A stretch of DNA of 64,000 nucleotides. Source: a virus. Its lineage: Duplodnaviria > Heunggongvirae > Uroviricota > Caudoviricetes. Below the pieces are notes generated by a model. It made no database searches. It had not been told where the DNA came from and saw only the letters and a list, made by a program, of their open reading frames with translations. The position numbers and the translations under genes were made by a program. The stretch is taken from the IMG/VR virus record IMGVR_UViG_3300006217_000016, positions 6,503 to 70,502 of that record; one strand, 5' to 3'. Of the stretch, positions 1 through 64,000 are shown piece after piece (positions within the stretch are counted from its first letter, which is position 1; each line of letters starts with the position of its first letter).

Positions 1-198
1 GGTATGCGATTGACCCATGGAAATCGTATCCACAGGATATTCACAGCCAACGACCATCCCGCTCTCTTTTACCTTTTCGACATCAAACTTACTGCCATTG
101 TCAGGCCATACGAGTTTTGCTGTGACCATTCTTTCACCACCTTCAACATAGGCGCGCAATACAAAAGGGCGGGCTTACGCCCGCCCCGTTGCGCTGGA

Positions 199-1794
199 TC
201 AACTTTCGATTGTCTTGAAGAAGATATCGGTTCTGCGGTTCTGCTCTGCATCGGGACCATGCGGGTCAGCGACCATGTTGGAGTTACCATTGCCGACTAC
301 AATGATGCGATTAGCATCAATTCCGTTGGCAACAAGATAATTCTTCACGGTCTTTGCACGTTCCTCAGAGAGCTTAATGCCGCCCTCTGTGTTGTTCACA
401 GAGTTGATATTGCCTTCAATCTGAATAATCGTCCCATCCAAGGTGTTTGCGATCTCAACGAATTCATGGAGAATGGAATCAGTCTCCGCCGTATCCAGGA
501 ACTTTGCGGTATCGGCAACGAAGTTGACCGTTGCGCTCTTGGAGAGCAATGCGGCTGTCTCCTTTGCAATATCACGCTGCTCCTGAGTAATCTCAGAAAC
601 AACCTTGGTGGTAGTCTGCGTATAGTGGTCAGACAGAGCCTTTACATAGCTCATATCAAACAAAGTCGCGCCGAGGTTGCGATCCACACTTTCGCCAATA
701 CTCTCCCAGATGTCGCACATATCCGAATAAATCACGGGGCAATCATTCTCCAGAGAAGCAATGTTATCTGCGTATCCCATCATACCGGCATCGCCACACT
801 GGGAGAGAATATCCTCGTCAGAAGCGTCCGCAAACATGGGCATAACGCTGCGGATATAGTCAAATTCTGTGGTATACATGGTATCCGCCGCTTGGAAGAT
901 ACCATCTGCGAACTTGGAAACGACGTCAGGATGCGCTTCAGCGAAATCGCTTCTAAACACAATGCCATCCATAATCAGCTTGTTGGAGGAGGCTGTGGAG
1001 AACAGGATATGAGAATTGGTGCTGTCCGCCGCGTTTGACAGGAACGGCTGCCAGGTCGCGGCCACATCCAGCTTGCCTGCAAAGAACGCCTGACCGGTGG
1101 CCTCGGCATCGTCCATCAGAATCATATTCTTGATGATCTCCTGCTTTGTGGTGTCAGGCAGATCGGACTTATTGACAAACCACACAACCAGTGTCTGCGC
1201 CTCGCTGAACTTCGGTACGCCAACCTTAGCGTTGGCCAGATCCTCAATGGAGTTAATACCATTCAGAGCAATGATGCCATCACCGCCATCTGAATAGTTG
1301 GTGAAAACTGGCATCACAACATCCAGACCAGCCTCCTTGAACTTGCCGGACAGGAATGCGACACGATTTATAGTATAGCCGGCGGCATTCAGGTCGCCCT
1401 TGATCAGCGCGTTGCTGGAAGAATCAGCGTCATTGATGATGTTGATGTTGACCTTAATACCCAGATTGTCAAAAATTGAACCTGACTTTGTTGTCAAGCC
1501 GCCGTTAGCGTCAATAATCGGCTTCCAACCAATCCACTCGTCCAAGGAGAGGTTGATTGTCGCGTCGCCGGTGCCCGTATGTACTGGCGTTGTTTGATTG
1601 GGAGCAGTGGAAACGCCAGGCGTCTGCGTTGTGCTCGGCTTCGGCGTGTTGGTGTTGTCTGACTGTGACGTGCCGAACAATCCGGGGTCGCGCTCAGAGA
1701 GGTATTGATACCCGAAGAACCCGGCCGTCCCAAGGATGGCAACGATCAGGACGAAGATAACAACACGCCCAGCTTTTGTCAGTCTCAATTTCAT
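199..1794 (-). CDS. Membrane-anchored SsuA/NMT1-like substrate-binding domain fused to a C-terminal OmpA_C peptidoglycan-binding domain
   Basis: N-terminal TM helix. Central region resembles sulfonate/NMT1-type periplasmic binding proteins. C-terminus has the OmpA_C signature (LSEERAKTVKNYLVANGIDANRI...NRRTDIFF). RBS GGAGGAAAG upstream of ATG. Confidence 0.65.
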   Translation of the reverse strand: MKLRLTKAGRVVIFVLIVAILGTAGFFGYQYLSERDPGLFGTSQSDNTNTPKPSTTQTPGVSTAPNQTTPVHTGTGDATINLSLDEWIGWKPIIDANGGLTTKSGSIFDNLGIKVNINIINDADSSSNALIKGDLNAAGYTINRVAFLSGKFKEAGLDVVMPVFTNYSDGGDGIIALNGINSIEDLANAKVGVPKFSEAQTLVVWFVNKSDLPDTTKQEIIKNMILMDDAEATGQAFFAGKLDVAATWQPFLSNAADSTNSHILFSTASSNKLIMDGIVFRSDFAEAHPDVVSKFADGIFQAADTMYTTEFDYIRSVMPMFADASDEDILSQCGDAGMMGYADNIASLENDCPVIYSDMCDIWESIGESVDRNLGATLFDMSYVKALSDHYTQTTTKVVSEITQEQRDIAKETAALLSKSATVNFVADTAKFLDTAETDSILHEFVEIANTLDGTIIQIEGNINSVNNTEGGIKLSEERAKTVKNYLVANGIDANRIIVVGNGNSNMVADPHGPDAEQNRRTDIFFKTIES

Positions 1795-1797
1795 CGT

Positions 1798-2541
1798 TTA
1801 CTTTCCTCCATATTTCTTTTTGAGAGATTCGAGATACTCGTCTCCGCGCATCTGCGCGGCCTTCTGCTCAGCGCGGGCAATCTTGGTGGAAGCGCGGTTC
1901 TCATGGACAATTCGCGCACCATCAACCTCCTTCTGGAGATCCCTCGACTTGTCCATCACAGCGTCAAGCATTCTGGACGTTGCGGTGTCCTTGCGGAGTT
2001 CGTCCAAGTCGCCAAGGAGATCCTTAAGCTGGCCGTTCATCTGGAGCTTTGCAACCGTCTCCTTCTTGACCCGCTTCAGATCTGTGAGCTTCTTCCCACA
2101 CGCAGCGTAGATTTGCCGTGCGTCTGCAACCATAGGTTTCAGCTTCTCTGCGCACTCCTTCTTCCGCTCGATCTCCGAAAGGATTTCGCTCCTTCGAGCG
2201 GAATAGACCTCCGCATCACTGTACTGCCCGCTTTTTACCAGACGCTCGCAGTTTGCCTCCACATCTCGCAGCTCCTTTGTGAGCCTTGCAATCGAATCCT
2301 CTGTACTTTTCAGCTCGCCAGACAGCTTATTGAATGTGGAAGCGGCTTTGTTGTAGTTGTTCTGGGCTTCTTGAATGGCCTGATTGAACACAGCTTCGGC
2401 GCCCTCCGGCGTCTTTGCCGCGTCCTCGACAAACACGTTCAGGAACCCGCCCACCAGAACCTTGATTTTCTTGCGAAACTCAGGGAAGATGAGCAAGGCC
2501 AGAAGAATAATCCCGAGAACAATGCCTAAGATCAGCTTCAT
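1798..2541 (-). CDS. pspA: PspA/IM30 family protein (phage-shock protein A-like)
   Basis: 247 aa. N-terminal TM segment then a long coiled coil with the PspA-like pattern. Sits inside the ABC transporter operon. Confidence 0.65.
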   Translation of the reverse strand: MKLILGIVLGIILLALLIFPEFRKKIKVLVGGFLNVFVEDAAKTPEGAEAVFNQAIQEAQNNYNKAASTFNKLSGELKSTEDSIARLTKELRDVEANCERLVKSGQYSDAEVYSARRSEILSEIERKKECAEKLKPMVADARQIYAACGKKLTDLKRVKKETVAKLQMNGQLKDLLGDLDELRKDTATSRMLDAVMDKSRDLQKEVDGARIVHENRASTKIARAEQKAAQMRGDEYLESLKKKYGGK

Positions 2542-3080
2542 TTGGTTTCCTCCATTCCATTACAAAATTCCACCAGACCGTCAATGACGCTGATCTCGTC
2601 AGAAACGGACTGTTTGGTGGCGTTGATAATTTCCTCGGCCTCCCTGATCTTAATATTCGCGGCCTCAATCGCCTGCTTGAGAGACTCGATGTCCGCATTG
2701 GCCTCGGAGATTTCGGCGTTGCGCTCGCCGACGATTTTGTCACGCGCCGCAGTCAGGGTCTCAATACGCTTTGCGGCGTCGTCCAAAAGATCCTGAACGG
2801 ACTTTCCAGACACCTGGAGAATGCCAGACACAGTTGCCTGCTTCTTGGCGGTCGTCATTTCAGACGGCAGCGTGGCAATGAGCGCCTGGACAGTGAAGAT
2901 AGAGTTGCTCTTATCGCTCAGATCGTTCTGGGCATAAATGTCGCTTACCACGCTCTCTGGAGAACTCACCTCCGCGTCAACATCCGGCAGGTCGCTATCG
3001 ACATTGACAGGCGCTTGATATGTGCTGTCCAGCACCGGAGCTTCGCGCTCAACAAGCCCAATTTTTTCAAATAAATTCAT
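2538..3080 (-). CDS. Coiled-coil hypothetical protein
   Basis: 180-aa ORF, translationally coupled between pspA-like and the ABC ATPase. Confidence 0.45.
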   Translation of the reverse strand: MNLFEKIGLVEREAPVLDSTYQAPVNVDSDLPDVDAEVSSPESVVSDIYAQNDLSDKSNSIFTVQALIATLPSEMTTAKKQATVSGILQVSGKSVQDLLDDAAKRIETLTAARDKIVGERNAEISEANADIESLKQAIEAANIKIREAEEIINATKQSVSDEISVIDGLVEFCNGMEETK

Positions 3081-3733
3081 GTTTCTCCTCCAAGTTTTAT
3101 AATTTTGTCACACATTTTTCGCGCTTCGTCCTCGCTGTGCGTAACCATCACGACGGTGCTGTTTGTTTCCTGATGAATGTCCATAATCAAACGCTGCATC
3201 TTCGCTCTGGTCGCATCATCCAGCGCGGACAGTGGCTCGTCCATAAGCAGATACCGAGGCCGGACAAACAGAACCCTTGCTAACGAAAGGCGCTGCTGCA
3301 TTCCACCGGACAGTTCTGTTGGATACCAATCCATATACTCGCTGAGTCCAACCTGCTCCAAGATTGCCTCTGCAACCGGCTTTAGCTCTTTTCTTTTTCG
3401 CCTCTGCCGTACTGCTATCAGAACATTGTCGATACATGTCAGCCAGTTGAAATTTGTATACCGCTGGTGCATCATATAGATGCCTTTGTCATCGTCAAAT
3501 TGAACGGAACCAGAAAGTGGCTTTATCATTTTGGACACTGTTTTCAGAAGTGTACTTTTGCCGCAACCAGACTTGCCAAGAATACCGTACACGAGGCCAT
3601 CCTCAAACGTCATGCTGATTGGCTCCATTAGAGGCTTTTGATAGCCGATTACCAAATCATTCAAGATTATCATCCAAGTACCTCCATCTGAACACGCGGT
3701 GGATAACCTTGTTCCCGATTTTGTCAAACACAT
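3077..3733 (-). CDS. ABC transporter ATP-binding protein (SsuB/TauB-like)
   Basis: Walker A GKSGCGKST, ABC signature LSGGMQQR, Walker B LLMDEP. Confidence 0.85.
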   Translation of the reverse strand: MCLTKSGTRLSTACSDGGTWMIILNDLVIGYQKPLMEPISMTFEDGLVYGILGKSGCGKSTLLKTVSKMIKPLSGSVQFDDDKGIYMMHQRYTNFNWLTCIDNVLIAVRQRRKRKELKPVAEAILEQVGLSEYMDWYPTELSGGMQQRLSLARVLFVRPRYLLMDEPLSALDDATRAKMQRLIMDIHQETNSTVVMVTHSEDEARKMCDKIIKLGGET

Positions 3734-4403
3734 AGCTGAACAGTACGATCACAATGATTGCAGCAAACACGATTGTCGTTTTACCTCTTGCGGCTCCTAC
3801 ATTTATAATGAATCCAAGACCTCTCTTGGCGTTTGTCGCTTCAACCACAGCAACGTACGTCCATCCGATTCCATACATCATCAGGAAGGAACTCATAATA
3901 GATGGGAGTGCGGCTGGCAGGAGAATTTCCGTAATGATTTCATGCTGGCGCATTCCAATGGACTTCCCTGTATCAATCAAATCCTGTGGAACATCCTCCA
4001 AGCACATGACCGTAGACGGCAGGACATATACGAAGGTGGCCAAAAATAAAAACGAGACCTTCATTGTCTCGTCAATTCCGAACCACAAAATCAGCAGAGG
4101 AGAGAACGCGGTTACAGGTATGTACCGCATGGCAGACACCACTGGCGACACCATGTCTTTCAAGAACTTTACTGAGCAGATCAGCAAGGCGAGCGGAACC
4201 GCTGTTGCCATAGAAAGTAAAGATGCCGCTGTGATTCTGGTAAGAGAATACAGCAGGCCCGGAATGAGCTGCCCTGTTCCGTACAAACCAACCAGTGCTT
4301 TCCATACAGATAGCGGAGACGGAACAAAGAGTGGGATTGTTACCATTGATCCGATCTGCCATACTGCCAAAAGGAGAAGTAATCCGAGGACCTTTTTCAT
4401 GAT
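3657..4403 (-). CDS. ABC transporter permease (SsuC-like); start placed at the internal MKKVLG
   Basis: Multi-TM protein with a binding-protein-dependent permease pattern. The ORF 3657..4454 was trimmed to avoid running into the upstream gene. Confidence 0.7.
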   Translation of the reverse strand: MMKKVLGLLLLLAVWQIGSMVTIPLFVPSPLSVWKALVGLYGTGQLIPGLLYSLTRITAASLLSMATAVPLALLICSVKFLKDMVSPVVSAMRYIPVTAFSPLLILWFGIDETMKVSFLFLATFVYVLPSTVMCLEDVPQDLIDTGKSIGMRQHEIITEILLPAALPSIMSSFLMMYGIGWTYVAVVEATNAKRGLGFIINVGAARGKTTIVFAAIIVIVLFSYVFDKIGNKVIHRVFRWRYLDDNLE

Positions 4404-4407
4404 GCAC

Positions 4408-4989
4408 CTACTCGATCCAACACCATATGGTTTCATCATCAATCCGGATGCCATCCGGATTGTCTCGAATTATCTTCGCCAGCTTATCACATTTCCACAA
4501 GGGGTATGGCTCGGTAATATCAATCCCTACATCATCCATATAGGGAAGCTTCGCGGCATCCCCAGGCTCACGGTATTCTTCATATTCCTCATTACTCTCA
4601 ACCCACACGACATCGAAAAGGAACTTCTCTGTGCTGATATCGACAGTAACGCGGCCTTCCTCCCATCTTCGCGTATCCTCAATGCCTTCTGGAGTAACAG
4701 AGAGCAGTCCCTCGTTTCTATCAACTGCATCGCGGAACTTGATACCATCAAATTTGCCGCTTTTGTCCATACGGATTCTGCTCTTTTCCTCGTCATCGAC
4801 ACCAGCTCCAGTAGCCTGCAGGATTTCGACCGCAACGCGCAGAGGATTGATCTCAGTCCTGTTTTTATAGGCTTCGATGACATTCTCCAGTATTCCGAGC
4901 GAGGAGCTTGTGTAGGCAGACCAGTGATAGTATGCGTTGGCGAGCACTTCGCCGTCATAGCATACCTCAAAGTTCAACCGCTGACCCAT
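4408..4989 (-). CDS. Hypothetical protein
   Basis: 193-aa ORF on the same strand as its neighbours. Confidence 0.45.
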   Translation of the reverse strand: MGQRLNFEVCYDGEVLANAYYHWSAYTSSSLGILENVIEAYKNRTEINPLRVAVEILQATGAGVDDEEKSRIRMDKSGKFDGIKFRDAVDRNEGLLSVTPEGIEDTRRWEEGRVTVDISTEKFLFDVVWVESNEEYEEYREPGDAAKLPYMDDVGIDITEPYPLWKCDKLAKIIRDNPDGIRIDDETIWCWIE

Positions 4990-5006
4990 ACTGTATCCCT
5001 CCCGTC

Positions 5007-5438
5007 TTATGTATATAGATGGTACTTTTTACTGATAGAGTGCGCTGTCTCATCTGGCAGAGGAGCAAACCAGATGCCGGTAAGAGTCGTCCCATCGTCT
5101 TCCTCTGGCGTCAGTTCTGTCAGACACTTATCATAAATCAGCCCGAACCCCACCCCTTCGACCAGACCAAGTTCCTCTGCAACGGTCTTCGCCTTCAACA
5201 GGTGACTTTTGTTTCTGGCCTCACAGATGGTCTTGACAAACGAGCCACAGACATAATCCTCAAAAATTTCCTTATCCACATGAACGGAGCAAGTAACAAA
5301 ATCCATTCCGTCATGTGTGATTTTTCGCCTGAGAAGATGCGTCCAATAGGCTTCAGCACAATGCGATACCTGTGCAGCCAGCTTGCCTGGAGACATGGCA
5401 AGGTCTTTTCGCATAATAAACAGACGTCTGTATCCCAT
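5007..5438 (-). CDS. PTH2-family peptidyl-tRNA hydrolase (archaeal/eukaryotic type)
   Basis: Motif MRKDLAMSPGKLAAQVSHCA is typical of the PTH2 N-terminus. Start taken at the ATG of MGYRR; the true start may be the internal MRKDL. Confidence 0.55.
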   Translation of the reverse strand: MGYRRLFIMRKDLAMSPGKLAAQVSHCAEAYWTHLLRRKITHDGMDFVTCSVHVDKEIFEDYVCGSFVKTICEARNKSHLLKAKTVAEELGLVEGVGFGLIYDKCLTELTPEEDDGTTLTGIWFAPLPDETAHSISKKYHLYT

Positions 5439-5447
5439 TGGCTTCAC

Positions 5448-5951
5448 CTAATTTCTTGATTTCTTGGAACTATGGATTTCTGTGACCTTACCGTTTGCAT
5501 AGTAAATCCTTGCGTCCGGCGTTGTCCAACCGTACTCGTCAGCAAGAAATTGCGCATATTCCTCAATATCAGCAAAACAAATGCTGCCAGTGGCATATAC
5601 ACTACGGTAGAAAATCTTATTCTCAAGCGCTGGCGCGCTGACAACCTGGAACTTTCCATAACGTTTGTTCCATTCTGCAATAGCACTGTCGCGGTCTTCG
5701 CTGCTGGCGCTCACACTGTACCCATTTGTGGCGAATTCCAGAAGATTGATTTCATCCGCATACGGAGTCCAGCGATCTCCGCAGCACGGACAATCAATTC
5801 CATCCGTAACGCCGTTCCAGTAGCATCCAAGATCTTCTGCCTTGGCGATTGCCTCCTCCTCGCTGTTCGCTTCGATGAACAACCGATGACAGACATTATC
5901 GTCCACAATGAACGAACCACCAGAGTTGTTCTGATCAAATTCATAAAACAC
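5448..5951 (-). CDS. Hypothetical protein
   Basis: 167-aa ORF; stop abuts the PTH2 start. Confidence 0.5.
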   Translation of the reverse strand: MFYEFDQNNSGGSFIVDDNVCHRLFIEANSEEEAIAKAEDLGCYWNGVTDGIDCPCCGDRWTPYADEINLLEFATNGYSVSASSEDRDSAIAEWNKRYGKFQVVSAPALENKIFYRSVYATGSICFADIEEYAQFLADEYGWTTPDARIYYANGKVTEIHSSKKSRN

Positions 5952-5962
5952 GATCTCACCTC

Positions 5963-6370
5963 TCAGTCATACCAGCACCGTACCCCATCATCACTGATAT
6001 CGAACTCATCAGCGAAACGGAACATCATAGCAAAGTCAATAATATCCTGCTGACTTGGCGCCGTTTTCTTCCCAACACCCTCAAAAGTAATTCTGAAATC
6101 GTTCCTGTCTGGGCCAATACAGTAACCGTGAACATACCATCCGTCTGTCTCCCGCTTGCGGAGAAACTCAATAATTTCTCCGGCAGTAGGGGAGTCATTC
6201 TGGGAGTCTCTCTTATCAATAACACCAACTTCCTCAAGCTGGTCGATTTGAGAAATCGTAAGTTCGTGGAAACGTCTCAGCCCGCCGCCATATTTCTCGG
6301 ATTTGTAGTCCTCACCAAAAACAATCTGGTCGCGCTGGTCGGCAAGGCTTAATCTGAAAATATCCAACAT
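5963..6370 (-). CDS. Hypothetical protein
   Basis: Start at MLDIF, preceded by AAGGAGG 8 nt upstream. Confidence 0.5.
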   Translation of the reverse strand: MLDIFRLSLADQRDQIVFGEDYKSEKYGGGLRRFHELTISQIDQLEEVGVIDKRDSQNDSPTAGEIIEFLRKRETDGWYVHGYCIGPDRNDFRITFEGVGKKTAPSQQDIIDFAMMFRFADEFDISDDGVRCWYD

Positions 6371-6383
6371 ATGTATGACCTCC

Positions 6384-6956
6384 TTAATACCACTCCCAGT
6401 AGACAAGCGCAGAAGTCTCACTTGGCGCCTCTACAAGAATGTTGTCTTCCGGGAATTCCTTATTGAAAGCCGCAATCTGCTGTTCGTTCAGCACATAGTA
6501 ACCTGTATTCTCAACGGGTTCCGGGATGTTTTTGTGGAACCAGTCTTGAATGTCGTACGCCTTACGCCAGTAACATACCTCATCCCGGTCGCACACATAG
6601 CAGGTTTCCTCGCGGTCAATGGTGTATTTGCTCTCAATCAGCTCATCTGGGATGGTCACATGTTCGCTCGCGCCGTTTTTCTTTCCATAGATGCTTGTGG
6701 CGGAGGAACCGTTGCTGTCGCAACTCCAACCTCCGATATGAGCATCTTCCAGCCCGTAGTCCTCTCCGATCTTCTTCAAATCGTAGTAATGGTTGACAAC
6801 TCGGACTTCCACGCAGTACGGTGCAAGCTGCCGGTACATTGGAGACACGATGTCCTCACTGCTAAGTACAATGCCATCAAGCTCATCTCTGTCATACACT
6901 TTCCCTTTGTCGATAGCCGGTTTTTGGATACGAAACACATTCATATCAAGTCCCAC
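6384..6956 (-). CDS. Hypothetical protein
   Basis: 190 aa. GTG start with GGGAGG 8 nt upstream. Confidence 0.5.
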   Translation of the reverse strand: MGLDMNVFRIQKPAIDKGKVYDRDELDGIVLSSEDIVSPMYRQLAPYCVEVRVVNHYYDLKKIGEDYGLEDAHIGGWSCDSNGSSATSIYGKKNGASEHVTIPDELIESKYTIDREETCYVCDRDEVCYWRKAYDIQDWFHKNIPEPVENTGYYVLNEQQIAAFNKEFPEDNILVEAPSETSALVYWEWY

Positions 6957-7521
6957 GATGATTCCTCCCTTTCGTATTTGTGCGAAAAAAATACCCGAAC
7001 CGCCATGGATTTGGTAGTCCGGGTGCTGTTTCTTATGTTCGGCTGTCTTGTTCAGAGTCAGGGTTTCCTAATTCATTTCAACCAATTTCTTTGCTCATAC
7101 GAGTAAAATTATCTGAAGAGGACGGGTACATCCTCATTATAGAATTGCGTTTTCAAGACGCAGCAATCAAAGATTTTAATTAGAACGGCGTATATGGAGG
7201 CGTGTATCGTGCTCCGCAATGTTCGAGTTGGTGAGTTTTCGAGTAGATGCTTAGAACGCCGTAACGATTTGCGTCAAAAAAAGTACGATGAACAGGTAAC
7301 GCCTACTTTCTTGATATGGATTATCAGTCCACATTTATATATTTCAAGTCCAGACCATTACCTTAAAATGGCGGAATCTTCCTGTTTTTGAAAGATTTCA
7401 TTTGAGTTCTATGGCGCACTCAATTCGCCCCGCAGCACTACACTTCGTCTGTGGCTGAAGCGGTTGAAATTTCATATTCCACTCTGACCCTGAACGAGAC
7501 AGCCGAATGGCTGTCTCATGT

Positions 7522-8160
7522 TTACTCCGCAGGGTGGGCTGCTTCGATAAACTGTGCTACGATATCCTCGAAGGAGTCGTTGACACTGTATTCGGGATCG
7601 TATTCGACAACCAGTTCCACCATCAGCTTGTCGATACTGGTGGAAACCTCGTCAGACTTTGCAACCATGGCACGGCTCGCGTCTCTGACCTTGTTCCGGT
7701 CAAAGTCGATGGTCGTAACCTGCTTGACATCGTAGTTGTACGGGACCTGATTGCCCTCGCCGTTGAACTTGTAGGCGGTTCCACGGATAACGCTCTCGGA
7801 GGGACGCGCCTTGCTCATGTCGGCAAGGACTCCAGCCACCTTTTGGCGAGTTCGATTATTGGCCAGTTCCGCGTCAATGTCGATATCGCTGGTACGCTTT
7901 GCTGCGCTGATGGCGGCCGTGAGCTTCTCCTTCTCCTTCATCAGATGCTCAAGGAAACTCACCAGTTGATTGTTGGTACAGTCGAACGGACGATCAACGA
8001 CCACCTCGACCGTCTCGTCCTCCGCCTCGTGATTTGCCTTCTTACGCAGATGCACCTGCGTCGTCTTTGTGATGTAGTTGCGGTTGCCCAGATACATTGT
8101 GGTGCGGTCAACCATCCGGCTCAGAAAATTCTGATACCGAAAAGCTTCTTTCAGATACAT
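7522..8160 (-). CDS. Hypothetical protein
   Basis: 212 aa. RBS AGAGGAGGAAT upstream. Confidence 0.5.
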   Translation of the reverse strand: MYLKEAFRYQNFLSRMVDRTTMYLGNRNYITKTTQVHLRKKANHEAEDETVEVVVDRPFDCTNNQLVSFLEHLMKEKEKLTAAISAAKRTSDIDIDAELANNRTRQKVAGVLADMSKARPSESVIRGTAYKFNGEGNQVPYNYDVKQVTTIDFDRNKVRDASRAMVAKSDEVSTSIDKLMVELVVEYDPEYSVNDSFEDIVAQFIEAAHPAE

Positions 8161-8164
8161 CCTT

Positions 8165-8485
8165 TTATTCCTCCTCTGTTGTTGGCTGATATAGACCCAT
8201 GCGGATCTCGCTCAACTTGTAATATTCAACCAGCCCGTTGTAGGACTGCACCCCGATTTCATCCGGGTCGGCAACGGTTTGGAAACCTACTAGGAAATCG
8301 CCGTTACCCAGAGGGACGCACTCAATAACGAAGCCATAGTTTGCGCTTGAATCCTCGAACATACTCTCATCCATGAAAGCCTGCTGCTGTTCATATGGCG
8401 TATACACCTTCCGGTACACCCAGAATCGAAAGATGTCGTTCTGGTGAGATCGAAAGAAATCAGATACGGACTGAAATTCAACCAT
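8165..8485 (-). CDS. Hypothetical protein
   Basis: 106 aa. RBS TTGGAGGA upstream. Confidence 0.5.
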   Translation of the reverse strand: MVEFQSVSDFFRSHQNDIFRFWVYRKVYTPYEQQQAFMDESMFEDSSANYGFVIECVPLGNGDFLVGFQTVADPDEIGVQSYNGLVEYYKLSEIRMGLYQPTTEEE

Positions 8486-8927
8486 CCTGCTCTATCCTCC
8501 AATCTTTGTACGGTTCCACGCAACGCCGCAGCTCTTCCTCTATGACCATCTGATGAAACCGCATCCATAAAGGCTCGTCGATATTCTTGTCTCCGTAACC
8601 ACCTCTATACTTTTGGTCGGTTATATCCTGGTCAAGCACGTAAAGCGTTTTCTTGGTCACATGTGGAAGGAAGGGAATGATGAAGTCGATCACAACACCA
8701 GGCATGTATGTCTGGCGGCCGATGGCATACCGAACAGCGCAGTTGAGAATGCAGCCAAAGTTATCATTGTCTGCCCTAATATGCGGAACCATTGGTTTCT
8801 TTGGTGTACTCACAGCTTTATCCCCGTCTGCTTTGGTTTTCGTGCGGCGAGTGCTTTCTGCACACGCTTCTCGCGTACTTCTGGGTTCCAACCGCACTTG
8901 TAGCAGGGTCGAAACTCCCCGGAGCAC
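8478..8927 (-). CDS. Hypothetical protein, start uncertain
   Basis: ORF has an alternative GTG start. An internal ATG at 8792 (MVPHIRADND) is an alternative. A 42-aa CxxC ORF in another frame overlaps the 5' part. Confidence 0.35.
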   Translation of the reverse strand: MLRGVSTLLQVRLEPRSTREACAESTRRTKTKADGDKAVSTPKKPMVPHIRADNDNFGCILNCAVRYAIGRQTYMPGVVIDFIIPFLPHVTKKTLYVLDQDITDQKYRGGYGDKNIDEPLWMRFHQMVIEEELRRCVEPYKDWRIEQDG

Positions 8928-8964
8928 TCAATCATCTTGTTATGTACGCAGTTATTTGATTCCT

Positions 8965-9294
8965 TCATTCATCTACCTCCTCAAACAAGATACAATCCCG
9001 GACAATTCTGCGTTCCCAACTGAGGTCATCAAATGTTGGCCATCTTTTCCAATCGTACTGATCCGTACAGTCGCCGGTTATGTCATAGATATGGCCATCA
9101 ATCCGGCATCCGAAATGGTTGACAGGAGCATCATAGACGATTGCTACATTAGCATCCCACTCATACTGCTTGAAACGTTCGTATAAAATCTTGGCGAACC
9201 AATAGCACGCTCCGCAAGTGAAGATTTTGATGACCTCCTGATACTTCCCGTCGTTGGTAAAGCGAGAAATAAAAGACAAGACCTTTTGTTCCAT
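8965..9294 (-). CDS. Hypothetical protein
   Basis: 109 aa. ATG overlaps the upstream stop (TGATG coupling). Confidence 0.5.
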   Translation of the reverse strand: MEQKVLSFISRFTNDGKYQEVIKIFTCGACYWFAKILYERFKQYEWDANVAIVYDAPVNHFGCRIDGHIYDITGDCTDQYDWKRWPTFDDLSWERRIVRDCILFEEVDE

Positions 9295-9776
9295 CAGAAG
9301 TGATAGTCAACAACGCCGCCCAAATAGTACGTCCCCAGCGGCTCTACCGTGCGCATCCACTGCTGCATTGTATACAGTTCATCTTCATTCCACACATAAA
9401 AGCCGAATTGATCACTGTACGATTTTTTCAGGTCGTACATAGCCGAGTCAAGGCCGCAACAGACGGTTGATTTTGCAACAAATTGATTGAAGTCAATTTT
9501 TGACAGAGCATCGACCGCCTTCTTAAACTTCTCAAAATATTCGTCAAAGTAGTCGCCAATATCAATTTTGAATGTGAGCGTATCGCCGTCTCTGGTACAC
9601 ACCCGGCCGAAACTCGTACTCATCAACCATTCAAGTTCTTCATTGCGGTTCTCGTCGCTAACATCGGAAACATAATCAGCGATGGAACCAGTGAACCACT
9701 CTGGAATAGAATCTGCGCAGATGCGGTCTTCTACATCGACTGGCAAGCTCTCAATTTGAAAAATTCTGCTGTGCAT
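9294..9776 (-). CDS. Hypothetical protein
   Basis: 160 aa. RBS AAGGGTGA upstream. Confidence 0.5.
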   Translation of the reverse strand: MHSRIFQIESLPVDVEDRICADSIPEWFTGSIADYVSDVSDENRNEELEWLMSTSFGRVCTRDGDTLTFKIDIGDYFDEYFEKFKKAVDALSKIDFNQFVAKSTVCCGLDSAMYDLKKSYSDQFGFYVWNEDELYTMQQWMRTVEPLGTYYLGGVVDYHF

Positions 9777-9780
9777 CGTA

Positions 9781-10701
9781 TCACCCTTGTTTCTTCAGAT
9801 ATTGGAACATTTCTGTAATATCGTTTGTAATATCGTGCCGGATGGAGCAACAGGAATTCTTTGCGAATTTCCCCTCGACAGCGTCGATATACATGGAGGC
9901 GGACGTGAACTCTCCATCCATACCGTCGTCCCCCATGTAGAATTCCTTCCACTGATCCTCCGACATCAGCCGCCTTACATCGAGCTGGCGAATAGCAAGA
10001 TTGTCAAAGCTGACTGCTTTGAAGAAGCCATGTTTCACAGCGTCACCCAATGCGTTATAGAGTGCAACCTTTTTAGCCGCGATGTCTTCGCCGTGCCGCT
10101 CCAAGTTGTCCTCGCCGCGCCGGAAATCTTTATACCCGAGAATCAGAATCTTCAGGTTGTGACCAGCCAGCGACCTGAACCCCTTCATCGAAATCATACC
10201 GTTGATGATGTGAATGACAGCATTGGGGTAATACTTAACCATCTCAATAAAGCTGTCTGTGTCTTCCGTCCAGTCCAGATAGGAGATACCAAGCCCATAA
10301 ATTAACCCATGCTCCGTCAGGTATCGGAGCATGGGAAGATTTTTCATGAAATGCGTTTTGTTAACCGTGATATTGGGAATCAGCTTCCGCTCTTTGAGTT
10401 GCTGTAGAAATGGAATCAAATCTGGATGGGCGAGCGGATTGCCGCCGCCAATAGCAAGCTCAGTATAGGGGCGGATAGAATCCAAGAATGGCAGATGCAG
10501 GATGTCTCCATGTCTGCCATCCGGTCTTGAGTCCTCGTGACACATAGCGCATCCCATATCACACTGGTTTGTGATCTTGATGTCAAACGACTCTGGGAAC
10601 TCAGGCTCAAAGAAATCCAGGTCGTTTTCACGAACCTTCGTTCCGTCGCTATAGATTCTCACACGGTAATTCCCGTTGGTGTACTCGCCTAAAATACTCA
10701 C
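9781..10701 (-). CDS. Radical SAM domain protein
   Basis: CxxxCxxC motif (CDMGCAMC) near the N-terminus. GTG start with GGGAGG 9 nt upstream. Confidence 0.6.
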   Translation of the reverse strand: MSILGEYTNGNYRVRIYSDGTKVRENDLDFFEPEFPESFDIKITNQCDMGCAMCHEDSRPDGRHGDILHLPFLDSIRPYTELAIGGGNPLAHPDLIPFLQQLKERKLIPNITVNKTHFMKNLPMLRYLTEHGLIYGLGISYLDWTEDTDSFIEMVKYYPNAVIHIINGMISMKGFRSLAGHNLKILILGYKDFRRGEDNLERHGEDIAAKKVALYNALGDAVKHGFFKAVSFDNLAIRQLDVRRLMSEDQWKEFYMGDDGMDGEFTSASMYIDAVEGKFAKNSCCSIRHDITNDITEMFQYLKKQG

Positions 10702-10719
10702 GAAGGTTCCTCCCTTATC

Positions 10720-11016
10720 TTATCCGTCTCTCCCGTACTCACCAAACGCGACCATCTTGTCTCCACTCGGCGTAGTGAAGTAGTGGGAGTATGATTCCAT
10801 AGAACCCCAGTCACTGTAACCCAAGTGTCGATGATCCTGATATCGGTATTCCTCAGATTCGAGGAGCAGCTTTGAATACGGAACGAGTTTGCCATCGAAG
10901 CAGTCATACATCAGTTCATCCTGCTTGAATTTCTCGTATTCTTCCTGCGTGCAGATAACGATGCTATGCGTGGAGCTGCTGTTTGTTTCAAACACTCCAC
11001 ATCTTACTTGTCTCAT
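10720..11016 (-). CDS. Small protein with N-terminal MRQVR-VFETNSSSTHS motif (paralog A)
   Basis: Start at the internal ATG, preceded by AAAGGAGAG. The first ~20 aa are shared with the gene at 15550..16068. Confidence 0.55.
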   Translation of the reverse strand: MRQVRCGVFETNSSSTHSIVICTQEEYEKFKQDELMYDCFDGKLVPYSKLLLESEEYRYQDHRHLGYSDWGSMESYSHYFTTPSGDKMVAFGEYGRDG

Positions 11017-11038
11017 ACGCTCTCCTTTTTGATTGCGA

Positions 11039-11803
11039 TTAAAACTCACATTTTATAGGCCGCGATGTCACATTCTGAAAGAATGGCATCGGCAGGAGCT
11101 TGTGCAGGTTACGCTCGTTCATGGTCTTGATTTTACTGTCAAGCGAAGGATCTCCTGTTGTACCGACCATGATGTACTTGTCGAGCTGCGCATAGGTAAA
11201 ACCGAGATTGTCCTCGTCACTTTTGCCACACAGGCCGTCAGACGGCGTTTTGTCCACCAGTTCACGCGGAATGGGCAATTCGTACCCGATTTGCAGGACT
11301 TCACTCACCAGGAGACTGGCAAGAGGACTGAAATCTCCCGCACTGTCCCCAAACTTTGTGGAATATCCCACATAATCCTCTGAGCCATTACATGTGTTGG
11401 CTACCCGTCCGCCGTTCGGAAGCGACTGCGCAACCGCATACAGTGTTGCCATGCGGATGCGAGCTGGCAGATTTACCTTCGACTGCTCCGTTACAGGCAT
11501 ATAACCGCGAATTTCCAAAGTCAGACGCTCAATCGCTCCTCCGATATTGATAGTGCAGTGCTCAATGCCAAGCGTCTCCACTACCTTTCGGCTGTCCTTG
11601 ATGTCGTGCTGGACACCATTTGGCATCAAAACACCAAATACGCGGTCTTTGCCGAGCGCCTCAACGCACAGGGCGGCGACAATCGAGCTGTCTTTCCCGC
11701 CAGAAATTCCGACAACCGCACTGCACTCCGGGCCGTTTTCCTGAAAATAATCACGAATCCACTGAACGATTGCGTCTTTTGTGTGTTTTGGGTTTGGAAG
11801 CAT
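11039..11803 (-). CDS. nadE: NH3-dependent NAD+ synthetase
   Basis: PP-loop SGGKDS and overall NadE-like sequence. RBS GAGGGG upstream. Confidence 0.8.
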   Translation of the reverse strand: MLPNPKHTKDAIVQWIRDYFQENGPECSAVVGISGGKDSSIVAALCVEALGKDRVFGVLMPNGVQHDIKDSRKVVETLGIEHCTINIGGAIERLTLEIRGYMPVTEQSKVNLPARIRMATLYAVAQSLPNGGRVANTCNGSEDYVGYSTKFGDSAGDFSPLASLLVSEVLQIGYELPIPRELVDKTPSDGLCGKSDEDNLGFTYAQLDKYIMVGTTGDPSLDSKIKTMNERNLHKLLPMPFFQNVTSRPIKCEF

Positions 11804-11806
11804 AAA

Positions 11807-12246
11807 TTACCCCTCTTTTCTCCATAGTTCTACCGTGTATTGCTGGCCAAGAATCTTCTCAATGATTCCGAACACAACACCCCAGTTGCCTCCACCAAGA
11901 CCACATCCAATCTTGTATGGCATTGCAATCGTCTCGCCAGCAGGAACGATCTGTTTTAATTGGAGTAGACACTTTTCAAAAGCTGCATAGTCTGTGTACT
12001 GCCTTCCGTTATAACCGTACTGGTCTTGAGAAAACAGATTGCAAACAACCTGGGGATCAATATTCTTGCCATCAACAGGTGTGCGCCCTCATCGCACCTG
12101 ACCTTATACCATTTGTAAACTGTGGGGAATTTTGTCCTTATCTGCTTTGCGACGCCGCTTCCCATTTTCCCTTGGCAGTTCACTTGGTGGCAAATATAAT
12201 TTGATTTTGTAGAGAACAGGTCTCCATCAATTATTTTGATAGACAT
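11807..12246 (-). pseudogene. Macro-domain (ADP-ribose binding/processing) gene interrupted by a -1 frameshift near 12078-12081
   Basis: The N-terminal part (GDLFSTKSNYICHQVNCQGKMGSGVAKQIR...YKWYKVRCDEGAH) is in one frame. The C-terminal macro core (VDGKNIDPQVVCNLFSQDQYGYNGRQYTDYAAFEKC...AMPYKIGCGLGGGNWGVVFGIIEKIL...) continues in the -1 frame and stops at 11807-11809, just before the nadE ATG. The 5' ATG overlaps the NAMPT stop (ATGA). Confidence 0.6.
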
Positions 12247-13772
12247 CAAAATTCCCCTCCATGGAGATTCTGCCGAACCTCATCCAAGGTATAAATTTTG
12301 ATGAACTCCCCATTCTTGAAGACCACCCGTAATTCATTGTTCTCTTGAGCCTCAGCCCAAGTTAGGCCATCCTTATAGATGTAGTTATCACCGTTTTTGA
12401 TCACACGGCAGCAACCCCGCTGAGACTTCTTGAAGTGACCAGTGTCGGTCTTGGGATTCTTGAAAATCATGATGGGCTTGCCGTCTGCATCCTCGGCATA
12501 GGTGGCCTTAACGGCGATACCAAAGGTGTCACGGGTGTATGGTGCGTATGTCTTATTGACAACAGAGATACCGGAAACGGGATTGGGTTCACTTCGTTCC
12601 AAAGTCTCCAAGCACTGCATGGAGAAGGAACCGACGCCAAGGGAGACATTGTTAATGGCAAACCCGTTGGATTCCAGAATCTGATAGATTTGCTTGCATC
12701 GCTGGGGAGTAATGCTGTCACCATACAACGCCTTGACGTGCGGATTCAGCACTTTGAACCCCTTGCTGTTCACGGTGCCTCCAAAAATGTCCCACAGCTT
12801 GAACGCAGTCTTGGTCACGACCTCGACGGGGTCTCCACTGTCTCCACGGATAAGCAGACATCCATCGTGTGCCAGAATCTCGTCTTTGAGCTGCGGCAGG
12901 ATGTTGTCTACCAGATTCCAGTAATCGTAGCTGTCACTGACCATGGAGAAGTTCTGGTGAGGGTAAATCTCGGTCAGCAGACGGCGGATATGGGTGACCT
13001 CGTCACCGTCCATAGCGAAGTTGGAACACATCACGCTGTGTTCGGTGGACAAAGCGCCATAGGCTACCGGCTCCTTAGCACAGTCGCAGTGATAGTTGTC
13101 CTCCAGCCACAGGATTGCGGGAACAGTGGCGGTGTTCAGGAAGCTGAGACAGAAAGCGGCAGAACTTTTGGTGGCGCTCTCCACGCTCTCTTGACCACGC
13201 ATGGAAAAATCGCCAAGGAGTCTGGCGCGGACCACGCTGTCATCACAGGTGCGATCTGTAAACTCGTTGACGATTTGGCGGTAGCGATAGCCGACCTCGG
13301 CGGAAACTTGGGTGTGCCACATGGTGCAGGACAGCATGGTCTCAATGGAGTTCACCAGCCACACAAAGTTCGGATGGGTGTTGGAAATCTCAATTTGCGG
13401 CACCTTGATATTGGTACGCACACCCTCCGGCACGGCCCGAATCTCTAGGGGAAGATAGCCCAAGTCATGAAGAGCTTTCAGGCGCTTTTCTCCAACACCA
13501 TCGGTGTTGATGGTGGCGTTGAGAACCCGCTTATACTCGCTGAGGACATCCTCCCAGTCCTCTTGGAAGAAAAAGTGGTTGAAGGCATCAACGAGGTACT
13601 CCTTGATGAACGCCTGGAGGCCAAACATCGTGACCTTATCTGTGTCTCCCAGCCGGGTCATGCGGGGAGTGTAGTAGGAGACCATCTTGGTCAGGGTCTG
13701 CGGATACTGCTCTGCGTGGGCCGTCTTGTAAAAGTCCAGGCAAAGCAGTGGATTGTAGCAACAACCACTCAT
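12246..13772 (-). CDS. nadV: Nicotinamide phosphoribosyltransferase (NAMPT/NadV family). A NARP1-type Namat (NAMPT/PncB homolog) cannot be excluded.
   Basis: The N-terminus aligns well with NAMPT (DFYKTAHAEQYP vs DSYKVTHYKQYP). The C-terminal VFKNGEFIKIYTLDEVRQN also matches. Confidence 0.75.
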   Translation of the reverse strand: MSGCCYNPLLCLDFYKTAHAEQYPQTLTKMVSYYTPRMTRLGDTDKVTMFGLQAFIKEYLVDAFNHFFFQEDWEDVLSEYKRVLNATINTDGVGEKRLKALHDLGYLPLEIRAVPEGVRTNIKVPQIEISNTHPNFVWLVNSIETMLSCTMWHTQVSAEVGYRYRQIVNEFTDRTCDDSVVRARLLGDFSMRGQESVESATKSSAAFCLSFLNTATVPAILWLEDNYHCDCAKEPVAYGALSTEHSVMCSNFAMDGDEVTHIRRLLTEIYPHQNFSMVSDSYDYWNLVDNILPQLKDEILAHDGCLLIRGDSGDPVEVVTKTAFKLWDIFGGTVNSKGFKVLNPHVKALYGDSITPQRCKQIYQILESNGFAINNVSLGVGSFSMQCLETLERSEPNPVSGISVVNKTYAPYTRDTFGIAVKATYAEDADGKPIMIFKNPKTDTGHFKKSQRGCCRVIKNGDNYIYKDGLTWAEAQENNELRVVFKNGEFIKIYTLDEVRQNLHGGEF

Positions 13773-13993
13773 TTCTCATCATCCTCACTTTCAACTTTCT
13801 TTCCCGCATAGTAGATTGCAAATGCAAGAGGAGCCACGATAAACCACAAAGCCATGATCCATATTGGTAGATAGTGCATATCTTCCAGGTCGCTATAGCT
13901 GTTCTTTTTATACATCAGGTAGTAGTAAAAACCGCCAAGAGAAGAACCAATCAGAATGTAAGTGATAACAATTAAAACGATTAGAAACAGCAT
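13769..13993 (-). CDS. Small membrane protein
   Basis: 74 aa with two TM helices. RBS GAGGTGA upstream. ATGA overlap with the NAMPT start. Confidence 0.5.
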   Translation of the reverse strand: MLFLIVLIVITYILIGSSLGGFYYYLMYKKNSYSDLEDMHYLPIWIMALWFIVAPLAFAIYYAGKKVESEDDEK

Positions 13994-14002
13994 ATTGTCA
14001 CC

Positions 14003-14170
14003 TCAATAGTGAATTTTCTGGACATAACCACACTTTTTGCAACGGTATATTTCTGTGTATCCAATAGGCATATCCTGTGGAGCCCACTCAGAATAGTTGG
14101 TTACTCTCGTGATATGTTCCCACTCATGTTTGCAAAACAGCGAGCGGATATAGTTGATAAGCCATCTCAT
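14003..14170 (-). CDS. Small zinc-ribbon-like protein (MRWLINYIRSLFCKHEW...CKKCGYVQKIHY)
   Basis: 55-aa ORF not in the track (under 60 aa). RBS GGAGGTG upstream. Fills the gap between the prs-like and membrane protein genes. Confidence 0.35.
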   Translation of the reverse strand: MRWLINYIRSLFCKHEWEHITRVTNYSEWAPQDMPIGYTEIYRCKKCGYVQKIHY

Positions 14171-14186
14171 CGCGCACCTCCTATGA

Positions 14187-14987
14187 CTACTCTAATACAG
14201 CCACTTTCTCATGTTCACCACGATAGATGCTGTTTGTTGTAAATACTCGTGAAATCTGGCCATCTGTCAACACGGAGCCCTTGAAGATGGTGCTCTCACA
14301 ATGGGACACATACAGAAAAATTTCCTTTGCACCAGCTTCTTTCAGGGCAGCAGCAGTATGGGTAAACGTACCGCCACGGGAGCAAATGTCGTCCACAATA
14401 AGAACATTTCGACCGGCGACCTTCTCACTGTTGGCGAGTTCAAGCCCTTCAATTTTGCCAGTGCGCCAGTCACGGTGCTTGATACCGAACACATACTCCC
14501 GGCCCATCAGGTCGGAGTACCGCTTGGCAGCGCCCTCGTCCGGGTAGCACATCAGAACATCAGTATCGCCTGTATCAGCCATGACACGCTCAATAGCCAG
14601 ACGGATATTGTCCGCAGGCTCCTTCACGCAGATGCGGTCGATAAGCGCTGCCGCCACATTGGAATGTGGATCAAGCACTTCAACCTTACGAAAGTTGAGA
14701 GTGTTAATGAACTCGGCGAACCATTTCAGGGTGAACACCTCGTCGCCGCTCTTGACCCTGTCCATACGAGCATTGGGAATGTACGGCAAAACGAGCTCAA
14801 TATCCACACCCATCCGATTGTTCGCCCGAATGTGATGCACCAAATGCCACAGGAGCATACACTCGTGGTCGCCATCATACCGCCACTCAATACGGAACCA
14901 GACAGCGTCTTTGGTATCAAGGCGGAAGGATGTGGTCCCGTCTGGGAACTGCGTAAAGTTAACAGGGGTTCTGTTCACCAGAATCAT
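14187..14987 (-). CDS. Short ribose-phosphate pyrophosphokinase (Prs)-like enzyme; PRPP synthetase or ADP-ribose pyrophosphokinase (Adps-like)
   Basis: N-terminal Prs domain (FPDGTTSF...PYIPNARMDR). PRTase-type motif VLIVDDICSRGGT. 266 aa, shorter than canonical Prs. Confidence 0.7.
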   Translation of the reverse strand: MILVNRTPVNFTQFPDGTTSFRLDTKDAVWFRIEWRYDGDHECMLLWHLVHHIRANNRMGVDIELVLPYIPNARMDRVKSGDEVFTLKWFAEFINTLNFRKVEVLDPHSNVAAALIDRICVKEPADNIRLAIERVMADTGDTDVLMCYPDEGAAKRYSDLMGREYVFGIKHRDWRTGKIEGLELANSEKVAGRNVLIVDDICSRGGTFTHTAAALKEAGAKEIFLYVSHCESTIFKGSVLTDGQISRVFTTNSIYRGEHEKVAVLE

Positions 14988-14990
14988 GTC

Positions 14991-15539
14991 TTACTCCTCC
15001 CAGTTCTCAATGTTGATTTGACACATCTTCATGGCCTTGAGGGCATTTTCGTGGCTCTCTGGTGTCACGCCAGCGCAGCAAGCGGCATCCACCGTAATTT
15101 TGACTTCCGGCAAAAACGCTTTAAGCAGCAGCGCGTTGGAAATGACACAGATATCGGTGCAGAGGCCGACCAGGACAATCTCGTCAATATGGCTCGACAC
15201 GCTGTTTTTAATGCGCAGGTACTCGCCAAGTTCAATAGAGCCAAACGTTTTCTTTCTGAAAGTAGAAGTCCACTCCTCCTTGTCTACGATTGCATTGAAA
15301 AGCACATCAGGGGCGCACCAGCCCTCGGTCTTATCAATGCAGTGCTCAACGGGGAGCATCTTCCCTTCCTGCGTCTCCAGATAGTCCTTATCGTGGGTAT
15401 CAAAGGTTGCAAGGATCTCGCCGTCAAACTCTTCGGCTTTCGCAACAACCTTCGGCAGAATCGCCTGCGCCTCTTTGGTGCCAAGAGACCCATCAATGAA
15501 ATCGTTTTGCATATCAACAATGACCAATACCTTACTCAT
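14991..15539 (-). CDS. pncA: Nicotinamidase/isochorismatase-family hydrolase (PncA-like)
   Basis: VLVIVDMQNDF and GLCTDICV motifs. Start at the internal ATG with AGGAGG upstream. Confidence 0.7.
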   Translation of the reverse strand: MSKVLVIVDMQNDFIDGSLGTKEAQAILPKVVAKAEEFDGEILATFDTHDKDYLETQEGKMLPVEHCIDKTEGWCAPDVLFNAIVDKEEWTSTFRKKTFGSIELGEYLRIKNSVSSHIDEIVLVGLCTDICVISNALLLKAFLPEVKITVDAACCAGVTPESHENALKAMKMCQINIENWEE

Positions 15540-15549
15540 ATGTACCTCC

Positions 15550-16068
15550 TTAGTTCCCCTTGTAGTAAAATTCGTGCCGGTAATCGACATGGAAATTTTC
15601 CACGCGATCATCGTCAATTTCATCACTTGTTGTTAAAACAACGCTTTTATCGGAGAATAAATAACGGAGCAGCCGCCCGCTGCTCCGAAGTATTCCGTCC
15701 ACGAACCTCAGATGATCGTCCTCACCAGCATGATCGACAAAAGCATTAACGCAATAAACGCCGCTTCCATATCTGTGATAGGTGGCCTTTTCAAACTCAC
15801 ATTGAACACCAACTTTCATCAGTTCTTCCATAATCCATGTCTTTGCGTTCTCTGCCTTTTTCATTTCATAAAGCGACAGGATACTGGAGTATAAATACGC
15901 AGCCTTATCCTCGACTGACCGCAGTTCAGCAGGCTCTCGGCCAAAATCGTCACATCGAAAATACACCTTTTCTGGATATTCTAGTTCAGCCTTCCTGTCC
16001 GTCACAATACAAATACAGTGGGTGCTGCTGGAATTGGTCTCAAACACCGAATTTCGTACTTGCCGCAT
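15550..16068 (-). CDS. Protein with N-terminal MRQVR-VFETNSSSTHC motif (paralog B)
   Basis: Start at the internal ATG, preceded by AAGGAGA. Shares its N-terminal 20 aa with 10720..11016. Confidence 0.55.
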   Translation of the reverse strand: MRQVRNSVFETNSSSTHCICIVTDRKAELEYPEKVYFRCDDFGREPAELRSVEDKAAYLYSSILSLYEMKKAENAKTWIMEELMKVGVQCEFEKATYHRYGSGVYCVNAFVDHAGEDDHLRFVDGILRSSGRLLRYLFSDKSVVLTTSDEIDDDRVENFHVDYRHEFYYKGN

Positions 16069-16240
16069 TGGTTTTCTCCTTAAACTGATATGTTGTTCGT
16101 TCTGTAATCCGTCATTACAGATGTCCAGGTGAGATGTGACTGGACATCTGAATGATGCCAAAGGACTCGCGAGCGGCGCGACTTCGTCGGCGTCAGCCGA
16201 CCTCGTCGCGCTCGCGCAGCGAGGAAACAAACAAATCCAT

Positions 16241-16262
16241 ACTCCGATTAACAATACGGAGT
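16241..16262. repeat. Conserved hairpin repeat, copy A2 (ACTCCG-ATTAACAATA-CGGAGT)
   Basis: Stem carries compensatory changes relative to the other copies. Confidence 0.6.
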
Positions 16263-16449
16263 GCCCGCTTTATGTATTGATTGGTTATAACAGGCGATAT
16301 ACATTACAGAACTGTCGGAATTTTCTTTTTGCAGCCTTGAAGAAGTGACGCCGATGATCCAAGATCCGGGAGGATCGCCCGCGATCCGTACGGATCTTTG
16401 ATCATTCGGAGGAACTTCTTTGAGCGTGTGAACGGTTACCCTTGCGTTT

Positions 16450-16469
16450 CTCTGATTCACAATACAGAG
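16450..16469. repeat. Conserved hairpin repeat, copy A1 (CTCTG-ATTCACAATA-CAGAG)
   Basis: Lies about 45 nt after the stop of the 16516..17130 gene. Confidence 0.6.
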
Positions 16470-16515
16470 TGCCCTATGTACGCAGACTGTGGGCTAATAC
16501 GCTGCAAAATGATTA

Positions 16516-17130
16516 TTACTCCTGGAACCTGTAGTCAACTCTCTCCCAGTTCCCAGGTCTTAGATATGTGATATAGATTTTGTCAAACGCCCAAGAACCG
16601 ACATCTCCCATGCCAGCCTCTCCGCGATAATCTCCGCCTCCCATGCCATTCCCGATGCAAGTGAGAAGCGGAAGCGGGTTGATACACCACACGCCAGACA
16701 TCCCGTATCTGTCGCGGACGGAGTTCCGCCTTATGTATTCCTCTATGTCGATGTAGCACTTTTTCGTTGCATTCACCAGATAGCACCCGGCGCTGTCGAG
16801 ATCGAGCTTATATTGTGGCGTTTCCGGTGAGATATCCTGAACGCTTCTGTATTCACCCCACACGCCGTTATACTTTTCAAGGAAGGCTTCAACACTTGTG
16901 ATATATCCATCACCAAAGTTGCATCCATCCTCCACTGCATCGGTGGCATAGTCTCCCATCCATGCGATACGGGCCGGTCTGTCCTCGATTTCATGCAGCA
17001 CCGCGTTAACAAAGTTATTGCCGATCCATGAGTGCTCCATCAGCTTGAGCCCATTGTCAAATGCGTGAGAATACGCAGACCGTTCCTCTCCGTCTTCAAA
17101 AATCATCAGCGGTCTATAATACTGTCCCAT
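16516..17130 (-). CDS. Hypothetical protein
   Basis: 204 aa. ATGA overlap with the upstream gene. Confidence 0.5.
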   Translation of the reverse strand: MGQYYRPLMIFEDGEERSAYSHAFDNGLKLMEHSWIGNNFVNAVLHEIEDRPARIAWMGDYATDAVEDGCNFGDGYITSVEAFLEKYNGVWGEYRSVQDISPETPQYKLDLDSAGCYLVNATKKCYIDIEEYIRRNSVRDRYGMSGVWCINPLPLLTCIGNGMGGGDYRGEAGMGDVGSWAFDKIYITYLRPGNWERVDYRFQE

Positions 17131-17570
17131 CAGCTCGCCCTCCCAAGCACAGCTATAAAGCTGTCCGTTTCAATATCCTCCTCGATGTCAGCAGGCGCAA
17201 ACCAGTCGTCGGCATCTTCATCGGTGTCTTCTTCAATATCGTCTTCGACATTTTCTTCTTCTTCATCCCACGCTTCGTTTTCGTCCATATGCCGGAGGAC
17301 TTCGTTCTTGTAGTCGTCAAATGAATAATCTGCGTCCTCATATCCGCCATATCCATCCTCGCGGTAGTAATCGCAACGAGTCGGAATGTTCGCCAGAAGG
17401 CCACGGATTTCTTCCCAGTCACGCATATTGCCGATTGTTTCCAGCAGGATTTCATTGAGGTATTCTGCATCATAAACATCGTTGCAGAGATCATCAATTC
17501 CCTCATCAACACAGAAACTGATTAGGTCGCCGAATGAGTTTACACCTTCGATAAATTCCTGACGTGTCAT
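17130..17570 (-). CDS. Acidic small protein P1 of the C-terminal-tail family (ends DSFIAVLGRAS)
   Basis: 146 aa. RBS AAAGGGG upstream. Lies immediately downstream of the tRNA cluster. Confidence 0.5.
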   Translation of the reverse strand: MTRQEFIEGVNSFGDLISFCVDEGIDDLCNDVYDAEYLNEILLETIGNMRDWEEIRGLLANIPTRCDYYREDGYGGYEDADYSFDDYKNEVLRHMDENEAWDEEEENVEDDIEEDTDEDADDWFAPADIEEDIETDSFIAVLGRAS

Positions 17571-17594
17571 GAAGAAGACCCCTTTCTGTTGAAT

Positions 17595-17669
17595 TGGTGA
17601 CCCGGACGGGAGTCGAACCCGCGTTACCAGAGTGAAGGTCTGGTGTCTTAACCGCTTGACTACCGGGCC
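17595..17669 (-). tRNA. tRNA, probably Glu (UUC) with an unusual C33
   Basis: Clean cloverleaf. Acceptor GGCCCGG/CCGGGTC, T-loop TTCGACT, CCA encoded. Anticodon loop CCUUCAC. Confidence 0.6.
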
Positions 17670-17672
17670 GTA

Positions 17673-17748
17673 TGGTCTGAGTGGGGAGGATCGAACTCCC
17701 GGCCTCGTGATCCCAAATCACGCGCTCTGCCAACTGAGCTACACCCAG
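17673..17748 (-). tRNA. tRNA-Pro (UGG)
   Basis: Acceptor CTGGGTG/CACTCAG with C1-G72. D-arm GCTCAGTTGGCAGAGC. Anticodon loop TTTGGGA. CCA encoded. Confidence 0.75.
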
Positions 17749-17851
17749 ATATTGTGCGGGCGGGGATTTTCACCCCGCATAGGTAAGATTATGTACCTGC
17801 TACCGAGCTTGTCGCCCATCGGCTACTTCACCGAACCCAAACAGGAGGACA

Positions 17852-17930
17852 ACGATGGACTCGAACCATTGTCTTACCCTACCTCTCGTTATAGCGTCTA
17901 CCTATTCCGCCACCGCACATTTTGTATTGT
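17852..17930 (-). tRNA. Degenerate tRNA-like remnant (T-loop GGTTCGAGTCC; no consistent acceptor or anticodon arm)
   Basis: T-arm-like sequence found, but hand-folding failed. Adjacent GCGGGG-ATTTTCA-CCCCGC hairpin at 17764-17782. Confidence 0.2.
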
Positions 17931-18039
17931 GTAGCTCTAAAAACAGGACTCCCGCAGGCGAGCGTCCCTGTAAACCTGCTACACTCGGTTTTGAGCGTGC
18001 CCATCCCGCAGGGCGGCGGGGTGCTCCGTGTACTTTGGA

Positions 18040-18074
18040 GCAAAGAAAAAGATCGTGCCGAGAACTACGGCACG
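18040..18074 (-). terminator. Rho-independent terminator just 3' of tRNA-Gly
   Basis: Hairpin CGTGCCG-AGAACTA-CGGCACG followed by a U-run on the minus strand. Confidence 0.55.
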
Positions 18075-18075
18075 C

Positions 18076-18151
18076 TGGAGTGAGAGACGGGACTTGAACC
18101 CGCAGCTTCCGACTTGGAAGGACGGCACTCTGCCAGTTGAGTTACTCCCAC
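18076..18151 (-). tRNA. tRNA-Gly (UCC)
   Basis: Acceptor GTGGGAG/CTCTCAC. D-stem ACTC/GAGT. Anticodon loop CTTCCAA. T-arm GCGGGTTCAAGTCCCGT. CCA encoded. Confidence 0.75.
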
Positions 18152-18154
18152 AGA

Positions 18155-18573
18155 TGGTGGAGCCGGCGGGAATCGAACCCGCGTCCGAAATTCCTACATG
18201 AGCAAGACCTTTTTACGCAATAGGTTTCCTTTTAGGTGGATGCCTTATGGCGGGGCACCAAGATGGAATCCAAATCTACCCCAGGGCGTACCAGTTAAGT
18301 ACACCTCCACCACCTTGTCTTTTTGAACAGATTACAAGGAAAACTGTTTTTCTGGCGTATCCTCGACCGCAGGTACTTACCCAGCCAGAGGTGTACCGTT
18401 TTGGAATCCTGCCGACAGTTAAGCGGCGACCCTCTCTGCCATGAAGGCGGCGAAAGCGGGATGGATCATAACAACACTCATATCATTGTCATTTCATTTT
18501 TTGTTTAGCCTTAAGGCGGTCTCTACCTGCGAATCTTACTCTCTCAGAACCCCGTCGAAACCTTTACGGCCCC
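18155..18573 (-). ncRNA. ssrA: tmRNA (SsrA), about 419 nt
   Basis: 5' end GGGGCCGUAAAGGUUUCGACGGGG and 3' end AUGUAGGAAUUUCGGACGCGGGUUCGAUUCCCGCCGGCUCCACCA are near-identical to bacterial tmRNA termini. An internal frame ends ...AFAAFMAERVAA-UAA (stop near 18419-18421), consistent with a degradation tag. Confidence 0.8.
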
Positions 18574-18603
18574 GTAAAAGAGGCCCGGCGTATAGCCGGG
18601 CCG
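18574..18603 (-). terminator. Hairpin GGCCCGGC-GTATA-GCCGGGCC plus U-run immediately 5' of tmRNA (terminator-like or processing element)
   Basis: Perfect 8-bp stem followed by UCUUUU on the minus strand. Confidence 0.4.
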
Positions 18604-18677
18604 TTCCCCACATTGTTATAGACCGCATGGGTGCGCTGTCTTATTAAATACCATGTTTGCACGTTCCCCTTTCGGGG

Positions 18678-18753
18678 TGGAGCTGGTAACAGGAGTCGAA
18701 CCCGCGACACTCGGAGTACAAAACCGATGCTCTACCAACTGAGCTATACCAGC
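18678..18753 (-). tRNA. tRNA-Thr (UGU)
   Basis: Acceptor GCTGGTA/TACCAGC. D-arm GCTCAGTTGGTAGAGC. Anticodon loop TTTGTAC. CCA encoded. Confidence 0.75.
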
Positions 18754-18756
18754 AAA

Positions 18757-18832
18757 TGGAGCTGATGCACGGACTCGAACCGCGAACCTAAGCTTTACGA
18801 AAGCCTCGCTCTGCCATTAGAGCTACATCAGC
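18757..18832 (-). tRNA. tRNA-Thr (CGU)
   Basis: Acceptor GCTGATG/CATCAGC. Anticodon loop TTCGTAA. T-loop TTCGAGT. CCA encoded. Confidence 0.7.
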
Positions 18833-18836
18833 ATGT

Positions 18837-18911
18837 TGGCTGGGGTGACTGGATTCGAACCAGCGAATGAGGGAGTCAAAGTCCCTTGCCTTGCCGCTTG
18901 GCGACACCCCA
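18837..18911 (-). tRNA. tRNA-Gln (UUG)
   Basis: U1-A72 acceptor (TGGGGTG/CACCCCA). Anticodon loop CTTTGAC. T-loop TTCGAAT. CCA encoded. Confidence 0.7.
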
Positions 18912-18946
18912 ATATTGGGAGCGGTCGAATTGACCGCTCCGTAGGA

Positions 18947-19621
18947 CTATACAAGCATTACCTTATTGTATAAGGCAATGAATTGATCATTCATAATTTT
19001 GTCGATATGGTAGTGTCCAAAATACCAACGTTTGAACTGAAGGTCAACCATAATACGCTCCAGATAGCTTACGAGCGGATCATTTTCATACCAATCTGCA
19101 ATCATGGTCTGAATGCTTCTTGGCGCACAGTGCGTTAACACATAATCAACAGACCATCCGTTGTTATCAAGCGCGTTGATCCCCCGTTCCATCTCTTCCA
19201 TAGATGGCATTTCGTCTTTCCACCAAGAAATATGTTCTGTACGATATTCTTTGTCATGAGATCTTGCACCGCCCATCACAAAGAACCTTTGCCCGTCGAT
19301 GGTCAGAACTTGTCCTCTCTCCAGATGGTAAATATTTGGCGCTATTTCTCGGACTTTACCACCGAACTTATCTTGAAGCGAAAATTTGCGGAGGATATCA
19401 AAATTCTCATGGTTCCCATCGATCCAGAGCGTGGTGAAGTTTTTACCCGCGAGCCATTTTTTCCACCATATCTCTCGTGTAGAACCGTCCCATATGAGCC
19501 CAAAATCCCCACAGACAATTAAATAATCCTTCTTAGTGAGCGATTTTTGCATCGGGAAGTTCTTGACAGACAACTTTTTTATGTCAATGTCCGCATGAGT
19601 ATCCCCTGTCACATAGATCAT
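18947..19621 (-). CDS. Calcineurin-like metallophosphoesterase
   Basis: Motifs VTGDTHAD, VCGDFG, GNHENF. Confidence 0.7.
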   Translation of the reverse strand: MIYVTGDTHADIDIKKLSVKNFPMQKSLTKKDYLIVCGDFGLIWDGSTREIWWKKWLAGKNFTTLWIDGNHENFDILRKFSLQDKFGGKVREIAPNIYHLERGQVLTIDGQRFFVMGGARSHDKEYRTEHISWWKDEMPSMEEMERGINALDNNGWSVDYVLTHCAPRSIQTMIADWYENDPLVSYLERIMVDLQFKRWYFGHYHIDKIMNDQFIALYNKVMLV

Positions 19622-19899
19622 TTTGAACCTCCAAGCATACGCATAAAGCTGTCTTCCTCAATGTCGATGGTTCCTTCTGGTTCATACAGCCTGATCTCAT
19701 TGCGTCCAACATACCATCCAAGTCCATGCTTGCAAGTATGTCCGCAGTCGTGTCCTCTTTGGATGGGCTTACCCCAATTAACACCAATATTATCTGATAC
19801 CCTGCATACTGTGCCAAGGTCGCCTATCTTGATATCAGGATTGCCGTCTGGATGATTACGAATAGCTTCGACACAATCTCCTACTTGAAATTCCATCAC
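19618..19899 (-). CDS. Small protein P2 of the C-terminal-tail family (GHDCxxxC...GWYV core; ends EEDSFMRMLGGSK)
   Basis: Paralogous to P3. Preceded on the sense strand by G8-TGA-CAAAGCGTG. Confidence 0.5.
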   Translation of the reverse strand: MMEFQVGDCVEAIRNHPDGNPDIKIGDLGTVCRVSDNIGVNWGKPIQRGHDCGHTCKHGLGWYVGRNEIRLYEPEGTIDIEEDSFMRMLGGSK

Positions 19900-20191
19900 G
19901 CTTTGTCACCCCCCCCGCACGGAGAGCGACACCAAGGAAGGAGTTCTCGTCGATATCTTCAACATCATCTTCGTACGGCCTGATATATCTCGTATGGACA
20001 TACCACCCGTGGCCGTACTCACAATTTCCGGAGCAATCATGTCCTTCACCTAATTCATTATCCCAATCGACACCAACATGATCTCCGTCAATATCGCACA
20101 CCGTTCCAGTATCGCCAACCATGATATAGTCACTCTCATCTGGGTTGTTGACGATAGCTTCTACTCGATCTCCAATTTGATACCTTGCCAT
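19856..20191 (-). CDS. Small protein P3 (paralog of P2). As sequenced, reads through a G8 tract into P2. A 7-G tract would end it at ...LRAGG-stop.
   Basis: Start placed at MARYQIGDRVEAIV (RBS AAAGGGTGG), homologous to the P2 N-terminus. An alternative upstream ATG at 20269 has no SD. Confidence 0.45.
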   Translation of the reverse strand: MARYQIGDRVEAIVNNPDESDYIMVGDTGTVCDIDGDHVGVDWDNELGEGHDCSGNCEYGHGWYVHTRYIRPYEDDVEDIDENSFLGVALRAGGVTKRDGISSRRLCRSYS

Positions 20192-20644
20192 GGATACCAC
20201 CCTTTCGTGAAAGTCTGGCGCAATACTTAAAACCTGTGTTTTATCCCATACATAATAGCCATACTGCATGGGATGGCAAAAGGACGCTGAACTCGGGATT
20301 TTCCACTACCTCTTATTTCAAATAAATACTCGGATCAGCGTCCTAAAGTCCTTGAAATACGCACTTTGTTGTTTGTGATCTGCATTATATCTCGGCAGGC
20401 TACGAGGAGGGCTCCCTGCATCCGGATACAGCTCCCGGTTACTGCTGTCATCTGGTTTGGAATGATGTCGTGTGTCTGTGGGTTCCTGACATCGGGTGCC
20501 GAACTCCTTGAGTCTCAGTGTGTTGGCGGGTTTGGTGACCTTTGTCCTGATGGCCCCTGTGCGGGTCGGCGCCTGAGCAGGTGGTCGTCGGCTGCCGCGG
20601 GATCTCTGATCGCACGCACTGCGGCCGCCAAGCCGTCATCCTCC

Positions 20645-20681
20645 ACCCAACCATTCGTTACTCTGATTTACAATACAGAGT
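20645..20681. repeat. Conserved hairpin repeat, copy B, with upstream block CCACCCAACCATTCGTT
   Basis: ACTCTG-ATTTACAATA-CAGAGT, about 40 nt after the stop at 20720. Confidence 0.65.
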
Positions 20682-20719
20682 TTAAGTCTTTCGACTTAAA
20701 ATACATCGCAACAACAAAG

Positions 20720-21271
20720 TTATTTTATATGCACAATATATCGCCCGCCGGTCGGCGGCTCTTGCTCAACGACCCGAAAACCAACAGAAGAATACTGATC
20801 CCAAACCTGTCCCCAGTTGATATAGTCGGTCAGCACGTCTTTACTGAGGGTGTCAAGCATCTCGTCTGTAACACCGTGGTCAAACGGCACTTTGAGTTCA
20901 GTCGCCAGATAACAAGCTGCGGTCTCCTTTGCGTTCATCGCCCAATGAAGATCAGATATGTCCTCGAACATAAAATCGTTTTCTTTCAGCTTACGCACAA
21001 ATTCCGGATCGAACAGGTCACCAGAAGACGAAGCTTCCATCAGAACCTTCAAATAATCTTCCGTCATCCCAGGATTTTCGCTGTTGATATCATCCAGTAT
21101 ATCGTTCAATCCACTGATATCGTCGTTTCGGCTGATTGGAATGTTGGGCGTGGTGGACAGAATAATGTAATCATAATGATTCTCTAATTCTGCCCGCAGA
21201 TTACATGGCAGTACAATGACTTTGGATTCGCCGCAATCCAAATCACTGACTTCGACTGCCAGTTGAATCAT
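20720..21271 (-). CDS. Hypothetical protein downstream of the RT
   Basis: Start at MIQLAVEV with RBS GAGGTGG. The ORF extends upstream to 21298. Confidence 0.5.
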   Translation of the reverse strand: MIQLAVEVSDLDCGESKVIVLPCNLRAELENHYDYIILSTTPNIPISRNDDISGLNDILDDINSENPGMTEDYLKVLMEASSSGDLFDPEFVRKLKENDFMFEDISDLHWAMNAKETAACYLATELKVPFDHGVTDEMLDTLSKDVLTDYINWGQVWDQYSSVGFRVVEQEPPTGGRYIVHIK

Positions 21272-21555
21272 ATCAACCACCTCTTTCATGCTTTGCATAA
21301 ACTTTGTAATCTACCATAAGGGATAGGAAGCTGGCCATGGTTTCCTCCAGAGAGGTGAGTCTGGGAATGTCATCTCGTGTGTTCCCGGCTGTCCGAACTG
21401 GTGTCAGGTTTCAGGAATTTTTGTGACGGAGTTCCTGCTGATTTCCTGGCGAAATGTGCAGTTCGGTAATAGTTCCGTTCTTCGTGATGTTGGTAAGGGT
21501 GTTTAGCATCTCCTGCTGCCGTCGCGGCCGGCAGCACTGCGCAGCCTGGCAGGCT

Positions 21556-21598
21556 CCCTTCTCCCAGCCATTCGTTACTCTGATTTACAATACAGAGT
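21556..21598. repeat. Conserved hairpin repeat, copy C, with upstream block CCCTTCTCCCAGCCATTCGTT
   Basis: ACTCTG-ATTTACAATA-CAGAGT, about 45 nt after the RT stop. Confidence 0.65.
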
Positions 21599-21643
21599 GC
21601 CTTTTGAGGAACAAAAGGCTATACATTACAAAATTTTGCTTAT

Positions 21644-22783
21644 TTATGCGGCCAAATCCTCATGGATGGTACGCATTACGTCCGTTTGATATTTTTCGTT
21701 GTTGTACTTGATGACCTCGTCAACATACTTTTCTTCAACCATCCGGTAGTAGTTGATAAGGCCGCGCAAAACCTGAACATCGTGCAGTTCCCAGACAATT
21801 CCGTTCTTACGGTCGAGGATGTAGTTGCTGATCATTGCACGAAAACGCTGCTTGTTCTTGTGACCGATGGTGATCTCATTGTCCTTATTGAGCATGAGCC
21901 CGAGGTTCCAATTACTGCCGGCTCTGGAACCATACCTCGTCTTCTCATCCTTGATCTTGAACGGCGCATGGAAATCATCCAGCGTCTGATTGATGAAGTC
22001 GATGACCTTATTGTAGTCAAACTCTCTCCGGCTTGAAATTAGAGAGTCGTCTGCGTATCTGGTGTAAACGAACGACTGCCCGTTAAAATCACGCAGGGTA
22101 TTGTATACCTTGTGATCAAGGGGGATCATCATCAGATTTGTGAGCATCGGAGAAATCGGCGTGCCCTGCGGCAATCCGCCATGAAGAAAACAGAGGTTGA
22201 GTGCCTTGTCCAGTGCTGCTCTGCCCCGTTCTGACTTGACAATCTCGCTGAACGGGAAAATCAAAGAGAGCGAATACCGAAGGAATACCAGCGTTGTGTC
22301 CCCAAAAAAGTTCGAGAAATCCGTCTTTAAGAACCAATGACTGTCATTCCTCTGGTGACGTTTGATGGCGTCAATGGTGGAACGATTCTTAACATAGGCA
22401 AAGGCGGAGGTGTGGTACAGCGCAAACATCTTGGTCTCAAACAAAGTCTTCAGATTCCGAAGCGCCGTCATCAGTTCTGGCACAGGGGCATTGATCTCAC
22501 GCAGGCCGCCGGACTTCTTCGGAATATGGAATGTGGTATAGAGGGCTTCTCTCGGAACGGCATACAGCTCGGCATTTTGTTCGCAAAAACTCTCCAGAGC
22601 GGAGACCATACCGGCGAAATCGAACCGATCCAGAAACTGTGGCTTGAGTCGCTGTGCGAAATGCGTTCTGGTATTGGTGCTGTTTGAAGTTATCATAGAC
22701 TGCATGTTGACCTCACCAGATATGATTTCCTCAAATGATATCTGATGGTATGCAGGCGATTGCATGACGGTTATGTATGGCAT
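21644..22783 (-). CDS. Reverse transcriptase, retron/group-II-like (QGxxxSP and YADD motifs), 379 aa
   Basis: Motifs IPKKSGGLREINAP (RT1), FLKTDFSNFF (RT3), LPQGTPISP (RT4), YTRYADD (RT5). RBS AGGAGG upstream. Confidence 0.85.
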   Translation of the reverse strand: MPYITVMQSPAYHQISFEEIISGEVNMQSMITSNSTNTRTHFAQRLKPQFLDRFDFAGMVSALESFCEQNAELYAVPREALYTTFHIPKKSGGLREINAPVPELMTALRNLKTLFETKMFALYHTSAFAYVKNRSTIDAIKRHQRNDSHWFLKTDFSNFFGDTTLVFLRYSLSLIFPFSEIVKSERGRAALDKALNLCFLHGGLPQGTPISPMLTNLMMIPLDHKVYNTLRDFNGQSFVYTRYADDSLISSRREFDYNKVIDFINQTLDDFHAPFKIKDEKTRYGSRAGSNWNLGLMLNKDNEITIGHKNKQRFRAMISNYILDRKNGIVWELHDVQVLRGLINYYRMVEEKYVDEVIKYNNEKYQTDVMRTIHEDLAA

Positions 22784-23079
22784 ATTTTTAATACCTCCTG
22801 ATGTCTGTATTCTGGTATACAGTAGGTTGAGGAATTCAGGATGCGATGGGTACTTGAGAGCTGGGACTGAGTGCGGGCTCGGTGGGTAATCTGGTGAGTG
22901 ATTTGCGGCGGTCCGATGGTTCTTGGGGTCGCCATCTGTCTTCCTGTTTGCTGTCCGTCACCTTTCTGGTCGAGATGTCAAGAGTTCTTTGCGTATTTGG
23001 AGCAGTAGAAAACAGTTTATTTATTACCTCTTGACCTCGGTGGCGGGCAGGCGCCTTCAGATTCCGCCTCCGGGCGGGG

Positions 23080-23124
23080 TGTCCCTTCTCCCAGCCATGC
23101 GCAACTCTGATTTACAATACAGAG
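23080..23124. repeat. Conserved hairpin repeat, copy D, with upstream block CCCTTCTCCCAGCCATGCGCA
   Basis: CTCTG-ATTTACAATA-CAGAG in the RT upstream spacer. Confidence 0.65.
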
Positions 23125-23227
23125 CACCCTCAGAATAACTCTGAAAGTAATGCAATACAGACTATATGGAAGGGGCAGCGGCAACCAAAGCCACTGCCCC
23201 TATAGAACTATCGTAAAACGTGATGCC

Positions 23228-23899
23228 TTACACGGCGATCACGTCGAATTCAAAAGCATCCACAAGAATCATCTTGCGGAGTTTCTCGCCCTTCACGAAG
23301 TTGATGAAGTTGGCTACGCCGTAGGCAACGATCGTTCGCACCGTCGGAACAACCGACAGTGTGATATTGCAGGCAGAAACGGGCGTCGCCTCTTTTGCCT
23401 CATCATGAGAGAACGCCATGCTGTCGATAAAGTTCTCCACCATCTTCTTGTCGCTCCAGTCAGCGGCATAGTGCTGGGCGTCCGTCAGCCGCATCCGGAA
23501 GTCGAACATCCCCTTGACGAACGTGTTCTCCTTACAGGAGGTGGCGATCTCCCGGCGGAGGTCAATGTTGTCCACCGCCAGGAACACATAACCGGAGAGA
23601 CGCTGGCCTGTCCAGCCCTCTTTGACCAGCTTCAGATCGGGGGCGCAGTCCGGATTGATCTCGGTGAGATACTCAGCCAAAGCATCAACCTTGGCCTTGC
23701 CGATATCCGTATTCCGGAACATCTGGTTGGCAATGTTGTGGGCTTCTACGGTATCGAAGTCATACAGCGTGATTTTCGTAATGCCGAACCGCACCAGATT
23801 CTCAGCGACCGTGGAACCAATCGCTCCACAGCCGATGATATGAATCCGCGATTCGAGCATATCCGGCTTGAAGAATTCGTAGGACTTCGCCAAATCCAT
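23228..23899 (-). CDS. E1-like ThiF/MoeB-family protein
   Basis: Rossmann motif IHIIGCGAIGSTVAENL followed by YDFDTVEAHNIANQ. RBS AAAGGAGAG. Confidence 0.65.
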   Translation of the reverse strand: MDLAKSYEFFKPDMLESRIHIIGCGAIGSTVAENLVRFGITKITLYDFDTVEAHNIANQMFRNTDIGKAKVDALAEYLTEINPDCAPDLKLVKEGWTGQRLSGYVFLAVDNIDLRREIATSCKENTFVKGMFDFRMRLTDAQHYAADWSDKKMVENFIDSMAFSHDEAKEATPVSACNITLSVVPTVRTIVAYGVANFINFVKGEKLRKMILVDAFEFDVIAV

Positions 23900-23916
23900 T
23901 GTTTGTCTCTCCTTTC

Positions 23917-24789
23917 TTACTGTCCGAGGTATAGGCGGTCATAGGGATCGTCTTCGTCGAATTGGTAGTCGGAAAAGGACCGGCCAATGCCGGTATCACC
24001 TCCGTTTACCTTCGGTTTTGTTTTGACTCCGACGACGCTCGCACCGGCCGTCGCCGCCGGCGTTGTTGTCTGACTGATGGGTGTGACGACCCGCGTCTGC
24101 GTCTGCTGATAGGTTCCCTGAAAACCGGTGACAGGCTTATAGGTTCTGTTGGTGACGATCTCCTTGGCGCTGCTGATGAAAGCCTGAAGATCCACGCCGA
24201 CATCTCCAATATACACATCAACATCTGCCGTGTCGTACAGGGTGTTGTTCTTCAGATCGAAGATGCGGACAAAGTGCTCGTACCGCTTGTTCCAGATCAT
24301 GAAGATGTAGTAGTCGTCATCGGAGATTTGCTCCAGAATCTTCTCCTGGTGAGTTGTGTCCACACCAGAGGGAGACACGCCCATATTGACGTGGCTGTGT
24401 CCTTGCATCCGGATGTTATTGAACACATCATCATCAAAGGAGTAAAGCCACGTCTGGTACGCCTCTTGATCGGTGTTGACCGTTGCGCCGGTAACAACCT
24501 GCGGGTATACCAAAATGTCGGTGATGTGGAAGATGGACGGATCCTGCTCATCACGGTGAACCACGCCGTGCCACGCGACCTCGTCGTTGAACTGCTGAAT
24601 GAGCGAGTTCATCTTGGCGAAGGCAATCGAGGACAGGTAGACAGTTGCCCGGTCGTCATCGCCCTCCCACTTGAACGTCCGGCTGTATTCCAGCTTTCCG
24701 TCAAACATCTTGGTGGACTTCACCTTTGCGATGAACTCCTCCTGAATTTTTTGCAGCAGCTCGTCCGTGAGCTTAATGGGCTTACTCAT
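23917..24789 (-). CDS. JAB/MPN (JAMM) metallopeptidase-domain protein
   Basis: JAMM motif HSHVNMGVSPSGVD (HxHx7Sx2D) with upstream acidic residues. Start at MSKP with AGGAGGAGAG upstream. The longer ORF begins with a K/R-rich stretch. Confidence 0.65.
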   Translation of the reverse strand: MSKPIKLTDELLQKIQEEFIAKVKSTKMFDGKLEYSRTFKWEGDDDRATVYLSSIAFAKMNSLIQQFNDEVAWHGVVHRDEQDPSIFHITDILVYPQVVTGATVNTDQEAYQTWLYSFDDDVFNNIRMQGHSHVNMGVSPSGVDTTHQEKILEQISDDDYYIFMIWNKRYEHFVRIFDLKNNTLYDTADVDVYIGDVGVDLQAFISSAKEIVTNRTYKPVTGFQGTYQQTQTRVVTPISQTTTPAATAGASVVGVKTKPKVNGGDTGIGRSFSDYQFDEDDPYDRLYLGQ

Positions 24790-26275
24790 GGCTCTCCTCC
24801 TGTTCTTTTTCTTTCTTCGCCTTGACATCTTGTTCCTCCAACCACAATACGGCCTCAAACGGCGTCTTGGTCGTACCGTCGGGCATTTCGATTACCTTAC
24901 CGATCCTGTTCGAGAACAGCAACTGCGTCATCTTGCCGGTTGTTGCGCTCTCCTGAACATTGACGCTCTTTGCCGACTGAACACAAGCAGCTACCGCGCC
25001 GACATAATCCCGGTTACGCATAGATTGGCGAATTGTCGCCTCATTTCCACCAAGGCAGTGAAACGCCTGGATGTGCTGGTTCGGCGTGTGATCCATGATG
25101 ATATCCGACGGGAAATCGTATCCGCTAATCCCGGCGTACCTGCCGTTATCGAAGTTCAGCGAATATGCGGCGCAAATGCGAATCTTCATCGTCTCTTTGA
25201 CGAAAATCTCCGTCATCAGACGCTTAATGCGCTCTACCGTCATATTTTCGTTGTCACGATATTCATAGATGTAGCTACGGTTATTCTGAATGACGGACTC
25301 CGCTGCGTCAGGATCGAAGTTTGCAACCGTGGTGGTTACAATGAACTTGATTTCGCCATTGTATACGCTGACCAGATGCAGCGAATTGTTGCATAGGAAG
25401 TAGTCCAAAAGCTCGCTGCTCTCCGCGCCGCCTCCGTGTGTGATTTTATCGACCAGACCGCACTCCTGCGTTCTCAGGTCGTCCATCTGCTGGTAGTAAT
25501 TGGAGAAAGTGCTCTCCAAATCACGCATCCTGCGATCCATATCGTTGATCTGGCTGCGGACGGACTCCAGCTTCCGGCGGTCAAAGTGTGTTTCAAAGCC
25601 GGTCAACTGATTGCGGATAACCTGTGACCGGAAGTCAAACCGCTTGGCGAACTCCTGAATCTTCGTTTCATAGCTGGGGGCGTAACGCTTTGTGAGCGTC
25701 TTGACGATCTCAATCTCCTCGTCAGTCATCGGATTGGACTCGAAGTACCACGGGAAGTAGCGGGAAATCAGAGACTCCAGCATGTGCCACCGCTTCATGT
25801 TCATCTTTTCCGTGAAGATGATGGTGTTGCGGTACTCCTCGTTCACATAGACCTTGGCGCGGAACTTTGCGTCGCTCTCAATCCATGCGGACAGATCCGC
25901 CAGGAGCTTGTATCCAGAGACTGTCTTTGGAACACCTTCAACGAGTTTCTCGAAGCAGGTTGTGTTGCTCTCGTCGCTCCCCTCAAATGAATGGATGAGC
26001 AAAATGCCGGTTGAACCATCCATAATCGGAGTTCGGTTAAAGAAAGCCCTGACGCAGTCTCTCGGAGACGAGCCAGATAACTGCCCGGAACTGTAGTCTG
26101 TGCTTTTATATCGCAGTGTGATTGACTCCTCTTTCGGAACCCTGCTATACAGCAAAGCTCTCAAGGTCGCAACGAACGACTCGTCATTGCGGAACTTATC
26201 TCCGCCGATATTCGGGAATACGGTCGATGCGATCTCATTGGTGAGAGTCAGACCAGTGATTTCTTTTGAGAACAT
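24782..26275 (-). CDS. Large protein with a C-terminal UBC/E2-like signature
   Basis: C-terminal stretch YDFPSDIIMDHTPNQHIQAFHCLGG resembles the UBC HPN...Cys active-site region. RBS AAAAGGAG. Overlaps the JAB start by 8 nt. Confidence 0.45.
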   Translation of the reverse strand: MFSKEITGLTLTNEIASTVFPNIGGDKFRNDESFVATLRALLYSRVPKEESITLRYKSTDYSSGQLSGSSPRDCVRAFFNRTPIMDGSTGILLIHSFEGSDESNTTCFEKLVEGVPKTVSGYKLLADLSAWIESDAKFRAKVYVNEEYRNTIIFTEKMNMKRWHMLESLISRYFPWYFESNPMTDEEIEIVKTLTKRYAPSYETKIQEFAKRFDFRSQVIRNQLTGFETHFDRRKLESVRSQINDMDRRMRDLESTFSNYYQQMDDLRTQECGLVDKITHGGGAESSELLDYFLCNNSLHLVSVYNGEIKFIVTTTVANFDPDAAESVIQNNRSYIYEYRDNENMTVERIKRLMTEIFVKETMKIRICAAYSLNFDNGRYAGISGYDFPSDIIMDHTPNQHIQAFHCLGGNEATIRQSMRNRDYVGAVAACVQSAKSVNVQESATTGKMTQLLFSNRIGKVIEMPDGTTKTPFEAVLWLEEQDVKAKKEKEQEESHE

Positions 26276-26364
26276 AGCCTGCTCCTTTTCTGAAAGATTT
26301 AAGGGCTCCCACCGCTCAGATGGGAGCCCTCGGCCCTATGTATAGGGGACTGCGGTGGGTCTGA

Positions 26365-26619
26365 TCAGGCGTTGTCAGCCTTGACGACGGAGATCAGGAA
26401 GCACTTGTCGTGGCCGGGCTCGCCGGTGTAGCCCATCTCGGCGAAGGTCTGATCCAGCTTGGCACCGGTGACGGTCTCGCCGTCCAGGGACAGCATACCC
26501 ACGGAGTAGTCGATGCCGGTCTCGCCCTGGGTGCTCTCCAGAGCCTGGCGGATGGTGGTGTTGGGGTTCAGGTTGAAACGGGCGCGCTTCAGGTTGTTAC
26601 CGATAGTGACGTTAATCAT
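26365..26619 (-). CDS. Small beta-grasp-like (ThiS/MoaD/Ubl-like) candidate, 84 aa, no terminal GG
   Basis: Length and hydrophobic pattern resemble a beta-grasp fold. Ends KADNA. RBS AAGGAGAA. Confidence 0.35.
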   Translation of the reverse strand: MINVTIGNNLKRARFNLNPNTTIRQALESTQGETGIDYSVGMLSLDGETVTGAKLDQTFAEMGYTGEPGHDKCFLISVVKADNA

Positions 26620-26706
26620 GATTCATTCTCCTTCTTATTCAAAAAATTTTGGGTTGACAGGTTTGTGTTGCCGGGCGGGGATTTCCCCGCCCGGACTTAG
26701 CCATCC

Positions 26707-27108
26707 TTAGATGACGGTGATGTTAGCCATGACCTCGGCGTTCTCAGCCTCGACCTCGGCCAGGGCATCGTCGATGCCGGCCTCCACCTTGTTCAGGCGA
26801 ACCACGGCCTTGCCGACCAGCTTGGCAGCATAGTCGATCACGTTCTCAGTCCCAGCGGGGACGGGAATCGTGATGGTGGCCAGCTTCGCCTCGTCGTGGG
26901 TCTCGGAGGCGAAAGTCGCGCCGTTCTGGTTGATGCTGCCGGCAGCAGCGGCGGTCTCCACGCGGAAGATTTCCTCCTTCTTACCGTTCTCATCGGTCTC
27001 GATGAGACGAAGAGCCTTCGGGCGGTACTCCTCCAGCGTCTTCAGAGCCTTGAGGCTCTTGCCGCTGGTGACGATGATCGCGTCACCAGCAATGGTGATC
27101 TTTGCCAT
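26707..27108 (-). CDS. Hypothetical protein (start at MAKITIAGD)
   Basis: The upstream extension of the ORF would translate the poly-G tract and terminator. RBS AAAGGATG. Confidence 0.45.
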   Translation of the reverse strand: MAKITIAGDAIIVTSGKSLKALKTLEEYRPKALRLIETDENGKKEEIFRVETAAAAGSINQNGATFASETHDEAKLATITIPVPAGTENVIDYAAKLVGKAVVRLNKVEAGIDDALAEVEAENAEVMANITVI

Positions 27109-27221
27109 ACTGATACATCCTTTCTGTTCGGGCTTTGCCCTTAATATGTACCCCGTTTGCTCACCCCCCCCCATCGGGGGCTCCCCAGCCTGAACCACGA
27201 GGAGGTGGGGCCGATCAGGCC

Positions 27222-27254
27222 GCAAAGAACCCCGTAACTTTTCAGCTACGGGGC
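27222..27254 (-). terminator. Rho-independent terminator after P4
   Basis: CCCCGUA-GCUGAAAAGU-UACGGGG hairpin followed by UUCUUU on the minus strand. Confidence 0.6.
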
Positions 27255-27259
27255 TCTTG

Positions 27260-27703
27260 TCAACTTCTGATGATTCGATTGAATGCGTCTTCTGATATTT
27301 CCGGGTTATTGCAGGCCATCCCCTCTGGATGGTATTCAAAGTGGCAGTATGGATACCAGTCGTTATAGTCTCCGGTTCCAACCTCCAAAATGATCTCGTC
27401 AGTTACCTCGTCTTGCATCACCAGGATGTCATTATCGTATCCGCCATCTTCTTCGTTCTTCATGTAACATTTCATGGCCTGCGGCGGAAACGAATATCTC
27501 GGCGGATCATCGGACACAACAAGCTCCCTGCATCTGCTTCTATATCCATCTTCCGGGTCTTCGACAGCCATGTAGTGAACACCGTCAAGCGTAAACTTTA
27601 CGAAGTTGCAATCCTGTGATTCACCCCAACTATCATCCACACATATACGTCCGGTTTCGACACCTGACAGTTTGTGTGTTCCTACCAAATCGGAAAGTTC
27701 CAC
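27260..27703 (-). CDS. Small protein P4 of the C-terminal-tail family (ends ISEDAFNRIIRS)
   Basis: GTG start 7 nt after GGGAGGTGA, which also encodes the IGR-stop of P5. Confidence 0.5.
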   Translation of the reverse strand: MELSDLVGTHKLSGVETGRICVDDSWGESQDCNFVKFTLDGVHYMAVEDPEDGYRSRCRELVVSDDPPRYSFPPQAMKCYMKNEEDGGYDNDILVMQDEVTDEIILEVGTGDYNDWYPYCHFEYHPEGMACNNPEISEDAFNRIIRS

Positions 27704-27707
27704 TTAA

Positions 27708-28022
27708 TCACCTCCCGATGATAGCCGCAAAACTTTCGTCGGAGATGTCCTCTTGCTCTTCCCCATAGAAAGTGCATTTCATGTAGTCGTCCGCATCGTT
27801 CTTTGACCCATATCTCACAGTATCGCCTCTGATATAGTAGCAGAAATTACCACGGTGTTTCTCCCAGTAATTTTTCTTCAGAGGACTCTCGCCGGTCGGG
27901 TATTTGATGCCAAACGCGACTAATATTGCGGCAAATTCACGCTCCAAATCTGCTTCTGGGCAATTTACAGCAACATAGCTGTTTTCTCCCAGCATTGATG
28001 TATCAAATGGCCTGTCCCACAT
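27708..28022 (-). CDS. Small protein P5 (ends ISDESFAAIIGR)
   Basis: RBS GGGAGGT upstream. Paralogous core (KCTFYG) with P6. Confidence 0.5.
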   Translation of the reverse strand: MWDRPFDTSMLGENSYVAVNCPEADLEREFAAILVAFGIKYPTGESPLKKNYWEKHRGNFCYYIRGDTVRYGSKNDADDYMKCTFYGEEQEDISDESFAAIIGR

Positions 28023-28027
28023 TTGTC

Positions 28028-28384
28028 TTACCTCCCTTGATTACCCCCCCCCGCAGAGATAATTGCTTCAAATCCGGCATCGGAGATTTCAAAGTCGGGC
28101 TCCACGCCGTAAAATGTGCATTTGATATAATTTCTGTATGCGCTGTCTGAGTAACATGTTCTGCTCCCATATTTCATTGTTCCTCGCGGTTCAATGCGAT
28201 AACAGGTTTCTTCTCTGTTCTCATGCCAATGAGTTTCTCCAACTGGCTCATCACCATACCATTTTATATCGTTTTCTTCTAAAAACGAAAACAGTTCATC
28301 TACCAAGTCTTTGTCAGGACAATGGATGATGACACCGTTGAATAGCATTGAAATCTCAAGCGGAGTGTCTGGCCAATCTACCAT
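28028..28384 (-). CDS. Small protein P6 (ends ISDAGFEAIISAGGGNQGR; G9 tract in the C-terminal codons)
   Basis: Paralog of P5. Start is 6 nt after G8-TGA of P7. Confidence 0.5.
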   Translation of the reverse strand: MVDWPDTPLEISMLFNGVIIHCPDKDLVDELFSFLEENDIKWYGDEPVGETHWHENREETCYRIEPRGTMKYGSRTCYSDSAYRNYIKCTFYGVEPDFEISDAGFEAIISAGGGNQGR

Positions 28385-28390
28385 TGAGAC

Positions 28391-28636
28391 TCACCCCCCC
28401 CGAGTTAGAATATTGAGCAGAGACTCGAAGTCGGTGTAATCGTAAGGATTGATGGGATGACCATTATACATAGCAAAGAGCACTTTTGCATCGTTGGCTG
28501 GAACAAAATTGCATTCACCATTCCAATCGTCAACGACGCCCTGAAGGTACTTAGCCTGAATCAAGTACGGATCGCCATCTGCGTTTTCAGTGACGACAAC
28601 CGTATCGCTACCAAGCATAACAGTTTTCAGATCCAC
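28391..28636 (-). CDS. Small protein P7 (ends DFESLLNILTRGG-stop; RGG encoded by CGG GGG GGG TGA)
   Basis: GTG start with GGAGGTGA 6 nt upstream. Confidence 0.5.
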   Translation of the reverse strand: MDLKTVMLGSDTVVVTENADGDPYLIQAKYLQGVVDDWNGECNFVPANDAKVLFAMYNGHPINPYDYTDFESLLNILTRGG

Positions 28637-28641
28637 TCATT

Positions 28642-28815
28642 TCACCTCCGTTTTCGTTCTGCCCAATCGTTATTCCATCCACGATGCCGGGTGTTGTACG
28701 ATTGGTGTATGATGACGGATTCAAGCCACCATAACTTATCTCCGATAATGGTAGGCAGAATCATAAATCGGGTCACAATTCTCGTTTCTCCAGCAATCGG
28801 AAAACTCCAAACCAT
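28642..28815 (-). CDS. Small hypothetical protein (57 aa)
   Basis: Internal ATG with AGGAGGTG upstream. The longer ORF 28642..28986 overlaps tRNA-Leu, so it was truncated. Confidence 0.35.
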   Translation of the reverse strand: MVWSFPIAGETRIVTRFMILPTIIGDKLWWLESVIIHQSYNTRHRGWNNDWAERKRR

Positions 28816-28836
28816 GGTTTGCACCTCCTGATATAA

Positions 28837-28922
28837 TGGTGTCGATGATGGGATTTGAACCCATACGGCGTTAGAGCCAACAGGGTTTGAGCCTGTCATG
28901 TCTACTATTCCATCACATCGAC
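28837..28922 (-). tRNA. tRNA-Leu (CAA)
   Basis: Acceptor GTCGATG/CATCGAC. Anticodon loop CTCAAAC. Long variable arm. T-arm ATGGGTTCAAATCCCAT. CCA encoded. Confidence 0.7.
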
Positions 28923-28925
28923 ATA

Positions 28926-29012
28926 TGGTGTGGGCGGCGGGAATTGAACCCGCACATCGAACCCGATATAGAGGCTTAAACTCCATGTGTCTTCCAATTC
29001 CACCACGCCCAC
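28926..29012 (-). tRNA. tRNA-Leu (UAA)
   Basis: Acceptor GTGGGCG/CGCCCAC. Anticodon loop TTTAAGC. Long variable arm. T-arm GCGGGTTCAATTCCCGC. CCA encoded. Confidence 0.7.
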
Positions 29013-29024
29013 AGAAGAGTAATT

Positions 29025-29276
29025 TTATGTTATTCCGTGAGATTGCTCAAACGAAACAAGTTTCTCAATCGCGTCGTCATATGCAGCTCGCGTCTTCTCG
29101 TTATTGGTTCTTGATACAATGCTTCCAAAATACTTTGCAGCAGATTTCAACGCGTCCAAAGTGCGTTTCTCCGCCATGGTTAATCCCATGTGGGCAGCCT
29201 CACATTCCTCAATCGCATCATGGCTCAGAGACTCTTTGCCGCAATGTTCACAGACATACATTTGATACATCCTCAC
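29025..29276 (-). CDS. Small Cys/His-containing protein
   Basis: 83-aa ORF with CEHCG...CEAAH. Confidence 0.45.
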   Translation of the reverse strand: MRMYQMYVCEHCGKESLSHDAIEECEAAHMGLTMAEKRTLDALKSAAKYFGSIVSRTNNEKTRAAYDDAIEKLVSFEQSHGIT

Positions 29277-29289
29277 GATATCCCCTCCA

Positions 29290-29496
29290 TTACCATGGCC
29301 AGTTCATGATGGAATAAAACGTTGCACCACCCAGAAAGAACCAATCTAACAAATCCAAAAGCCTCTTGTATGTTAAATAGTAACTTTCTTTCGACAGAAA
29401 TTGAAGCGCCAAACGCAGCAACGAAAGGATGATAATTGCAGAACAATAAATGAGGAACAATATGCTTTCTTCCATCTTTGGCCGCCTCCTAATCAA
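29290..29496 (-). CDS. Small membrane protein
   Basis: 68 aa, hydrophobic. Confidence 0.4.
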   Translation of the reverse strand: MIRRRPKMEESILFLIYCSAIIILSLLRLALQFLSKESYYLTYKRLLDLLDWFFLGGATFYSIMNWPW

Positions 29497-29590
29497 AGGA
29501 CTGTTTTATTCATCGTGCTCGATATCTGTGGTTACAGCCCAAACCAAGCCTGTCAGGCCAACCAGGAAATAAATGTTTTCTTACTCATTT

Positions 29591-30424
29591 TTATCTCCAG
29601 TTCGTACCAATCCGACCGTCTGGGTGGATTATGATATTGGAGTATCCGGCTCCATAGTCATTCTGGCGTTGCTGCCACATATCTCCAAGTGTTACGCGGG
29701 CGTGCTTTCCATCGTAGTCAAAGGTCGCATAGACAAAGAAGTCACCGATTCTGAATGTATGTACATCAATTTCTTCGTCCTCTTGCAGAGCATTCCAGAT
29801 ATCTACCGGGTAATCCTTCTTCTCAAGCCCGCTAAGGAACCGGAACGAAAAGCTGTCGGCATCTATCTTCATGTAATCTTTGATTGACGAGAGAGACGGA
29901 CTTTCCATCACTGTTTGGACTGTGCAACCGGGAAACCGGGCCGGATTTGCATGGACGAACTCATTGTGGGACAGGTTGATATGAGCCAACCCACTCAGGT
30001 CTGCGTTGAAACCAGCAGTATTGATAGAGCAAAAAACATTGTTGCTATTACACCTGTATGTCTCAGCGATATTCGCAATCTGCTCTGGGTAAAGTCCTGG
30101 TTCTCCACCTGTTATGGTAAGTCTGGCATCTGGATGCTCGCCAAGTACTATTTTCAAAGCCTCGATTTGGGCAGGGAAATTATTGTCGCCCGCCATAGGG
30201 TTTTGCCGCTCCAAACAGAACGGGCAGTTAAAGGGGCACTCTTCCGTTGTAATCAACTGGACATTGATACGGTAGTACAGAGGTCGGCCAAGGGACGTTT
30301 CCACCTTCCTGCTCTGTAATCTATACCGCAGGTCATCCCGCATCTCAGTCCTTATGTCTTCGTAGGAACCAATAAATGGAATTCTGTTCATTTTGCTACT
30401 CACTCGCGCCAACCTCCTTCGCAT
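29591..30424 (-). CDS. Radical SAM domain protein (second copy)
   Basis: CPFNCPFC (CxxxCxxC) and the GGEP motif LTITGGEP. Start ambiguous (30424 or 30391). Confidence 0.6.
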   Translation of the reverse strand: MRRRLARVSSKMNRIPFIGSYEDIRTEMRDDLRYRLQSRKVETSLGRPLYYRINVQLITTEECPFNCPFCLERQNPMAGDNNFPAQIEALKIVLGEHPDARLTITGGEPGLYPEQIANIAETYRCNSNNVFCSINTAGFNADLSGLAHINLSHNEFVHANPARFPGCTVQTVMESPSLSSIKDYMKIDADSFSFRFLSGLEKKDYPVDIWNALQEDEEIDVHTFRIGDFFVYATFDYDGKHARVTLGDMWQQRQNDYGAGYSNIIIHPDGRIGTNWR

Positions 30425-30593
30425 CAAAGAACTATTTGATTGCTGTAACGATAATGAAAAGTATGACTATCGCCAAACACCAGAAGCCTTGTTTTTGGTA
30501 GAGTTTGCGGCAACAAGAACGTTCCTCGACATACCGTTCCCATGCCAAATCAGATACGAAATCTTCTCGTTTCATTCAAGACGCTCCTCTCTC

Positions 30594-31022
30594 TTACCAT
30601 GGAGCGCTTTCCGAAAGCCCAAGGATACAGTATCCATCGGCCAACCCATATTCTTTTGCGTCTTTAAGGATGTACTGAATCATACGGATGGAATACTCTC
30701 CGGTGTATCCGTTGTCAGAGCTCCATTCTCGAAGCACCACAATATCGCCAACCACAAAGTCCCTATCGTTCCTCCGAAGTTCGAAGTTTTTCTCAAAGGA
30801 AAAATATTTCGGAAGAATTTTGAGTTCATGGACTTTTATCGTTTCACCCACAAATCTTGGATTTTCATCATATTTAATTGCGTGACGATCAAAGAACCTT
30901 CCGCTTTCCAGTCCTGGTATACAATCTTTGCATGGGGCTTCCGCTACCGAACAAGAAAAGTGCTTGCAGGAATGGCAAGTACACCGCCTGCCATTGTGGT
31001 AAAAGCTCAGATAATCCATCAT
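30594..31022 (-). CDS. ASCH/DUF3850-like domain protein with an N-terminal Cys-rich segment
   Basis: C-terminal EKNFELRRNDRDFVVGDIVVLREW resembles the DUF3850/ASCH fold. Start at MMDYL with GGAGG upstream. Confidence 0.45.
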   Translation of the reverse strand: MMDYLSFYHNGRRCTCHSCKHFSCSVAEAPCKDCIPGLESGRFFDRHAIKYDENPRFVGETIKVHELKILPKYFSFEKNFELRRNDRDFVVGDIVVLREWSSDNGYTGEYSIRMIQYILKDAKEYGLADGYCILGLSESAPW

Positions 31023-31040
31023 ATTGCCTCCATTCAAAAC

Positions 31041-31238
31041 CTATCGGATTGCCCGTTCATATGACTCTTTATCCAGGAATCTGTCATTATGCCATCCGCG
31101 AATTGTTATGTCTGGCCTCCATTCCTGACGGAGATAAACTGTCTCAAGCCACACAATTTCATGATCGACTTTGACAGGGAAAATTGCAAAACGCTTAATG
31201 AATCGTTCTTCTCCCCAATATGGCATATGGATTCTCAC
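31041..31238 (-). CDS. Hypothetical protein
   Basis: 65-aa ORF. Confidence 0.4.
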   Translation of the reverse strand: MRIHMPYWGEERFIKRFAIFPVKVDHEIVWLETVYLRQEWRPDITIRGWHNDRFLDKESYERAIR

Positions 31239-31267
31239 GTCATCACCCGTCCTAACTAAATTTCATA

Positions 31268-31343
31268 TGGTGGAGATAGTCGGGATCGAACCGGCGACCT
31301 CCTGCTTGCAAGGCAGGCGCTCTCCCATCTGAGCTATATCCCC
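31268..31343 (-). tRNA. tRNA-Ala (UGC)
   Basis: Acceptor GGGGATA/TATCTCC with G3-U70. Anticodon loop CTTGCAA. CCA encoded. Confidence 0.8.
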
Positions 31344-31348
31344 ATATT

Positions 31349-31434
31349 AGAGAGTGGTGGGAATCGAACCCACGCAGCGCATATCCGGTTGACAGGCATG
31401 TATCTGCCCCGCTCTGCCACTGAGCTACACTCTC
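31349..31434 (-). tRNA. Atypical tRNA (anticodon arm folds only with a 6-nt loop GATACA; about 20-nt unstructured variable region)
   Basis: Perfect acceptor GAGAGTG/CACTCTC. D-arm GCTCAGTGGCAGAGC. T-arm GTGGGTTCGATTCCCAC. No CCA. Anticodon not assignable. Confidence 0.45.
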
Positions 31435-31493
31435 ATAGAACCGGCTTTCACGGTGCGTCTATATTGACGCGCTTGAATTTCACACTCACGATG

Positions 31494-32423
31494 TTAGTCG
31501 ATCCCGTCAACACCGACAATAGTGCCGCCAGACGAATTAACCTTGGGGAGAACACCGTTCCACTGCTCATACTTGATCTTTTCAATCAGCTCGGGCGTGA
31601 GAGACTGTGCAATCTGCTGGTTAGCCGCCGCCTCTGCTTCTGCGGCGATCCGAACCACCTCTGCAGCTGCATTGGCCTCAATGATTTCCGTCTCTGCCTG
31701 AATTTCGGCAGCCTCTTTTTCCTTCTGAGCCTGAATCAGAGCAACCTCGCGCTCTTTCTCCGCCTGTACCTTGGCTGTCTGAGCCTCGATATTGGCCAGC
31801 TCCAGCTCCTGCTGGGCGGTAACCTTTTTCTGAATGGCCGCAGCAGTTTCAGCATCAACAGAAATATCGGTGAAGTTCACGGTGTCAATGATGATGCCGT
31901 ACACATCAAATTTCTGTCGCAGGTAGGTATCCAACTCCGCATTGATAGCAGTACGCTTATCACCGAAGATGTCGGTAACGGGATAATTAGCGGAAACCTC
32001 CTGCGTCCAGGCGATGACCTTGGGCTTGATGAATGTGTCCTTGATAGTCTCGCCGGACTTGCCCTTGAATGTGACGAACGTCTGCGCCACACGTGCCTCG
32101 TCAAACCGGTAGGAGAACTCAAGGTTCACACGTACGGTCTTTCCATCGGACGTTGGGATACTGAAACTCTCGTCGTCCTTGGAGTCACCCTTGTCCTCAG
32201 CGGTCAGATAGGACTGCTCAATGCCGATGGAGTATGTAGTGACCTTCTTTGTGGGAGAGACCAGATGCCAGCCCTGGGTCAGAATCTCTCCGTCAACGCC
32301 GCCGTTCATGTTGTAAACCACCCCAACATAGCCGGCAGGCACACGCTCCAGACAGATAACGGCACCAATCAGGCCAAGGATCAGGGCAAGTGCCAGAAGC
32401 AGCGCACCAATTTTACCTTTCAT
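31494..32423 (-). CDS. SPFH/band-7 (stomatin/prohibitin/HflK-like) membrane protein
   Basis: N-terminal TM then an SPFH-like domain and an Ala/Glu/Gln-rich coiled-coil tail. Start at MKGKIG. Confidence 0.7.
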   Translation of the reverse strand: MKGKIGALLLALALILGLIGAVICLERVPAGYVGVVYNMNGGVDGEILTQGWHLVSPTKKVTTYSIGIEQSYLTAEDKGDSKDDESFSIPTSDGKTVRVNLEFSYRFDEARVAQTFVTFKGKSGETIKDTFIKPKVIAWTQEVSANYPVTDIFGDKRTAINAELDTYLRQKFDVYGIIIDTVNFTDISVDAETAAAIQKKVTAQQELELANIEAQTAKVQAEKEREVALIQAQKEKEAAEIQAETEIIEANAAAEVVRIAAEAEAAANQQIAQSLTPELIEKIKYEQWNGVLPKVNSSGGTIVGVDGID

Positions 32424-32601
32424 TCGATGAATCGTCCTCCCATTCTTCAAAGTATTCCTCGGACTCGTCGTCCTCGATTTCTCTTTTTGCATCGTTGAAT
32501 AGGTCTAAAAACCACCCGCCAATGTCTTTGAAGGCAAAGCTCAGGCAGAACCAGACCAGAACCAACACGATAATGACGAGAAGCCAGAAAACAATGTTCA
32601 T
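32413..32601 (-). CDS. Small membrane protein upstream of SPFH (NfeD-like partner?)
   Basis: 62 aa with one TM helix and an acidic tail. Confidence 0.4.
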   Translation of the reverse strand: MNIVFWLLVIIVLVLVWFCLSFAFKDIGGWFLDLFNDAKREIEDDESEEYFEEWEDDSSNER

Positions 32602-32666
32602 ACAGACTCCTCCTTGAATTTCGGATGGGCGGCTTTTAAGAGGAGCCGCCAGAACCTCGCTGGGGA

Positions 32667-33983
32667 TTACTCCGCGTCAGCAACCTCGTCAGCCTCAGTC
32701 TGCTGGACAACCGGAGCCGGAGCAGGAACAGCCGCAGGAGCCTGAAACAGGCCGCCGCCCATCATCTGGCTCAGCATCAGCATCTTCATCATACCGCCGG
32801 ACTCGCCATCGTCATCGCCGCCGGACAGAGCCATCAGCATCAGGGGGTTGATCCCACCGAACAGGCCACCGGTGGGAGCCGCAGCAGCGTTGCCGCCCAT
32901 CATGGTCATCATGGCAACAGTGGTGAACAGATCGTCCTCGCTGTCGGCGTCGCCCATCAGCATCAGGAACATGGGGTTGATGCCCTCAGCACCCTTGCCG
33001 TTCATCATGGTGAACAGAGAAGTGACCTTGGCGTAGGGGCAGTAGCCCATCACGGTGTTGATCTCCTTCACCAGAGTGGCGGTACGGCCACTGTCCAGAG
33101 ACACACCCTTGATGGCACCCGAGTGGGTGATGTTGGTGATGTAGATATACTTTCCGCCGTTGAGAACCACGTCGCCGACGCTGACGTCCTTCACGGGCAT
33201 GACGAAGACCATCTTGTCCAGCGCCTCGGAACCCAGCACCAGATCCATGCAGTTGTTGATGGACTTGCTCTCGGGATCGTAGAAGACATAGTCGCCGTTC
33301 TTGCGCTGGTAGGCGATGTCGCCGGAGATGCTCAGAGCGACGGAGCCGTCATCGATGGCGTGGGGCATGTACTGCTTCAGCATTTTCTTGAAATCAAACT
33401 TCATTTTGGACTTCTTCCTTTCATTCTTTGTTGTAGTGTTGGTCTGGGTGCCGCAGGTGATTCCGCCAGTCACAGTAGGCTGAACAGGAACGCCGGGGAT
33501 GCAGGGAACTGTGGATCTGCAGGCGGGCGCCGTCGTGCGGGTGAACCGCTGGATAGCAGGACCGGCAAAGTCGTTAGCGTGCCAGACCCACATTCCATCG
33601 TCTTCAGCGATGGAGTAACCGGGTTCGCTCCCGAACACGTCCACCACATCCTCCCCAGTGATCGTAACTTCGCGGCCAGCCAGTTCCCGCATCGCAGGGG
33701 CATGAAGGTCGTCGAGGTCAGACCTCACCATAACCTTATCGCCGACATGGTATTTGACAGCAAAACCTGCGAACATTTCGTCGGTCCACCCCCATCCACC
33801 GCAGTCCTCTCGGATATGGTAGCCGTAACAGTCAACTTCTTCGATGGTCACAACTTGACCGCGGAGATGCGTCATTTCGGGCACAACACTATTGTGATGA
33901 CTACCATCATCCATGTAGTACCCGCTGCGCACTTCGAGATCGTCCAACACCTTGACCTTATCCCCCTCTTTGTATTTGGGCAT
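32667..33983 (-). CDS. Composite ORF: two about 70-aa tandem repeats (GDKV...GGWGWTDEMFAG), then after an in-frame internal RBS+ATG near 33405 a domain with a Met/Gly-rich low-complexity tail
   Basis: Single open frame of 438 aa. Internal GAAAGGAAGAAG-N6-ATG (MKFDFKK) suggests a nested second product. Confidence 0.45.
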   Translation of the reverse strand: MPKYKEGDKVKVLDDLEVRSGYYMDDGSHHNSVVPEMTHLRGQVVTIEEVDCYGYHIREDCGGWGWTDEMFAGFAVKYHVGDKVMVRSDLDDLHAPAMRELAGREVTITGEDVVDVFGSEPGYSIAEDDGMWVWHANDFAGPAIQRFTRTTAPACRSTVPCIPGVPVQPTVTGGITCGTQTNTTTKNERKKSKMKFDFKKMLKQYMPHAIDDGSVALSISGDIAYQRKNGDYVFYDPESKSINNCMDLVLGSEALDKMVFVMPVKDVSVGDVVLNGGKYIYITNITHSGAIKGVSLDSGRTATLVKEINTVMGYCPYAKVTSLFTMMNGKGAEGINPMFLMLMGDADSEDDLFTTVAMMTMMGGNAAAAPTGGLFGGINPLMLMALSGGDDDGESGGMMKMLMLSQMMGGGLFQAPAAVPAPAPVVQQTEADEVADAE

Positions 33984-34267
33984 TGACTAAACTCCTTTCC
34001 TTTATGTACTTAGATCAAACGCTCGGGGAGAGCGCTAATCCCAATGGGATTGGCATCGTCAATCGACACCATCAAGTTCGTCCAACGCTTCTTTCATGGT
34101 ATCCGCGCTGAACTGAAAGACACCATCGAGGAAGACCTCAATGTGTCCTCTGACCCATTTGAACTGATACATGAGGCACCTCACTTTCTTCCTCTGGCGA
34201 GTAAAAAAGACACTAACTGTCTCCAGCCAGTGTCTGTCGTTTCCCTATCTACAATAGTACAGAGATT

Positions 34268-34353
34268 CTCTTTAAGGGTAACACCCCTCAAACCATTGCA
34301 AATCAAGGACTTTTTGAGCGTTTTGCCACCTCGATGGTGGCAAGCGATTGCCC
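34268..34353. repeat. Repeat R1 (TACAGAGATTCTCTTTAAGGGTAACACCCCTCAAA ... CCACCTCGATGGTGGCAAG)
   Basis: About 80% identical to R2 at 42106-42200. Confidence 0.55.
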
Positions 34354-34488
34354 ACTCTGCGTTTCTGAACCGGGCTTGTGACCGGCTATGGCCGCATTAG
34401 GCAGGCGGCCCGCTACTTTGCAGGCCGCCTATCGGAAAGGAAAGAACCGCTGGATGTAACCTACGGCATTGGGAAGCGCCTATGGCGC

Positions 34489-34554
34489 TGGCATCGGGAG
34501 TGGGATTTGAACCCACGGACGGTTTCCCGCCTCCAGTCGCTCGGCCACCCCGAC
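34489..34554 (-). ncRNA. 66-nt tRNA-like element: tRNA-Ser-type acceptor, D-arm, T-arm and CCA, with the anticodon arm replaced by a CGG-GAAA-CCG minihelix
   Basis: Sequence GUCGGGGUGGCCGAGCGACUGGAGGCGGGAAACCGUCCGUGGGUUCAAAUCCCACUCCCGAUGCCA. Flanked by hairpins on both sides. Confidence 0.45.
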
Positions 34555-34950
34555 TTAGGGTGGTGGTTTTTGTTCAGGCAGAACCACCAAACTGCTGATA
34601 GGCCGGCATTCAACGGGGAGCACATATGACTCCCCAGGTTGATGTCAAGGTTCGGCAAACCTCCTTTACTCATCGGTAAAGCATGGACTTCACGCCGTCT
34701 GGCAAATCTGCCGGCGGCGCCGTAAAATCTTTCAATTTAATCTTCGATAATCAATCTATTATGAAGATTTGGGCTGGTCGCGTGCTCGATGCAAAACCTT
34801 CCCTCCTTTTCGAGGTTCCGTCCCCGGCGCAATGGGCCCGGTCTACCGCCGGGCGCGGCGGGCATAAATTCTCGGATACCTCCATGAAGATAATATTCAA
34901 ACACTCCTAGGCGTCTTCAGAGTGCAGAATAACGAAATAAAACTACCGTT

Positions 34951-35496
34951 TTAGGTTTCCTGGTCGATGCTATCAGGATCAGGAATGTCTTCCGAACCCT
35001 CATCGGGATCTCCAAACGGGTACTGAACCATCACGCCGTCAACATTGGTTGGGTGTCGGATAGAGAACCCAAAGTTCTCGAACAGGTATTCCTCGACGAT
35101 TGAGGCGATTTCATCAATTTCCTGTGGAGAAATTCCCGCCTTTGCGGGGTCTTCGTCAAGCATGACGGTAAGCATGTCCTCGACGGAACCGATGATTTCA
35201 TTGACCCGTTCTTCATCGCCCGACACATAATCTTCCTCATCATCGTCGGGATAGATATATGTGGAAAGCAAGTTATCATAGGTCTTCTCTGCGTCGAGGT
35301 ACGAATAGGTCTTGACGTTGTGAACCTCCTCGCCGTCAACCTCAACAGAGAAACAGGGGAAACCTCCATCTTCGGCGACATAGATTTCAACGCCTTGATC
35401 TTCATCGCTGGCAATTACCTGATACTCATTTGCCAACGCTTTCCTGTGCTCTGAGAAATATTCCCAAAGCTCATCCACGGTGATGTTTTCTTTCAT
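34951..35496 (-). CDS. Acidic hypothetical protein
   Basis: 181-aa ORF. Confidence 0.5.
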   Translation of the reverse strand: MKENITVDELWEYFSEHRKALANEYQVIASDEDQGVEIYVAEDGGFPCFSVEVDGEEVHNVKTYSYLDAEKTYDNLLSTYIYPDDDEEDYVSGDEERVNEIIGSVEDMLTVMLDEDPAKAGISPQEIDEIASIVEEYLFENFGFSIRHPTNVDGVMVQYPFGDPDEGSEDIPDPDSIDQET

Positions 35497-35508
35497 GACC
35501 TCACCTCT

Positions 35509-35715
35509 TTATACAATCACGATTTTGCGGCTGAACAGAAACCACAGACCGAGTGGGAGCGTGATGAAGATTGCGGTACAGTCCTGGTCTTCAGGTGTTA
35601 CGCCGGTTGAAGCGAGCCAGAAGATGAGACCTGTGATAAGGAGCATAATCAAACCCATGACCCTTTGCTGTGCCATTAGCTTCTGGCGGCGCTGATTTCT
35701 TGTATAAGCTGCCAT
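35509..35715 (-). CDS. Small membrane protein
   Basis: 68 aa with two TM helices. Confidence 0.4.
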   Translation of the reverse strand: MAAYTRNQRRQKLMAQQRVMGLIMLLITGLIFWLASTGVTPEDQDCTAIFITLPLGLWFLFSRKIVIV

Positions 35716-35762
35716 CTAAAACCTCCCTCTCGTTGCGGGTTTCTCACTCTGCATTTCTCATG

Positions 35763-35800
35763 CGGGCTTGTGACCGCCAATGGCTGCATTAAGAAGCCGT
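35763..35800. repeat. About 40-nt repeat GGGCTTGTGACCGCCAATGGCTGCATTAAGAAGCCGTCC (second copy at 34369-34410)
   Basis: Both copies precede a GC hairpin. Confidence 0.45.
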
Positions 35801-35817
35801 CCGGAAATTCTGGACGG
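35786..35817 (-). terminator. Rho-independent terminator downstream of tRNA-Ile
   Basis: CCGUCC-AGAAUUUCC-GGACGG hairpin plus UUCUUAAU on the minus strand. Confidence 0.5.
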
Positions 35818-36042
35818 CGACCCACGCTACTGAGGTTTCTTATTTCGTAAGTGTGCGTGTAGCTTAGTCCGTATCAATTCATAAACTAAACTATCGGATT
35901 TTCCCGACTTTCTACCCACTGCTGGGTCATCCCCTCAGACCAAGGAATGGGGACGCCTCCCAATCCCTTCCGTATCTCGGTACTCTTTTCACGATACGGT
36001 ATGCCGCGTAAAGCCCGTCGCGGTCAGCTTTGCCATGTGGTT

Positions 36043-36115
36043 TAGCGTGGACCGGGCTTGAACCGGCGACACACGGATTATCAATCCGCAGCTCTACCTA
36101 CTGAGCTACCACGCC
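36043..36115 (-). tRNA. tRNA-Ile (GAU)
   Basis: Acceptor GGCGTGG/CCACGCT. D-arm GCTCAGTAGGTAGAGC. Anticodon loop TTGATAA. T-loop TTCAAGC. No CCA encoded. Confidence 0.7.
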
Positions 36116-36167
36116 ATATGCAAACCGAACCTCAAAATCGGTATGAGGATCGGTTTACTAACTGAAA

Positions 36168-36323
36168 TCATGCCGGCTGTTCTTCCACCACATCAGAGAT
36201 GAAAACCCGTCCGCCGACAAGTTCTTTTGCCTGTTCCCATGCTTCTTCGATTTTCAGCGCGAAGACATAACAGACCGGAATATTGGGGTTATACCCATAA
36301 CCGAAAACTGCAAAGCGTTTCAT
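36168..36323 (-). CDS. Small hypothetical protein (51 aa)
   Basis: ATG preceded by AGGGGGA. Not in the track (under 60 aa). Confidence 0.3.
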   Translation of the reverse strand: MKRFAVFGYGYNPNIPVCYVFALKIEEAWEQAKELVGGRVFISDVVEEQPA

Positions 36324-36427
36324 ATCTAATCCCCCTATGCAAATGAACCGCTATGATTTTTACCACGAGGCCAGCCTCCACCTCGTTCAACGCCGCCAAC
36401 CTCCGAACACGGCGCACTGGCCAGATG

Positions 36428-36640
36428 TTACCTTAAAACCCTTCTGGGCATGGATACAGAAGCACCCTCGAATGTGGCGACAACGAGAGAGTGAGTAGCT
36501 GCGATAGCACACCTATCGCAATCCAGATGCAAACCCCTATTGCAGCACACATCGCAGGAGTAAGAGAAATTCTTTCTTGCGTGGCCGATGGATACAGCTT
36601 CATGCTGGAGCTCAACGCCGCGCTGCTCAAACTTGGTCAT
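36428..36640 (-). CDS. Small Cys-rich protein
   Basis: 70 aa. RBS GAGGGTGA upstream. Confidence 0.4.
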   Translation of the reverse strand: MTKFEQRGVELQHEAVSIGHARKNFSYSCDVCCNRGLHLDCDRCAIAATHSLVVATFEGASVSMPRRVLR

Positions 36641-36870
36641 CGTATCACCCTCTCATATTCGATTTTGGTTTGAAACCTGATGGCGGAACAGCATACAGTT
36701 CCATTACCCTCAGCTCAACAGTTCACTTGAAGCAAATCGAGGGAGTTTAGCCTGTGAACCCGGCAACATGGGTGACTCGAACGCGGCCCCTATATGCCTG
36801 TTCCGCCGACCGCCCTATTGGGCGGTTTCGTCGCAATTTTCAGCGACTCGTCAGGGCGGCTATATGCCGA

Positions 36871-37002
36871 CTACTTACTGCCGGAAACCTTCTTGCCCTT
36901 CTTCTTGGGAGCGGGCGGGACATACTTCGGATTAGCGGAGCAATATCTGTTTCCGCAGGGCTTCTCCTGCCCGCATGTCTCCTTACAAGAATAATTCGCC
37001 AT
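36871..37002 (-). CDS. 43-aa basic Cys-rich peptide (MANYSCKETCGQEKPCGNRYC...KKKGKK)
   Basis: Internal ATG with GGAGGAAATCT immediately upstream. The longer ORF lacks an RBS. Confidence 0.35.
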   Translation of the reverse strand: MANYSCKETCGQEKPCGNRYCSANPKYVPPAPKKKGKKVSGSK

Positions 37003-37171
37003 AGATTTCCTCCGTTCATTTTTTGATTTGTGAACCTCAGCAGACAGTATTCCATCCGCGGACGGGCAAAAGCCCGTTTCGCCGTCATTACGGCTCATCA
37101 GCGCGGCTATCAAATGGGCATAAAAAAGACCCTCTGGGTCGAAACCTCAGAGAGTCCTTTTATACGCCTGT

Positions 37172-37510
37172 TCAGTTGTCGTCGAAAACGCCTTTCACCG
37201 TCATCGAAGCCCTTAGACCGCCATTGTTCAATGGAACCAGCTCGAAGGTATTGCACTTGCTCAAAGCGTCTCTCAGCATAGAAACCTTTTCTCCTTCCAA
37301 GTGGATGTCAGGAATCTCAATCGAAACGCTCCCAGAAGTGAACGTCGGGTATAGCTTCAAGGTCGCCGCCGCTCCAATGATGTCGGAAACCTCATTGTAA
37401 ACGGATTTCAAAACCTCATACTGACCATCGTTCACAGTGCATTTGTCCGAAGGGCCGTCCCTTACGGCAGCCACAAGCAGAGCCTCGAAGATGTGCTCAA
37501 ACTGGTACAA
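37172..37510 (-). CDS. Hypothetical protein
   Basis: 112-aa ORF. Confidence 0.45.
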   Translation of the reverse strand: MYQFEHIFEALLVAAVRDGPSDKCTVNDGQYEVLKSVYNEVSDIIGAAATLKLYPTFTSGSVSIEIPDIHLEGEKVSMLRDALSKCNTFELVPLNNGGLRASMTVKGVFDDN

Positions 37511-37602
37511 TCCATCACGCTCCTTGCCTAAAGTTTAAGCCAATTATACCATCAGCAGAATTGATTTGCAATCAGAAACCTCACCAGAGCAGAGCCAAAA
37601 AC

Positions 37603-37989
37603 CTAACCCTGGCTTACAACATACGGCGGATGACTCAGCTCAAGGATCACATAGCCGGAGTATTCTGTTTTCAAAATCACATCATCCAGGATGGTGTCGG
37701 GCGTCCCGTTACAATCCCACAAGAGAATCTCGGCAATATCGCCGGTACACCAATCCTCACAGCCAGCGAATTGCCAACGAAAACCTACAGCGTCCACGAG
37801 ATAAACCGTATCCGCTTCATAATCCAAGGACACCACCTCAGCAGTCCTCAGATGGTAGGCCGAAACGTCAGGCGTTTCGATTGACAGACCTCCCAGAATG
37901 GGACCGATAGCAAACGCGGTGGAACCTATCGCCATCAGGGATACGGCCATCACGACCGCAGAGATGAGAACCGTCAAACGTTTTCTCAT
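37603..37989 (-). CDS. Secreted/lipoprotein-like hypothetical protein
   Basis: Start at MRKRLTVL with AGGAGGAGG upstream. N-terminal signal peptide. Confidence 0.5.
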   Translation of the reverse strand: MRKRLTVLISAVVMAVSLMAIGSTAFAIGPILGGLSIETPDVSAYHLRTAEVVSLDYEADTVYLVDAVGFRWQFAGCEDWCTGDIAEILLWDCNGTPDTILDDVILKTEYSGYVILELSHPPYVVSQG

Positions 37990-38126
37990 ACAAAACCTCC
38001 TCCTGGCCTTCAGGCCGTAAGTCAAAACCTTTTGCCCTCTCTGCGTTTACACGGACTTGAGACCGTTAGCGGACAACGTCCGCCAGTCGCATTAGGCGCG
38101 GAGGTAAAACCTCCGCTGTGCCGCAA

Positions 38127-38990
38127 TCAGGCGGCGGCAGGAGCCTTCTCGGCGGTCATCGGCTCAGGAGTGGAAACCTCAGCCGCCTTGGACTTCTTGG
38201 CGCGGGTCTTGGAACCCGTTTTGGCCTTGGGCGCAGAACCCTTCTCATCCTTGGGCTCGGTGGCGGCGGCACCGTTGCGCTTGTAATCCACGCCGTAGAC
38301 ACCCTTGGTAACGATGCGGTAGAAAACGTCGCCCATCAAGGACATCAGGATGGTGTGCTTGGAACACTGAACCCGCAGGGCGGCGCGGTTGTTGCGCTTG
38401 GTGTAACAGGACATCACATAGCCCAGGTCGTGGCCGTTGACCTTGCCCTCACCGGGGGAAAGCATGTCCAAAACCCGTTGCATATGCTTGACGACCTGGG
38501 TGTCGCTGGTGGGTGTCTTGCCCAACTGGATTTCAGACGCCAACTTGTCCATGTTGTAGGAGTCATCAATCCGCTTCATCTCAGCGGCGGTAACTCCGAT
38601 GGTCTCGGCGACGCGGAGCGTCAGCCGCTTGTTGAGAGCCTGAAGCTCATAGAACCAGCCCAGGTCGAACCCCTTGACCTCGCAGAACTTCTTAAGGTCG
38701 ATTTGAACGGTGCGCTCGGCCTTCTCAACGCCGGTCATGCGGCCCTCGTCGGTGGTCTTCTTGTGGCCGATGGTGGTGAAGTGGTGAAGCTCGATGGCCT
38801 GGTGGGTGTCCAGAAGCCCGGCGAACACCTCGGACTCGCGCAAGGAGCGATACTCCTTCTCGATGTTGACGAGCTCAGCCAGCTTGCCCTCAACGTCGGC
38901 GTTCGTTCCCTTGGCGCAAGCCTGGTTGACCTCGGCGATCTTCGCCTCGTAATCCTTCAGCAGCTCTGCCTTACGATTTTTCGTTGCCAT
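38127..38990 (-). CDS. Hypothetical protein with Lys/Ala/Pro-rich histone-H1-like C-terminal tail (possible DNA-binding)
   Basis: 287 aa. Tail ...KGSAPKAKTGSKTRAKKSKAAEV... Confidence 0.5.
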   Translation of the reverse strand: MATKNRKAELLKDYEAKIAEVNQACAKGTNADVEGKLAELVNIEKEYRSLRESEVFAGLLDTHQAIELHHFTTIGHKKTTDEGRMTGVEKAERTVQIDLKKFCEVKGFDLGWFYELQALNKRLTLRVAETIGVTAAEMKRIDDSYNMDKLASEIQLGKTPTSDTQVVKHMQRVLDMLSPGEGKVNGHDLGYVMSCYTKRNNRAALRVQCSKHTILMSLMGDVFYRIVTKGVYGVDYKRNGAAATEPKDEKGSAPKAKTGSKTRAKKSKAAEVSTPEPMTAEKAPAAA

Positions 38991-39754
38991 AACGTAACCT
39001 CCTAATAAGATTTTCTATGGGCAAGCCCATAATGAAGCCCTGGAACGAAGCCGCTCCAGGGCTCGATATAGGTTTGCACTCCCTCTGGTGACTTCTGCTC
39101 TGCGCTCAAGTCCACGGGACGTAAAGACGCCCGCACCACTTGTCGCAGTATTCACCGAAGTGCGCGGCATTTCAACCGCTCACCATTGGGAGAGAAAAAT
39201 TCACGTTATCATGCTATCAAATCCACTCCGGCCAACTATTCCGCTCGCTGTACTAACTCCCTTAGAGCCTTCCGGCGGCGATGTGCCACGCAACGCGCAA
39301 CCCTCCTTGAGAACTGCGACGCCTTTTAAGCATAGTCACAAAGCTGCTTTATAGCTGAGCCATCCTGAACCGTCAAGCACTTATCCACCCACACGTTTCC
39401 ATCACGTTTGCAGTTGGAGCGGAACCAACTGATTGCCGAGAACTCAATACTGCCCGCGTTCAGTACCCGCGCACTGGGAGCCTAACTCTCCCAATTTTTG
39501 GCTGGCCTTCTCTTGGGACGGTTGGAGCCGTCACATGTTGCAAGAGTACACTTCTTCTGCTGGCAGAAGTACCCCTTGAGCGAGCGTGTGATGCCCTCAA
39601 GGTGGCGCGTGGTATACCCCTCTGCATTTGCACAGGCTTGGGACTGTCCAGACAAGTGTAACTTGCCCGGGCTGCATTGGTATACCGCCGGGGGTGGGCG
39701 CGTGGTGTGGCGCGTGGGGTGTGGGGCGGGGTGTGCTTTTGTTCCCCCGTATAT

Positions 39755-39782
39755 ATGCACACGGCTGTCACCCCCCCCCCCC
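39755..39782. repeat. Direct repeat DR-L (ATGCACACGGCTGTCAC + C12) flanking the sigma-like gene
   Basis: Matches DR-R at 40759-40783. Confidence 0.55.
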
Positions 39783-39791
39783 GGAAAAGGG

Positions 39792-39828
39792 CATAAAAAG
39801 AGCGGGGCGGCCCGTGTAGCCGCCCCGC
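39792..39828 (-). terminator. Rho-independent terminator of the sigma-like gene
   Basis: GC-rich hairpin GCGGGGCGGCUACACGGGCCGCCCCGC then UCUUUUUAU on the minus strand, directly after the stop at 39845. Confidence 0.6.
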
Positions 39829-39844
39829 CGTTATGGGGGTGTGT

Positions 39845-40627
39845 TTACTTCTGGTTCTTGTTCATGCCGCCGCGCTTCCGCATGGTTGCCAGCGTTTCCG
39901 CGATATCGTCCGGGGTGTACCCAGCCGCCGCGAAAATTGCGCCGTCCTTGTCCAGTTCAACCGCCTTTTTCAGTACCCAAAAGTAGGCTTTTGCAAGGTT
40001 TTTGTAAACATTCTGGCGCGCTTTTCCTGTCTTTTCGGCGATATCCGCCGCGCTCATTTCCTGTTGATAGGACAGGGTGAACACTTCGACTTGAGCCGGG
40101 GAAAGCGTGGGGGCGGTTGCGTCAATGGCGCGGGCAATCAGACGGTCAAGGGCGGGGCATGTGGCGCGGGGGTAACGGGGCTGGACGTTGCACGCAACCC
40201 AGCCGGGGGTATACTCTTTCTCACTGTTGCGGTTTTGCTTCTGCTGATATGCGCGGATAGCGGAGAAAGCCGCGCTTTTCACCTGGTACATGTCCGCGCC
40301 GGGGTTGTCCGTCAGTGTGGCGATAATGGCAACGGTGGCTATGCTGGTGTAGTCCTCTTTATCCCACTGGCTGCGGTTGATGGGGTTCATCACGGCGTAG
40401 TTGTTCCGCCTCTCCCAGTTCTCGACGCTGGCAAGGGTGAATTTCGCCATATCTTGAATGGCTTCGGGGTTCTCCATGTCTACAAGGGGGTAAATGCGGA
40501 CGGTGGCGCGGGGGTACTTCTCATTAGCCGCCGTTACGGCGTCCTGAAGGGTTCCAGCGGTGAGAATTTCAAGGGCTTTTGCTGTCTTGTTTTCGCGGTC
40601 GATTGCACAAATTTGATACTTTTTCAT
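39845..40627 (-). CDS. Divergent sigma-70-family region-4-containing protein (putative phage sigma or transcription factor)
   Basis: C-terminal LSPAQVEVFTLSYQQEMSAADIAEKTGKARQNVYKNLAKA resembles a sigma region 4 HTH. RBS AGGGAG upstream. Confidence 0.45.
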   Translation of the reverse strand: MKKYQICAIDRENKTAKALEILTAGTLQDAVTAANEKYPRATVRIYPLVDMENPEAIQDMAKFTLASVENWERRNNYAVMNPINRSQWDKEDYTSIATVAIIATLTDNPGADMYQVKSAAFSAIRAYQQKQNRNSEKEYTPGWVACNVQPRYPRATCPALDRLIARAIDATAPTLSPAQVEVFTLSYQQEMSAADIAEKTGKARQNVYKNLAKAYFWVLKKAVELDKDGAIFAAAGYTPDDIAETLATMRKRGGMNKNQK

Positions 40628-40699
40628 GGTTTTACTCCCTGTTTCACCGATAGATTAGCGGGGACGGTTGCCGCCGCGCCCCGTTGCGGTGATATGGAT

Positions 40700-40728
40700 A
40701 ATATACACCCCCGATTAAAGATTGTCAA
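40700..40728 (-). promoter_or_regulatory. Near-consensus sigma70 promoter for the sigma-like gene (TTGACA-N17-TATATT)
   Basis: Read on the minus strand: TTGACAATCTTTAATCGGGGGTGTATATT. Confidence 0.6.
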
Positions 40729-40758
40729 CACTTTTTTTTGAGGGGGTGTCAACAATGC

Positions 40759-40783
40759 TATGCACACGCTTGTCACCCCCCCC
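40759..40783. repeat. Direct repeat DR-R (TATGCACACGCTTGTCAC + C8)
   Basis: Matches DR-L. Lies within the divergent promoter region together with TGTCAAC/TGTCACC iteron-like motifs. Confidence 0.55.
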
Positions 40784-41110
40784 GGCGCGGTGTGTGTGCC
40801 GCCGGCCCGGCGTGGTGTCTATGTCACCTTTTCGCGCTATGTCCCATAGAGGGGGCTTGTTTTCCATATTTTGACGAAACGCCCCCGCAGCCCAGGCGCC
40901 CAGTTGGCTCATCTCCCATGGGTCACCAAAAAACTCACTCCGACCACAACACCTTGCGCCACAACACTCACAGCCGTTTTATCATCGGGGAGAATGTGTT
41001 GCTCACGCCATTCTTTATAAAGGATCGTCACAGATGATAAAACGGCGTCTCGCCAAAGTAGCTTGAAACGTGACTTTAAGGAGACAGATAATTTTCTCCG
41101 AAATTTGTGC

Positions 41111-41138
41111 TTGACATCTGGGGCGATTATGCTATAAT
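41111..41138 (+). promoter_or_regulatory. Consensus sigma70 promoter for the recombinase arm (TTGACA-N16-TATAAT)
   Basis: TTGACATCTGGGGCGATTATGCTATAAT, about 50 nt upstream of the int ATG, with RBS AGAGGGAGG. Confidence 0.7.
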
Positions 41139-41187
41139 AGTATCATAGTCAACAATCTTTTTTGAAGTATAGAGGGAGGCACCGTTC

Positions 41188-42021
41188 ATGGGCAAGGTTA
41201 TCAATGTAGACTTCACAGCGCGGAGTGCAGACGCAAACGCAGACGCAGTCATCGACGTTAAGGCAGTAGCTCAGTCCCGGAGGTTGCTCCAGGCTGGCCT
41301 GATCGCGCCGGCTGTCGAGGATACCAGTTACGAAGTAGCGGGGGAACATGCAAGCGAACCTATCAAGAACGTAGATGACATCTACGCCGTGTCTGAGTGG
41401 TTCATCACCAGAGGCCGGTATCGCGACAACATGCTCTTCATCGTTGGCATCAACTTCGGCCTGCGAGTCAGCGACCTGCTGACGCTGCGGTTCTCCCACC
41501 TGATCGACGAACAGTTCAGGTTCAAGACCACGTTCCCCATTCTGGAGAAGAAGACCCGGAACACCAGGAAGGTGAAGCGCAACCGCTACATCACCATCAA
41601 CGATGCCGTGGTGGATGCAGTCACGCTCTATCTGGAGAACACACCAGGCGTCAAGCTCAGCGACTTCATGTTCCGTGGTGAGAGCAACCGGTGCGGCAAG
41701 GACAACAACAAGGCCATGAGCCGGAAGTCTGCCGACCGGATCTTGAAGGAAGTCGGTGAGGCGCTCGGCCTCGGCATCCACATTGCTACCCACACGCTGC
41801 GCAAGACGTTCGCCTATCACCAGATGGTAATGAGCAACAACGACCCGCGCAAGCTCCTGCTTCTGCAGAAGATGTTCGGACACAGCACGTCCGCCCAGAC
41901 GCTCGACTACATCGGTATCACTGGTGAGGAGATCGAGGAGGCGTACATGCAGCTCAACCTGGGCGGGCGCCGCTCGCTCCGGCTGATGGACAGCACCATC
42001 GTGGAGCAGCCGGCAGGCTGA
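41188..42021 (+). CDS. Tyrosine recombinase/integrase (phage integrase family)
   Basis: Box I GLRVSDLLTLRFSHL. Box II HTLRKTFA...FGHSTSAQTLDYIGIT with the catalytic Tyr. Confidence 0.8.
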   Translation: MGKVINVDFTARSADANADAVIDVKAVAQSRRLLQAGLIAPAVEDTSYEVAGEHASEPIKNVDDIYAVSEWFITRGRYRDNMLFIVGINFGLRVSDLLTLRFSHLIDEQFRFKTTFPILEKKTRNTRKVKRNRYITINDAVVDAVTLYLENTPGVKLSDFMFRGESNRCGKDNNKAMSRKSADRILKEVGEALGLGIHIATHTLRKTFAYHQMVMSNNDPRKLLLLQKMFGHSTSAQTLDYIGITGEEIEEAYMQLNLGGRRSLRLMDSTIVEQPAG

Positions 42022-42105
42022 TGCGCCACCTGCACCTTGACAACAGAATAGGATACTACAGTCCTTAGCTCCCTCGTTTGAAGGCTCTATAGCTACAAGT
42101 GTTCC

Positions 42106-42200
42106 TACAGAGATTCTCTTTAAGGGTTACCCCCTGAAATAATCCATTTCAAGGGCCGAAATTTTCGTTTTACCACCTGGGTGGTGGTAAACGGTGGTAA
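42106..42200. repeat. Repeat R2 (TACAGAGATTCTCTTTAAGGGTTACCCCCTGAAA ... CCACCTGGGTGGTGGTAAACGGTGGTAAAGG)
   Basis: Second copy of R1. Lies immediately upstream of the gene at 42215. Confidence 0.55.
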
Positions 42201-42214
42201 AGGAGGTTTTGCTT

Positions 42215-42595
42215 ATGAGTGTGAACTGGAAGATGGACGAGACAGCGCTGGGCCGCGAGACGTTCGCCGAGGACTTCGACGACTACGGGCGCGGGGAAGA
42301 CCACAAGGTTTCTATCGGCGACGAGGTCGAAGCCACAGACAAATACGGGCGTACCCACGCCGGGGTGGTGGTGGGGATCATCCGCGACATCAACCGCGAG
42401 CCGGTATGTTATAAGGTATGGAATGAGGAGCTGGACGACTTCGATTTCATCCAGGCGTCAGACAACATCCTGTGTGAGCCGTGCGGCTCGTCGCAGTGGT
42501 CGCTGGAGCGCATCGGGTATGTGCAGCATGGGAACGATGCAGACCGGTGCTGGTTCTACCTGAACAAGCGGACGGGGGATGTGATCTATTGGTAA
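42215..42595 (+). CDS. Hypothetical protein
   Basis: ATG with AGGAGG 8 nt upstream. The track ORF starts earlier at an alternative codon. Confidence 0.5.
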   Translation: MSVNWKMDETALGRETFAEDFDDYGRGEDHKVSIGDEVEATDKYGRTHAGVVVGIIRDINREPVCYKVWNEELDDFDFIQASDNILCEPCGSSQWSLERIGYVQHGNDADRCWFYLNKRTGDVIYW

Positions 42596-42612
42596 AGGTA
42601 TGTGACGCCATC

Positions 42613-43815
42613 ATGGGAACCGGCAAGAGTTCCGCAGCCATTACATACATGAACGACCACCCCGAGAAGAAGTTCATCTACATCACACCATACCTTGAAG
42701 AAGCGACACGCATCGCCACATCATGTTCCCGGCTCCACTTCTTCGAGCCCAAGAAGAAAACGGAGTTCAATGGGTCAAAGACCCTACATACGATTGACCT
42801 CGTGAAGCGAGGGGAGAACATCGCTACCACCCATCAGGCGTTCCGGTTCTATCCACAGGAGCTTCTGGAACTGGTGAGTGGGCAGGGCTACACGTTAATC
42901 ATCGACGAGAACGTAGACGTGCTGGAAACGCTGGACGAAGACCCGGCAGATATCCAGATGGCTATCGACGCCGGGTACATTTCCGAAATCAGACCGGACG
43001 TTTTCCACCTCGTCAAAGACGTATACGATGGGAAGACGCACCGGGATCTGTTCCGAGTCCTGCGGACACGCGACCTGATTCGGATGACTGGCGAGTCCAA
43101 GGAGTCTTTCTTCTACTGGCAGCTCCCGCCTGAACTCATCACCTCGTTCGACGAGGTATACATCCTGACGTACCTGTTTGAGGGACAGAGCCTGCACCAC
43201 TTCCTCGAAATGTACGACATCCCATACCAGTTCGTTGGGGTGGAGAAAACGGGCGACAGCGAGTTTAGGTTCAGCAGCTCGACAGAATACGTGCCGGACT
43301 ACGTCCATAACATCCACGACATGATTGAGATCGTGGACGACCCCAAGCTGAATGATGTCGGGGAGGACGACTTCTCCCTGTCCATGAGCTGGTTCGACAA
43401 GGAGAGTTCTGACACATCCAGGTTGAAGAACAACCTTTATAATTTCTTCCGCTATATGTGCGGGGCAGAGGCCGCAGACAGAATGTGGTCTACATATCGT
43501 GACGCGAAGTCGAAGATCCAAGGCAAGGGATACACCAACGGGTTTATTCCGTTCAACAAGAAAGCGACGAATGAATATAGGAATCGCACCGCCGTTGCGT
43601 ACTGCGTCAACCTATATATGAACGTCGGACAAAAACTGTTCTACCAAAACAACGGCGTGGAGGTAGACGAGGACGCATACGCCTTATCCATTATGGTACA
43701 GTGGATTTGGCGAAGCGCAATCCGTGATGGGCAGAAGATCGTACTGTATGTTCCAAGCAAACGGATGCGCGGTCTGCTTACCAACTGGATGGAGGAGGTG
43801 AGCAGACGTGGATAA
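42613..43815 (+). CDS. P-loop NTPase (Walker A GTGKSS, Walker B LIIDEN), function unknown
   Basis: Start at MGTGKSS with AAAGG upstream. The longer ORF overlaps the previous gene. Confidence 0.55.
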   Translation: MGTGKSSAAITYMNDHPEKKFIYITPYLEEATRIATSCSRLHFFEPKKKTEFNGSKTLHTIDLVKRGENIATTHQAFRFYPQELLELVSGQGYTLIIDENVDVLETLDEDPADIQMAIDAGYISEIRPDVFHLVKDVYDGKTHRDLFRVLRTRDLIRMTGESKESFFYWQLPPELITSFDEVYILTYLFEGQSLHHFLEMYDIPYQFVGVEKTGDSEFRFSSSTEYVPDYVHNIHDMIEIVDDPKLNDVGEDDFSLSMSWFDKESSDTSRLKNNLYNFFRYMCGAEAADRMWSTYRDAKSKIQGKGYTNGFIPFNKKATNEYRNRTAVAYCVNLYMNVGQKLFYQNNGVEVDEDAYALSIMVQWIWRSAIRDGQKIVLYVPSKRMRGLLTNWMEEVSRRG

Positions 43816-43981
43816 GTGTGACAGATGTTTATGGGCAGGGTGCTGTCGTACAGCCATGGATGGATGCCCGGACTTTACAACGGTGGACGAGAACGAATAC
43901 ATCGAGGAGTTCCACAGGGTTCGGTCAGAGGAACTGCTTCCGTATTGGATGATATATATCGGACAATACAGCGACGACTAA
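43808..43981 (+). CDS. Small Cys-rich protein (57 aa; alternative frame to track ORF 43825..44019)
   Basis: GTG start 10 nt after GGAGGAGG. Protein-like sequence ...ENEYIEEFHRVRSEELLPYWMIYIGQYSDD. The two overlapping frames cannot both be real. Confidence 0.25.
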   Translation: MDKCDRCLWAGCCRTAMDGCPDFTTVDENEYIEEFHRVRSEELLPYWMIYIGQYSDD

Positions 43982-44015
43982 TTTTTTTAGCGTATCAACA
44001 ATTTTATTTGAGGCG

Positions 44016-46781
44016 GTGAGCATTATTTCCAAACAACAGTCTTGCCAGAAGTTTATCCTCAAACTTCATAGCGCACGCTTACGCAAGGCAAGGTGGAATT
44101 TGACGCTCCCTATCTCCGAGGCGCGGAGAAACGATGAAGTCATTTCCCTCAGCGACAGCCAGATGCTGCGCTTCATCGATAAGCTGAATGGCATCGAGAA
44201 CGCAGACGCGATTGCGAAAGAGATTAAGAGCGAAATAAAAATGCTCAGAAAACAAATAAATTCTCTACAAAATCGCAAGAAAATTAAAAGTTTATACGAG
44301 AAATTAGATGAAATACAATACAAACCAGATTACATGTGTTTGATCATCGACAAAGAGAAAGACTATTGGAGAGCTTGCAAGGGCTTCAAGATCAACGGGG
44401 TGAAGTACGTTAGGCTGCTGGGTACCAACGGCGGCATCAAGAACTCGACCATCGTGTTCGTCAGCGATAGGATGGCGCCTGAGCTGCGCCGGCGTATTGA
44501 CAACGGGAGGGACAAGAGCAAGGAGCTGGTACCGGCCAAGCTGGAAGCGTATCAGGCGCTGGCCTGCAGCGGCTCCATCCCGGTGTCCTACCCCAACGGC
44601 ATCGCCGTGGTCGAGGACTGCGTGACGCACTTCAAGTCCGACGTCATCAACATCGAGGACTCGGACGGTGAACCGAAGATGTGGTTCCAGGCCGGGGCGG
44701 ATGTGGAGCTCGACGAGTCGGACGGGTACGGCATCATGCTCCCGTCTCTGGCGAGAAGGTGGTCGGAAGAACTTCAGCTCGACTACATGGTAAGCGGAGT
44801 CAACACCCGTCTGTCCTTTGAGAAGGGGATGGTCTTCACCTTCGACTTCCTGGAGTTTGCCGACGAGGTGGCCGGCACCCGCATCATCAAAGATGCGTGG
44901 GGTAACGATGTGGATCTCTCAAACGTGGAGCTGATACTCACCACGTCCATGGTCAAGCTGTGGGACAGCTACGCGAGCTGTGAGGACTACCTGCGCAACT
45001 GCAAGGAGAACGGGTATACCTTCGGCATCACAAAGTCCTGCCCAAAGGTTTTGGAGAATGAGCGCAGTACCAACTACCAGTTCCTCCAGGTGTACGACCT
45101 GGACGACGCACAGGTCGAGCAGCTCATCCAGCCGACCATGCAGGAGATCCACGACATCCTGGCGCTCGACTGGAGGAAGGCCGCTCTGTTCCTCAAGGGC
45201 GTAGGGCTGAACGAGGAGAACATCGACTTCATCGAGTCGGACTTCGCGAAGGCCATCATGGTGGAGCCCAGGATGATGGACGACCCATTCGTCACGAAGA
45301 AGATCTACGGTATGATAAAGAAGCGCATCATCGACGCGAAGATCGGCGTCATCAAAGTGCGCGGCAACTACTCCATCATCTCCGGCGACCCATACGCGCT
45401 GTGTCAGAGCATCTTCGGTCTGGAAGTCACCGGGCTGCTGAAGGCCGGCGAGATCTACAACAAGTATTGGTTAGACCACGGTGTAGACAACGTGGTGTGC
45501 TTCCGCGCTCCTATGACCTGTGCCAACAACGTAATCAAGATGCACGTCAACGGAAGTGAGGAGGCACAGCACTGGTACAGATATATGGTGTCATGTTCGC
45601 TGCTGAATGCCTGGGACACCACGGCGGCTGCGCTGAACGGCGCGGACAAAGACGGTGATCTGATTTTCACAACGGACAATGAGATACTGGTGTCGTGCCA
45701 CAGGCAGCTCCCCGCGCTCATGTGTGCCCAGAGGAAAGCGACGAAGTGCGTGCCGACGCAGGAGGACATCATCAACTCGAACATCGCCAGTTTCGGCGAT
45801 GACATCGGGAAGATCACGAACCACATCACATCTATGTTCGATGTGATATCCATGTATGAGAAGGGCAGCCCGGAGTACGAGGCGCTCGACTACCGTATCA
45901 AGTGTGGGCAGAAGTTCCAGCAGGACTCCATCGACCGGGCCAAGGGCATCATCTCAAAGCCAATGCCAAAGAGCTGGTATGACAGGGCGTATGTCAGGAA
46001 CGCATATGGCGACGATGAAGAGAAGGTACAGTTCGCCATGAAGATCGTTGCGGACAAGAAGCCATACTTCATGCGGTACATCTACCCGACGCTGATGCGC
46101 CAGTACACTACATACGTTTCCAACACCAACAAGAAGGCGCTTCGCGAGTTCCGCCTGACCATTGACGAGCTGATAGAGAAGGAGCGCGCAGGCGGTCTGT
46201 CTGACGAAGAACGGGAGTTCCTACACTACTATCGTATCAAGACGCCGGTGGGAGTACATGACTGTGTGATGAACAGAATATGCCGGCGCTTCGAGGACGA
46301 GTTCGATGGGTACATCACCCGCCACAACTCCGACGTCGAGTTCGACTATACGATTATGAAGAGCGGCGTGGAGTATACACAGACCCAGTACAACGCAATC
46401 CTTCGGTTGTACGAAGCGTACAACAAGCGGATGCAGGACTATATGCAGTACGCAAAGAAGGAGCGCCTGGATGAAGACGAGAACATGAACCACAGGTACG
46501 TTATGGTTCAGGACTTCCGCAGAGAGTGCCAGATTGTTTGCTCCAATAAAAGTCAGTTGTGTGACATACTGTTGGATATATGTTATCAGAAAGAAGGGTC
46601 AAAGCAGTTTGTCTGGGACATGGCAAGCGATGAAATCATCGACGCTTTGGTCAGGAACAACGGCGGCTATATTTCCTTCCCTGCCCGCGACGACAACGGA
46701 GACGTTTTGTTTGGCGGCGAACGGTTCTCGTTCGCAAGAAAGCAGATTGGAGGGGAAGCAGATGAATATAGTGCTGAATGA
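44016..46781 (+). CDS. Large protein with a beta-prime-like double-psi beta-barrel catalytic motif: candidate YonO-like single-subunit two-barrel RNA polymerase
   Basis: VVCFRAPMTCANNVIKMHV ... ALNGADKDGDLIFTT parallels RNAP beta-prime NRAPTLHRL ... AYNADFDGDQMAVH. 921 aa. GTG start. Confidence 0.5.
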   Translation: MSIISKQQSCQKFILKLHSARLRKARWNLTLPISEARRNDEVISLSDSQMLRFIDKLNGIENADAIAKEIKSEIKMLRKQINSLQNRKKIKSLYEKLDEIQYKPDYMCLIIDKEKDYWRACKGFKINGVKYVRLLGTNGGIKNSTIVFVSDRMAPELRRRIDNGRDKSKELVPAKLEAYQALACSGSIPVSYPNGIAVVEDCVTHFKSDVINIEDSDGEPKMWFQAGADVELDESDGYGIMLPSLARRWSEELQLDYMVSGVNTRLSFEKGMVFTFDFLEFADEVAGTRIIKDAWGNDVDLSNVELILTTSMVKLWDSYASCEDYLRNCKENGYTFGITKSCPKVLENERSTNYQFLQVYDLDDAQVEQLIQPTMQEIHDILALDWRKAALFLKGVGLNEENIDFIESDFAKAIMVEPRMMDDPFVTKKIYGMIKKRIIDAKIGVIKVRGNYSIISGDPYALCQSIFGLEVTGLLKAGEIYNKYWLDHGVDNVVCFRAPMTCANNVIKMHVNGSEEAQHWYRYMVSCSLLNAWDTTAAALNGADKDGDLIFTTDNEILVSCHRQLPALMCAQRKATKCVPTQEDIINSNIASFGDDIGKITNHITSMFDVISMYEKGSPEYEALDYRIKCGQKFQQDSIDRAKGIISKPMPKSWYDRAYVRNAYGDDEEKVQFAMKIVADKKPYFMRYIYPTLMRQYTTYVSNTNKKALREFRLTIDELIEKERAGGLSDEEREFLHYYRIKTPVGVHDCVMNRICRRFEDEFDGYITRHNSDVEFDYTIMKSGVEYTQTQYNAILRLYEAYNKRMQDYMQYAKKERLDEDENMNHRYVMVQDFRRECQIVCSNKSQLCDILLDICYQKEGSKQFVWDMASDEIIDALVRNNGGYISFPARDDNGDVLFGGERFSFARKQIGGEADEYSAE

Positions 46782-47547
46782 GTCGGAGTATGTGGAGGGA
46801 ATCCTCCGTGACCATCAACTCGGGCCGAAGCCTACGGAGACTCTGGTGCGTGTGGCTCGGTACTATTCGACGGTAGATATGATGAAGAAGTCAGACGTAC
46901 GCGCCGAGCTTGAGAAGTTCATGCTCCGGTGCGACCCATCCATCAACTTGGTCAAGTGGCAGGACACGTTGGACAGAATCATCAAGGCCGCCGGCAAGTA
47001 TCCGATGGTCGATATCGAGAGCGTCCCTATCACCGAGAAAGAGATTGCCCTGTGCGACGGCCTGTCCAAGGATACCAAGCGGCGCGACCTCTCGATGTAT
47101 AAGAGCTTCTCGGATAAGCCGATGCGCCGCCTGCTGTTCACCCTGATTTGTCTGGCGAAATACTCGGACCTTGTGAACAGTAAGAACGGCGGGTGGGTCA
47201 ACCGGACAGACAAAGAGATCTTCAAGCTGGCTAACGTGGTCACGCCGGTCAAGCGCCAGTCCCTCATGTTGAACGACCTGCGTGAGATGGGACATATCAA
47301 GTTCAGCAGGAAGGTGGACAACGTGAACATCAACGTCCAGTGCCTTGACCCGGGTGGCGCGGTGGCGCTTGAGATTCGTGACTTCCGCAACCTTGGCTAT
47401 CAGTACATGCGCCATTGCGGAGAGGCATACATAGAGTGCGAACAATGCGGTCTGGTAATCAAGCAGCGCAACAATTCACAGAAATATTGCCCCGACTGTG
47501 CCATCGACGTGAACAGGCAAAGGTCTATTGATAGACGGAAAAGTTGA
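46762..47547 (+). CDS. Hypothetical protein with C-terminal zinc ribbon (CEQCG...CPDC)
   Basis: ATG with GGAGGGGAAG upstream, overlapping the end of the 921-aa gene. Confidence 0.5.
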   Translation: MNIVLNESEYVEGILRDHQLGPKPTETLVRVARYYSTVDMMKKSDVRAELEKFMLRCDPSINLVKWQDTLDRIIKAAGKYPMVDIESVPITEKEIALCDGLSKDTKRRDLSMYKSFSDKPMRRLLFTLICLAKYSDLVNSKNGGWVNRTDKEIFKLANVVTPVKRQSLMLNDLREMGHIKFSRKVDNVNINVQCLDPGGAVALEIRDFRNLGYQYMRHCGEAYIECEQCGLVIKQRNNSQKYCPDCAIDVNRQRSIDRRKS

Positions 47548-47577
47548 ACTTTTTTGAATATGTTTGAAACAGAAACA

Positions 47578-47630
47578 GCCTGTAAGTATTCAGTCCAAGA
47601 TACTTACAGGCTACTGTGCAGTATTTCTAT
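47578..47630 (+). terminator. Rho-independent terminator (13-bp perfect stem AGCCTGTAAGTAT/ATACTTACAGGCT)
   Basis: Hairpin followed by a T-rich stretch after the stop at 47547. Confidence 0.6.
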
Positions 47631-47867
47631 ATATAGAGAGAAAAGGCATAGAAAAATCACATTATATACTATAGGTTGAAAGGGTGTTCATTTTTGGTTG
47701 CTATCAGCGCACGAGAAAAACAGATCATTGCGGAGAGATGTCCGATGGTGCATATCCGTCGGACGGTCAAACAGAAGAGTAACAGGCATCGGTACTACAT
47801 GGAAGAGAGCAGGGAAGCCATGCGTATTCTGAGGTCGCTCCGCAGGTCGGCATAAGAGGAGGACTAT

Positions 47868-49070
47868 ATGGACAAGCTGACGAAGAGGCCAAACGAAACA
47901 GATTTGGCGTATCATAAGCGTCTGATCTATGGGAAGTTGGTCGATGGGACGCTTGCCGACGAGGACTACTCAGAACTGGCGCCATATGTCTATGGTAGAG
48001 AATACAGTACGGATGTTGCACGCAGGATGATGTACGGCAGCAAGAGAACGCTTGAGCTGTTAAGCGAGAGCGCCGAGCAGTCTATCACATCCGACGATAT
48101 CCTGAGCGAGCTGGACGCGAAGAGGATTGAGCTGCAGAAGGACAAGCAGAAGATGCTTGACCAGAGGTCTGCGCTCAACAAACTGATCCGTGAACGCGCA
48201 CGTCAGGAAGAGATCAATGAAATCCTGATGAGCGCGGTGGAGAGGGGTAATCTTCCATCGCTTGATTACCATGGCCCGAGTGAGGGTGTCACATTGTCAT
48301 CCGACAACGATATCCTGGTAAGTCTCAATGACATTCACTATGGGGCGAAGGTGAACAACTATTGGAACAAGTACGACTCCGATATCTGTCGCGATATGAT
48401 GCGCCGGTATCTTGACCGTATCATTGAGATCGGTCGTTTACATAGGAGCGAGAATTGCATCGTGTGGGAGAATGGAGACGCGATCTCCGGCAACATCCAC
48501 TACTCGATTGCAGTGACCAACAAAGAGAACGTAATACAGCAGGTCATTGGTGTGTCTGAGCTGATTGCAGAGTTCCTTGCTGAACTGAGCAAACACTTTG
48601 CCAGTGTGCAGTTTGTGAGTGTGTCAGGCAATCACTCCAGACTTGACGTGAAAGACCGTGCCTTACAGTCTGAGCGCATGGACGATCTGGTGGAATGGTA
48701 TCTGGCTGCACGCCTGCAGAACTTTGACAACGTCTTGATTGGCGTTGGCGAGAAGGTAGACGCCACCATGTATCTGATTGATGTGCGTGGTAAGACGTAC
48801 TGTGGTATCCACGGTGATTACGACGGAAGTGCCACGAAGGTGCAGGCGCTTCAGACAATGGCTCGCAGGCCGCTGTACGCGGTTCTGAGCGGGCATCTTC
48901 ACCACAACATGATGGATGAAGTCCAGGGGATCAAGACGGTCATGGCCGGCAGCTTCCTCGGGATGGATGATTTTTGTGTCAGTAAACGAATATACGGCCG
49001 CCCGGAGCAGATGGTATGTATCTGCGACAACAGCGGCATCAGGTGTTCGTACAATATTGATCTCAGCTAA
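47868..49070 (+). CDS. Calcineurin-like metallophosphoesterase (SbcD-like phosphoesterase domain with an N-terminal extension)
   Basis: Motifs SLNDIHYG, SGNHS, GHLHHN. RBS AGAGGAGG. Confidence 0.65.
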   Translation: MDKLTKRPNETDLAYHKRLIYGKLVDGTLADEDYSELAPYVYGREYSTDVARRMMYGSKRTLELLSESAEQSITSDDILSELDAKRIELQKDKQKMLDQRSALNKLIRERARQEEINEILMSAVERGNLPSLDYHGPSEGVTLSSDNDILVSLNDIHYGAKVNNYWNKYDSDICRDMMRRYLDRIIEIGRLHRSENCIVWENGDAISGNIHYSIAVTNKENVIQQVIGVSELIAEFLAELSKHFASVQFVSVSGNHSRLDVKDRALQSERMDDLVEWYLAARLQNFDNVLIGVGEKVDATMYLIDVRGKTYCGIHGDYDGSATKVQALQTMARRPLYAVLSGHLHHNMMDEVQGIKTVMAGSFLGMDDFCVSKRIYGRPEQMVCICDNSGIRCSYNIDLS

Positions 49071-49076
49071 AGCGAC

Positions 49077-49110
49077 CGGGAGGGGTGAACAGCCCCTCCC
49101 GCTATTTTTT
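49077..49110 (+). terminator. Rho-independent terminator (CGGGAGGGG-TGAACAG-CCCCTCCCG then ATTTTTTAT)
   Basis: Perfect GC stem followed by a T-run after the stop at 49070. Confidence 0.7.
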
Positions 49111-49114
49111 ATAT

Positions 49115-49188
49115 CGCAGGATCGTCTAAAGGTAGGATATTTGGTTCATGCCCAAAAGATTAGAGTTCGACTCTCTATCCTGCAACCA
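49115..49188 (+). tRNA. tRNA-Met (CAU), possibly initiator-like (C1-A72 mismatch)
   Basis: Acceptor CGCAGGA/TCCTGCA. Anticodon arm TTTGG-TTCATGC-CCAAA. T-arm TAGAGTTCGACTCTCTA. CCA encoded. D-arm is poor. Confidence 0.45.
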
Positions 49189-49217
49189 CAACTATTTTTG
49201 ATTGAAAGGGTGAACAT

Positions 49218-49508
49218 ATGGTAACAAGGGACGAGTTCATCGAGCGCCTGTCGCAGAAGGGTTATACCAAGCGCGACGCCGGCATCGTGATGGACGATTT
49301 TATCAGAACATTGGAGGAGGCTCTGGTCGGCGGCGAATCCGTAATGTTCCACGGGTTCGGGACATTTGAAATCCGTGAGCGCGCCGAGCGTGAGAGCTCC
49401 AATCCACAGACGAAGGAACGAATTGTAATCCCCTCTTATCGTGCCGCGCACTTCACGCCGGGCAAGAAGCTGAAGCGTGAAATCAAAGAGGGCTTGGTTC
49501 GGGATTGA
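49218..49508 (+). CDS. HU/IHF-family DNA-binding protein
   Basis: GFGTFEIRERAERESSNPQTKERIVIPSYRAAHFTPGKKLK matches the HU beta-arm region. Confidence 0.8.
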   Translation: MVTRDEFIERLSQKGYTKRDAGIVMDDFIRTLEEALVGGESVMFHGFGTFEIRERAERESSNPQTKERIVIPSYRAAHFTPGKKLKREIKEGLVRD

Positions 49509-49519
49509 GGTGATACGCA

Positions 49520-50581
49520 ATGCCGAAGCAGAGTAAGATTGCAAGCACAAGGCCAAACGCGGCGGCTCCGGTTAAACAAGGCCCGGATCGGTTTTACTGT
49601 ACCAGGTGTGAGCGTTCGTTCACAAAGCAGAAGAGTAACTTCCCTGGTTCGCAGAGTCCGCTGTGGAGGAACAACAACGGGTATATACCTGTGTGCCGGC
49701 ATTGCGTCGATGAAATATATAATCATTATAAGGAGACGCTGGGCGACGAGAAGGCCGCCATCCGGCGTATATGCCTGAAGTTCGATATCTACTGGAGCGA
49801 GAAGATCTACAAGATGTTGGTTAAGACTTGCACTACGAACTCTCGCGTCTTGAGCTACATAAGCAAGTCGAACCTGTACCAGTTTGTCGGGAAGACATTT
49901 GACGACACACTGGACGAAGAATATGCGGCGGAAGCAGATAAGACCGCTTGGCAGCTCCGGCAAGGCGATGCCGACAGTTATGTGGATGGTCAGGATGATC
50001 CATCCATAGAACAGATAGACCAGGAAGTCATTGACTTCTGGGGACCCGGTATGACGCCAACCATGTATATGGAGTTGGAGCAGCGCAAGGTTTATTGGAT
50101 GAGCCACTTGCCTGCCGGCGTTGAAGTCGGTATCGGGCTTGAGGCTTTGATCCGCCAGATCTGCAGTATGGAGGTTGATATCAACCGAGACCGTGCTGCG
50201 GGTAAGTCGGTTGATAAGGCGGTCGGTACACTGAACACTTTGATCGGGAGCGCTATGCTCAAGCCGAGCCAGAAATCTGACAGTTCGGACAGCTCCCTGG
50301 AGAAGACTCCGTTCGGAGTGTGGATCAAGAAGTGGGAAGATAAGAGACCGATCCCAGAGCCCGACCCGGATATGAAGGATGTAGATGGTATCGTCAGATA
50401 CGTTGAGATCTGGATGAAGGGGCATCTGTCAAAGATGCTTGGGCTCAAGAACGCATACTCTGCTCTGTACGATAAAGAGATTGCGAAGAAGCGCGTGGAG
50501 CGCCCAGAGTTTGACGACGAGGATGACGAGACCTTCTTCTCTGACGTGTTCGGAGAGGAGGGTCAGGATGACGAGAGCTGA
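49520..50581 (+). CDS. Zinc-ribbon protein upstream of the large terminase (candidate small terminase subunit/DNA-binding protein)
   Basis: Position immediately 5' of TerL with an overlapping stop. CTRCERSF...CRHC motifs. RBS GAGGTGA. Confidence 0.3.
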   Translation: MPKQSKIASTRPNAAAPVKQGPDRFYCTRCERSFTKQKSNFPGSQSPLWRNNNGYIPVCRHCVDEIYNHYKETLGDEKAAIRRICLKFDIYWSEKIYKMLVKTCTTNSRVLSYISKSNLYQFVGKTFDDTLDEEYAAEADKTAWQLRQGDADSYVDGQDDPSIEQIDQEVIDFWGPGMTPTMYMELEQRKVYWMSHLPAGVEVGIGLEALIRQICSMEVDINRDRAAGKSVDKAVGTLNTLIGSAMLKPSQKSDSSDSSLEKTPFGVWIKKWEDKRPIPEPDPDMKDVDGIVRYVEIWMKGHLSKMLGLKNAYSALYDKEIAKKRVERPEFDDEDDETFFSDVFGEEGQDDES

Positions 50582-52313
50582 GAAAATCATGCAAGGCGCA
50601 GCGGTGTACTGCGCCTTTTATCGTGCAAATCCAGCGAGGTTTGCCAAAGACTATCTGCATCTTGACCTGAGACTCTTCCAGAAGATCGTCATCACGATGA
50701 TGATCCTATGCTCGAACGCTGTGTTCATCGGCGCTCGTGGTATTGGTAAGACATTCATCAGCGCGGTGTTCTGTGTTATCCGCTGTATCCTGTGGCCCGG
50801 TACCAAGGTGTGTATTGCATCAGGCACGAGGGGACAGGCCATCAATGTCTTGGAAAAGATTATGTTGGAACTCAAACCAAACTCACCGGAGTTGGCTGCT
50901 GAGATCGACATGAAAGAAACCAAGATAAACGGTACGGACGCGAAGATCGTTTTCCTGAACGGGTCATATATCAAGGTCGTCACCGCGTCCGACTCCAGCC
51001 GTGGTAACCGCGCAAACGTTCTAATCCTTGATGAGTTCCGTCTGATCTCCAAGGATGTCATTGATACGATTCTGCGCAAGTTCCTGACACAGCGGCGTAT
51101 GCCAAAGTATGAGGAGCTGACCAAGGCGGAGCGCCGTGCGGAGTATGACAAAGAAAAGAACATGACCGCGTACCTGAGTTCTGCGTATTACTCCGACCAC
51201 TGGAGTTATACAAAGTGCCAGGATACGTTCAAGGCCATGCTGGATGAATCGAAGTCTCAGTTTGTGTGCAGCCTTCCATATCAGCTTTCTATCGAGGAAG
51301 GCTTGCTGGATGCTGATACTGTTCTGGACGAAATGTCGGAGACAGACTTCTCTGATATCAAGTTCTCCATGGAGTATGAGGCGCTGTTCTACGGCAGCTC
51401 TGAGGATGCGTTCTTTGATTTCGCATCTGTCTCCAAGAACCGGCGTATCAAGTACCCTATGTTCCCGGACAGGTCATCCGGGAAACTTATGTCCAACGCG
51501 AACATCAGCATACCCCCAAAGAGACCTGGCGAGAAACGTATCCTCTCTGTCGATATCGCTCTGATGAAGAGCAAGAAGAGAAAGAAGAAAAACGACGCCA
51601 CGGCAATCTTTGTGAATCAGATGCTGCCAACAAAGGCAGGCAGGTATGTGAGTAACATCGTGTACGCCGATGGCAATGAGGGTATGCACACTGCAGACCA
51701 GGCATTGCTCGTCCGCAAGTTGTTCGACGAGTATGAATGCGACTATCTGGTTATCGACGCGAACGGCGTAGGCGCCGGCGTTGCTGACCTGCTGCTCCGC
51801 GATATACCAGACCCGGTGACCGGAGATATCTACCCGGCTATATCATGCTGCAACAACCAGGACATGGCAGACCGGTGTATATCAAAAGACGCCAAGAAAG
51901 TAATCTGGGCAATCAAGGCAACGTCGAAGTTTAACTCCGACATTGCGTATCTTCTGCGCGAGGGGTTCAGCAGCGGCCGCGTTCGTCTTCTGGACACAGA
52001 GATCAACGGCGAGACGAGTATGAATGAGCTGCGCGGATATTCGTCACTCAACCCGTCTGAGCGCACGTTTATGTCTCTGCCGTATGTCCACACCACTCTT
52101 CTGATCGACGAGCTGACAAAGCTCCAGCATGAAGAGAAGGATGGGCTCGTCAGAGTATACGAGCGCTCCGGGAAGCGCAAGGATAGATACTCCAGTCTGG
52201 CATATAACTACTGGGTCGCCTGCCAAGTCGAGACAAAGATCCGTAAGCGGAGTGTGTCGGCACAGTCAGGGAGCGGCCCTCAGTTTATGTTCCGGGCACC
52301 AAAAGTCAAGTAA
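50568..52313 (+). CDS. terL: Terminase large subunit
   Basis: Walker A GARGIGKT, Walker B LILDEF, and a C-terminal nuclease-like region. Start at MTRAEK with GGAGAGGAGGG upstream. Confidence 0.75.
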   Translation: MTRAEKIMQGAAVYCAFYRANPARFAKDYLHLDLRLFQKIVITMMILCSNAVFIGARGIGKTFISAVFCVIRCILWPGTKVCIASGTRGQAINVLEKIMLELKPNSPELAAEIDMKETKINGTDAKIVFLNGSYIKVVTASDSSRGNRANVLILDEFRLISKDVIDTILRKFLTQRRMPKYEELTKAERRAEYDKEKNMTAYLSSAYYSDHWSYTKCQDTFKAMLDESKSQFVCSLPYQLSIEEGLLDADTVLDEMSETDFSDIKFSMEYEALFYGSSEDAFFDFASVSKNRRIKYPMFPDRSSGKLMSNANISIPPKRPGEKRILSVDIALMKSKKRKKKNDATAIFVNQMLPTKAGRYVSNIVYADGNEGMHTADQALLVRKLFDEYECDYLVIDANGVGAGVADLLLRDIPDPVTGDIYPAISCCNNQDMADRCISKDAKKVIWAIKATSKFNSDIAYLLREGFSSGRVRLLDTEINGETSMNELRGYSSLNPSERTFMSLPYVHTTLLIDELTKLQHEEKDGLVRVYERSGKRKDRYSSLAYNYWVACQVETKIRKRSVSAQSGSGPQFMFRAPKVK

Positions 52314-52322
52314 AGGAGGTGA

Positions 52323-53849
52323 ATGAGTTTGGCAAGAAAAATTGTCGATACAAGCGAAGACAAGACAGAAGTATATAAGGAACCGTTGTCGTTTGACGCG
52401 GATGGTTTGATTCGTATCCCGCAAAGGTTCGCGGCGCTCAATCGTTTGATTATGCGGGACTTGAATGGCAGGCTGCGCAGTCCTACCTTCTATAAATACA
52501 CGAAGGATCAGATTTCACAGTACCTGTCTAACCCATATCGCTACCAGAAGAATCTGCGTAACGCAGCGATCTATCTGTATGCGGCGAGTTCCCATTTCCG
52601 CCGTTTGATCCAGTATTTTGTTGCCCTGTCCGATTTGGCATATGTCGTGTCTCCGTATCGGATCGATACGAGTACGGCGAAGCAATCCATGCTGAGGAAA
52701 CAGTACAAGCGTACTCTCAACATGCTTTCGGCTATGGACATCAAGAACCAGTTCCCGAAGATCCTCACGGTATGTTTGCGCGAGGATGTCTTCTTCGGAA
52801 CAATGTGGGTCACCAACGACAACATCACGATCCAGCAGCTCCCGTCTGACTTCTGCGAAATCGCAGTCGTTGAGGGGAACGTGCCAAATGTGTCATTCAA
52901 CTTCTCGTATTTTGACACGAACCATCAGTATCTTGAGATGTATCCGAAGGAGTTCCAGGATAAGTACGAGCTGTATAAGAGTGACATGACGAAGATGAAG
53001 TGGCAGGAACTTGACGCACCCAACTCATTTGCCGTGAAGTGTAACAACGATATCCTCGACTACGCGATCCCCCCGTTCGTAGGTATCTTCCGTGAGATCT
53101 ACGACCTGGAGGATTACCGAAGCCTGAAGATGACCAAGACAGAACTGGAGAACTATGCGCTCCTGGTCATGAAACTTGGTATCAATAAAGAAGGCGAGTG
53201 GGAGATGGACTTCGACAAGGCGCGAGATTTCTACTCCAACCTTGCTGACGTACTCCCGGAGGAAGTCGGTGCAGTTCTGTCACCAATGCCGATTGATAAG
53301 ATCGGCTTTGAGAAATCGAACACCAGAGACACAGACACAATCGCTGAGGCGGAACAGAATCTGTTTACTGCTGCCGGTGTATCTACTCTCCTGTTCAATA
53401 ATGACAAGGCTTCCAGTAATGCCCTGCTGCTTTCCATCAAGGCAGACCAGGCGCTTACATATGGCATCGTCAAGAGCATTGAGGAAGTGGTCAACCGTTT
53501 CATTCACAGCTACCCGTACGGGAAAAACTTCAGAGTGACTTTCCTGGATTGTTCTCCATATAACCGCAAAGAAATGGGAGAGCAGTATTTGAAAGCGGCG
53601 CAGTATGGGTTCCCGACTCTGTCATACTTCTGCGCATCGCAGGGGTTGTCGCAGGCAGACATGGACGGCATGGACTTCCTGGAGAACGAGATTCTCAAGT
53701 TGAAGGATCGGTTCAGGCCATTGCTGAGTTCTGCCACCGTCAGCTCCGCAGACGGCGCCGGCAGGCCAACAAAGGATGACGGCGACCTATCGGATTCTGG
53801 CGAGTCATCCAGAGAGCATGACGACGGGGACGACAGCCAGCTTGAATGA
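52323..53849 (+). CDS. Portal protein (by position and size)
   Basis: 508 aa immediately after TerL. RBS AAAGGAGG. Acidic C-terminus. Confidence 0.55.
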   Translation: MSLARKIVDTSEDKTEVYKEPLSFDADGLIRIPQRFAALNRLIMRDLNGRLRSPTFYKYTKDQISQYLSNPYRYQKNLRNAAIYLYAASSHFRRLIQYFVALSDLAYVVSPYRIDTSTAKQSMLRKQYKRTLNMLSAMDIKNQFPKILTVCLREDVFFGTMWVTNDNITIQQLPSDFCEIAVVEGNVPNVSFNFSYFDTNHQYLEMYPKEFQDKYELYKSDMTKMKWQELDAPNSFAVKCNNDILDYAIPPFVGIFREIYDLEDYRSLKMTKTELENYALLVMKLGINKEGEWEMDFDKARDFYSNLADVLPEEVGAVLSPMPIDKIGFEKSNTRDTDTIAEAEQNLFTAAGVSTLLFNNDKASSNALLLSIKADQALTYGIVKSIEEVVNRFIHSYPYGKNFRVTFLDCSPYNRKEMGEQYLKAAQYGFPTLSYFCASQGLSQADMDGMDFLENEILKLKDRFRPLLSSATVSSADGAGRPTKDDGDLSDSGESSREHDDGDDSQLE

Positions 53850-53863
53850 AAGGAAGATACGGA

Positions 53864-54055
53864 ATGAACTTTATATATGTAATGAGTGTGAAGGACAAGA
53901 ACAAGATGGTGTCCCTTGGGTATGACCTGATCAGGGAGGACACCAGGAACAGCATGTGGGTATTCAAGAATAAGGACACAACCACATTTGCCTGCGAGGA
54001 TGAGATATCCGGCGCGGGCATTAAATTTGTGCTTTCCAACACGCTCACATTCTGA
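53864..54055 (+). CDS. Small hypothetical protein
   Basis: ATG preceded by AAAGGAAG. Confidence 0.3.
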   Translation: MNFIYVMSVKDKNKMVSLGYDLIREDTRNSMWVFKNKDTTTFACEDEISGAGIKFVLSNTLTF

Positions 54056-54083
54056 AGCAGCAAAGAGCTGCGTTGGGAGGTAG

Positions 54084-64000: not shown

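What the first reader, a model, noticed from the sequence alone, without database searches (positions are those of the whole stretch)
24782..26275. E2-like active-site signature in the 497-aa protein
The stretch YDFPSDIIMDHTPNQHIQAFHCLGG parallels the UBC core (Y-P-F-x-PP-x-V-x-F...HPNI...G-x-ICL) with an HxPN variant and a conserved Cys. The other 400 residues have no recognisable domain. This would be an unusually large E2 or an E2 fused to a substrate-recognition module.
Basis: inference. Interest (0 to 1): 0.6.

Follow-up and report, generated by a model that had tools for sequence, protein, structure and literature searches.

The report
Giant E2-like enzyme in gut phage
The 497-residue protein is most likely the conjugating (E2-type) enzyme of a complete ubiquitin-like tagging pathway that a large family of uncultured gut and rumen phages carries as a fixed gene block, which I found described nowhere.

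Summary

Context decides the case. The gene sits in a conserved block: 133-aa protein, 84-aa ubiquitin-like protein ending ...KADNA, this protein, an intact JAMM peptidase, and a 223-aa ThiF/Cap2-type E1 with a conserved Cys. JAB and E1 follow it in 94 of 94 related loci. One relative's modifier ends ...KADGG-CC.

The host genome is a large siphovirus-like phage, probably of Clostridia. I read the protein as an E2 fused to a coiled coil and a Rossmann-like domain. It is a new variant of bacterial ubiquitin-like conjugation; the target is unknown.

The parts
27147..27223 (-). Candidate HDV-like self-cleaving ribozyme, 39 nt upstream of the first gene of the block
   Evidence: Rfam RF00094 at 34.8 bits (gathering score 50), matching the full model, E 0.0013 in a local scan. 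A match of 32.2 bits lies at the same relative place in L004. It is below the curated threshold, so it remains a candidate.
26707..27108 (-). p133, a 133-aa protein of unknown fold and the first gene of the block. In some relatives it is fused to the C-terminus of the ubiquitin-like protein.
   Evidence: Present upstream in 87/88 loci. Ubl-p133 fusions occur in L056, L057 and L072. No Pfam or PDB relative was found.
26365..26619 (-). 84-aa ubiquitin-like modifier ending ...VVKADNA
   Evidence: N83 and A84 are invariant in 18 diverse homologues. The tail follows the pattern KAD-[N/S/G]-[A/G] with 0-3 extra residues; L049 ends ...KADGGCC. Sequence hints of a beta-grasp fold are weak: the ubiquitin part of eS31 matches in register at E 1.2, and TUG-UBL1 matches at E 0.07. 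Its fold was not modelled.
24782..26275 (-). The 497-aa protein (p497), the proposed E2-type conjugating enzyme
25796..26275 (-). p497 residues 1-160: alpha/beta (Rossmann-like) domain with near-invariant D31 and R39; H164, also near-invariant, lies just after it
25433..25795 (-). p497 residues 161-281: helical linker and one long helix (227-280), probably a coiled-coil stalk
   Evidence: AF2 model. Sequence hits here are to coiled-coil proteins only.
24866..25432 (-). p497 residues 282-470: UBC/RWD-fold domain with a two-helix insert between strands 2 and 3
25046..25120 (-). The proposed active-site motif is P398-N399-x-H401-x5-C407-x-G409; the Cys407 codon is 25055-25057.
23917..24789 (-). 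290-aa JAMM/MPN+ metallopeptidase (JAB). Its ATG overlaps the end of p497 by 8 nt.
   Evidence: E68, H129-S-H131, S139 and D142 are invariant in 70 sequences. PADLOC JAB E 0.0045. Prok-JAB matches 3 of 9 members. The only PDB sequence hits are Rpn11, E about 0.08, across the MPN core. The overlap was read from the sequence.
23228..23899 (-). 223-aa ThiF/MoeB-type E1 adenylating enzyme
   Evidence: Pfam ThiF E 1.6e-26. The best PADLOC models are Cap2-type 'E1-E2', E 1.1e-20. GCGxxG and D110 are invariant; C177 is kept in 63/64 (one gap), in a motif that I align from memory with MoeB Cys187.
22803..23162 (-). Retron-like non-coding RNA region bounded by inverted repeats a1 (23154-23162) and a2 (22803-22811)
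   Evidence: A conserved 5' block and covarying a1/a2 arms appear in 14 aligned loci. Inverted repeats are longer than in shuffles and sit at constant positions in 87 loci.
21644..22783 (-). 379-aa retron-type reverse transcriptase, always downstream of the block
   Evidence: NCBIfam retron_St85_RT E 2e-51, below its cut-off; PADLOC RT_II-A E 6e-47. Present in 76/77 loci with enough flank. A functional tie to the ubiquitin-like genes is not shown.

Best explanation
p497 is the E2-type carrier of a phage-encoded ubiquitin-like conjugation cascade. Five co-oriented genes, p133, Ubl, p497, JAB and E1, form the unit. Proposed steps, all inferred: (1) the 223-aa ThiF/Cap2-like E1 adenylates the C-terminal Ala (in some relatives Gly) of the 84-aa modifier and may hold it on Cys177; (2) the modifier passes as a thioester to Cys407 of p497, in a UBC-fold domain where Pro398-Asn399 and His401 stand in for the E2 HPN element; (3) p497, probably paired through its long helix, uses its N-terminal Rossmann-like domain to choose the acceptor and transfers the modifier without a separate E3, like an E2/E3 hybrid; (4) the JAMM peptidase trims modifier precursors (1-3 extra residues, or Ubl-p133 fusions) and may remove conjugates. 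The target is unknown. Shown here are the predicted fold, the residue conservation, the gene block and its conservation, and the phage origin. No chemical step has been shown.
Confidence: 0.6

Rival explanations
1. p497 is a non-catalytic scaffold: a coiled-coil dimer ending in an RWD-type domain, as in kinetochore proteins. It would bind or position the modifier, E1 or JAB, while the conjugation or other chemistry is done by E1 alone.
Against: The strongest conservation in 306 sequences is a Cys with neighbouring Asn and His, in a roughly 25-residue loop between the sheet and helix 2. To my knowledge RWD domains lack both that loop and the Cys. E2 enzymes align over more residues (97-105) than RWD domains do (67-95).
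Confidence: 0.15
2. The block is a sulphur-carrier or small-molecule pathway, like MoaD/MoeB, ThiS/ThiF, CysO/Mec+ or TtuB. The modifier would be adenylated and thiocarboxylated. Cys407 would carry a persulphide, and the N-terminal MoaB/MogA-like domain would bind a nucleotide or cofactor substrate.
Against: To my knowledge, known sulphur carriers end in Gly-Gly; this modifier ends in Asn-Ala. The block contains no rhodanese, cysteine desulphurase, PP-loop ATPase or cofactor-synthesis gene. All ThiF, MoeB and related models score far below their cut-offs. A UBC-fold partner is the mark of conjugation systems, not of sulphur transfer (PMC10557695).
Confidence: 0.1
3. The invariant Cys, His and Asn form a different catalytic centre on a UBC-like scaffold, for example a peptidase, a transglutaminase-type ligase, or an enzyme acting on the neighbouring retron-like RNA/DNA. 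The gene only travels with the E1/JAB genes.
For: The conserved His lies between the Asn and the Cys, unlike any described E2 motif. The RT and its RNA are next to the block in 76/77 loci. The N-terminal domain has its own near-invariant D31, R39 and H164.
Against: I know of no such enzyme built on this fold. A hairpin (23204-23171) stands between the E1 gene and the retron-like RNA, and an extra gene is inserted there in many loci. Both suggest separate transcription units.
Confidence: 0.1

Closest known systems
Bil (BilABCD) bacterial ISG15-like conjugation systems (operon type 6d of Iyer et al. 2006)
   Different: Bil is a bacterial anti-phage defence, whereas this block is fixed in a phage lineage. 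BilD is a large E1 with inactive and active adenylation domains plus a Cys domain; here the E1 has 223 aa. The BilB chain matched has 134 residues; p497 has 497, with an extra domain and a stalk. BilA ends in Gly, this modifier in Ala. No sequence similarity is detectable.
Type II CBASS Cap2 (E1-E2 fusion) and Cap3 (JAB)
   Different: Cap2 fuses E2 and E1 in one chain. Its substrate is the cGAS-like enzyme, not a small beta-grasp protein. It is a bacterial defence system.
Canonical eukaryotic UBC-family E2 enzymes
   Same: The order of structural elements matches: helix, four-strand meander, active-site loop, three helices. Pro-Asn lies 8 residues before the Cys, as in HPN-x7-Cys. The Cys is followed by Leu in 58% of the family, recalling the Cys-Leu of canonical E2s.
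   Different: The His of HPN is not conserved. Two helices are inserted between strands 2 and 3. The loop after the Cys is short. No profile similarity is found.
RWD domains at the end of coiled coils (Knl1, Spc24/Spc25, Ctf19/Mcm21)
   Different: To my knowledge they are non-catalytic and have neither the invariant Cys nor the long loop that carries it.
Large E2/E3 hybrid enzymes (UBE2O, BIRC6)
   Different: They are eukaryotic and unrelated in their accessory domains. The analogy is functional only and was not tested.
Phage lambda/T1 tail-assembly TAPI (Ubl) and TAPK (JAB + NlpC/P60)
   Same: A phage-encoded ubiquitin-like domain next to a JAB peptidase (PMC1779556).
   Different: That block has no E1 and no E2, and lies in the tail module. 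The present block lies in the early/replication arm, on the strand opposite the structural genes.

Membership tests
UBC-fold E2 conjugating enzymes | UBC alpha/beta fold (helix 1, four-strand antiparallel meander, helices 2-4) | tested here: met
UBC-fold E2 conjugating enzymes | Conserved catalytic Cys in the loop between strand 4 and helix 2 | tested here: inconclusive
   C407 is invariant (305/306 plus one gap) and lies in that loop according to the model's secondary structure. The tools give no coordinates, so residue-level superposition on an E2 catalytic Cys could not be done.
UBC-fold E2 conjugating enzymes | HPN tripeptide 7-8 residues before the Cys | tested here: inconclusive
   Pro398 (97%) and Asn399 (100%) are present with a spacing of 8 to the Cys. 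The His is not conserved (H396 19%, Tyr 49%). An invariant H401 follows instead.
UBC-fold E2 conjugating enzymes | Match to a curated E2 sequence model (Pfam UQ_con or the Prok-E2 families) | tested here: not met
   No E2 family appears even at E up to 10 in 20 members. hhalign against six canonical E2s gives probability 0.1%.
UBC-fold E2 conjugating enzymes | Forms an E1-dependent thioester with the modifier | not testable with these tools
   This needs biochemistry.
Ubiquitin-like conjugation operon (Ubl + E1 + E2 + deconjugating peptidase) | ThiF/MoeB-type adenylating E1 with nucleotide-binding and Mg-binding residues | tested here: met
   Pfam ThiF E 1.6e-26. GCGxxG and D110 are invariant, and C177 is kept in 63/64.
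Ubiquitin-like conjugation operon (Ubl + E1 + E2 + deconjugating peptidase) | JAMM/MPN+ peptidase with the motif E...HxH-x7-S-xx-D | tested here: met
   E68, H129, H131, S139 and D142 are invariant in 70 sequences. Weak profile hits go to JAB, Prok-JAB and Rpn11.
Ubiquitin-like conjugation operon (Ubl + E1 + E2 + deconjugating peptidase) | Small beta-grasp modifier with a conserved small C-terminal residue, often followed by a removable extension | tested here: inconclusive
   The tail KAD-[N/S/G]-[A/G] with 0-3 extra residues is conserved, and one relative has GG-CC.
Bil (BilABCD) systems | BilB-type E2 (CEHH motif family), BilD-type E1 with IAD, AAD and CYS domains, Ubl ending in Gly | tested here: not met
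   PADLOC has no Bil-type hit for p497 or the Ubl. The E1 has 223 aa and a single domain. The Ubl ends in Ala. The motif is PN-x-H-x5-C rather than C...H (PMC10557695).
PRTRC (ParB-related, ThiF-related cassette) of plasmids and ICEs | NCBIfam PRTRC protein models reach their cut-offs | tested here: not met
   The ThiF scores 35.6 bits on TIGR03736 against a cut-off of 144.75. None of the other block proteins has an NCBIfam hit to a PRTRC family.
Retron (for the neighbouring RT) | Retron-clade RT preceded by a non-coding RNA bounded by inverted repeats a1/a2 | tested here: inconclusive
   The RT scores 175 bits on retron_St85_RT, below the cut-off of 235. Covarying a1/a2 arms and a conserved 5' block are present. 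No RT-DNA or effector relation was tested.

The most novel reading that the evidence does not exclude
A self-contained ubiquitin-like conjugation cascade is a core, lineage-wide module of an abundant group of gut and rumen phages of Clostridia, not a bacterial defence. Its parts are a modifier ending in Ala, a minimal E1, a dimeric E2 with a built-in substrate-binding domain, and a JAMM peptidase. The virus would use it to tag host or viral molecules. The acceptor could be non-protein, bound by the Rossmann-like N-terminal domain, or could be linked to the adjacent retron-like RT/RNA. The operon mRNA may be processed by an HDV-like ribozyme.
Probability: 0.45. Interest if true: 0.85.

Novelty: new variant of a known kind. 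Interest (0 to 1): 0.68.

Why it matters
The ubiquitin-like conjugation systems of bacteria characterised so far (type II CBASS, Bil, Bub) are read as host defences against phages. Here the same kind of machinery belongs to the virus. It is fixed in its gene order across relatives as distant as 24% identity. The family counts about 2,400 clusters at 50% identity and has no Pfam, PHROGs or NCBIfam model. If it is active, phages tag proteins or other molecules for their own ends. It would also add three things: an E2 architecture with a stalk and an extra domain, an Asn-Ala modifier terminus, and a very small E1 that may show a minimal E1-E2 hand-off. The family is large enough to deserve a curated model either way.

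Tried and rejected
- **Family libraries.** Pfam, NCBIfam, PHROGs and PADLOC on p497 gave nothing meaningful. Pfam at E up to 10 on 20 isolated C-terminal domains gave no E2 family.
- **PDB sequence searches.** Profiles of the full protein and of the domain hit only coiled-coil noise.
- **hhalign against six canonical E2 sequences typed from memory.** Probability 0.1%.
- **Foldseek.** The full model against the PDB gave no hit better than E 0.25. The AlphaFold-database library was not available.
- **Cultured phages.** blastn found nothing, and tblastn found one unannotated faecal contig.
- **p133.** No Pfam or PDB relative.
- **Possible analogues in other phages.**
  - Xanthomonas jumbo phage PhiXhv-12 has a 140-aa protein ending ...ASGG, an 892-aa protein with 'IHPH...SLCLGS', then a ThiF.
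  - Dulem virus 41 has a 373-aa protein with '...CCLG', then a JAMM protein, then a ThiF.
  - Both share gene order and a Cys-Leu-Gly motif with the window's block. hhalign is not significant, and the 892-aa protein has no homologues for building a profile.
  - I keep them as leads, not evidence.
- **PRTRC cassette membership.** Rejected on NCBIfam scores.
- **Literature.** Searches for a phage-encoded E1/E2/JAB/Ubl block, or one linked to a reverse transcriptase, found no description. The library lacks most subscription-journal papers.

Full report
**Observation.** The minus-strand ORF 24782..26275 encodes 497 aa. The quoted stretch is residues 386-410, nt 25046-25120. The overlapping plus-strand ORFs (23962-24825, 24767-25396) are probably shadows, because the homologues found are all relatives of the minus-strand products. 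A word-index search found 95 clusters of full-length relatives of about 500 aa with no Pfam domain. An exhaustive profile search found 2,432 clusters at 50% identity with E at most 0.001; the 150 listed are nearly all 470-530 aa. In 306 aligned sequences the best-conserved positions of the whole protein are P398 (97%), N399, H401 and C407 (all effectively 100%) and G409 (99%). The 'YDFP' part is only 40-56% conserved. So the second half of the stretch is a true family signature and the first half is not.

**Fold.** AlphaFold2 with a 48-sequence alignment gives pLDDT 90.9 (pTM 0.53, so the domain arrangement is uncertain). The model has three parts: an alpha/beta domain (about 1-160), a helical region with one 54-residue helix (227-280), and a C-terminal alpha/beta domain.
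- Residues 282-497 modelled alone give pLDDT 95.2 and pTM 0.89.
- The order of elements is helix (284-295), strands 299-305 and 308-316, a two-helix insert (322-359), strands 364-374 and 380-382, then a loop of about 25 residues that carries YxFP, Pro-Asn, a short helix with H401, and C407, followed by three helices.
- That is the E2 order. The Asn-to-Cys spacing of 8 equals UBE2D2 N77-C85.
- The published superposition of BilB on UBE2D2 (3.2 A over 99 residues; PMC10557695) is no better than these matches.
- Against this, Foldseek finds nothing and no sequence method sees an E2. I also could not inspect a residue-level superposition.

**Context.** All neighbours lie on the minus strand.
- *Upstream modifier.* An 84-aa protein (26365-26619) has a tail KAD-[N/S/G]-[A/G] that is conserved. 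N83 and A84 are invariant in 18 diverse homologues. Most copies end exactly there; others carry 1-3 extra residues. One relative ends ...KADGG-CC, and three are fused to the next protein, p133. This is the pattern of a ubiquitin-like modifier with a removable extension. Its fold is supported only by weak hints.
- *Peptidase.* Overlapping the p497 stop by 8 nt is a 290-aa protein (23917-24789) with an invariant JAMM motif (E68, H129-S-H131, S139, D142). Its only PDB sequence hits are Rpn11.
- *E1.* A 223-aa ThiF-family E1 (23228-23899) follows, with Pfam E 1.6e-26. It is closest to Cap2-type E1 models, and GCGxxG, D110 and C177 are conserved.
- *Conservation of the block.* In loci from IMG/VR, GTDB genomes, assemblies and GenBank, JAB and ThiF follow p497 in 94/94 cases and p133 precedes it in 87/88. 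The Ubl is found by BLAST in 84/88 and by eye in three of the remaining four; L070 shows none. The order holds in the most distant relative, at 24% identity.
- *Precedent for the Ala terminus.* Cap2 conjugates substrates that end in Gly or Ala (PMC10097602).

**Origin.** The window is a phage. It has a terminase, a portal and an exonuclease on the plus-strand arm, NAMPT on the minus-strand arm, and 12 tRNAs and a tmRNA. The portal is 33-40% identical to those of large siphoviruses of Bacillota such as Brevibacillus phage Sundance. Related contigs are 60-137 kb and appear to come from human-gut and rumen metagenomes. MAG bins that hold the gene are mostly Oscillospiraceae, Ruminococcaceae and other Clostridia. 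No source gives the protein a name.

**Mechanism, inferred.** The E1 adenylates the terminal Ala or Gly of the modifier. The modifier moves to C407 of p497. P398-N399 and H401 would play the role of the HPN element. The stalk dimerises the enzyme, and the N-terminal Rossmann-like domain, with its own near-invariant D31, R39 and H164, selects the acceptor. JAB matures precursors and may reverse conjugation. Stem-loops after p133 and after the Ubl gene would fit a higher output of the modifier than of the enzymes, but this was not tested. My confidence is about 0.6. The rivals are a non-catalytic RWD scaffold, a sulphur-carrier or small-molecule pathway, and a different Cys-His enzyme on this fold.

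**Comparison with known systems.** The block works like Bil and like type II CBASS Cap2/Cap3, but it is a member of neither. The E1 architecture, the E2 size and motif, the modifier terminus and the curated models all differ. It also fails the PRTRC models. Literature searches found no description of a phage-encoded block of this kind. I rate it a new variant of a known kind.

**Side findings.**
- A retron-type RT (21644-22783) follows the block in 76/77 loci. It is preceded by a conserved non-coding region bounded by covarying inverted repeats (a1 23154-23162, a2 22803-22811).
- A hairpin after the E1 gene, and an extra gene inserted there in many loci, suggest a separate transcription unit.
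- A sub-threshold HDV-like ribozyme lies 39 nt upstream of p133, and again at the same place in a relative.

Noticed in passing
window 21644-23162 (-): A retron-type reverse transcriptase (379 aa) is preceded by a non-coding region of about 360 nt. That region has a conserved 5' block and covarying inverted repeats a1/a2 (GTCTGTATT / AATACAGAC in the window). The RT is conserved next to the ubiquitin-like block in 76/77 related phage loci. A retron-like element as a fixed phage gene is unusual.
   Followed up: partly
window 27147-27223 (-); L004 5992-6088: An HDV-like ribozyme candidate (RF00094, 34.8 and 32.2 bits, below the gathering score of 50) lies just upstream of the first gene of the block, in the window and in its closest relative.
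   Followed up: partly
L005 309-372, 2023-2089, 4752-4812; L065 1897-1948 and 72-144; L008 1721-1792: Related phage loci carry several twister-P1 ribozyme matches (56-65 bits, just under the gathering score of 67.2) and RAGATH-16 RNAs (85 bits in L008, above threshold). This phage lineage is rich in self-cleaving ribozymes.
   Followed up: no
window 17598-18911, 28840-29012, 31271-31434, 36043-36115 (-); 49115-49185 (+): The phage encodes a tmRNA (18155-18573, 96 bits) and 12 tRNAs.
   Followed up: no
L056 6462-7082, L057 6443-7063, L072 5040-5738: In three relatives the ubiquitin-like protein is fused in frame to p133 (...KADNA-linker-p133), with the gene order reversed. This ties p133 to the pathway, as a co-translated partner or as a target.
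   Followed up: partly
L083 (Xanthomonas phage PhiXhv-12) 1736-5612: A cultured jumbo phage has a 140-aa protein ending ...KASGG, then an 892-aa protein with a coiled coil and 'IHPH...SLCLGS', then a ThiF 31% identical to the window's. This may be an analogous phage conjugation block. Homology is not demonstrable.
   Followed up: partly
L101 (Dulem virus 41) 2197-5627: Another gut phage has the same gene order: a 227-aa protein, a 373-aa protein with '...CCLG', a JAMM protein (HSHHRMGAFFSGED), and a ThiF. hhalign to p497 is not significant.
   Followed up: partly
L084 (MT835544.1, reverse complement) about 1900-12300: A run of at least ten paralogous small proteins (about 65-100 aa) all end in a Cys-rich tail of the form C-x-C-x-S-L-L (for example ...ECFCVSLL, ...CCCSSLL). 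Their function is unknown.
   Followed up: no
window 12246-13772 (-): A phage-encoded nicotinamide phosphoribosyltransferase (PHROG 448, E 1e-156).
   Followed up: no

Follow-up and report, generated by a model that had tools for sequence, protein, structure and literature searches.

Direct repeats around a sigma-like regulator gene of an uncultivated phage are probable cognate promoters of that regulator

In the DNA analyzed here (a stretch of 64,000 nucleotides from the Caudoviricetes record IMGVR_UViG_3300006217_000016 of IMG/VR; hereafter, "the window"), a gene for a sigma-like protein is enclosed by two copies of a direct repeat and lies close to a gene for a tyrosine recombinase. What are these repeats for? 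A sequence-only reading of the window had raised the possibility that the sigma-like gene is a cassette that can be excised or inverted, and that the adjoining intergenic DNA is an early control region, an origin or attP. Four elements frame the question:

40755-40783, minus strand: upstream copy of the motif, G8-TGACA-AGCGTGTG-CATAGCAT; proposed autoregulatory promoter
39744-39782, minus strand: downstream copy of the motif, G12-TGACA-GCCGTGTG-CATATATAC-GGGGG; proposed leftward-arm promoter
39845-40627, minus strand: gene for the sigma-like regulator, 260 aa; Pfam Sigma70_r4_2, 36 bits (cutoff 25.7)
41188-42021, plus strand: gene for the tyrosine recombinase, 277 aa; PF00589, phrog_216

The poly-C direct repeats on both sides of the sigma-like gene, and the recombinase that the region adjoins, are as that reading described them. 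When the window was compared with itself, positions 39754-39778 and 40759-40783 (repeat family D2) were identical at 23 of 25 bases, with a C12 tract after the left repeat (39771-39782) and a C8 tract after the right one (40776-40783). The pair encloses the 260-aa open reading frame, and on the gene's own (minus) strand the repeat reads polyG-TGACA-N8-GCATATATAC-GGGG. The 16-mer TGCACACGNNTGTCAC occurs exactly twice in the 64 kb, both times at the repeat sites, and looser matches are at chance level.

The motif had also been thought to recur at 19903-19916. The site there (19904-19916) has G8-TGACAA(A)GCGTG in common with the upstream copy, whereas the GCATA part is missing. We read it as a Shine-Dalgarno-like GGGGGTGA, a different element, and sites with G8-9 followed by TGA or TAA are present at other gene junctions (28041-28052 and 28391-28401). 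A site at 27133-27172 is a better candidate for a third relative; it comes after a terminator hairpin, with the ATG at 27105 about 25 nt downstream (about 55 nt from the G-run).

19906-19916, minus strand: supposed third copy; G8-TGA, 6 nt before the start codon of the open reading frame at 19618-19899 (minus strand)
27133-27172, minus strand: candidate third promoter of the same class, G9-TGAGC-N10-TACATATTAA-GGGCAAAG

The idea of an early control region is supported by two divergent promoters, by conserved operator-like palindromes, and by a coding-strand switch and GC-skew minimum in the same place. The relevant elements are as follows:

40700-40728, minus strand: sigma70-type promoter of the sigma-like gene, TTGACA-17-TATATT, 11/12
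41111-41138, plus strand: consensus sigma70-type promoter of the rightward arm, TTGACA-16-TATAAT, 12/12 with TG
39791-39829, minus strand: intrinsic terminator of the sigma-like gene, a 12-pair stem (39801-39829) plus T-tract; equivalent hairpin in relatives
40818-40849, no strand assigned: operator-like pair, CTATGTCAC / CTATGTCCCATAG
40973-41046, no strand assigned: 19-nt inverted repeat with a 36-nt spacer, between the divergent promoters (repeat I2)

Thus, the two back-to-back near-consensus promoters that had been noticed earlier are present, and the sigma-like gene does have its own promoter and terminator. A second TTGACA (40747-40752) lies by this gene's promoter, and TTGACA-17/18-TATAnT is found at the equivalent position in L002, L005, L006, L008, L009 and L025. 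The upstream motif copy is located about 49 nt upstream of the -35 element; among loci this distance varies from 42 to 50 nt and is not phased. Both the housekeeping-type promoter and the motif copy upstream of the sigma-like gene are kept in relatives. Relatives also keep two CTATG-N3-CATAG-like sites, about 20 nt apart, at the position of the operator-like pair, and in the inverted repeat five pairs stay paired through changes on both sides (five relatives). The cumulative GC-skew minimum is at 38-40 kb, where the coding strand switches; such a switch alone can produce a minimum.

This region had been described as rich in TGTCAAC/TGTCACC iterons. A local cluster does exist (four copies of TGTCAMC in 40723-40828), but the window as a whole shows no enrichment (20 found, 18.65 expected), and the clustered copies are not of a single kind. 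Two are the reverse of TTGACA -35 hexamers, one is in the repeat, and one, TGTCACC at 40822, is present because it is part of the operator-like pair. The homopolymer runs given as T9/A9 are in fact T8 (40732-40739), A6 and T6.

The rightward arm contains the genes for the recombinase, a YonV-like protein, a YonO-like RNA polymerase (a match to PF05183, with homologues in SPbeta-like and Enterocloster phages), terminase and portal. The structural genes follow that of the polymerase and are on the opposite strand from the leftward arm. The recombinase is catalytically complete and is among the best-conserved genes of the neighborhood, with 59-69% identity to distant lineages, compared with 63-69% for the N-terminus of the RNA polymerase and 37-42% for the YonV-like neighbor. 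The leftward arm, which carries a 287-aa gene, tRNAs, a tmRNA, a reverse transcriptase and NAD-salvage genes, opens with these elements:

39684-39743, minus strand: C/A-rich leader between motif and ribozyme; no T on the sense strand
39614-39683, minus strand: type-P1 twister ribozyme candidate; Rfam RF03160, 57.4 bits, E = 3.6e-12
39068-39202, minus strand: RAGATH-4 RNA candidate; Rfam RF03153, 73.3 bits (gathering score 104.4), E = 7e-16
38127-38990, minus strand: gene for a 287-aa protein, the first in the leftward arm; tail rich in Lys, no family match

Positions 39684-39750 include 1 T in 67 nt, and array spacers in relatives are likewise free of T outside the motif. The twister candidate scores under the gathering threshold of 67.2; its alignment is full-length (1-68) and includes GUCCCAAGCC and GAGGG. 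The RAGATH-4 candidate resides in the long leader before the 287-aa gene. Both candidates are also present in L002, L007 and L009, with the twister at the same position, and homologues of the 287-aa protein occupy the same position in relatives. In total, the window has four twister-P1 candidates and one RAGATH-4 candidate, all on the same strand between leftward-arm genes and all below gathering thresholds. At gathering thresholds, Rfam gave no match in the region, and the ribozyme and RAGATH matches appear only at E-value thresholds. Open reading frames of 50 aa (40624-40776) and 103 aa (39460-39771) that start at the GTG of GTGACA were rejected because they span the promoter and the ribozyme.

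The sigma-like protein begins with an alpha/beta domain, continues with a helical domain and a disordered linker (residues 133-155), and ends in a sigma region-4 helix-turn-helix (HTH), the feature that marks the sigma-70 family (ECF-like). By sequence, only this HTH is recognizable; fold searches on the regulators favor two-domain sigma factors, with resemblance to sigma region 4 and possibly region 2. Searches of PHROGs gave no match for the sigma-like protein or the 287-aa protein. Regulators of related loci fall into two families, the window type and the type of L061 and L089, which hhalign aligns over the C-terminal HTH only (probability 40%), so the two families cannot be treated as one. 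Regulators of the L025 type score as GerE/LuxR as well as Sigma70_r4.

To compare the repeats among relatives, we used 54 non-redundant related loci and aligned the region upstream of each regulator gene with the 500 nt after the gene, counting repeats with a score of at least 15. A direct repeat was found in 41 of the 54 loci (median 20), an inverted one in a single locus, and none in shuffled sequence. In these 41 loci, a lineage-specific motif of 20-30 nt occurs once upstream of the regulator gene, at the position of the window's upstream copy, and then in 1-6 direct tandem copies just past the terminator and before the twister ribozyme. The window's downstream copy likewise directly follows the terminator of the sigma-like gene, and close relatives have two to three tandem copies there. 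Tandem amplification is confined to the downstream side, and the copies are co-oriented with the downstream genes. The array period ranges from 57 to 110 nt across lineages; for example, L002 and L007 have three downstream copies with a period of about 94-106 nt, and the L025 type has 2-6 copies with an exact period of 57-59 nt. L025-type phages also have a third copy, far from the array, that follows a terminator hairpin and precedes a conserved, co-oriented 155-aa gene, whose ATG is 54-55 nt away (at least 13 contigs). This promoter-type context is the same layout as that of 27133-27172 in the window, which has no homologue of the 155-aa gene. An exact scan of IMG/VR for the window-type motif returned 0 matches, and GenBank phages gave no nucleotide match to 38100-46000. 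Enterocloster phage PMBT24, which has the closest cultured homologue of the polymerase, differs in gene order and lacks a counterpart of the module.

The 5' half of the motif co-varies with the recognition helix of the regulator's HTH. The clearest case is L061 and L089, whose recombinases are 99% identical and whose RNA-polymerase N-termini are 100% identical. Their regulators are near-identical over most of their length and differ by far the most in the recognition helix (GVTQRAIAKTVEQVQKKA in L061, GIPQSSVCRCMYQVRNKA in L089). Both motif copies shift as well, from GGGTACAC-CCCTTGCGG to GGGTGTAGAC-CCCTTGCGG. At least nine further helix/hexamer pairings were found, and in window-type relatives GGTGACC, G8-ACAA and G9-TACAAC are each paired with other helices. 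Right after the variable hexamer, a TA-rich element and GGG(C)AA(G/C) are conserved across lineages. The C8-C12 runs of the window are, as read from the sequence, an expanded version of a GGG flank common to many lineages. Among close relatives the length of the G-run ranges from G6 to G12, with homopolymer sequencing error as a possible contributor. Polymorphic length is also expected of a phase-variable homopolymer switch (contingency locus), in which the tract would be located within an open reading frame or between -35 and -10, where its length alters expression; here it precedes the -35-like hexamer.

We conclude that the repeats are probably cognate promoters, or at least cognate DNA sites, of the sigma-like regulator whose gene they enclose. 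In the proposed scheme, host RNA polymerase with its housekeeping sigma factor would start at the two divergent promoters and make the recombinase/YonO-like polymerase arm rightward and the sigma-like protein leftward. The C-terminal region-4 HTH of this protein would then read the 5' half of the motif (the G-run and TGACA), and the TA-rich part with the subsequent GGGG would be the melting and start region. Initiation at the upstream copy would give positive feedback on the regulator gene; initiation at the copy past the terminator, or at the tandem array of 2-6 copies in relatives, would begin transcription of the leftward arm. The resulting transcript would open with the T-free leader, which the twister ribozyme would cut off, so that the mature 5' end would be the same whichever copy of an array fires. 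Several observations favor this scheme. Between the downstream copy and the next gene, we found no sigma70-type promoter better than 9/12; this stretch comes after a strong terminator, and a twister, a transcribed element, is next in line. The unphased distance from the upstream copy to the -35 is more in keeping with an independent tandem promoter than with a phased activator site. Also, the fact that the motif follows the HTH helix in L061 and L089 argues that the regulator, not the polymerase, sets specificity.

Other observations count against the promoter interpretation. The conserved hexamer and the TA-rich element are separated by 10 nt in the window and, with a 4-nt insertion, by 14 nt in L009 and L012; this variable, short spacing does not fit the fixed 16-17 nt geometry of a sigma70-family holoenzyme; the window-type motif has no conserved element at that distance. 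The helix swap in L061 and L089 concerns the other regulator family, which can be aligned to the window's protein over the HTH only. The 64 kb contain only two full copies and one looser candidate. Finally, iteron origins classically have this same arrangement, in which the gene carries one binding site at its promoter and is adjoined by a tandem array.

Such rep-plus-iterons arrangements are typical of plasmids RK2, F and P1. If the locus were an origin of this kind, the HTH protein would serve to initiate replication, the downstream copies (one to six direct tandem repeats) would be iterons for its assembly, and the upstream copy would be an autoregulatory operator, as in RK2 oriV/TrfA, P1 oriR and F RepE. 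The layout agrees, binding of the protein to the sites may be deduced from their co-variation, specificity follows the protein as it does in those origins, and the GC-skew minimum lies here. However, that minimum coincides with the strand switch, the array period is lineage-variable and far from the phased period of about 22 nt, and the array with its flanks is 61-65% G+C (39600-39900), without an AT-rich unwinding stretch or a cluster of DnaA-like boxes. The protein resembles sigma region 4, and possibly region 2, rather than winged-helix Rep proteins, the copies always point toward downstream genes with a ribozyme coming next, and single copies occur in promoter context, such as the L025-type copy between a terminator and a leader far from the array. 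We therefore regard an iteron-type origin as unlikely. The notion that a non-sigma protein binds the motif as a classical activator, recruiting host holoenzyme to weak promoters, or as an anti-terminator that allows read-through of its own terminator, also seems rather doubtful. It would account for a protein in which only the HTH is recognizable and which in the L025 type also looks like GerE/LuxR, for an upstream copy at about -60 to -85 from the sigma70-type start (a usual activator position), and for a hexamer-to-TA spacing that is odd for a sigma factor. Yet no sigma70-type promoter follows the downstream or third-site copies, the upstream copy is not phased with the -35, fold searches favor sigma factors, and what the lineages have in common behind the variable hexamer resembles a melting and start region.

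Action of the neighboring tyrosine recombinase on the repeats, whether to excise or invert the sigma-like cassette or as attP, is highly improbable. The 25-nt direct repeats do bracket a gene beside a complete recombinase, the number of downstream copies does differ between close relatives, and many assemblies do break at both repeat positions. But the motif is wholly different between phages with 99% identical recombinases, it has no evident dyad-symmetric core, and it occurs at a distant third locus in promoter context. The contig breaks fall inside exact tandem repeats that short-read assembly cannot resolve. Because the repeats are direct, inversion is not expected. With direct repeats in 41 of 54 loci, one inverted case, arrays of up to six copies, and sites that follow the HTH and not the recombinase, the earlier proposal of a mobile cassette is unsupported. 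A check suggested with it, presence or absence of the cassette in relatives, revealed no locus, among about 190, where a single hybrid repeat takes the place of the regulator; where the regulator is lacking, the gene order is wholly different. The attP interpretation is not supported either, as nothing points to these repeats. Matches in the genome collection are all MAG contigs, and loci from the longer ones are arranged differently upstream of the recombinase. The array was also considered as a pac site or as the physical ends of the genome; we rejected this, as the exact tandem repeats within which contigs end are read through in some assemblies.

Among known systems, the cognate-promoter scheme most resembles, by analogy, autoregulated ECF-type sigma factors and SigN (ZpdN) of the Bacillus subtilis plasmid pBS32, in which SigA promoters are combined with a SigN-dependent promoter that gives positive feedback (PMC6751061). 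In both cases, a sigma-like factor on a mobile element would be started by the housekeeping sigma, then recognize its own promoter, and then the element's regulon (PMC6751061). The likeness is one of circuit layout, sigma activity being predicted for the phage protein. Unlike SigN, the phage has its cognate element also directly past the gene's terminator, often as an array of 2-6 that feeds a ribozyme-containing leader, and its hexamer-to-TA spacing is 10-14 nt. The candidate RNAs resemble other twister and RAGATH loci (RF03160, RF03153) in being on one strand between genes of the leftward arm and in being kept in relatives. They differ in that the first twister is directly behind a promoter-like array, which suggests a role in leader trimming; to our knowledge, such placement is not part of the descriptions of these two families.

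The sigma-like protein could instead be a promoter-specificity subunit of the phage's own YonO-type single-chain RNA polymerase and not of the host enzyme, although we consider this improbable. Phage SPbeta also encodes such a polymerase, and a single YonO start site, upstream of an unannotated non-coding RNA, drives a long operon; the sequence of the YonO promoter and any specificity factor are unknown (PMC5467207). In contrast to that late promoter, the motif in the window heads an accessory arm (tRNAs, tmRNA and metabolic genes), not structural genes, and it tracks the regulator helix; a link to the YonO-like enzyme is hypothetical. Promoters of the single-subunit polymerases of T7, T3 and SP6 are contiguous conserved blocks in which a specificity part comes first, then a TATA-like part, and last a GGG start. 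The motif is similar in design only, as a continuous block of about 25-30 nt with these parts and several copies per genome; the phage enzyme, by contrast, belongs to the two-barrel YonO type, and a separate HTH protein is what specificity follows. If the protein were a YonO specificity subunit, the compact promoter, with its variable hexamer at 10-14 nt from the TA-rich part, its GGG start and its initial transcript free of T, would reflect a much smaller polymerase. It would also answer whether YonO in SPbeta needs a factor to find its promoters, and would reveal a modular, swappable specificity helix for a minimal two-barrel enzyme.

One false lead is removed by this analysis, in that we find no evidence for a mobile sigma cassette. 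If the cognate-promoter interpretation is right, the twister ribozymes would have a testable job, the trimming of heterogeneous leaders from a promoter array, and the natural helix/hexamer pairs could serve as orthogonal transcription parts. It would also define an early-to-middle switch for a large uncultivated clade of phages of roughly 100-130 kb, comprising a regulator driven by host promoters, its recognition motif and the arm that is switched on. The contigs of this clade are binned mostly with gut and rumen Oscillospiraceae and other Clostridia. The tandem array also explains a practical nuisance in work with these phages: contigs of many assemblies end inside the motif arrays.

The sigma-like gene and its surroundings are best described as a phage regulator gene flanked by copies of the promoter-like motif that its product probably recognizes, with a tendency toward tandem arrays on the downstream side and a leader that is probably trimmed by a ribozyme. 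The design is a new variation on a known kind of regulation, seen in a clade of uncultivated phages. The window appears to be a section of a large phage genome. Long ORFs left of about 40.6 kb are nearly all encoded on the minus strand, those right of 41.2 kb on the plus strand, and the cumulative GC skew reaches its minimum at 38-40 kb. Its main features are as follows.

Main features of the window
39845-40627, minus strand: sigma-like gene, first of the left arm
39614-39683, minus strand: candidate twister type-P1 ribozyme, full-length match (57.4 bits, E 3.6e-12; below the Rfam gathering score)
39068-39202: RAGATH-4 candidate, between leftward-arm genes
38033-38098, 35741-35795 and 34349-34403, minus strand: candidate twister type-P1 ribozymes, between leftward-arm genes
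41188-42021, plus strand: tyrosine recombinase (PF00589, phrog_216), first gene of the right arm
Second in the right arm, after the recombinase: YonV-like gene
Right arm, after the YonV-like gene: 921-aa YonO-type RNA polymerase homologue (PF05183 match)

Homologues of the 921-aa protein include YonO-type single-chain RNA polymerases from Clostridium phage c-st, Enterocloster phages and SPbeta-like Bacillus phages. Its gene is followed by exonuclease, terminase, portal and structural genes. On the left arm, the sigma-like gene is followed by a 287-aa gene, tRNAs, a tmRNA, a reverse transcriptase, NAD-salvage enzymes and radical-SAM proteins.

As the sequence-only reading had proposed, a direct repeat flanks the sigma-like gene (39754-39778 and 40759-40783, equal at 23 of 25 positions), and poly-C tracts (C12 and C8) adjoin the two copies. 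The 16-mer core occurs at these two sites only in the 64 kb. The minus-strand sequence of the repeat is polyG-TGACA-(G/A)(C/G)CGTGTG-CATA, and the downstream copy extends into TATATAC-GGGGG. The upstream copy is about 49 nt 5' of the -35 element of the gene's sigma70-type promoter, and the downstream copy is immediately 3' of its terminator. Both this terminator (12-pair stem) and the two divergent sigma70-type promoters (12/12 and 11/12 consensus matches) had been recognized correctly. TGTCAMC motifs do form a local cluster, composed of two reversed TTGACA -35 hexamers, the repeat itself and an operator-like palindrome, but are not enriched across the window. The reported T9/A9 runs are in fact homopolymers T8, A6 and T6, and the supposed third repeat copy at 19904-19916 is instead G8-TGA located 6 nt upstream of a start codon.

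At 40818-40849 are two operator-like sites, CTATGTCAC and CTATGTCCCATAG, spaced by about 20 nt, and CTATG-N3-CATAG-type pairs are retained at the equivalent place in relatives despite diverged flanks. Between the divergent promoters is a 19-nt inverted repeat with a 36-nt spacer (40973-40991 and 41028-41046), five pairs of which stay paired through changes on both arms in five relatives. Its role may be that of a dyad bound by protein, of a hairpin RNA, or of the real recombinase or origin site.

About 190 relative loci were gathered, through sigma-like protein homologues (53 clusters) and through recombinase homologues (70 IMG/VR loci and 42 MAG contigs). Close relatives retain both repeat copies; of these, L002 and L007 have three tandem copies on the downstream side, with a period of about 94-106 nt. 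In relatives whose sigma-like proteins are 46% identical (L009, L011 and L012), the two positions are occupied by GGTGACATACA...GCATA or GCGTATAT, and the G-run is missing. In more distant lineages, the equivalent place is taken by another regulator (315-380 aa), alignable with the window's protein over the C-terminal HTH only, and the layout is equivalent but has other motifs. For example, CAGGGTACACCCCTTGCGGTTAAGGGTGCAGGGCAAG stands once on the upstream side, and on the downstream side, ahead of a twister, it forms a tandem array of 2-6 exact copies of 57-59 nt. Many contigs break off inside such arrays, near-complete genomes of 95-116 kb among them. Because exact tandem repeats defeat short-read assembly, such contig ends are an expected outcome and are no evidence of genome ends or recombination.

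The contig L001/L010 (IMGVR_UViG_3300006149_000155) is identical to the window across the recombinase and the first 225 sigma-like codons and then continues into unrelated sequence; its upstream motif copy has G7-TAACA, and about 50 nt are missing near window 40895-40950. Either chimeric assembly or rearrangement is the probable explanation. L187, a 12.6-kb Logan contig (SRR22600574), has a sigma-like homologue (56% identical) in another gene context, with a DDE transposase gene nearby and without the recombinase, and a G9-TACAACCATGTGCATATATACGGGG motif about 200 nt downstream.

Among the relative loci, the 5' hexamer of the motif co-varies with the recognition helix of the regulator. Four pairings are listed as examples; further pairings exist.

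Regulator recognition helices and corresponding motif hexamers
Helix TQRAIAKT, hexamer GGTACA
Helix QAVQN(A/T)L, hexamer GTTGC(C/A)
Helix D(P/V)(N/S)NV, hexamer GGTGAC
Helix SHQAIAKT, hexamer GTTGAC

The sharpest case is that of loci L061 and L089, in which the recombinases are 99% identical and the polymerase N-termini 100% identical. Their regulators are mostly near-identical, with by far the largest difference in the recognition helix, and the 5' part of the motif is altered jointly in the upstream and downstream copies. The motif likewise varies with the helix among window-type relatives. This co-variation ties the motif to the HTH of the regulator, and not to the recombinase or the polymerase. 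Lineages with differing hexamers share the 3' part of the motif, a TA-rich element followed by GGG(C)AA(G/C), as would be expected for a melting and start region.

The earlier observations were largely right, but their interpretation, in which the sigma-like gene is an excisable or invertible cassette, is not supported. The orientation of the repeats is wrong: a direct repeat (score at least 15) joins the upstream and downstream regions in 41 of 54 non-redundant loci, and an inverted repeat does so in 1 of 54 (shuffled sequence, 0). Also, the motif changes independently of the recombinase, and comparison of the roughly 190 related loci for presence or absence of the cassette found no empty sites. 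An attP was not located. An iteron-type replication origin would share the layout of the motif locus but is a less likely reading: the repeat period, the base composition (61-65% G+C), the DnaA boxes and the protein fold of the regulator do not fit, and isolated motif copies stand in promoter context.

The best reading of the motif is that of a promoter rather than a mere binding site. At least 13 contigs of the L025 type, a distant lineage with the other regulator family, have a third copy elsewhere in the genome. This copy keeps the orientation and follows a terminator hairpin, 54-55 nt 5' of the ATG that begins a conserved 155-aa gene. The layout is alike at window 27133-27172 (minus strand), where a terminator hairpin is followed by G9-TGAGC-N10-TACATATTAA-GGGCAAAG, a short leader, a Shine-Dalgarno sequence and the ATG at 27105; this site resembles the promoter class and would be its third, divergent member. 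The 840-nt noncoding stretch before the 287-aa gene contains no sigma70-type promoter scoring above 9/12, and no other promoter was found for the left arm. The gene-start context of the third copies, the lack of another left-arm promoter and the candidate ribozyme directly downstream together favor a promoter. SigN of pBS32, with SigA promoters and a SigN-dependent promoter giving positive feedback, is a precedent for a regulator gene with housekeeping and self-recognized promoters (PMC6751061).

In L139 (8761-11420) and 12 further IMG/VR loci, the third copy lies between a 669-aa gene, which in L025-type genomes terminates in ...SYFCFVNSNGSANGTYANFSYGVAFGFCV, and the 155-aa gene, with a 394-aa gene next. 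As a tentative comparison, this arrangement recalls a diversity-generating retroelement.

A distance of only 10-14 nt separates the hexamer from the TA-rich element, and lineages differ there by a 4-nt indel. This spacing does not fit sigma70-family geometry, and region 2 was not detected by sequence in the sigma-like protein. Given these two features, the regulator may act as an activator, or its partner may be the YonO-type polymerase that the phage itself encodes. For SPbeta YonO, neither the promoter nor any specificity factor is known (PMC5467207). If SPbeta is a guide, the YonO-type enzyme should transcribe the structural genes of the opposite arm, which has no motif copy in the window, and this gives the link between regulator and polymerase a low probability.

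On the minus strand, the downstream copy is followed in order by a 63-nt T-free stretch, the twister match, the RAGATH-4 match and the 287-aa gene. The whole leader up to the twister (39684-39748), which includes these 63 nt, is almost T-free on the sense strand. Array spacers in L002, L007, L025, L125, L136, L148 and L176 also have almost no T on this strand, and every T of the arrays falls within the motif. In a scan of the whole window, the four twister candidates scored 47-57 bits (E 2e-7 to 3e-10). All four, as well as the RAGATH-4 candidate, are below Rfam gathering scores, yet are conserved in relatives. Two twister candidates bracket the 287-aa gene.

All six C-runs of at least 8 nt in the window are minus-strand G-runs followed by TGA or TAA. 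Three (19906-19916, 28041-28052 and 28391-28401) are at gene junctions, 6-13 nt 5' of the next start codon, and look like strong or extended Shine-Dalgarno sequences (GGGGGTGA versus GGAGGTGA). In many lineages, GGG or GGGGG precedes the hexamer; this flank is expanded to 6-12 G in the window's lineage, and the run length varies among near-identical relatives (possibly homopolymer sequencing error). Since the run lies upstream of the hexamer, length changes should leave promoter spacing unaltered; it is probably a tolerated, hypermutable flank.

Across lineages (loci L002-L115), the recombinase is 59-69% identical and the RNA-polymerase N-terminus similarly 63-69%, whereas the YonV-like neighbor is only 37-42% identical and the regulator becomes unalignable. 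Phage integrases are not usually so well conserved, which hints that this one may have a core function.

The leftward arm also includes a tmRNA (18155-18573, minus strand, 96 bits) within a tRNA cluster at 17.6-18.9 kb; 12 of the 13 tRNA genes in 17598-49185 are on the minus strand. Genes for NAD salvage, encoding nicotinamide phosphoribosyltransferase and ribose-phosphate pyrophosphokinase (12246-13772 and 14187-14987, minus strand), are accompanied on this arm by radical-SAM and Fe-S oxidoreductase genes. The reverse-transcriptase gene (21644-22783) has a 440-nt noncoding region upstream. On the flanks of this gene and of a 192-aa gene, a 58-nt element occurs three times (20624-20681, 21541-21598 and 23068-23125; copies 67-83% identical), each time terminating in the hairpin ACTCTG-N10-CAGAGT.

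Follow-up and report, generated by a model that had tools for sequence, protein, structure and literature searches.

The phage DNA analyzed here (a stretch of 64,000 nucleotides, hereafter the window) encodes a 921-aa protein that is very likely the phage's own DNA-dependent, single-chain, two-barrel RNA polymerase (RNAP) of the YonO family, which would read the phage late genes. By its homology to YonO, its catalytic residues, its predicted fold, and the yonO-like position of its gene, the protein is, as judged computationally, a member of an already known kind of phage enzyme. The same homology, the eight catalytic residues, the fold, and synteny support a sequence-only reading of this DNA that had proposed a YonO-like two-barrel RNAP.

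The polymerase gene and its relatives

The polymerase ORF (44016-46781, + strand) is intact and begins with a GTG codon at 44016. Both motifs that the sequence-only reading had pointed to in a 921-aa protein, FRAPMTCANN (residues 496-505, nt 45501-45530, + strand) and NGADKDGD (residues 541-548, nt 45636-45659, + strand), were found as described. On near-identical contigs, gene callers chose a rival start codon that gives a protein of 893 aa. We considered the 921-aa start preferable, since residues 11-30 are conserved in a 60-sequence alignment, with K16, S19, R21, and L22 being nearly invariant, and are confidently modeled by AlphaFold (pLDDT 88-93).

A BLASTP comparison with YonO gave E=5e-28 at 25% identity over 506 columns (residues 122-609), pairing DKDGD with DNDGD and FRAPM with LRSPH of YonO, and no BLAST alignment to YonO was obtained for the C-terminal 310 residues. 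By tblastn (E=1e-21 to YonO), matches were found in 26 Bacillus phages, most of which are SPbeta-type. The protein also matched the Pfam RdRP model PF05183 at 42.1 bits, compared with a gathering cutoff of 23.8, with residues 112-605 spanning model positions 55-502 of 582; precomputed PF05183 matches are likewise present on many of its homologs. Homologous sequences form 1,829 clusters at 50% identity, 99%-identical copies occur in 229 indexed collection blocks of metagenome assemblies, and YonO-like polymerases are abundant in gut Clostridia phages.

In relatives, a group I intron and a GIY-YIG endonuclease are found at the most conserved motifs of the polymerase gene. Introns and homing endonucleases at conserved motifs are typical of essential phage genes, and the insertions at the catalytic motifs hint that the polymerase gene is essential. 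In Clostridium phage c-st, the polymerase is split into CST179 and CST178, with no Rfam intron being found in the gap, and the genes of Enterocloster phages lie in 2-3 pieces.

Catalytic residues and predicted structure

Profile alignment to the QDE-1 structure 2j7n indicated that all eight universal two-barrel residues are present, namely D236, R265, K270, R497, P499, D544, D546, and D548. D236 (44721-44723), R265 (44808-44810), and K270 (44823-44825) lie on the first barrel and align on QDE-1 D709, R738, and K743. The second barrel carries R497 and P499 (45504-45512) and the predicted Mg-binding triad D544-K-D546-G-D548 (45645-45659; all + strand), which aligns on DYDGD. The universal residues in QDE-1 are D709, R738, K743, R962, P964, D1007, D1009, and D1011 (PMC2919709). 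All eight are invariant in an 11-sequence alignment that includes YonO, with identity down to 22%, and also when 60 sequences from two subfamilies, only ~30% identical to each other, are aligned. The motif residues R497, P499, D544, D546, and D548, on whose conservation in homologs the earlier proposal had been staked, are thus invariant down to 22% identity, and the two motifs did not arise by chance. The further suggestion that this region mirrors beta-prime holds for the motif, while the spacing from the Arg to the first Asp agrees only roughly, at 47 residues here compared with about 35 in E. coli beta'; the QDE-1 spacing is 45. In the mechanism that we propose, Mg-A would be bound by D544, D546, and D548, with D236 of the first barrel contributing to Mg-B; contacts to the incoming NTP and to the RNA 3' end would come from R265, K270, and R497.

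Structure prediction, suggested earlier as a check for two double-psi barrel (DPBB) domains, recovered both barrels in the AlphaFold (AF2) model (pLDDT 88.5). The first, beta/Rpb2-like barrel (residues ~188-310, 44577-44945, + strand) was recognized by its strand pattern, and the second, beta'/Rpb1-like barrel spans residues ~447-570 (45354-45725, + strand). Among solved structures, the model best matched plant RDR2 and QDE-1, across ~600-870 residues; it also matched crAss-like gp66, P23-45-type gp96, and minimal DPBB proteins, with a weaker structural match to beta'/Rpb1. Beyond the barrel, the clamp, bridge helix and trigger loop, funnel, and switch regions of Rpb1/beta' were not recognized. 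A single-protein sequence search of the PDB returned a spurious EF-hand (secretagogin) as its sole match, and a family profile reached QDE-1 weakly (E=0.065) with informative alignments; no solved YonO-family structure was found in the PDB copy searched.

Both the model and the alignment indicate that the C-terminus of the polymerase is a beta-hairpin domain without Cys pairs, and a fused C-terminal zinc ribbon like that on YonO is not found on the polymerase chain here. The fused ribbon is a trait of the type protein YonO and not necessarily family-wide.

Genomic context of the polymerase gene

The upstream part of the polymerase operon (41111-43981, + strand) begins with a host-type sigma-A promoter at 41111-41138 (+ strand; TTGACA and TATAAT with TG, separated by 16 nt; 12/12 in the promoter scan). 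It encodes the tyrosine recombinase (41188-42021, PF00589) that the sequence-only reading had placed near the polymerase gene, followed by a 126-aa ORF, a YonV-like P-loop protein (42589-43815; YonV_C family on near-identical contigs), and a Cys-rich 57-aa ORF (43808-43981), all on the + strand. A phrog_2467 match was found in this part of the operon, and its gene order is repeated in relatives. The divergent sigma-like gene previously noted is likewise present (39845-40627, - strand; Sigma70_r4_2, E=5e-9), scoring 33.7 bits against the ECF sigma model, under the 42.9 cutoff. We rejected this gene as a source of a polymerase cofactor: it encodes an ECF-type fragment, lies on the opposite strand, and finds no counterpart in the polymerase, where sigma-binding modules were not detectable.

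Downstream, a conserved, basic 53-aa ORF (47694-47855, + strand) occupies the yonK position and would lead the proposed late transcript; it shows codon-wise conservation over five loci, gene calls on related contigs include it, and no family match was found for it. The SPbeta-type late module that follows (47868-57224, + strand; PHROG matches) is the presumed target of the polymerase. It encodes a YonJ-like metallophosphoesterase (47868-49070), HU (49218-49508; Pfam), a YonG-like protein (49520-50581), the large terminase (about 50568-52313), the portal (about 52329-53849), and YonD-like (about 54090-55667) and YonB-like (56211-57224) proteins, all on the + strand, with a tRNA at 49115-49185; the YonG-, YonD-, and YonB-like assignments derive from Pfam families on 99%-identical contigs. 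The polymerase gene thus lies at the head of the late module, with homologs from YonV_C to YonB ordered as in SPbeta.

In the scheme that we favor, host RNAP would read the operon of recombinase, YonV-like ATPase, Cys-rich, polymerase, and partner genes from the promoter at 41111-41138. The polymerase, probably acting with a translationally coupled 261-aa winged-helix/zinc-ribbon partner, would then start at a phage-specific site within the element at 47548-47693 and transcribe the rightward late operon, from the yonK-position ORF through the YonJ-like, HU, YonG-like, terminase, and portal genes to the head and tail genes.

A conserved partner protein

The partner gene (46762-47547, + strand; phrog_30716) encodes 261 aa, and its first 20 nt overlap the end of the polymerase ORF. 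The AF2 model of the partner (pLDDT 90.9) predicts a helical bundle at the N-terminus, a winged-helix-like domain (residues ~119-192, nt 47116-47337, + strand), and a Cys4 zinc ribbon (C226, C229, C243, and C246; nt 47437-47499, + strand), the four Cys of which are invariant among 51 sequences. The whole chain had no significant structural neighbor, with local winged-helix matches only, and no Pfam or NCBIfam family was found. Residues 797-831 of YonO are homologous to this zinc ribbon (hhalign 88%, E=3e-6; also the c-st annotation). A partner homolog lies directly 3' of the polymerase gene in every relative fetched except the SPbeta-type YonO phages, and the copy in Thomasclavelia phage TR-TP1 is divergent and lacks the zinc ribbon. 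The partner may be an initiation or DNA-binding cofactor of the polymerase; our literature searches returned no description of a YonO promoter or a YonO partner.

A more elaborate scheme, which we hold only tentatively, is a two-protein holoenzyme with the partner as the promoter-specificity factor for YonO-type polymerases. The partner would recognize a three-part promoter, consisting of the upstream block, the structured hairpin, and a TTATGArGG-type core, and the tail of YonO would be a remnant of this factor, the zinc ribbon alone surviving in SPbeta YonO as a fused tail.

A candidate late promoter

A conserved three-part non-coding element (47548-47693, + strand) separates the polymerase cassette from the late genes, matching the position of P_YonO in SPbeta, and is a candidate late promoter. 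All three parts are on the + strand: TGTTTGAAAC forms the upstream block (47562-47571), a hairpin of 13 bp follows (47577-47612), and the downstream block (47611-47646) includes ACTGTGCAGTATTTCTAT at 47613-47630. The element is single-copy per locus, and its conservation was seen in alignments of 5 and 14 loci. A second match to ACTGTGCAGTATTTCTAT, with 3 mismatches, at 55551 was judged to be chance, being in a coding region and without a hairpin. The idea that the R1/R2 repeats are promoters was not borne out for the late region, where a repeat search of 38-64 kb turned up no promoter-like element that recurs.

The element has a fold z-score of -3.97. RNAalifold returned no consensus hairpin because the stems lie in registers one column apart, and support for the hairpin was taken instead from an explicit per-register pair count. 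By this count the hairpin covaries among loci, each position being occupied by several kinds of base pair, and pairing reaches 81% in register compared with 29-48% when shifted. A leave-one-out nhmmer profile of the downstream element, from which the window was withheld, recovered only its training loci and missed the window, SPbeta, c-st, Enterocloster phage PMBT24, and TR-TP1 loci; the element is therefore too brief and too diverged to support a claim across clades.

SPbeta-type phages contain a related motif, TCATTTATGArGGT, in exactly two copies (expected 0.03; on the SPbeta side, TCATTTATGAGGGT at L001 9037-9050), one of which falls between the primers with which the YonO start site was mapped. 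The YonO start is given as B. subtilis coordinate 2225998; on the fetched phage loci, the primer positions alone were placed. The polymerases of Bacillus phage BUCT082 and SPbeta-type phages are 25% identical, whereas their promoter regions are ~98% identical, with the similarity starting exactly at the hairpin element. This natural swap supports a promoter logic shared across the family.

Alternatively, the element could be an intrinsic terminator of the polymerase operon combined with an ordinary host sigma-A extended -10 promoter, with the phage polymerase starting elsewhere or needing no fixed promoter at the element; we regard this as a serious if somewhat doubtful possibility. A T-run (TTTTTGATG) follows the hairpin in most relatives, but the hairpin in the window lacks a U-tract. 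The downstream block resembles an extended -10 (TGnTATTAT), yet conservation continues well past the -10 hexamer, in upstream TTGTTTGAAA and downstream GAAAGGAAA blocks. While the failure of the leave-one-out profile to retrieve the diverged copy in the window also fits a terminator, the two occurrences of TCATTTATGArGGT in SPbeta-type phages, one of them between the start-site primers, argue against this alternative.

Alternative functions of the polymerase

The 921-aa protein could also be an RNA-dependent RNAP that copies phage or host transcripts, for example making dsRNA or antisense RNA. Its Pfam match is to an RdRP family, its nearest solved folds are RDR2 and QDE-1, and its relatives are named "RNA dependent RNA polymerase," although these names come from the Pfam family name rather than from experiments. 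QDE-1 can also use DNA templates, and the structural matches include solved QDE-1/DNA-template complexes. Since the protein matches the RdRP model but YonO does not, and since its closest structural matches are RNA-dependent enzymes, template preference is not readable from sequence. However, YonO, the sole characterized bacterial or phage member of this branch, is a strictly DNA-dependent RNAP that strongly prefers DNA templates and whose 3D>3N mutant is dead (PMC5467207), and the conserved place of the gene at the head of a dsDNA phage late structural operon fits a transcriptase. We consider an RNA-dependent function quite unlikely and infer that the polymerase prefers DNA templates and is specific for late genes.

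A replication enzyme, whether a two-barrel primase or a primer-synthesizing polymerase, is very improbable: the neighbors are homologs of SPbeta YonV and YonJ from the late/packaging module rather than a replisome, no replication genes adjoin the polymerase within the window (part of the genome), the predicted fold resembles RNA polymerases far more than PolD, and YonO is processive and late-gene specific (PMC5467207). We give almost no credence to the idea of a relic that retains the fold but is decaying or non-catalytic, for which nothing specific speaks beyond the frequent decay of prophage genes, given the intact ORF, the eight retained catalytic residues, and strong conservation across thousands of sequences.

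Comparison with known polymerases

Among the known relatives of cellular RNA polymerases, the YonO-type enzymes are the simplest, and they may be similar to a single-chain ancestor of these polymerases; most members of this family, so common in gut Clostridia phages, are mislabeled as RNA-dependent polymerases. The conserved partner and the hairpin-containing element offer two leads on how a minimal polymerase finds its start site, and YonO-type enzymes, which are probably rifampicin-insensitive, could become compact orthogonal transcription tools.

The sole YonO-type enzyme studied is SPbeta YonO (Forrest et al. 2017, PMC5467207), which initiates upstream of yonK to transcribe the SPbeta late operon (PMC5467207). 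Similar to YonO, the polymerase in the window has both barrels on one chain, with the Asp triad and R-x-P motif aligning, and its gene is just 5' of the HU, yonK, yonJ, yonG, terminase, and portal late module; like SPbeta, its source is a temperate Firmicutes phage. In contrast with YonO, it is 921 aa rather than 839 aa long and passes the Pfam RdRP threshold, which YonO does not reach. The CxxCG...KYCxxC zinc ribbon that forms the C-terminus of YonO itself is found here on the separate 261-aa partner, which also has helical and winged-helix-like domains.

A polymerase of ~830-925 aa followed by a partner of ~210-280 aa is shared with BUCT082, c-st, PMBT24, CB457P1 (also an Enterocloster phage), and Thomasclavelia phages, whose polymerases are 24-41% identical to that of the window over nearly their full length and have the same late-module context. 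The annotations of these two-gene relatives read hypothetical or "RNA-dependent RNA polymerase," and several are interrupted, whereas the gene in the window is intact.

QDE-1 and RDR2 share the eight catalytic residues at nearly identical spacing and the DbDGD motif, but they are only 12-15% identical to the polymerase and are eukaryotic RNA-silencing enzymes that copy RNA, in contrast with the phage late-operon context and expected DNA template here. Sequence similarity to other single-chain two-barrel RNAPs of phages, namely phi14:2 gp66, P23-45 gp96, P74 gp62, and P32 gp64, was not detectable; gp66 and gp96 act early and are either packaged in the virion or fused to large structural proteins, whereas the polymerase gene lies in a middle operon and its product is expected to act late. 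With beta'/beta (Rpb1/Rpb2), the polymerase has in common the pair of double-psi barrels and the catalytic constellation of eight residues.

A two-barrel polymerase of the YonO-like branch

The sequence-only reading had proposed a YonO-like two-barrel RNA polymerase at 44016-46781 (+), and its ORF was borne out, running from a GTG at 44016 to a stop at 46781 (921 aa), with FRAPMTCANN at residues 496-505 and NGADKDGD at residues 541-548. Gene callers place the start 28 codons downstream (893 aa) on 99%-identical metagenomic contigs; the 921-aa start is better, since residues 1-30 are conserved among homologs and confidently modelled. The sole Pfam match of the 921-aa protein was to PF05183 'RdRP', the cellular QDE-1/RDR family (42.1 bits, gathering score 23.8, residues 112-605), and PHROGs matches were only to families of unknown function, one spanning residues 4-546 and another 568-917. 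Searching phage genomes by tblastn matched 41 records, including Clostridium phage c-st (40% identity), six Enterocloster phages (39%), Bacillus phage BUCT082 (30%, full length), Thomasclavelia phages (24%), and 26 Bacillus phages, mostly SPbeta-type (26% over residues 122-609), with the match in Goe12 and Goe13 bearing the annotation 'yonO: DNA-directed RNA polymerase'. Direct BLASTP against YonO of prophage SPbeta gave E=5e-28 and aligned DKDGD with DNDGD and FRAPM with LRSPH. The family comprises more than 5,000 proteins in a 90% clustered collection and 1,829 clusters at 50% identity with E<=1e-3, 579 of them at E<=1e-30.

Ruprich-Robert and Thuriaux listed eight residues as invariant across all two-barrel polymerases, which in QDE-1 are D709, R738, K743, R962, P964, D1007, D1009, and D1011 (PMC2919709). 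When a profile of 60 family members was aligned to the QDE-1 chain, D236, R265, and K270 of the window protein fell at identical spacing on D709, R738, and K743, and D544, D546, and D548 fell on the DYDGD triad. The R-x-P motif corresponds to R497 and P499, 47 residues ahead of the triad (45 in QDE-1). All eight residues are invariant in an 11-sequence alignment that includes YonO and reaches down to 22% identity, and likewise in the 60-sequence alignment, whose two subfamilies are ~30% identical to one another, so the catalytic motif proposed from sequence is conserved in homologs.

AlphaFold2 on the 60-sequence alignment predicted the expected two-barrel (DPBB) fold (mean pLDDT 88.5, pTM 0.83), with barrel boundaries being read from the model's secondary-structure string rather than from coordinates. 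Foldseek against the PDB matched the model to maize RDR2 (E=5e-18, TM 0.50 over 873 columns), to QDE-1 and Arabidopsis RDR2 (E 1e-13 to 1e-16), to the phage P32 gp64 RNAP (E=1.7e-5), and to beta'/Rpb1 (E about 1e-2). Taken together, all sequence and fold evidence places the window protein in the two-barrel superfamily and its YonO-like/PF05183 branch. The suggested likeness to RNAP beta-prime holds for the barrels, with no beta' homology beyond them, and the term 'RNA-dependent RNA polymerase' in databases is probably a misnomer taken over from the Pfam name.

A partner protein carrying the zinc ribbon

The polymerase stop codon lies within a 20-nt overlap with a partner ORF at 46762-47547 (+; 261 aa, phrog_30716), a homolog of which is the next gene after the polymerase in all fetched long-type relatives; the copy in Thomasclavelia phage TR-TP1 is divergent and without the zinc ribbon. 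The C-terminal motif of the partner, C..CG..IK..SN.QKYC..CA, aligns to YonO residues 797-831 (BLASTP E=1e-3; hhalign 88%, E=3e-6), its four cysteines are invariant in 51 homologs, and the equivalent c-st gene had already been named 'YonO C-ter only' by its annotators. The partner model (pLDDT 90.9) comprises a four-helix N-domain, a helix-turn-helix with a beta-hairpin that resembles a winged helix, the zinc ribbon, and a terminal helix. For the whole chain of this model, Foldseek returned no significant match, and the best local matches were winged-helix DNA binders, such as Fur/PerR, RbkR, MarR, and ORC2. Because the ribbon aligns to the YonO tail and the local matches are to winged helices, the module fused in YonO is a separate, larger, and probably DNA-binding protein in the window. 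We propose a role for it as an initiation cofactor, at somewhat less than even odds.

Genomic context and host

One cassette recurs on contigs ranging from near-identical to more distant and reads, in order, tyrosine recombinase, 126-aa ORF, YonV_C P-loop protein, small Cys-rich ORF, polymerase, a protein of 250-261 aa whose ORF overlaps the polymerase stop, small basic ORF, YonJ-like metallophosphoesterase, HU, YonG, large terminase, portal, YonD, and YonB. This is also the order around yonO in SPbeta. Just ahead of the polymerase, the conserved 57-aa Cys-rich ORF (43808-43981, +), which overlaps the YonV-like P-loop gene at its stop codon, may be part of the polymerase cassette; a small ORF (53-68 aa) occupies this position in all relatives examined.

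A sigma-A-type promoter with TG (12/12 match) lies at 41111-41138, upstream of the recombinase. The sign of the GC skew flips near 40-42 kb of the window, and therefore both the polymerase operon and the late genes are read rightward out of a divergent control region. The sigma-like gene (39845-40627, -) lies between the two copies of a 25-nt direct repeat (39754-39778 and 40759-40783; TATGCACACGnnTGTCACCCCCCCC, 92% identical). This repeat is close to the divergent promoters at 40700-41138 and may be the operator pair of a lysis-lysogeny or early-middle switch.

The host is probably a gut Clostridia lineage, since Acutalibacteraceae, Oscillospiraceae, and Ruminococcus MAGs and one Intestinimonas genome contain close relatives. 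Two contigs of this Clostridia-type phage lineage were binned in Bacteroidota MAGs (L014, Prevotella; L020, Alistipes), probably by mis-binning, which is a caution for assigning hosts.

Proposed late transcription and a candidate promoter

YonO is a strictly DNA-dependent, highly processive RNAP that requires its Asp triad. Its target is the SPbeta late operon, where it starts transcription upstream of yonK, with its promoter and any cofactors unknown in that study (PMC5467207). Homology, fold, catalytic residues, and synteny all point to the window protein as most likely being the enzyme that transcribes the phage's late genes. Host polymerase would express it, and it would then act on the operon starting after 47548. 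Within this presumed operon, a strong intrinsic-terminator-like hairpin (10 bp, 8 GC, then a T-run) lies just after the YonJ-like gene and a tRNA gene comes directly behind it (49077-49185, +, for the two together); a phage polymerase that is processive and insensitive to pausing might transcribe through this hairpin.

In the non-coding stretch at 47548-47693, between the polymerase cassette and the late genes, the three closest relatives have in common a 13-bp hairpin (47577-47612), which shows compensatory changes, and ACTGTGCAGTATTTCTAT after it, and the region outfolds 200/200 shuffles (z = -3.97). An ungapped alignment of 14 loci (polymerase identity 57-85%) resolved this element, present once per locus, into an upstream TTGTTTGAAA-like block, the hairpin, and a downstream block with the consensus TtTGatG..tAT.ATGaaaGGaAa. 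In register, 81% of the hairpin positions pair, a value somewhat inflated because the register was picked per sequence; shifted registers pair at 29-48%, and a single position shows up to six pair types. The downstream block is non-coding, since a stop codon directly follows its ATG in several loci. A profile of the element built without the window did not retrieve the window's diverged copy.

SPbeta-type loci carry exactly two copies of a related motif, TCATTTATGArGGT (expected 0.03), each preceded by a small hairpin, and one copy falls between the published primers with which the YonO start site was mapped. The BUCT082 polymerase is of the two-gene type and just 25% identical to YonO, and yet the intergenic region of this phage is ~98% identical to the Goe12 yonN-yonK region (7455-7775 of the BUCT082 locus vs 8840-9160 of the Goe12 locus), with the similarity starting exactly at the TTGATTA-hairpin. 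The pattern resembles a natural exchange of polymerases on a single putative promoter. The tripartite conservation, hairpin pairing, SPbeta-type motif, and BUCT082/Goe12 similarity together make the element a reasonable candidate late promoter, in an argument from short motifs. A serious rival, which we hold possible though below even, reads the same element as a terminator with a host extended -10 promoter behind it.

Insertions in relatives and other genes

The window's polymerase gene is intact, while those of relatives are interrupted at the most conserved motifs. One relative carries a group I intron (L023 3667-3998, 88 bits), and another an insert (L020 3625-4814) encoding a GIY-YIG endonuclease (ORF 3853-4566), directly after ...QQNAI within the invariant Q635-I639-D640 helix. 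Many polymerase clusters and PHROG families stop at ~residue 546 or begin at ~552, beside DxDGD; the c-st polymerase is likewise split there (L004 7678-8045), with no intron match in Rfam. The large terminase gene of a 75%-identical relative (L010 14546-16766) is interrupted by a GIY-YIG endonuclease gene as well, and this relative has an additional tyrosine recombinase between its YonJ-like and HU genes. Homing elements are frequent in the late module.

Elsewhere, the window has a tmRNA gene (18155-18573, 96 bits) inside a tRNA-gene cluster (17598-18911, -) and further tRNAs at 28840-29012, 31271-31434, and 36043-36115, for a total of 12 tRNAs. A reverse-transcriptase gene (21644-22783, -; Pfam RVT_1 E=3e-17; phrog_2825) is possibly part of a diversity-generating retroelement or defence element. 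An auxiliary NAD-salvage gene encodes nicotinamide phosphoribosyltransferase (12246-13772, -; phrog_448, E=1e-156), with radical-SAM/Fe-S proteins nearby (9781-10701 and 29591-30427).

Comparison with known enzymes

The window protein differs from YonO in length and is just 25% identical to it, and the zinc ribbon that is fused to the polymerase in YonO is on a separate protein in the window. Because counterparts in Firmicutes prophages, including that of 'Bacteroides capillosus', have been known since 2003-2010 (PMC5467207, PMC2919709), the window polymerase adds a member to a known enzyme type.
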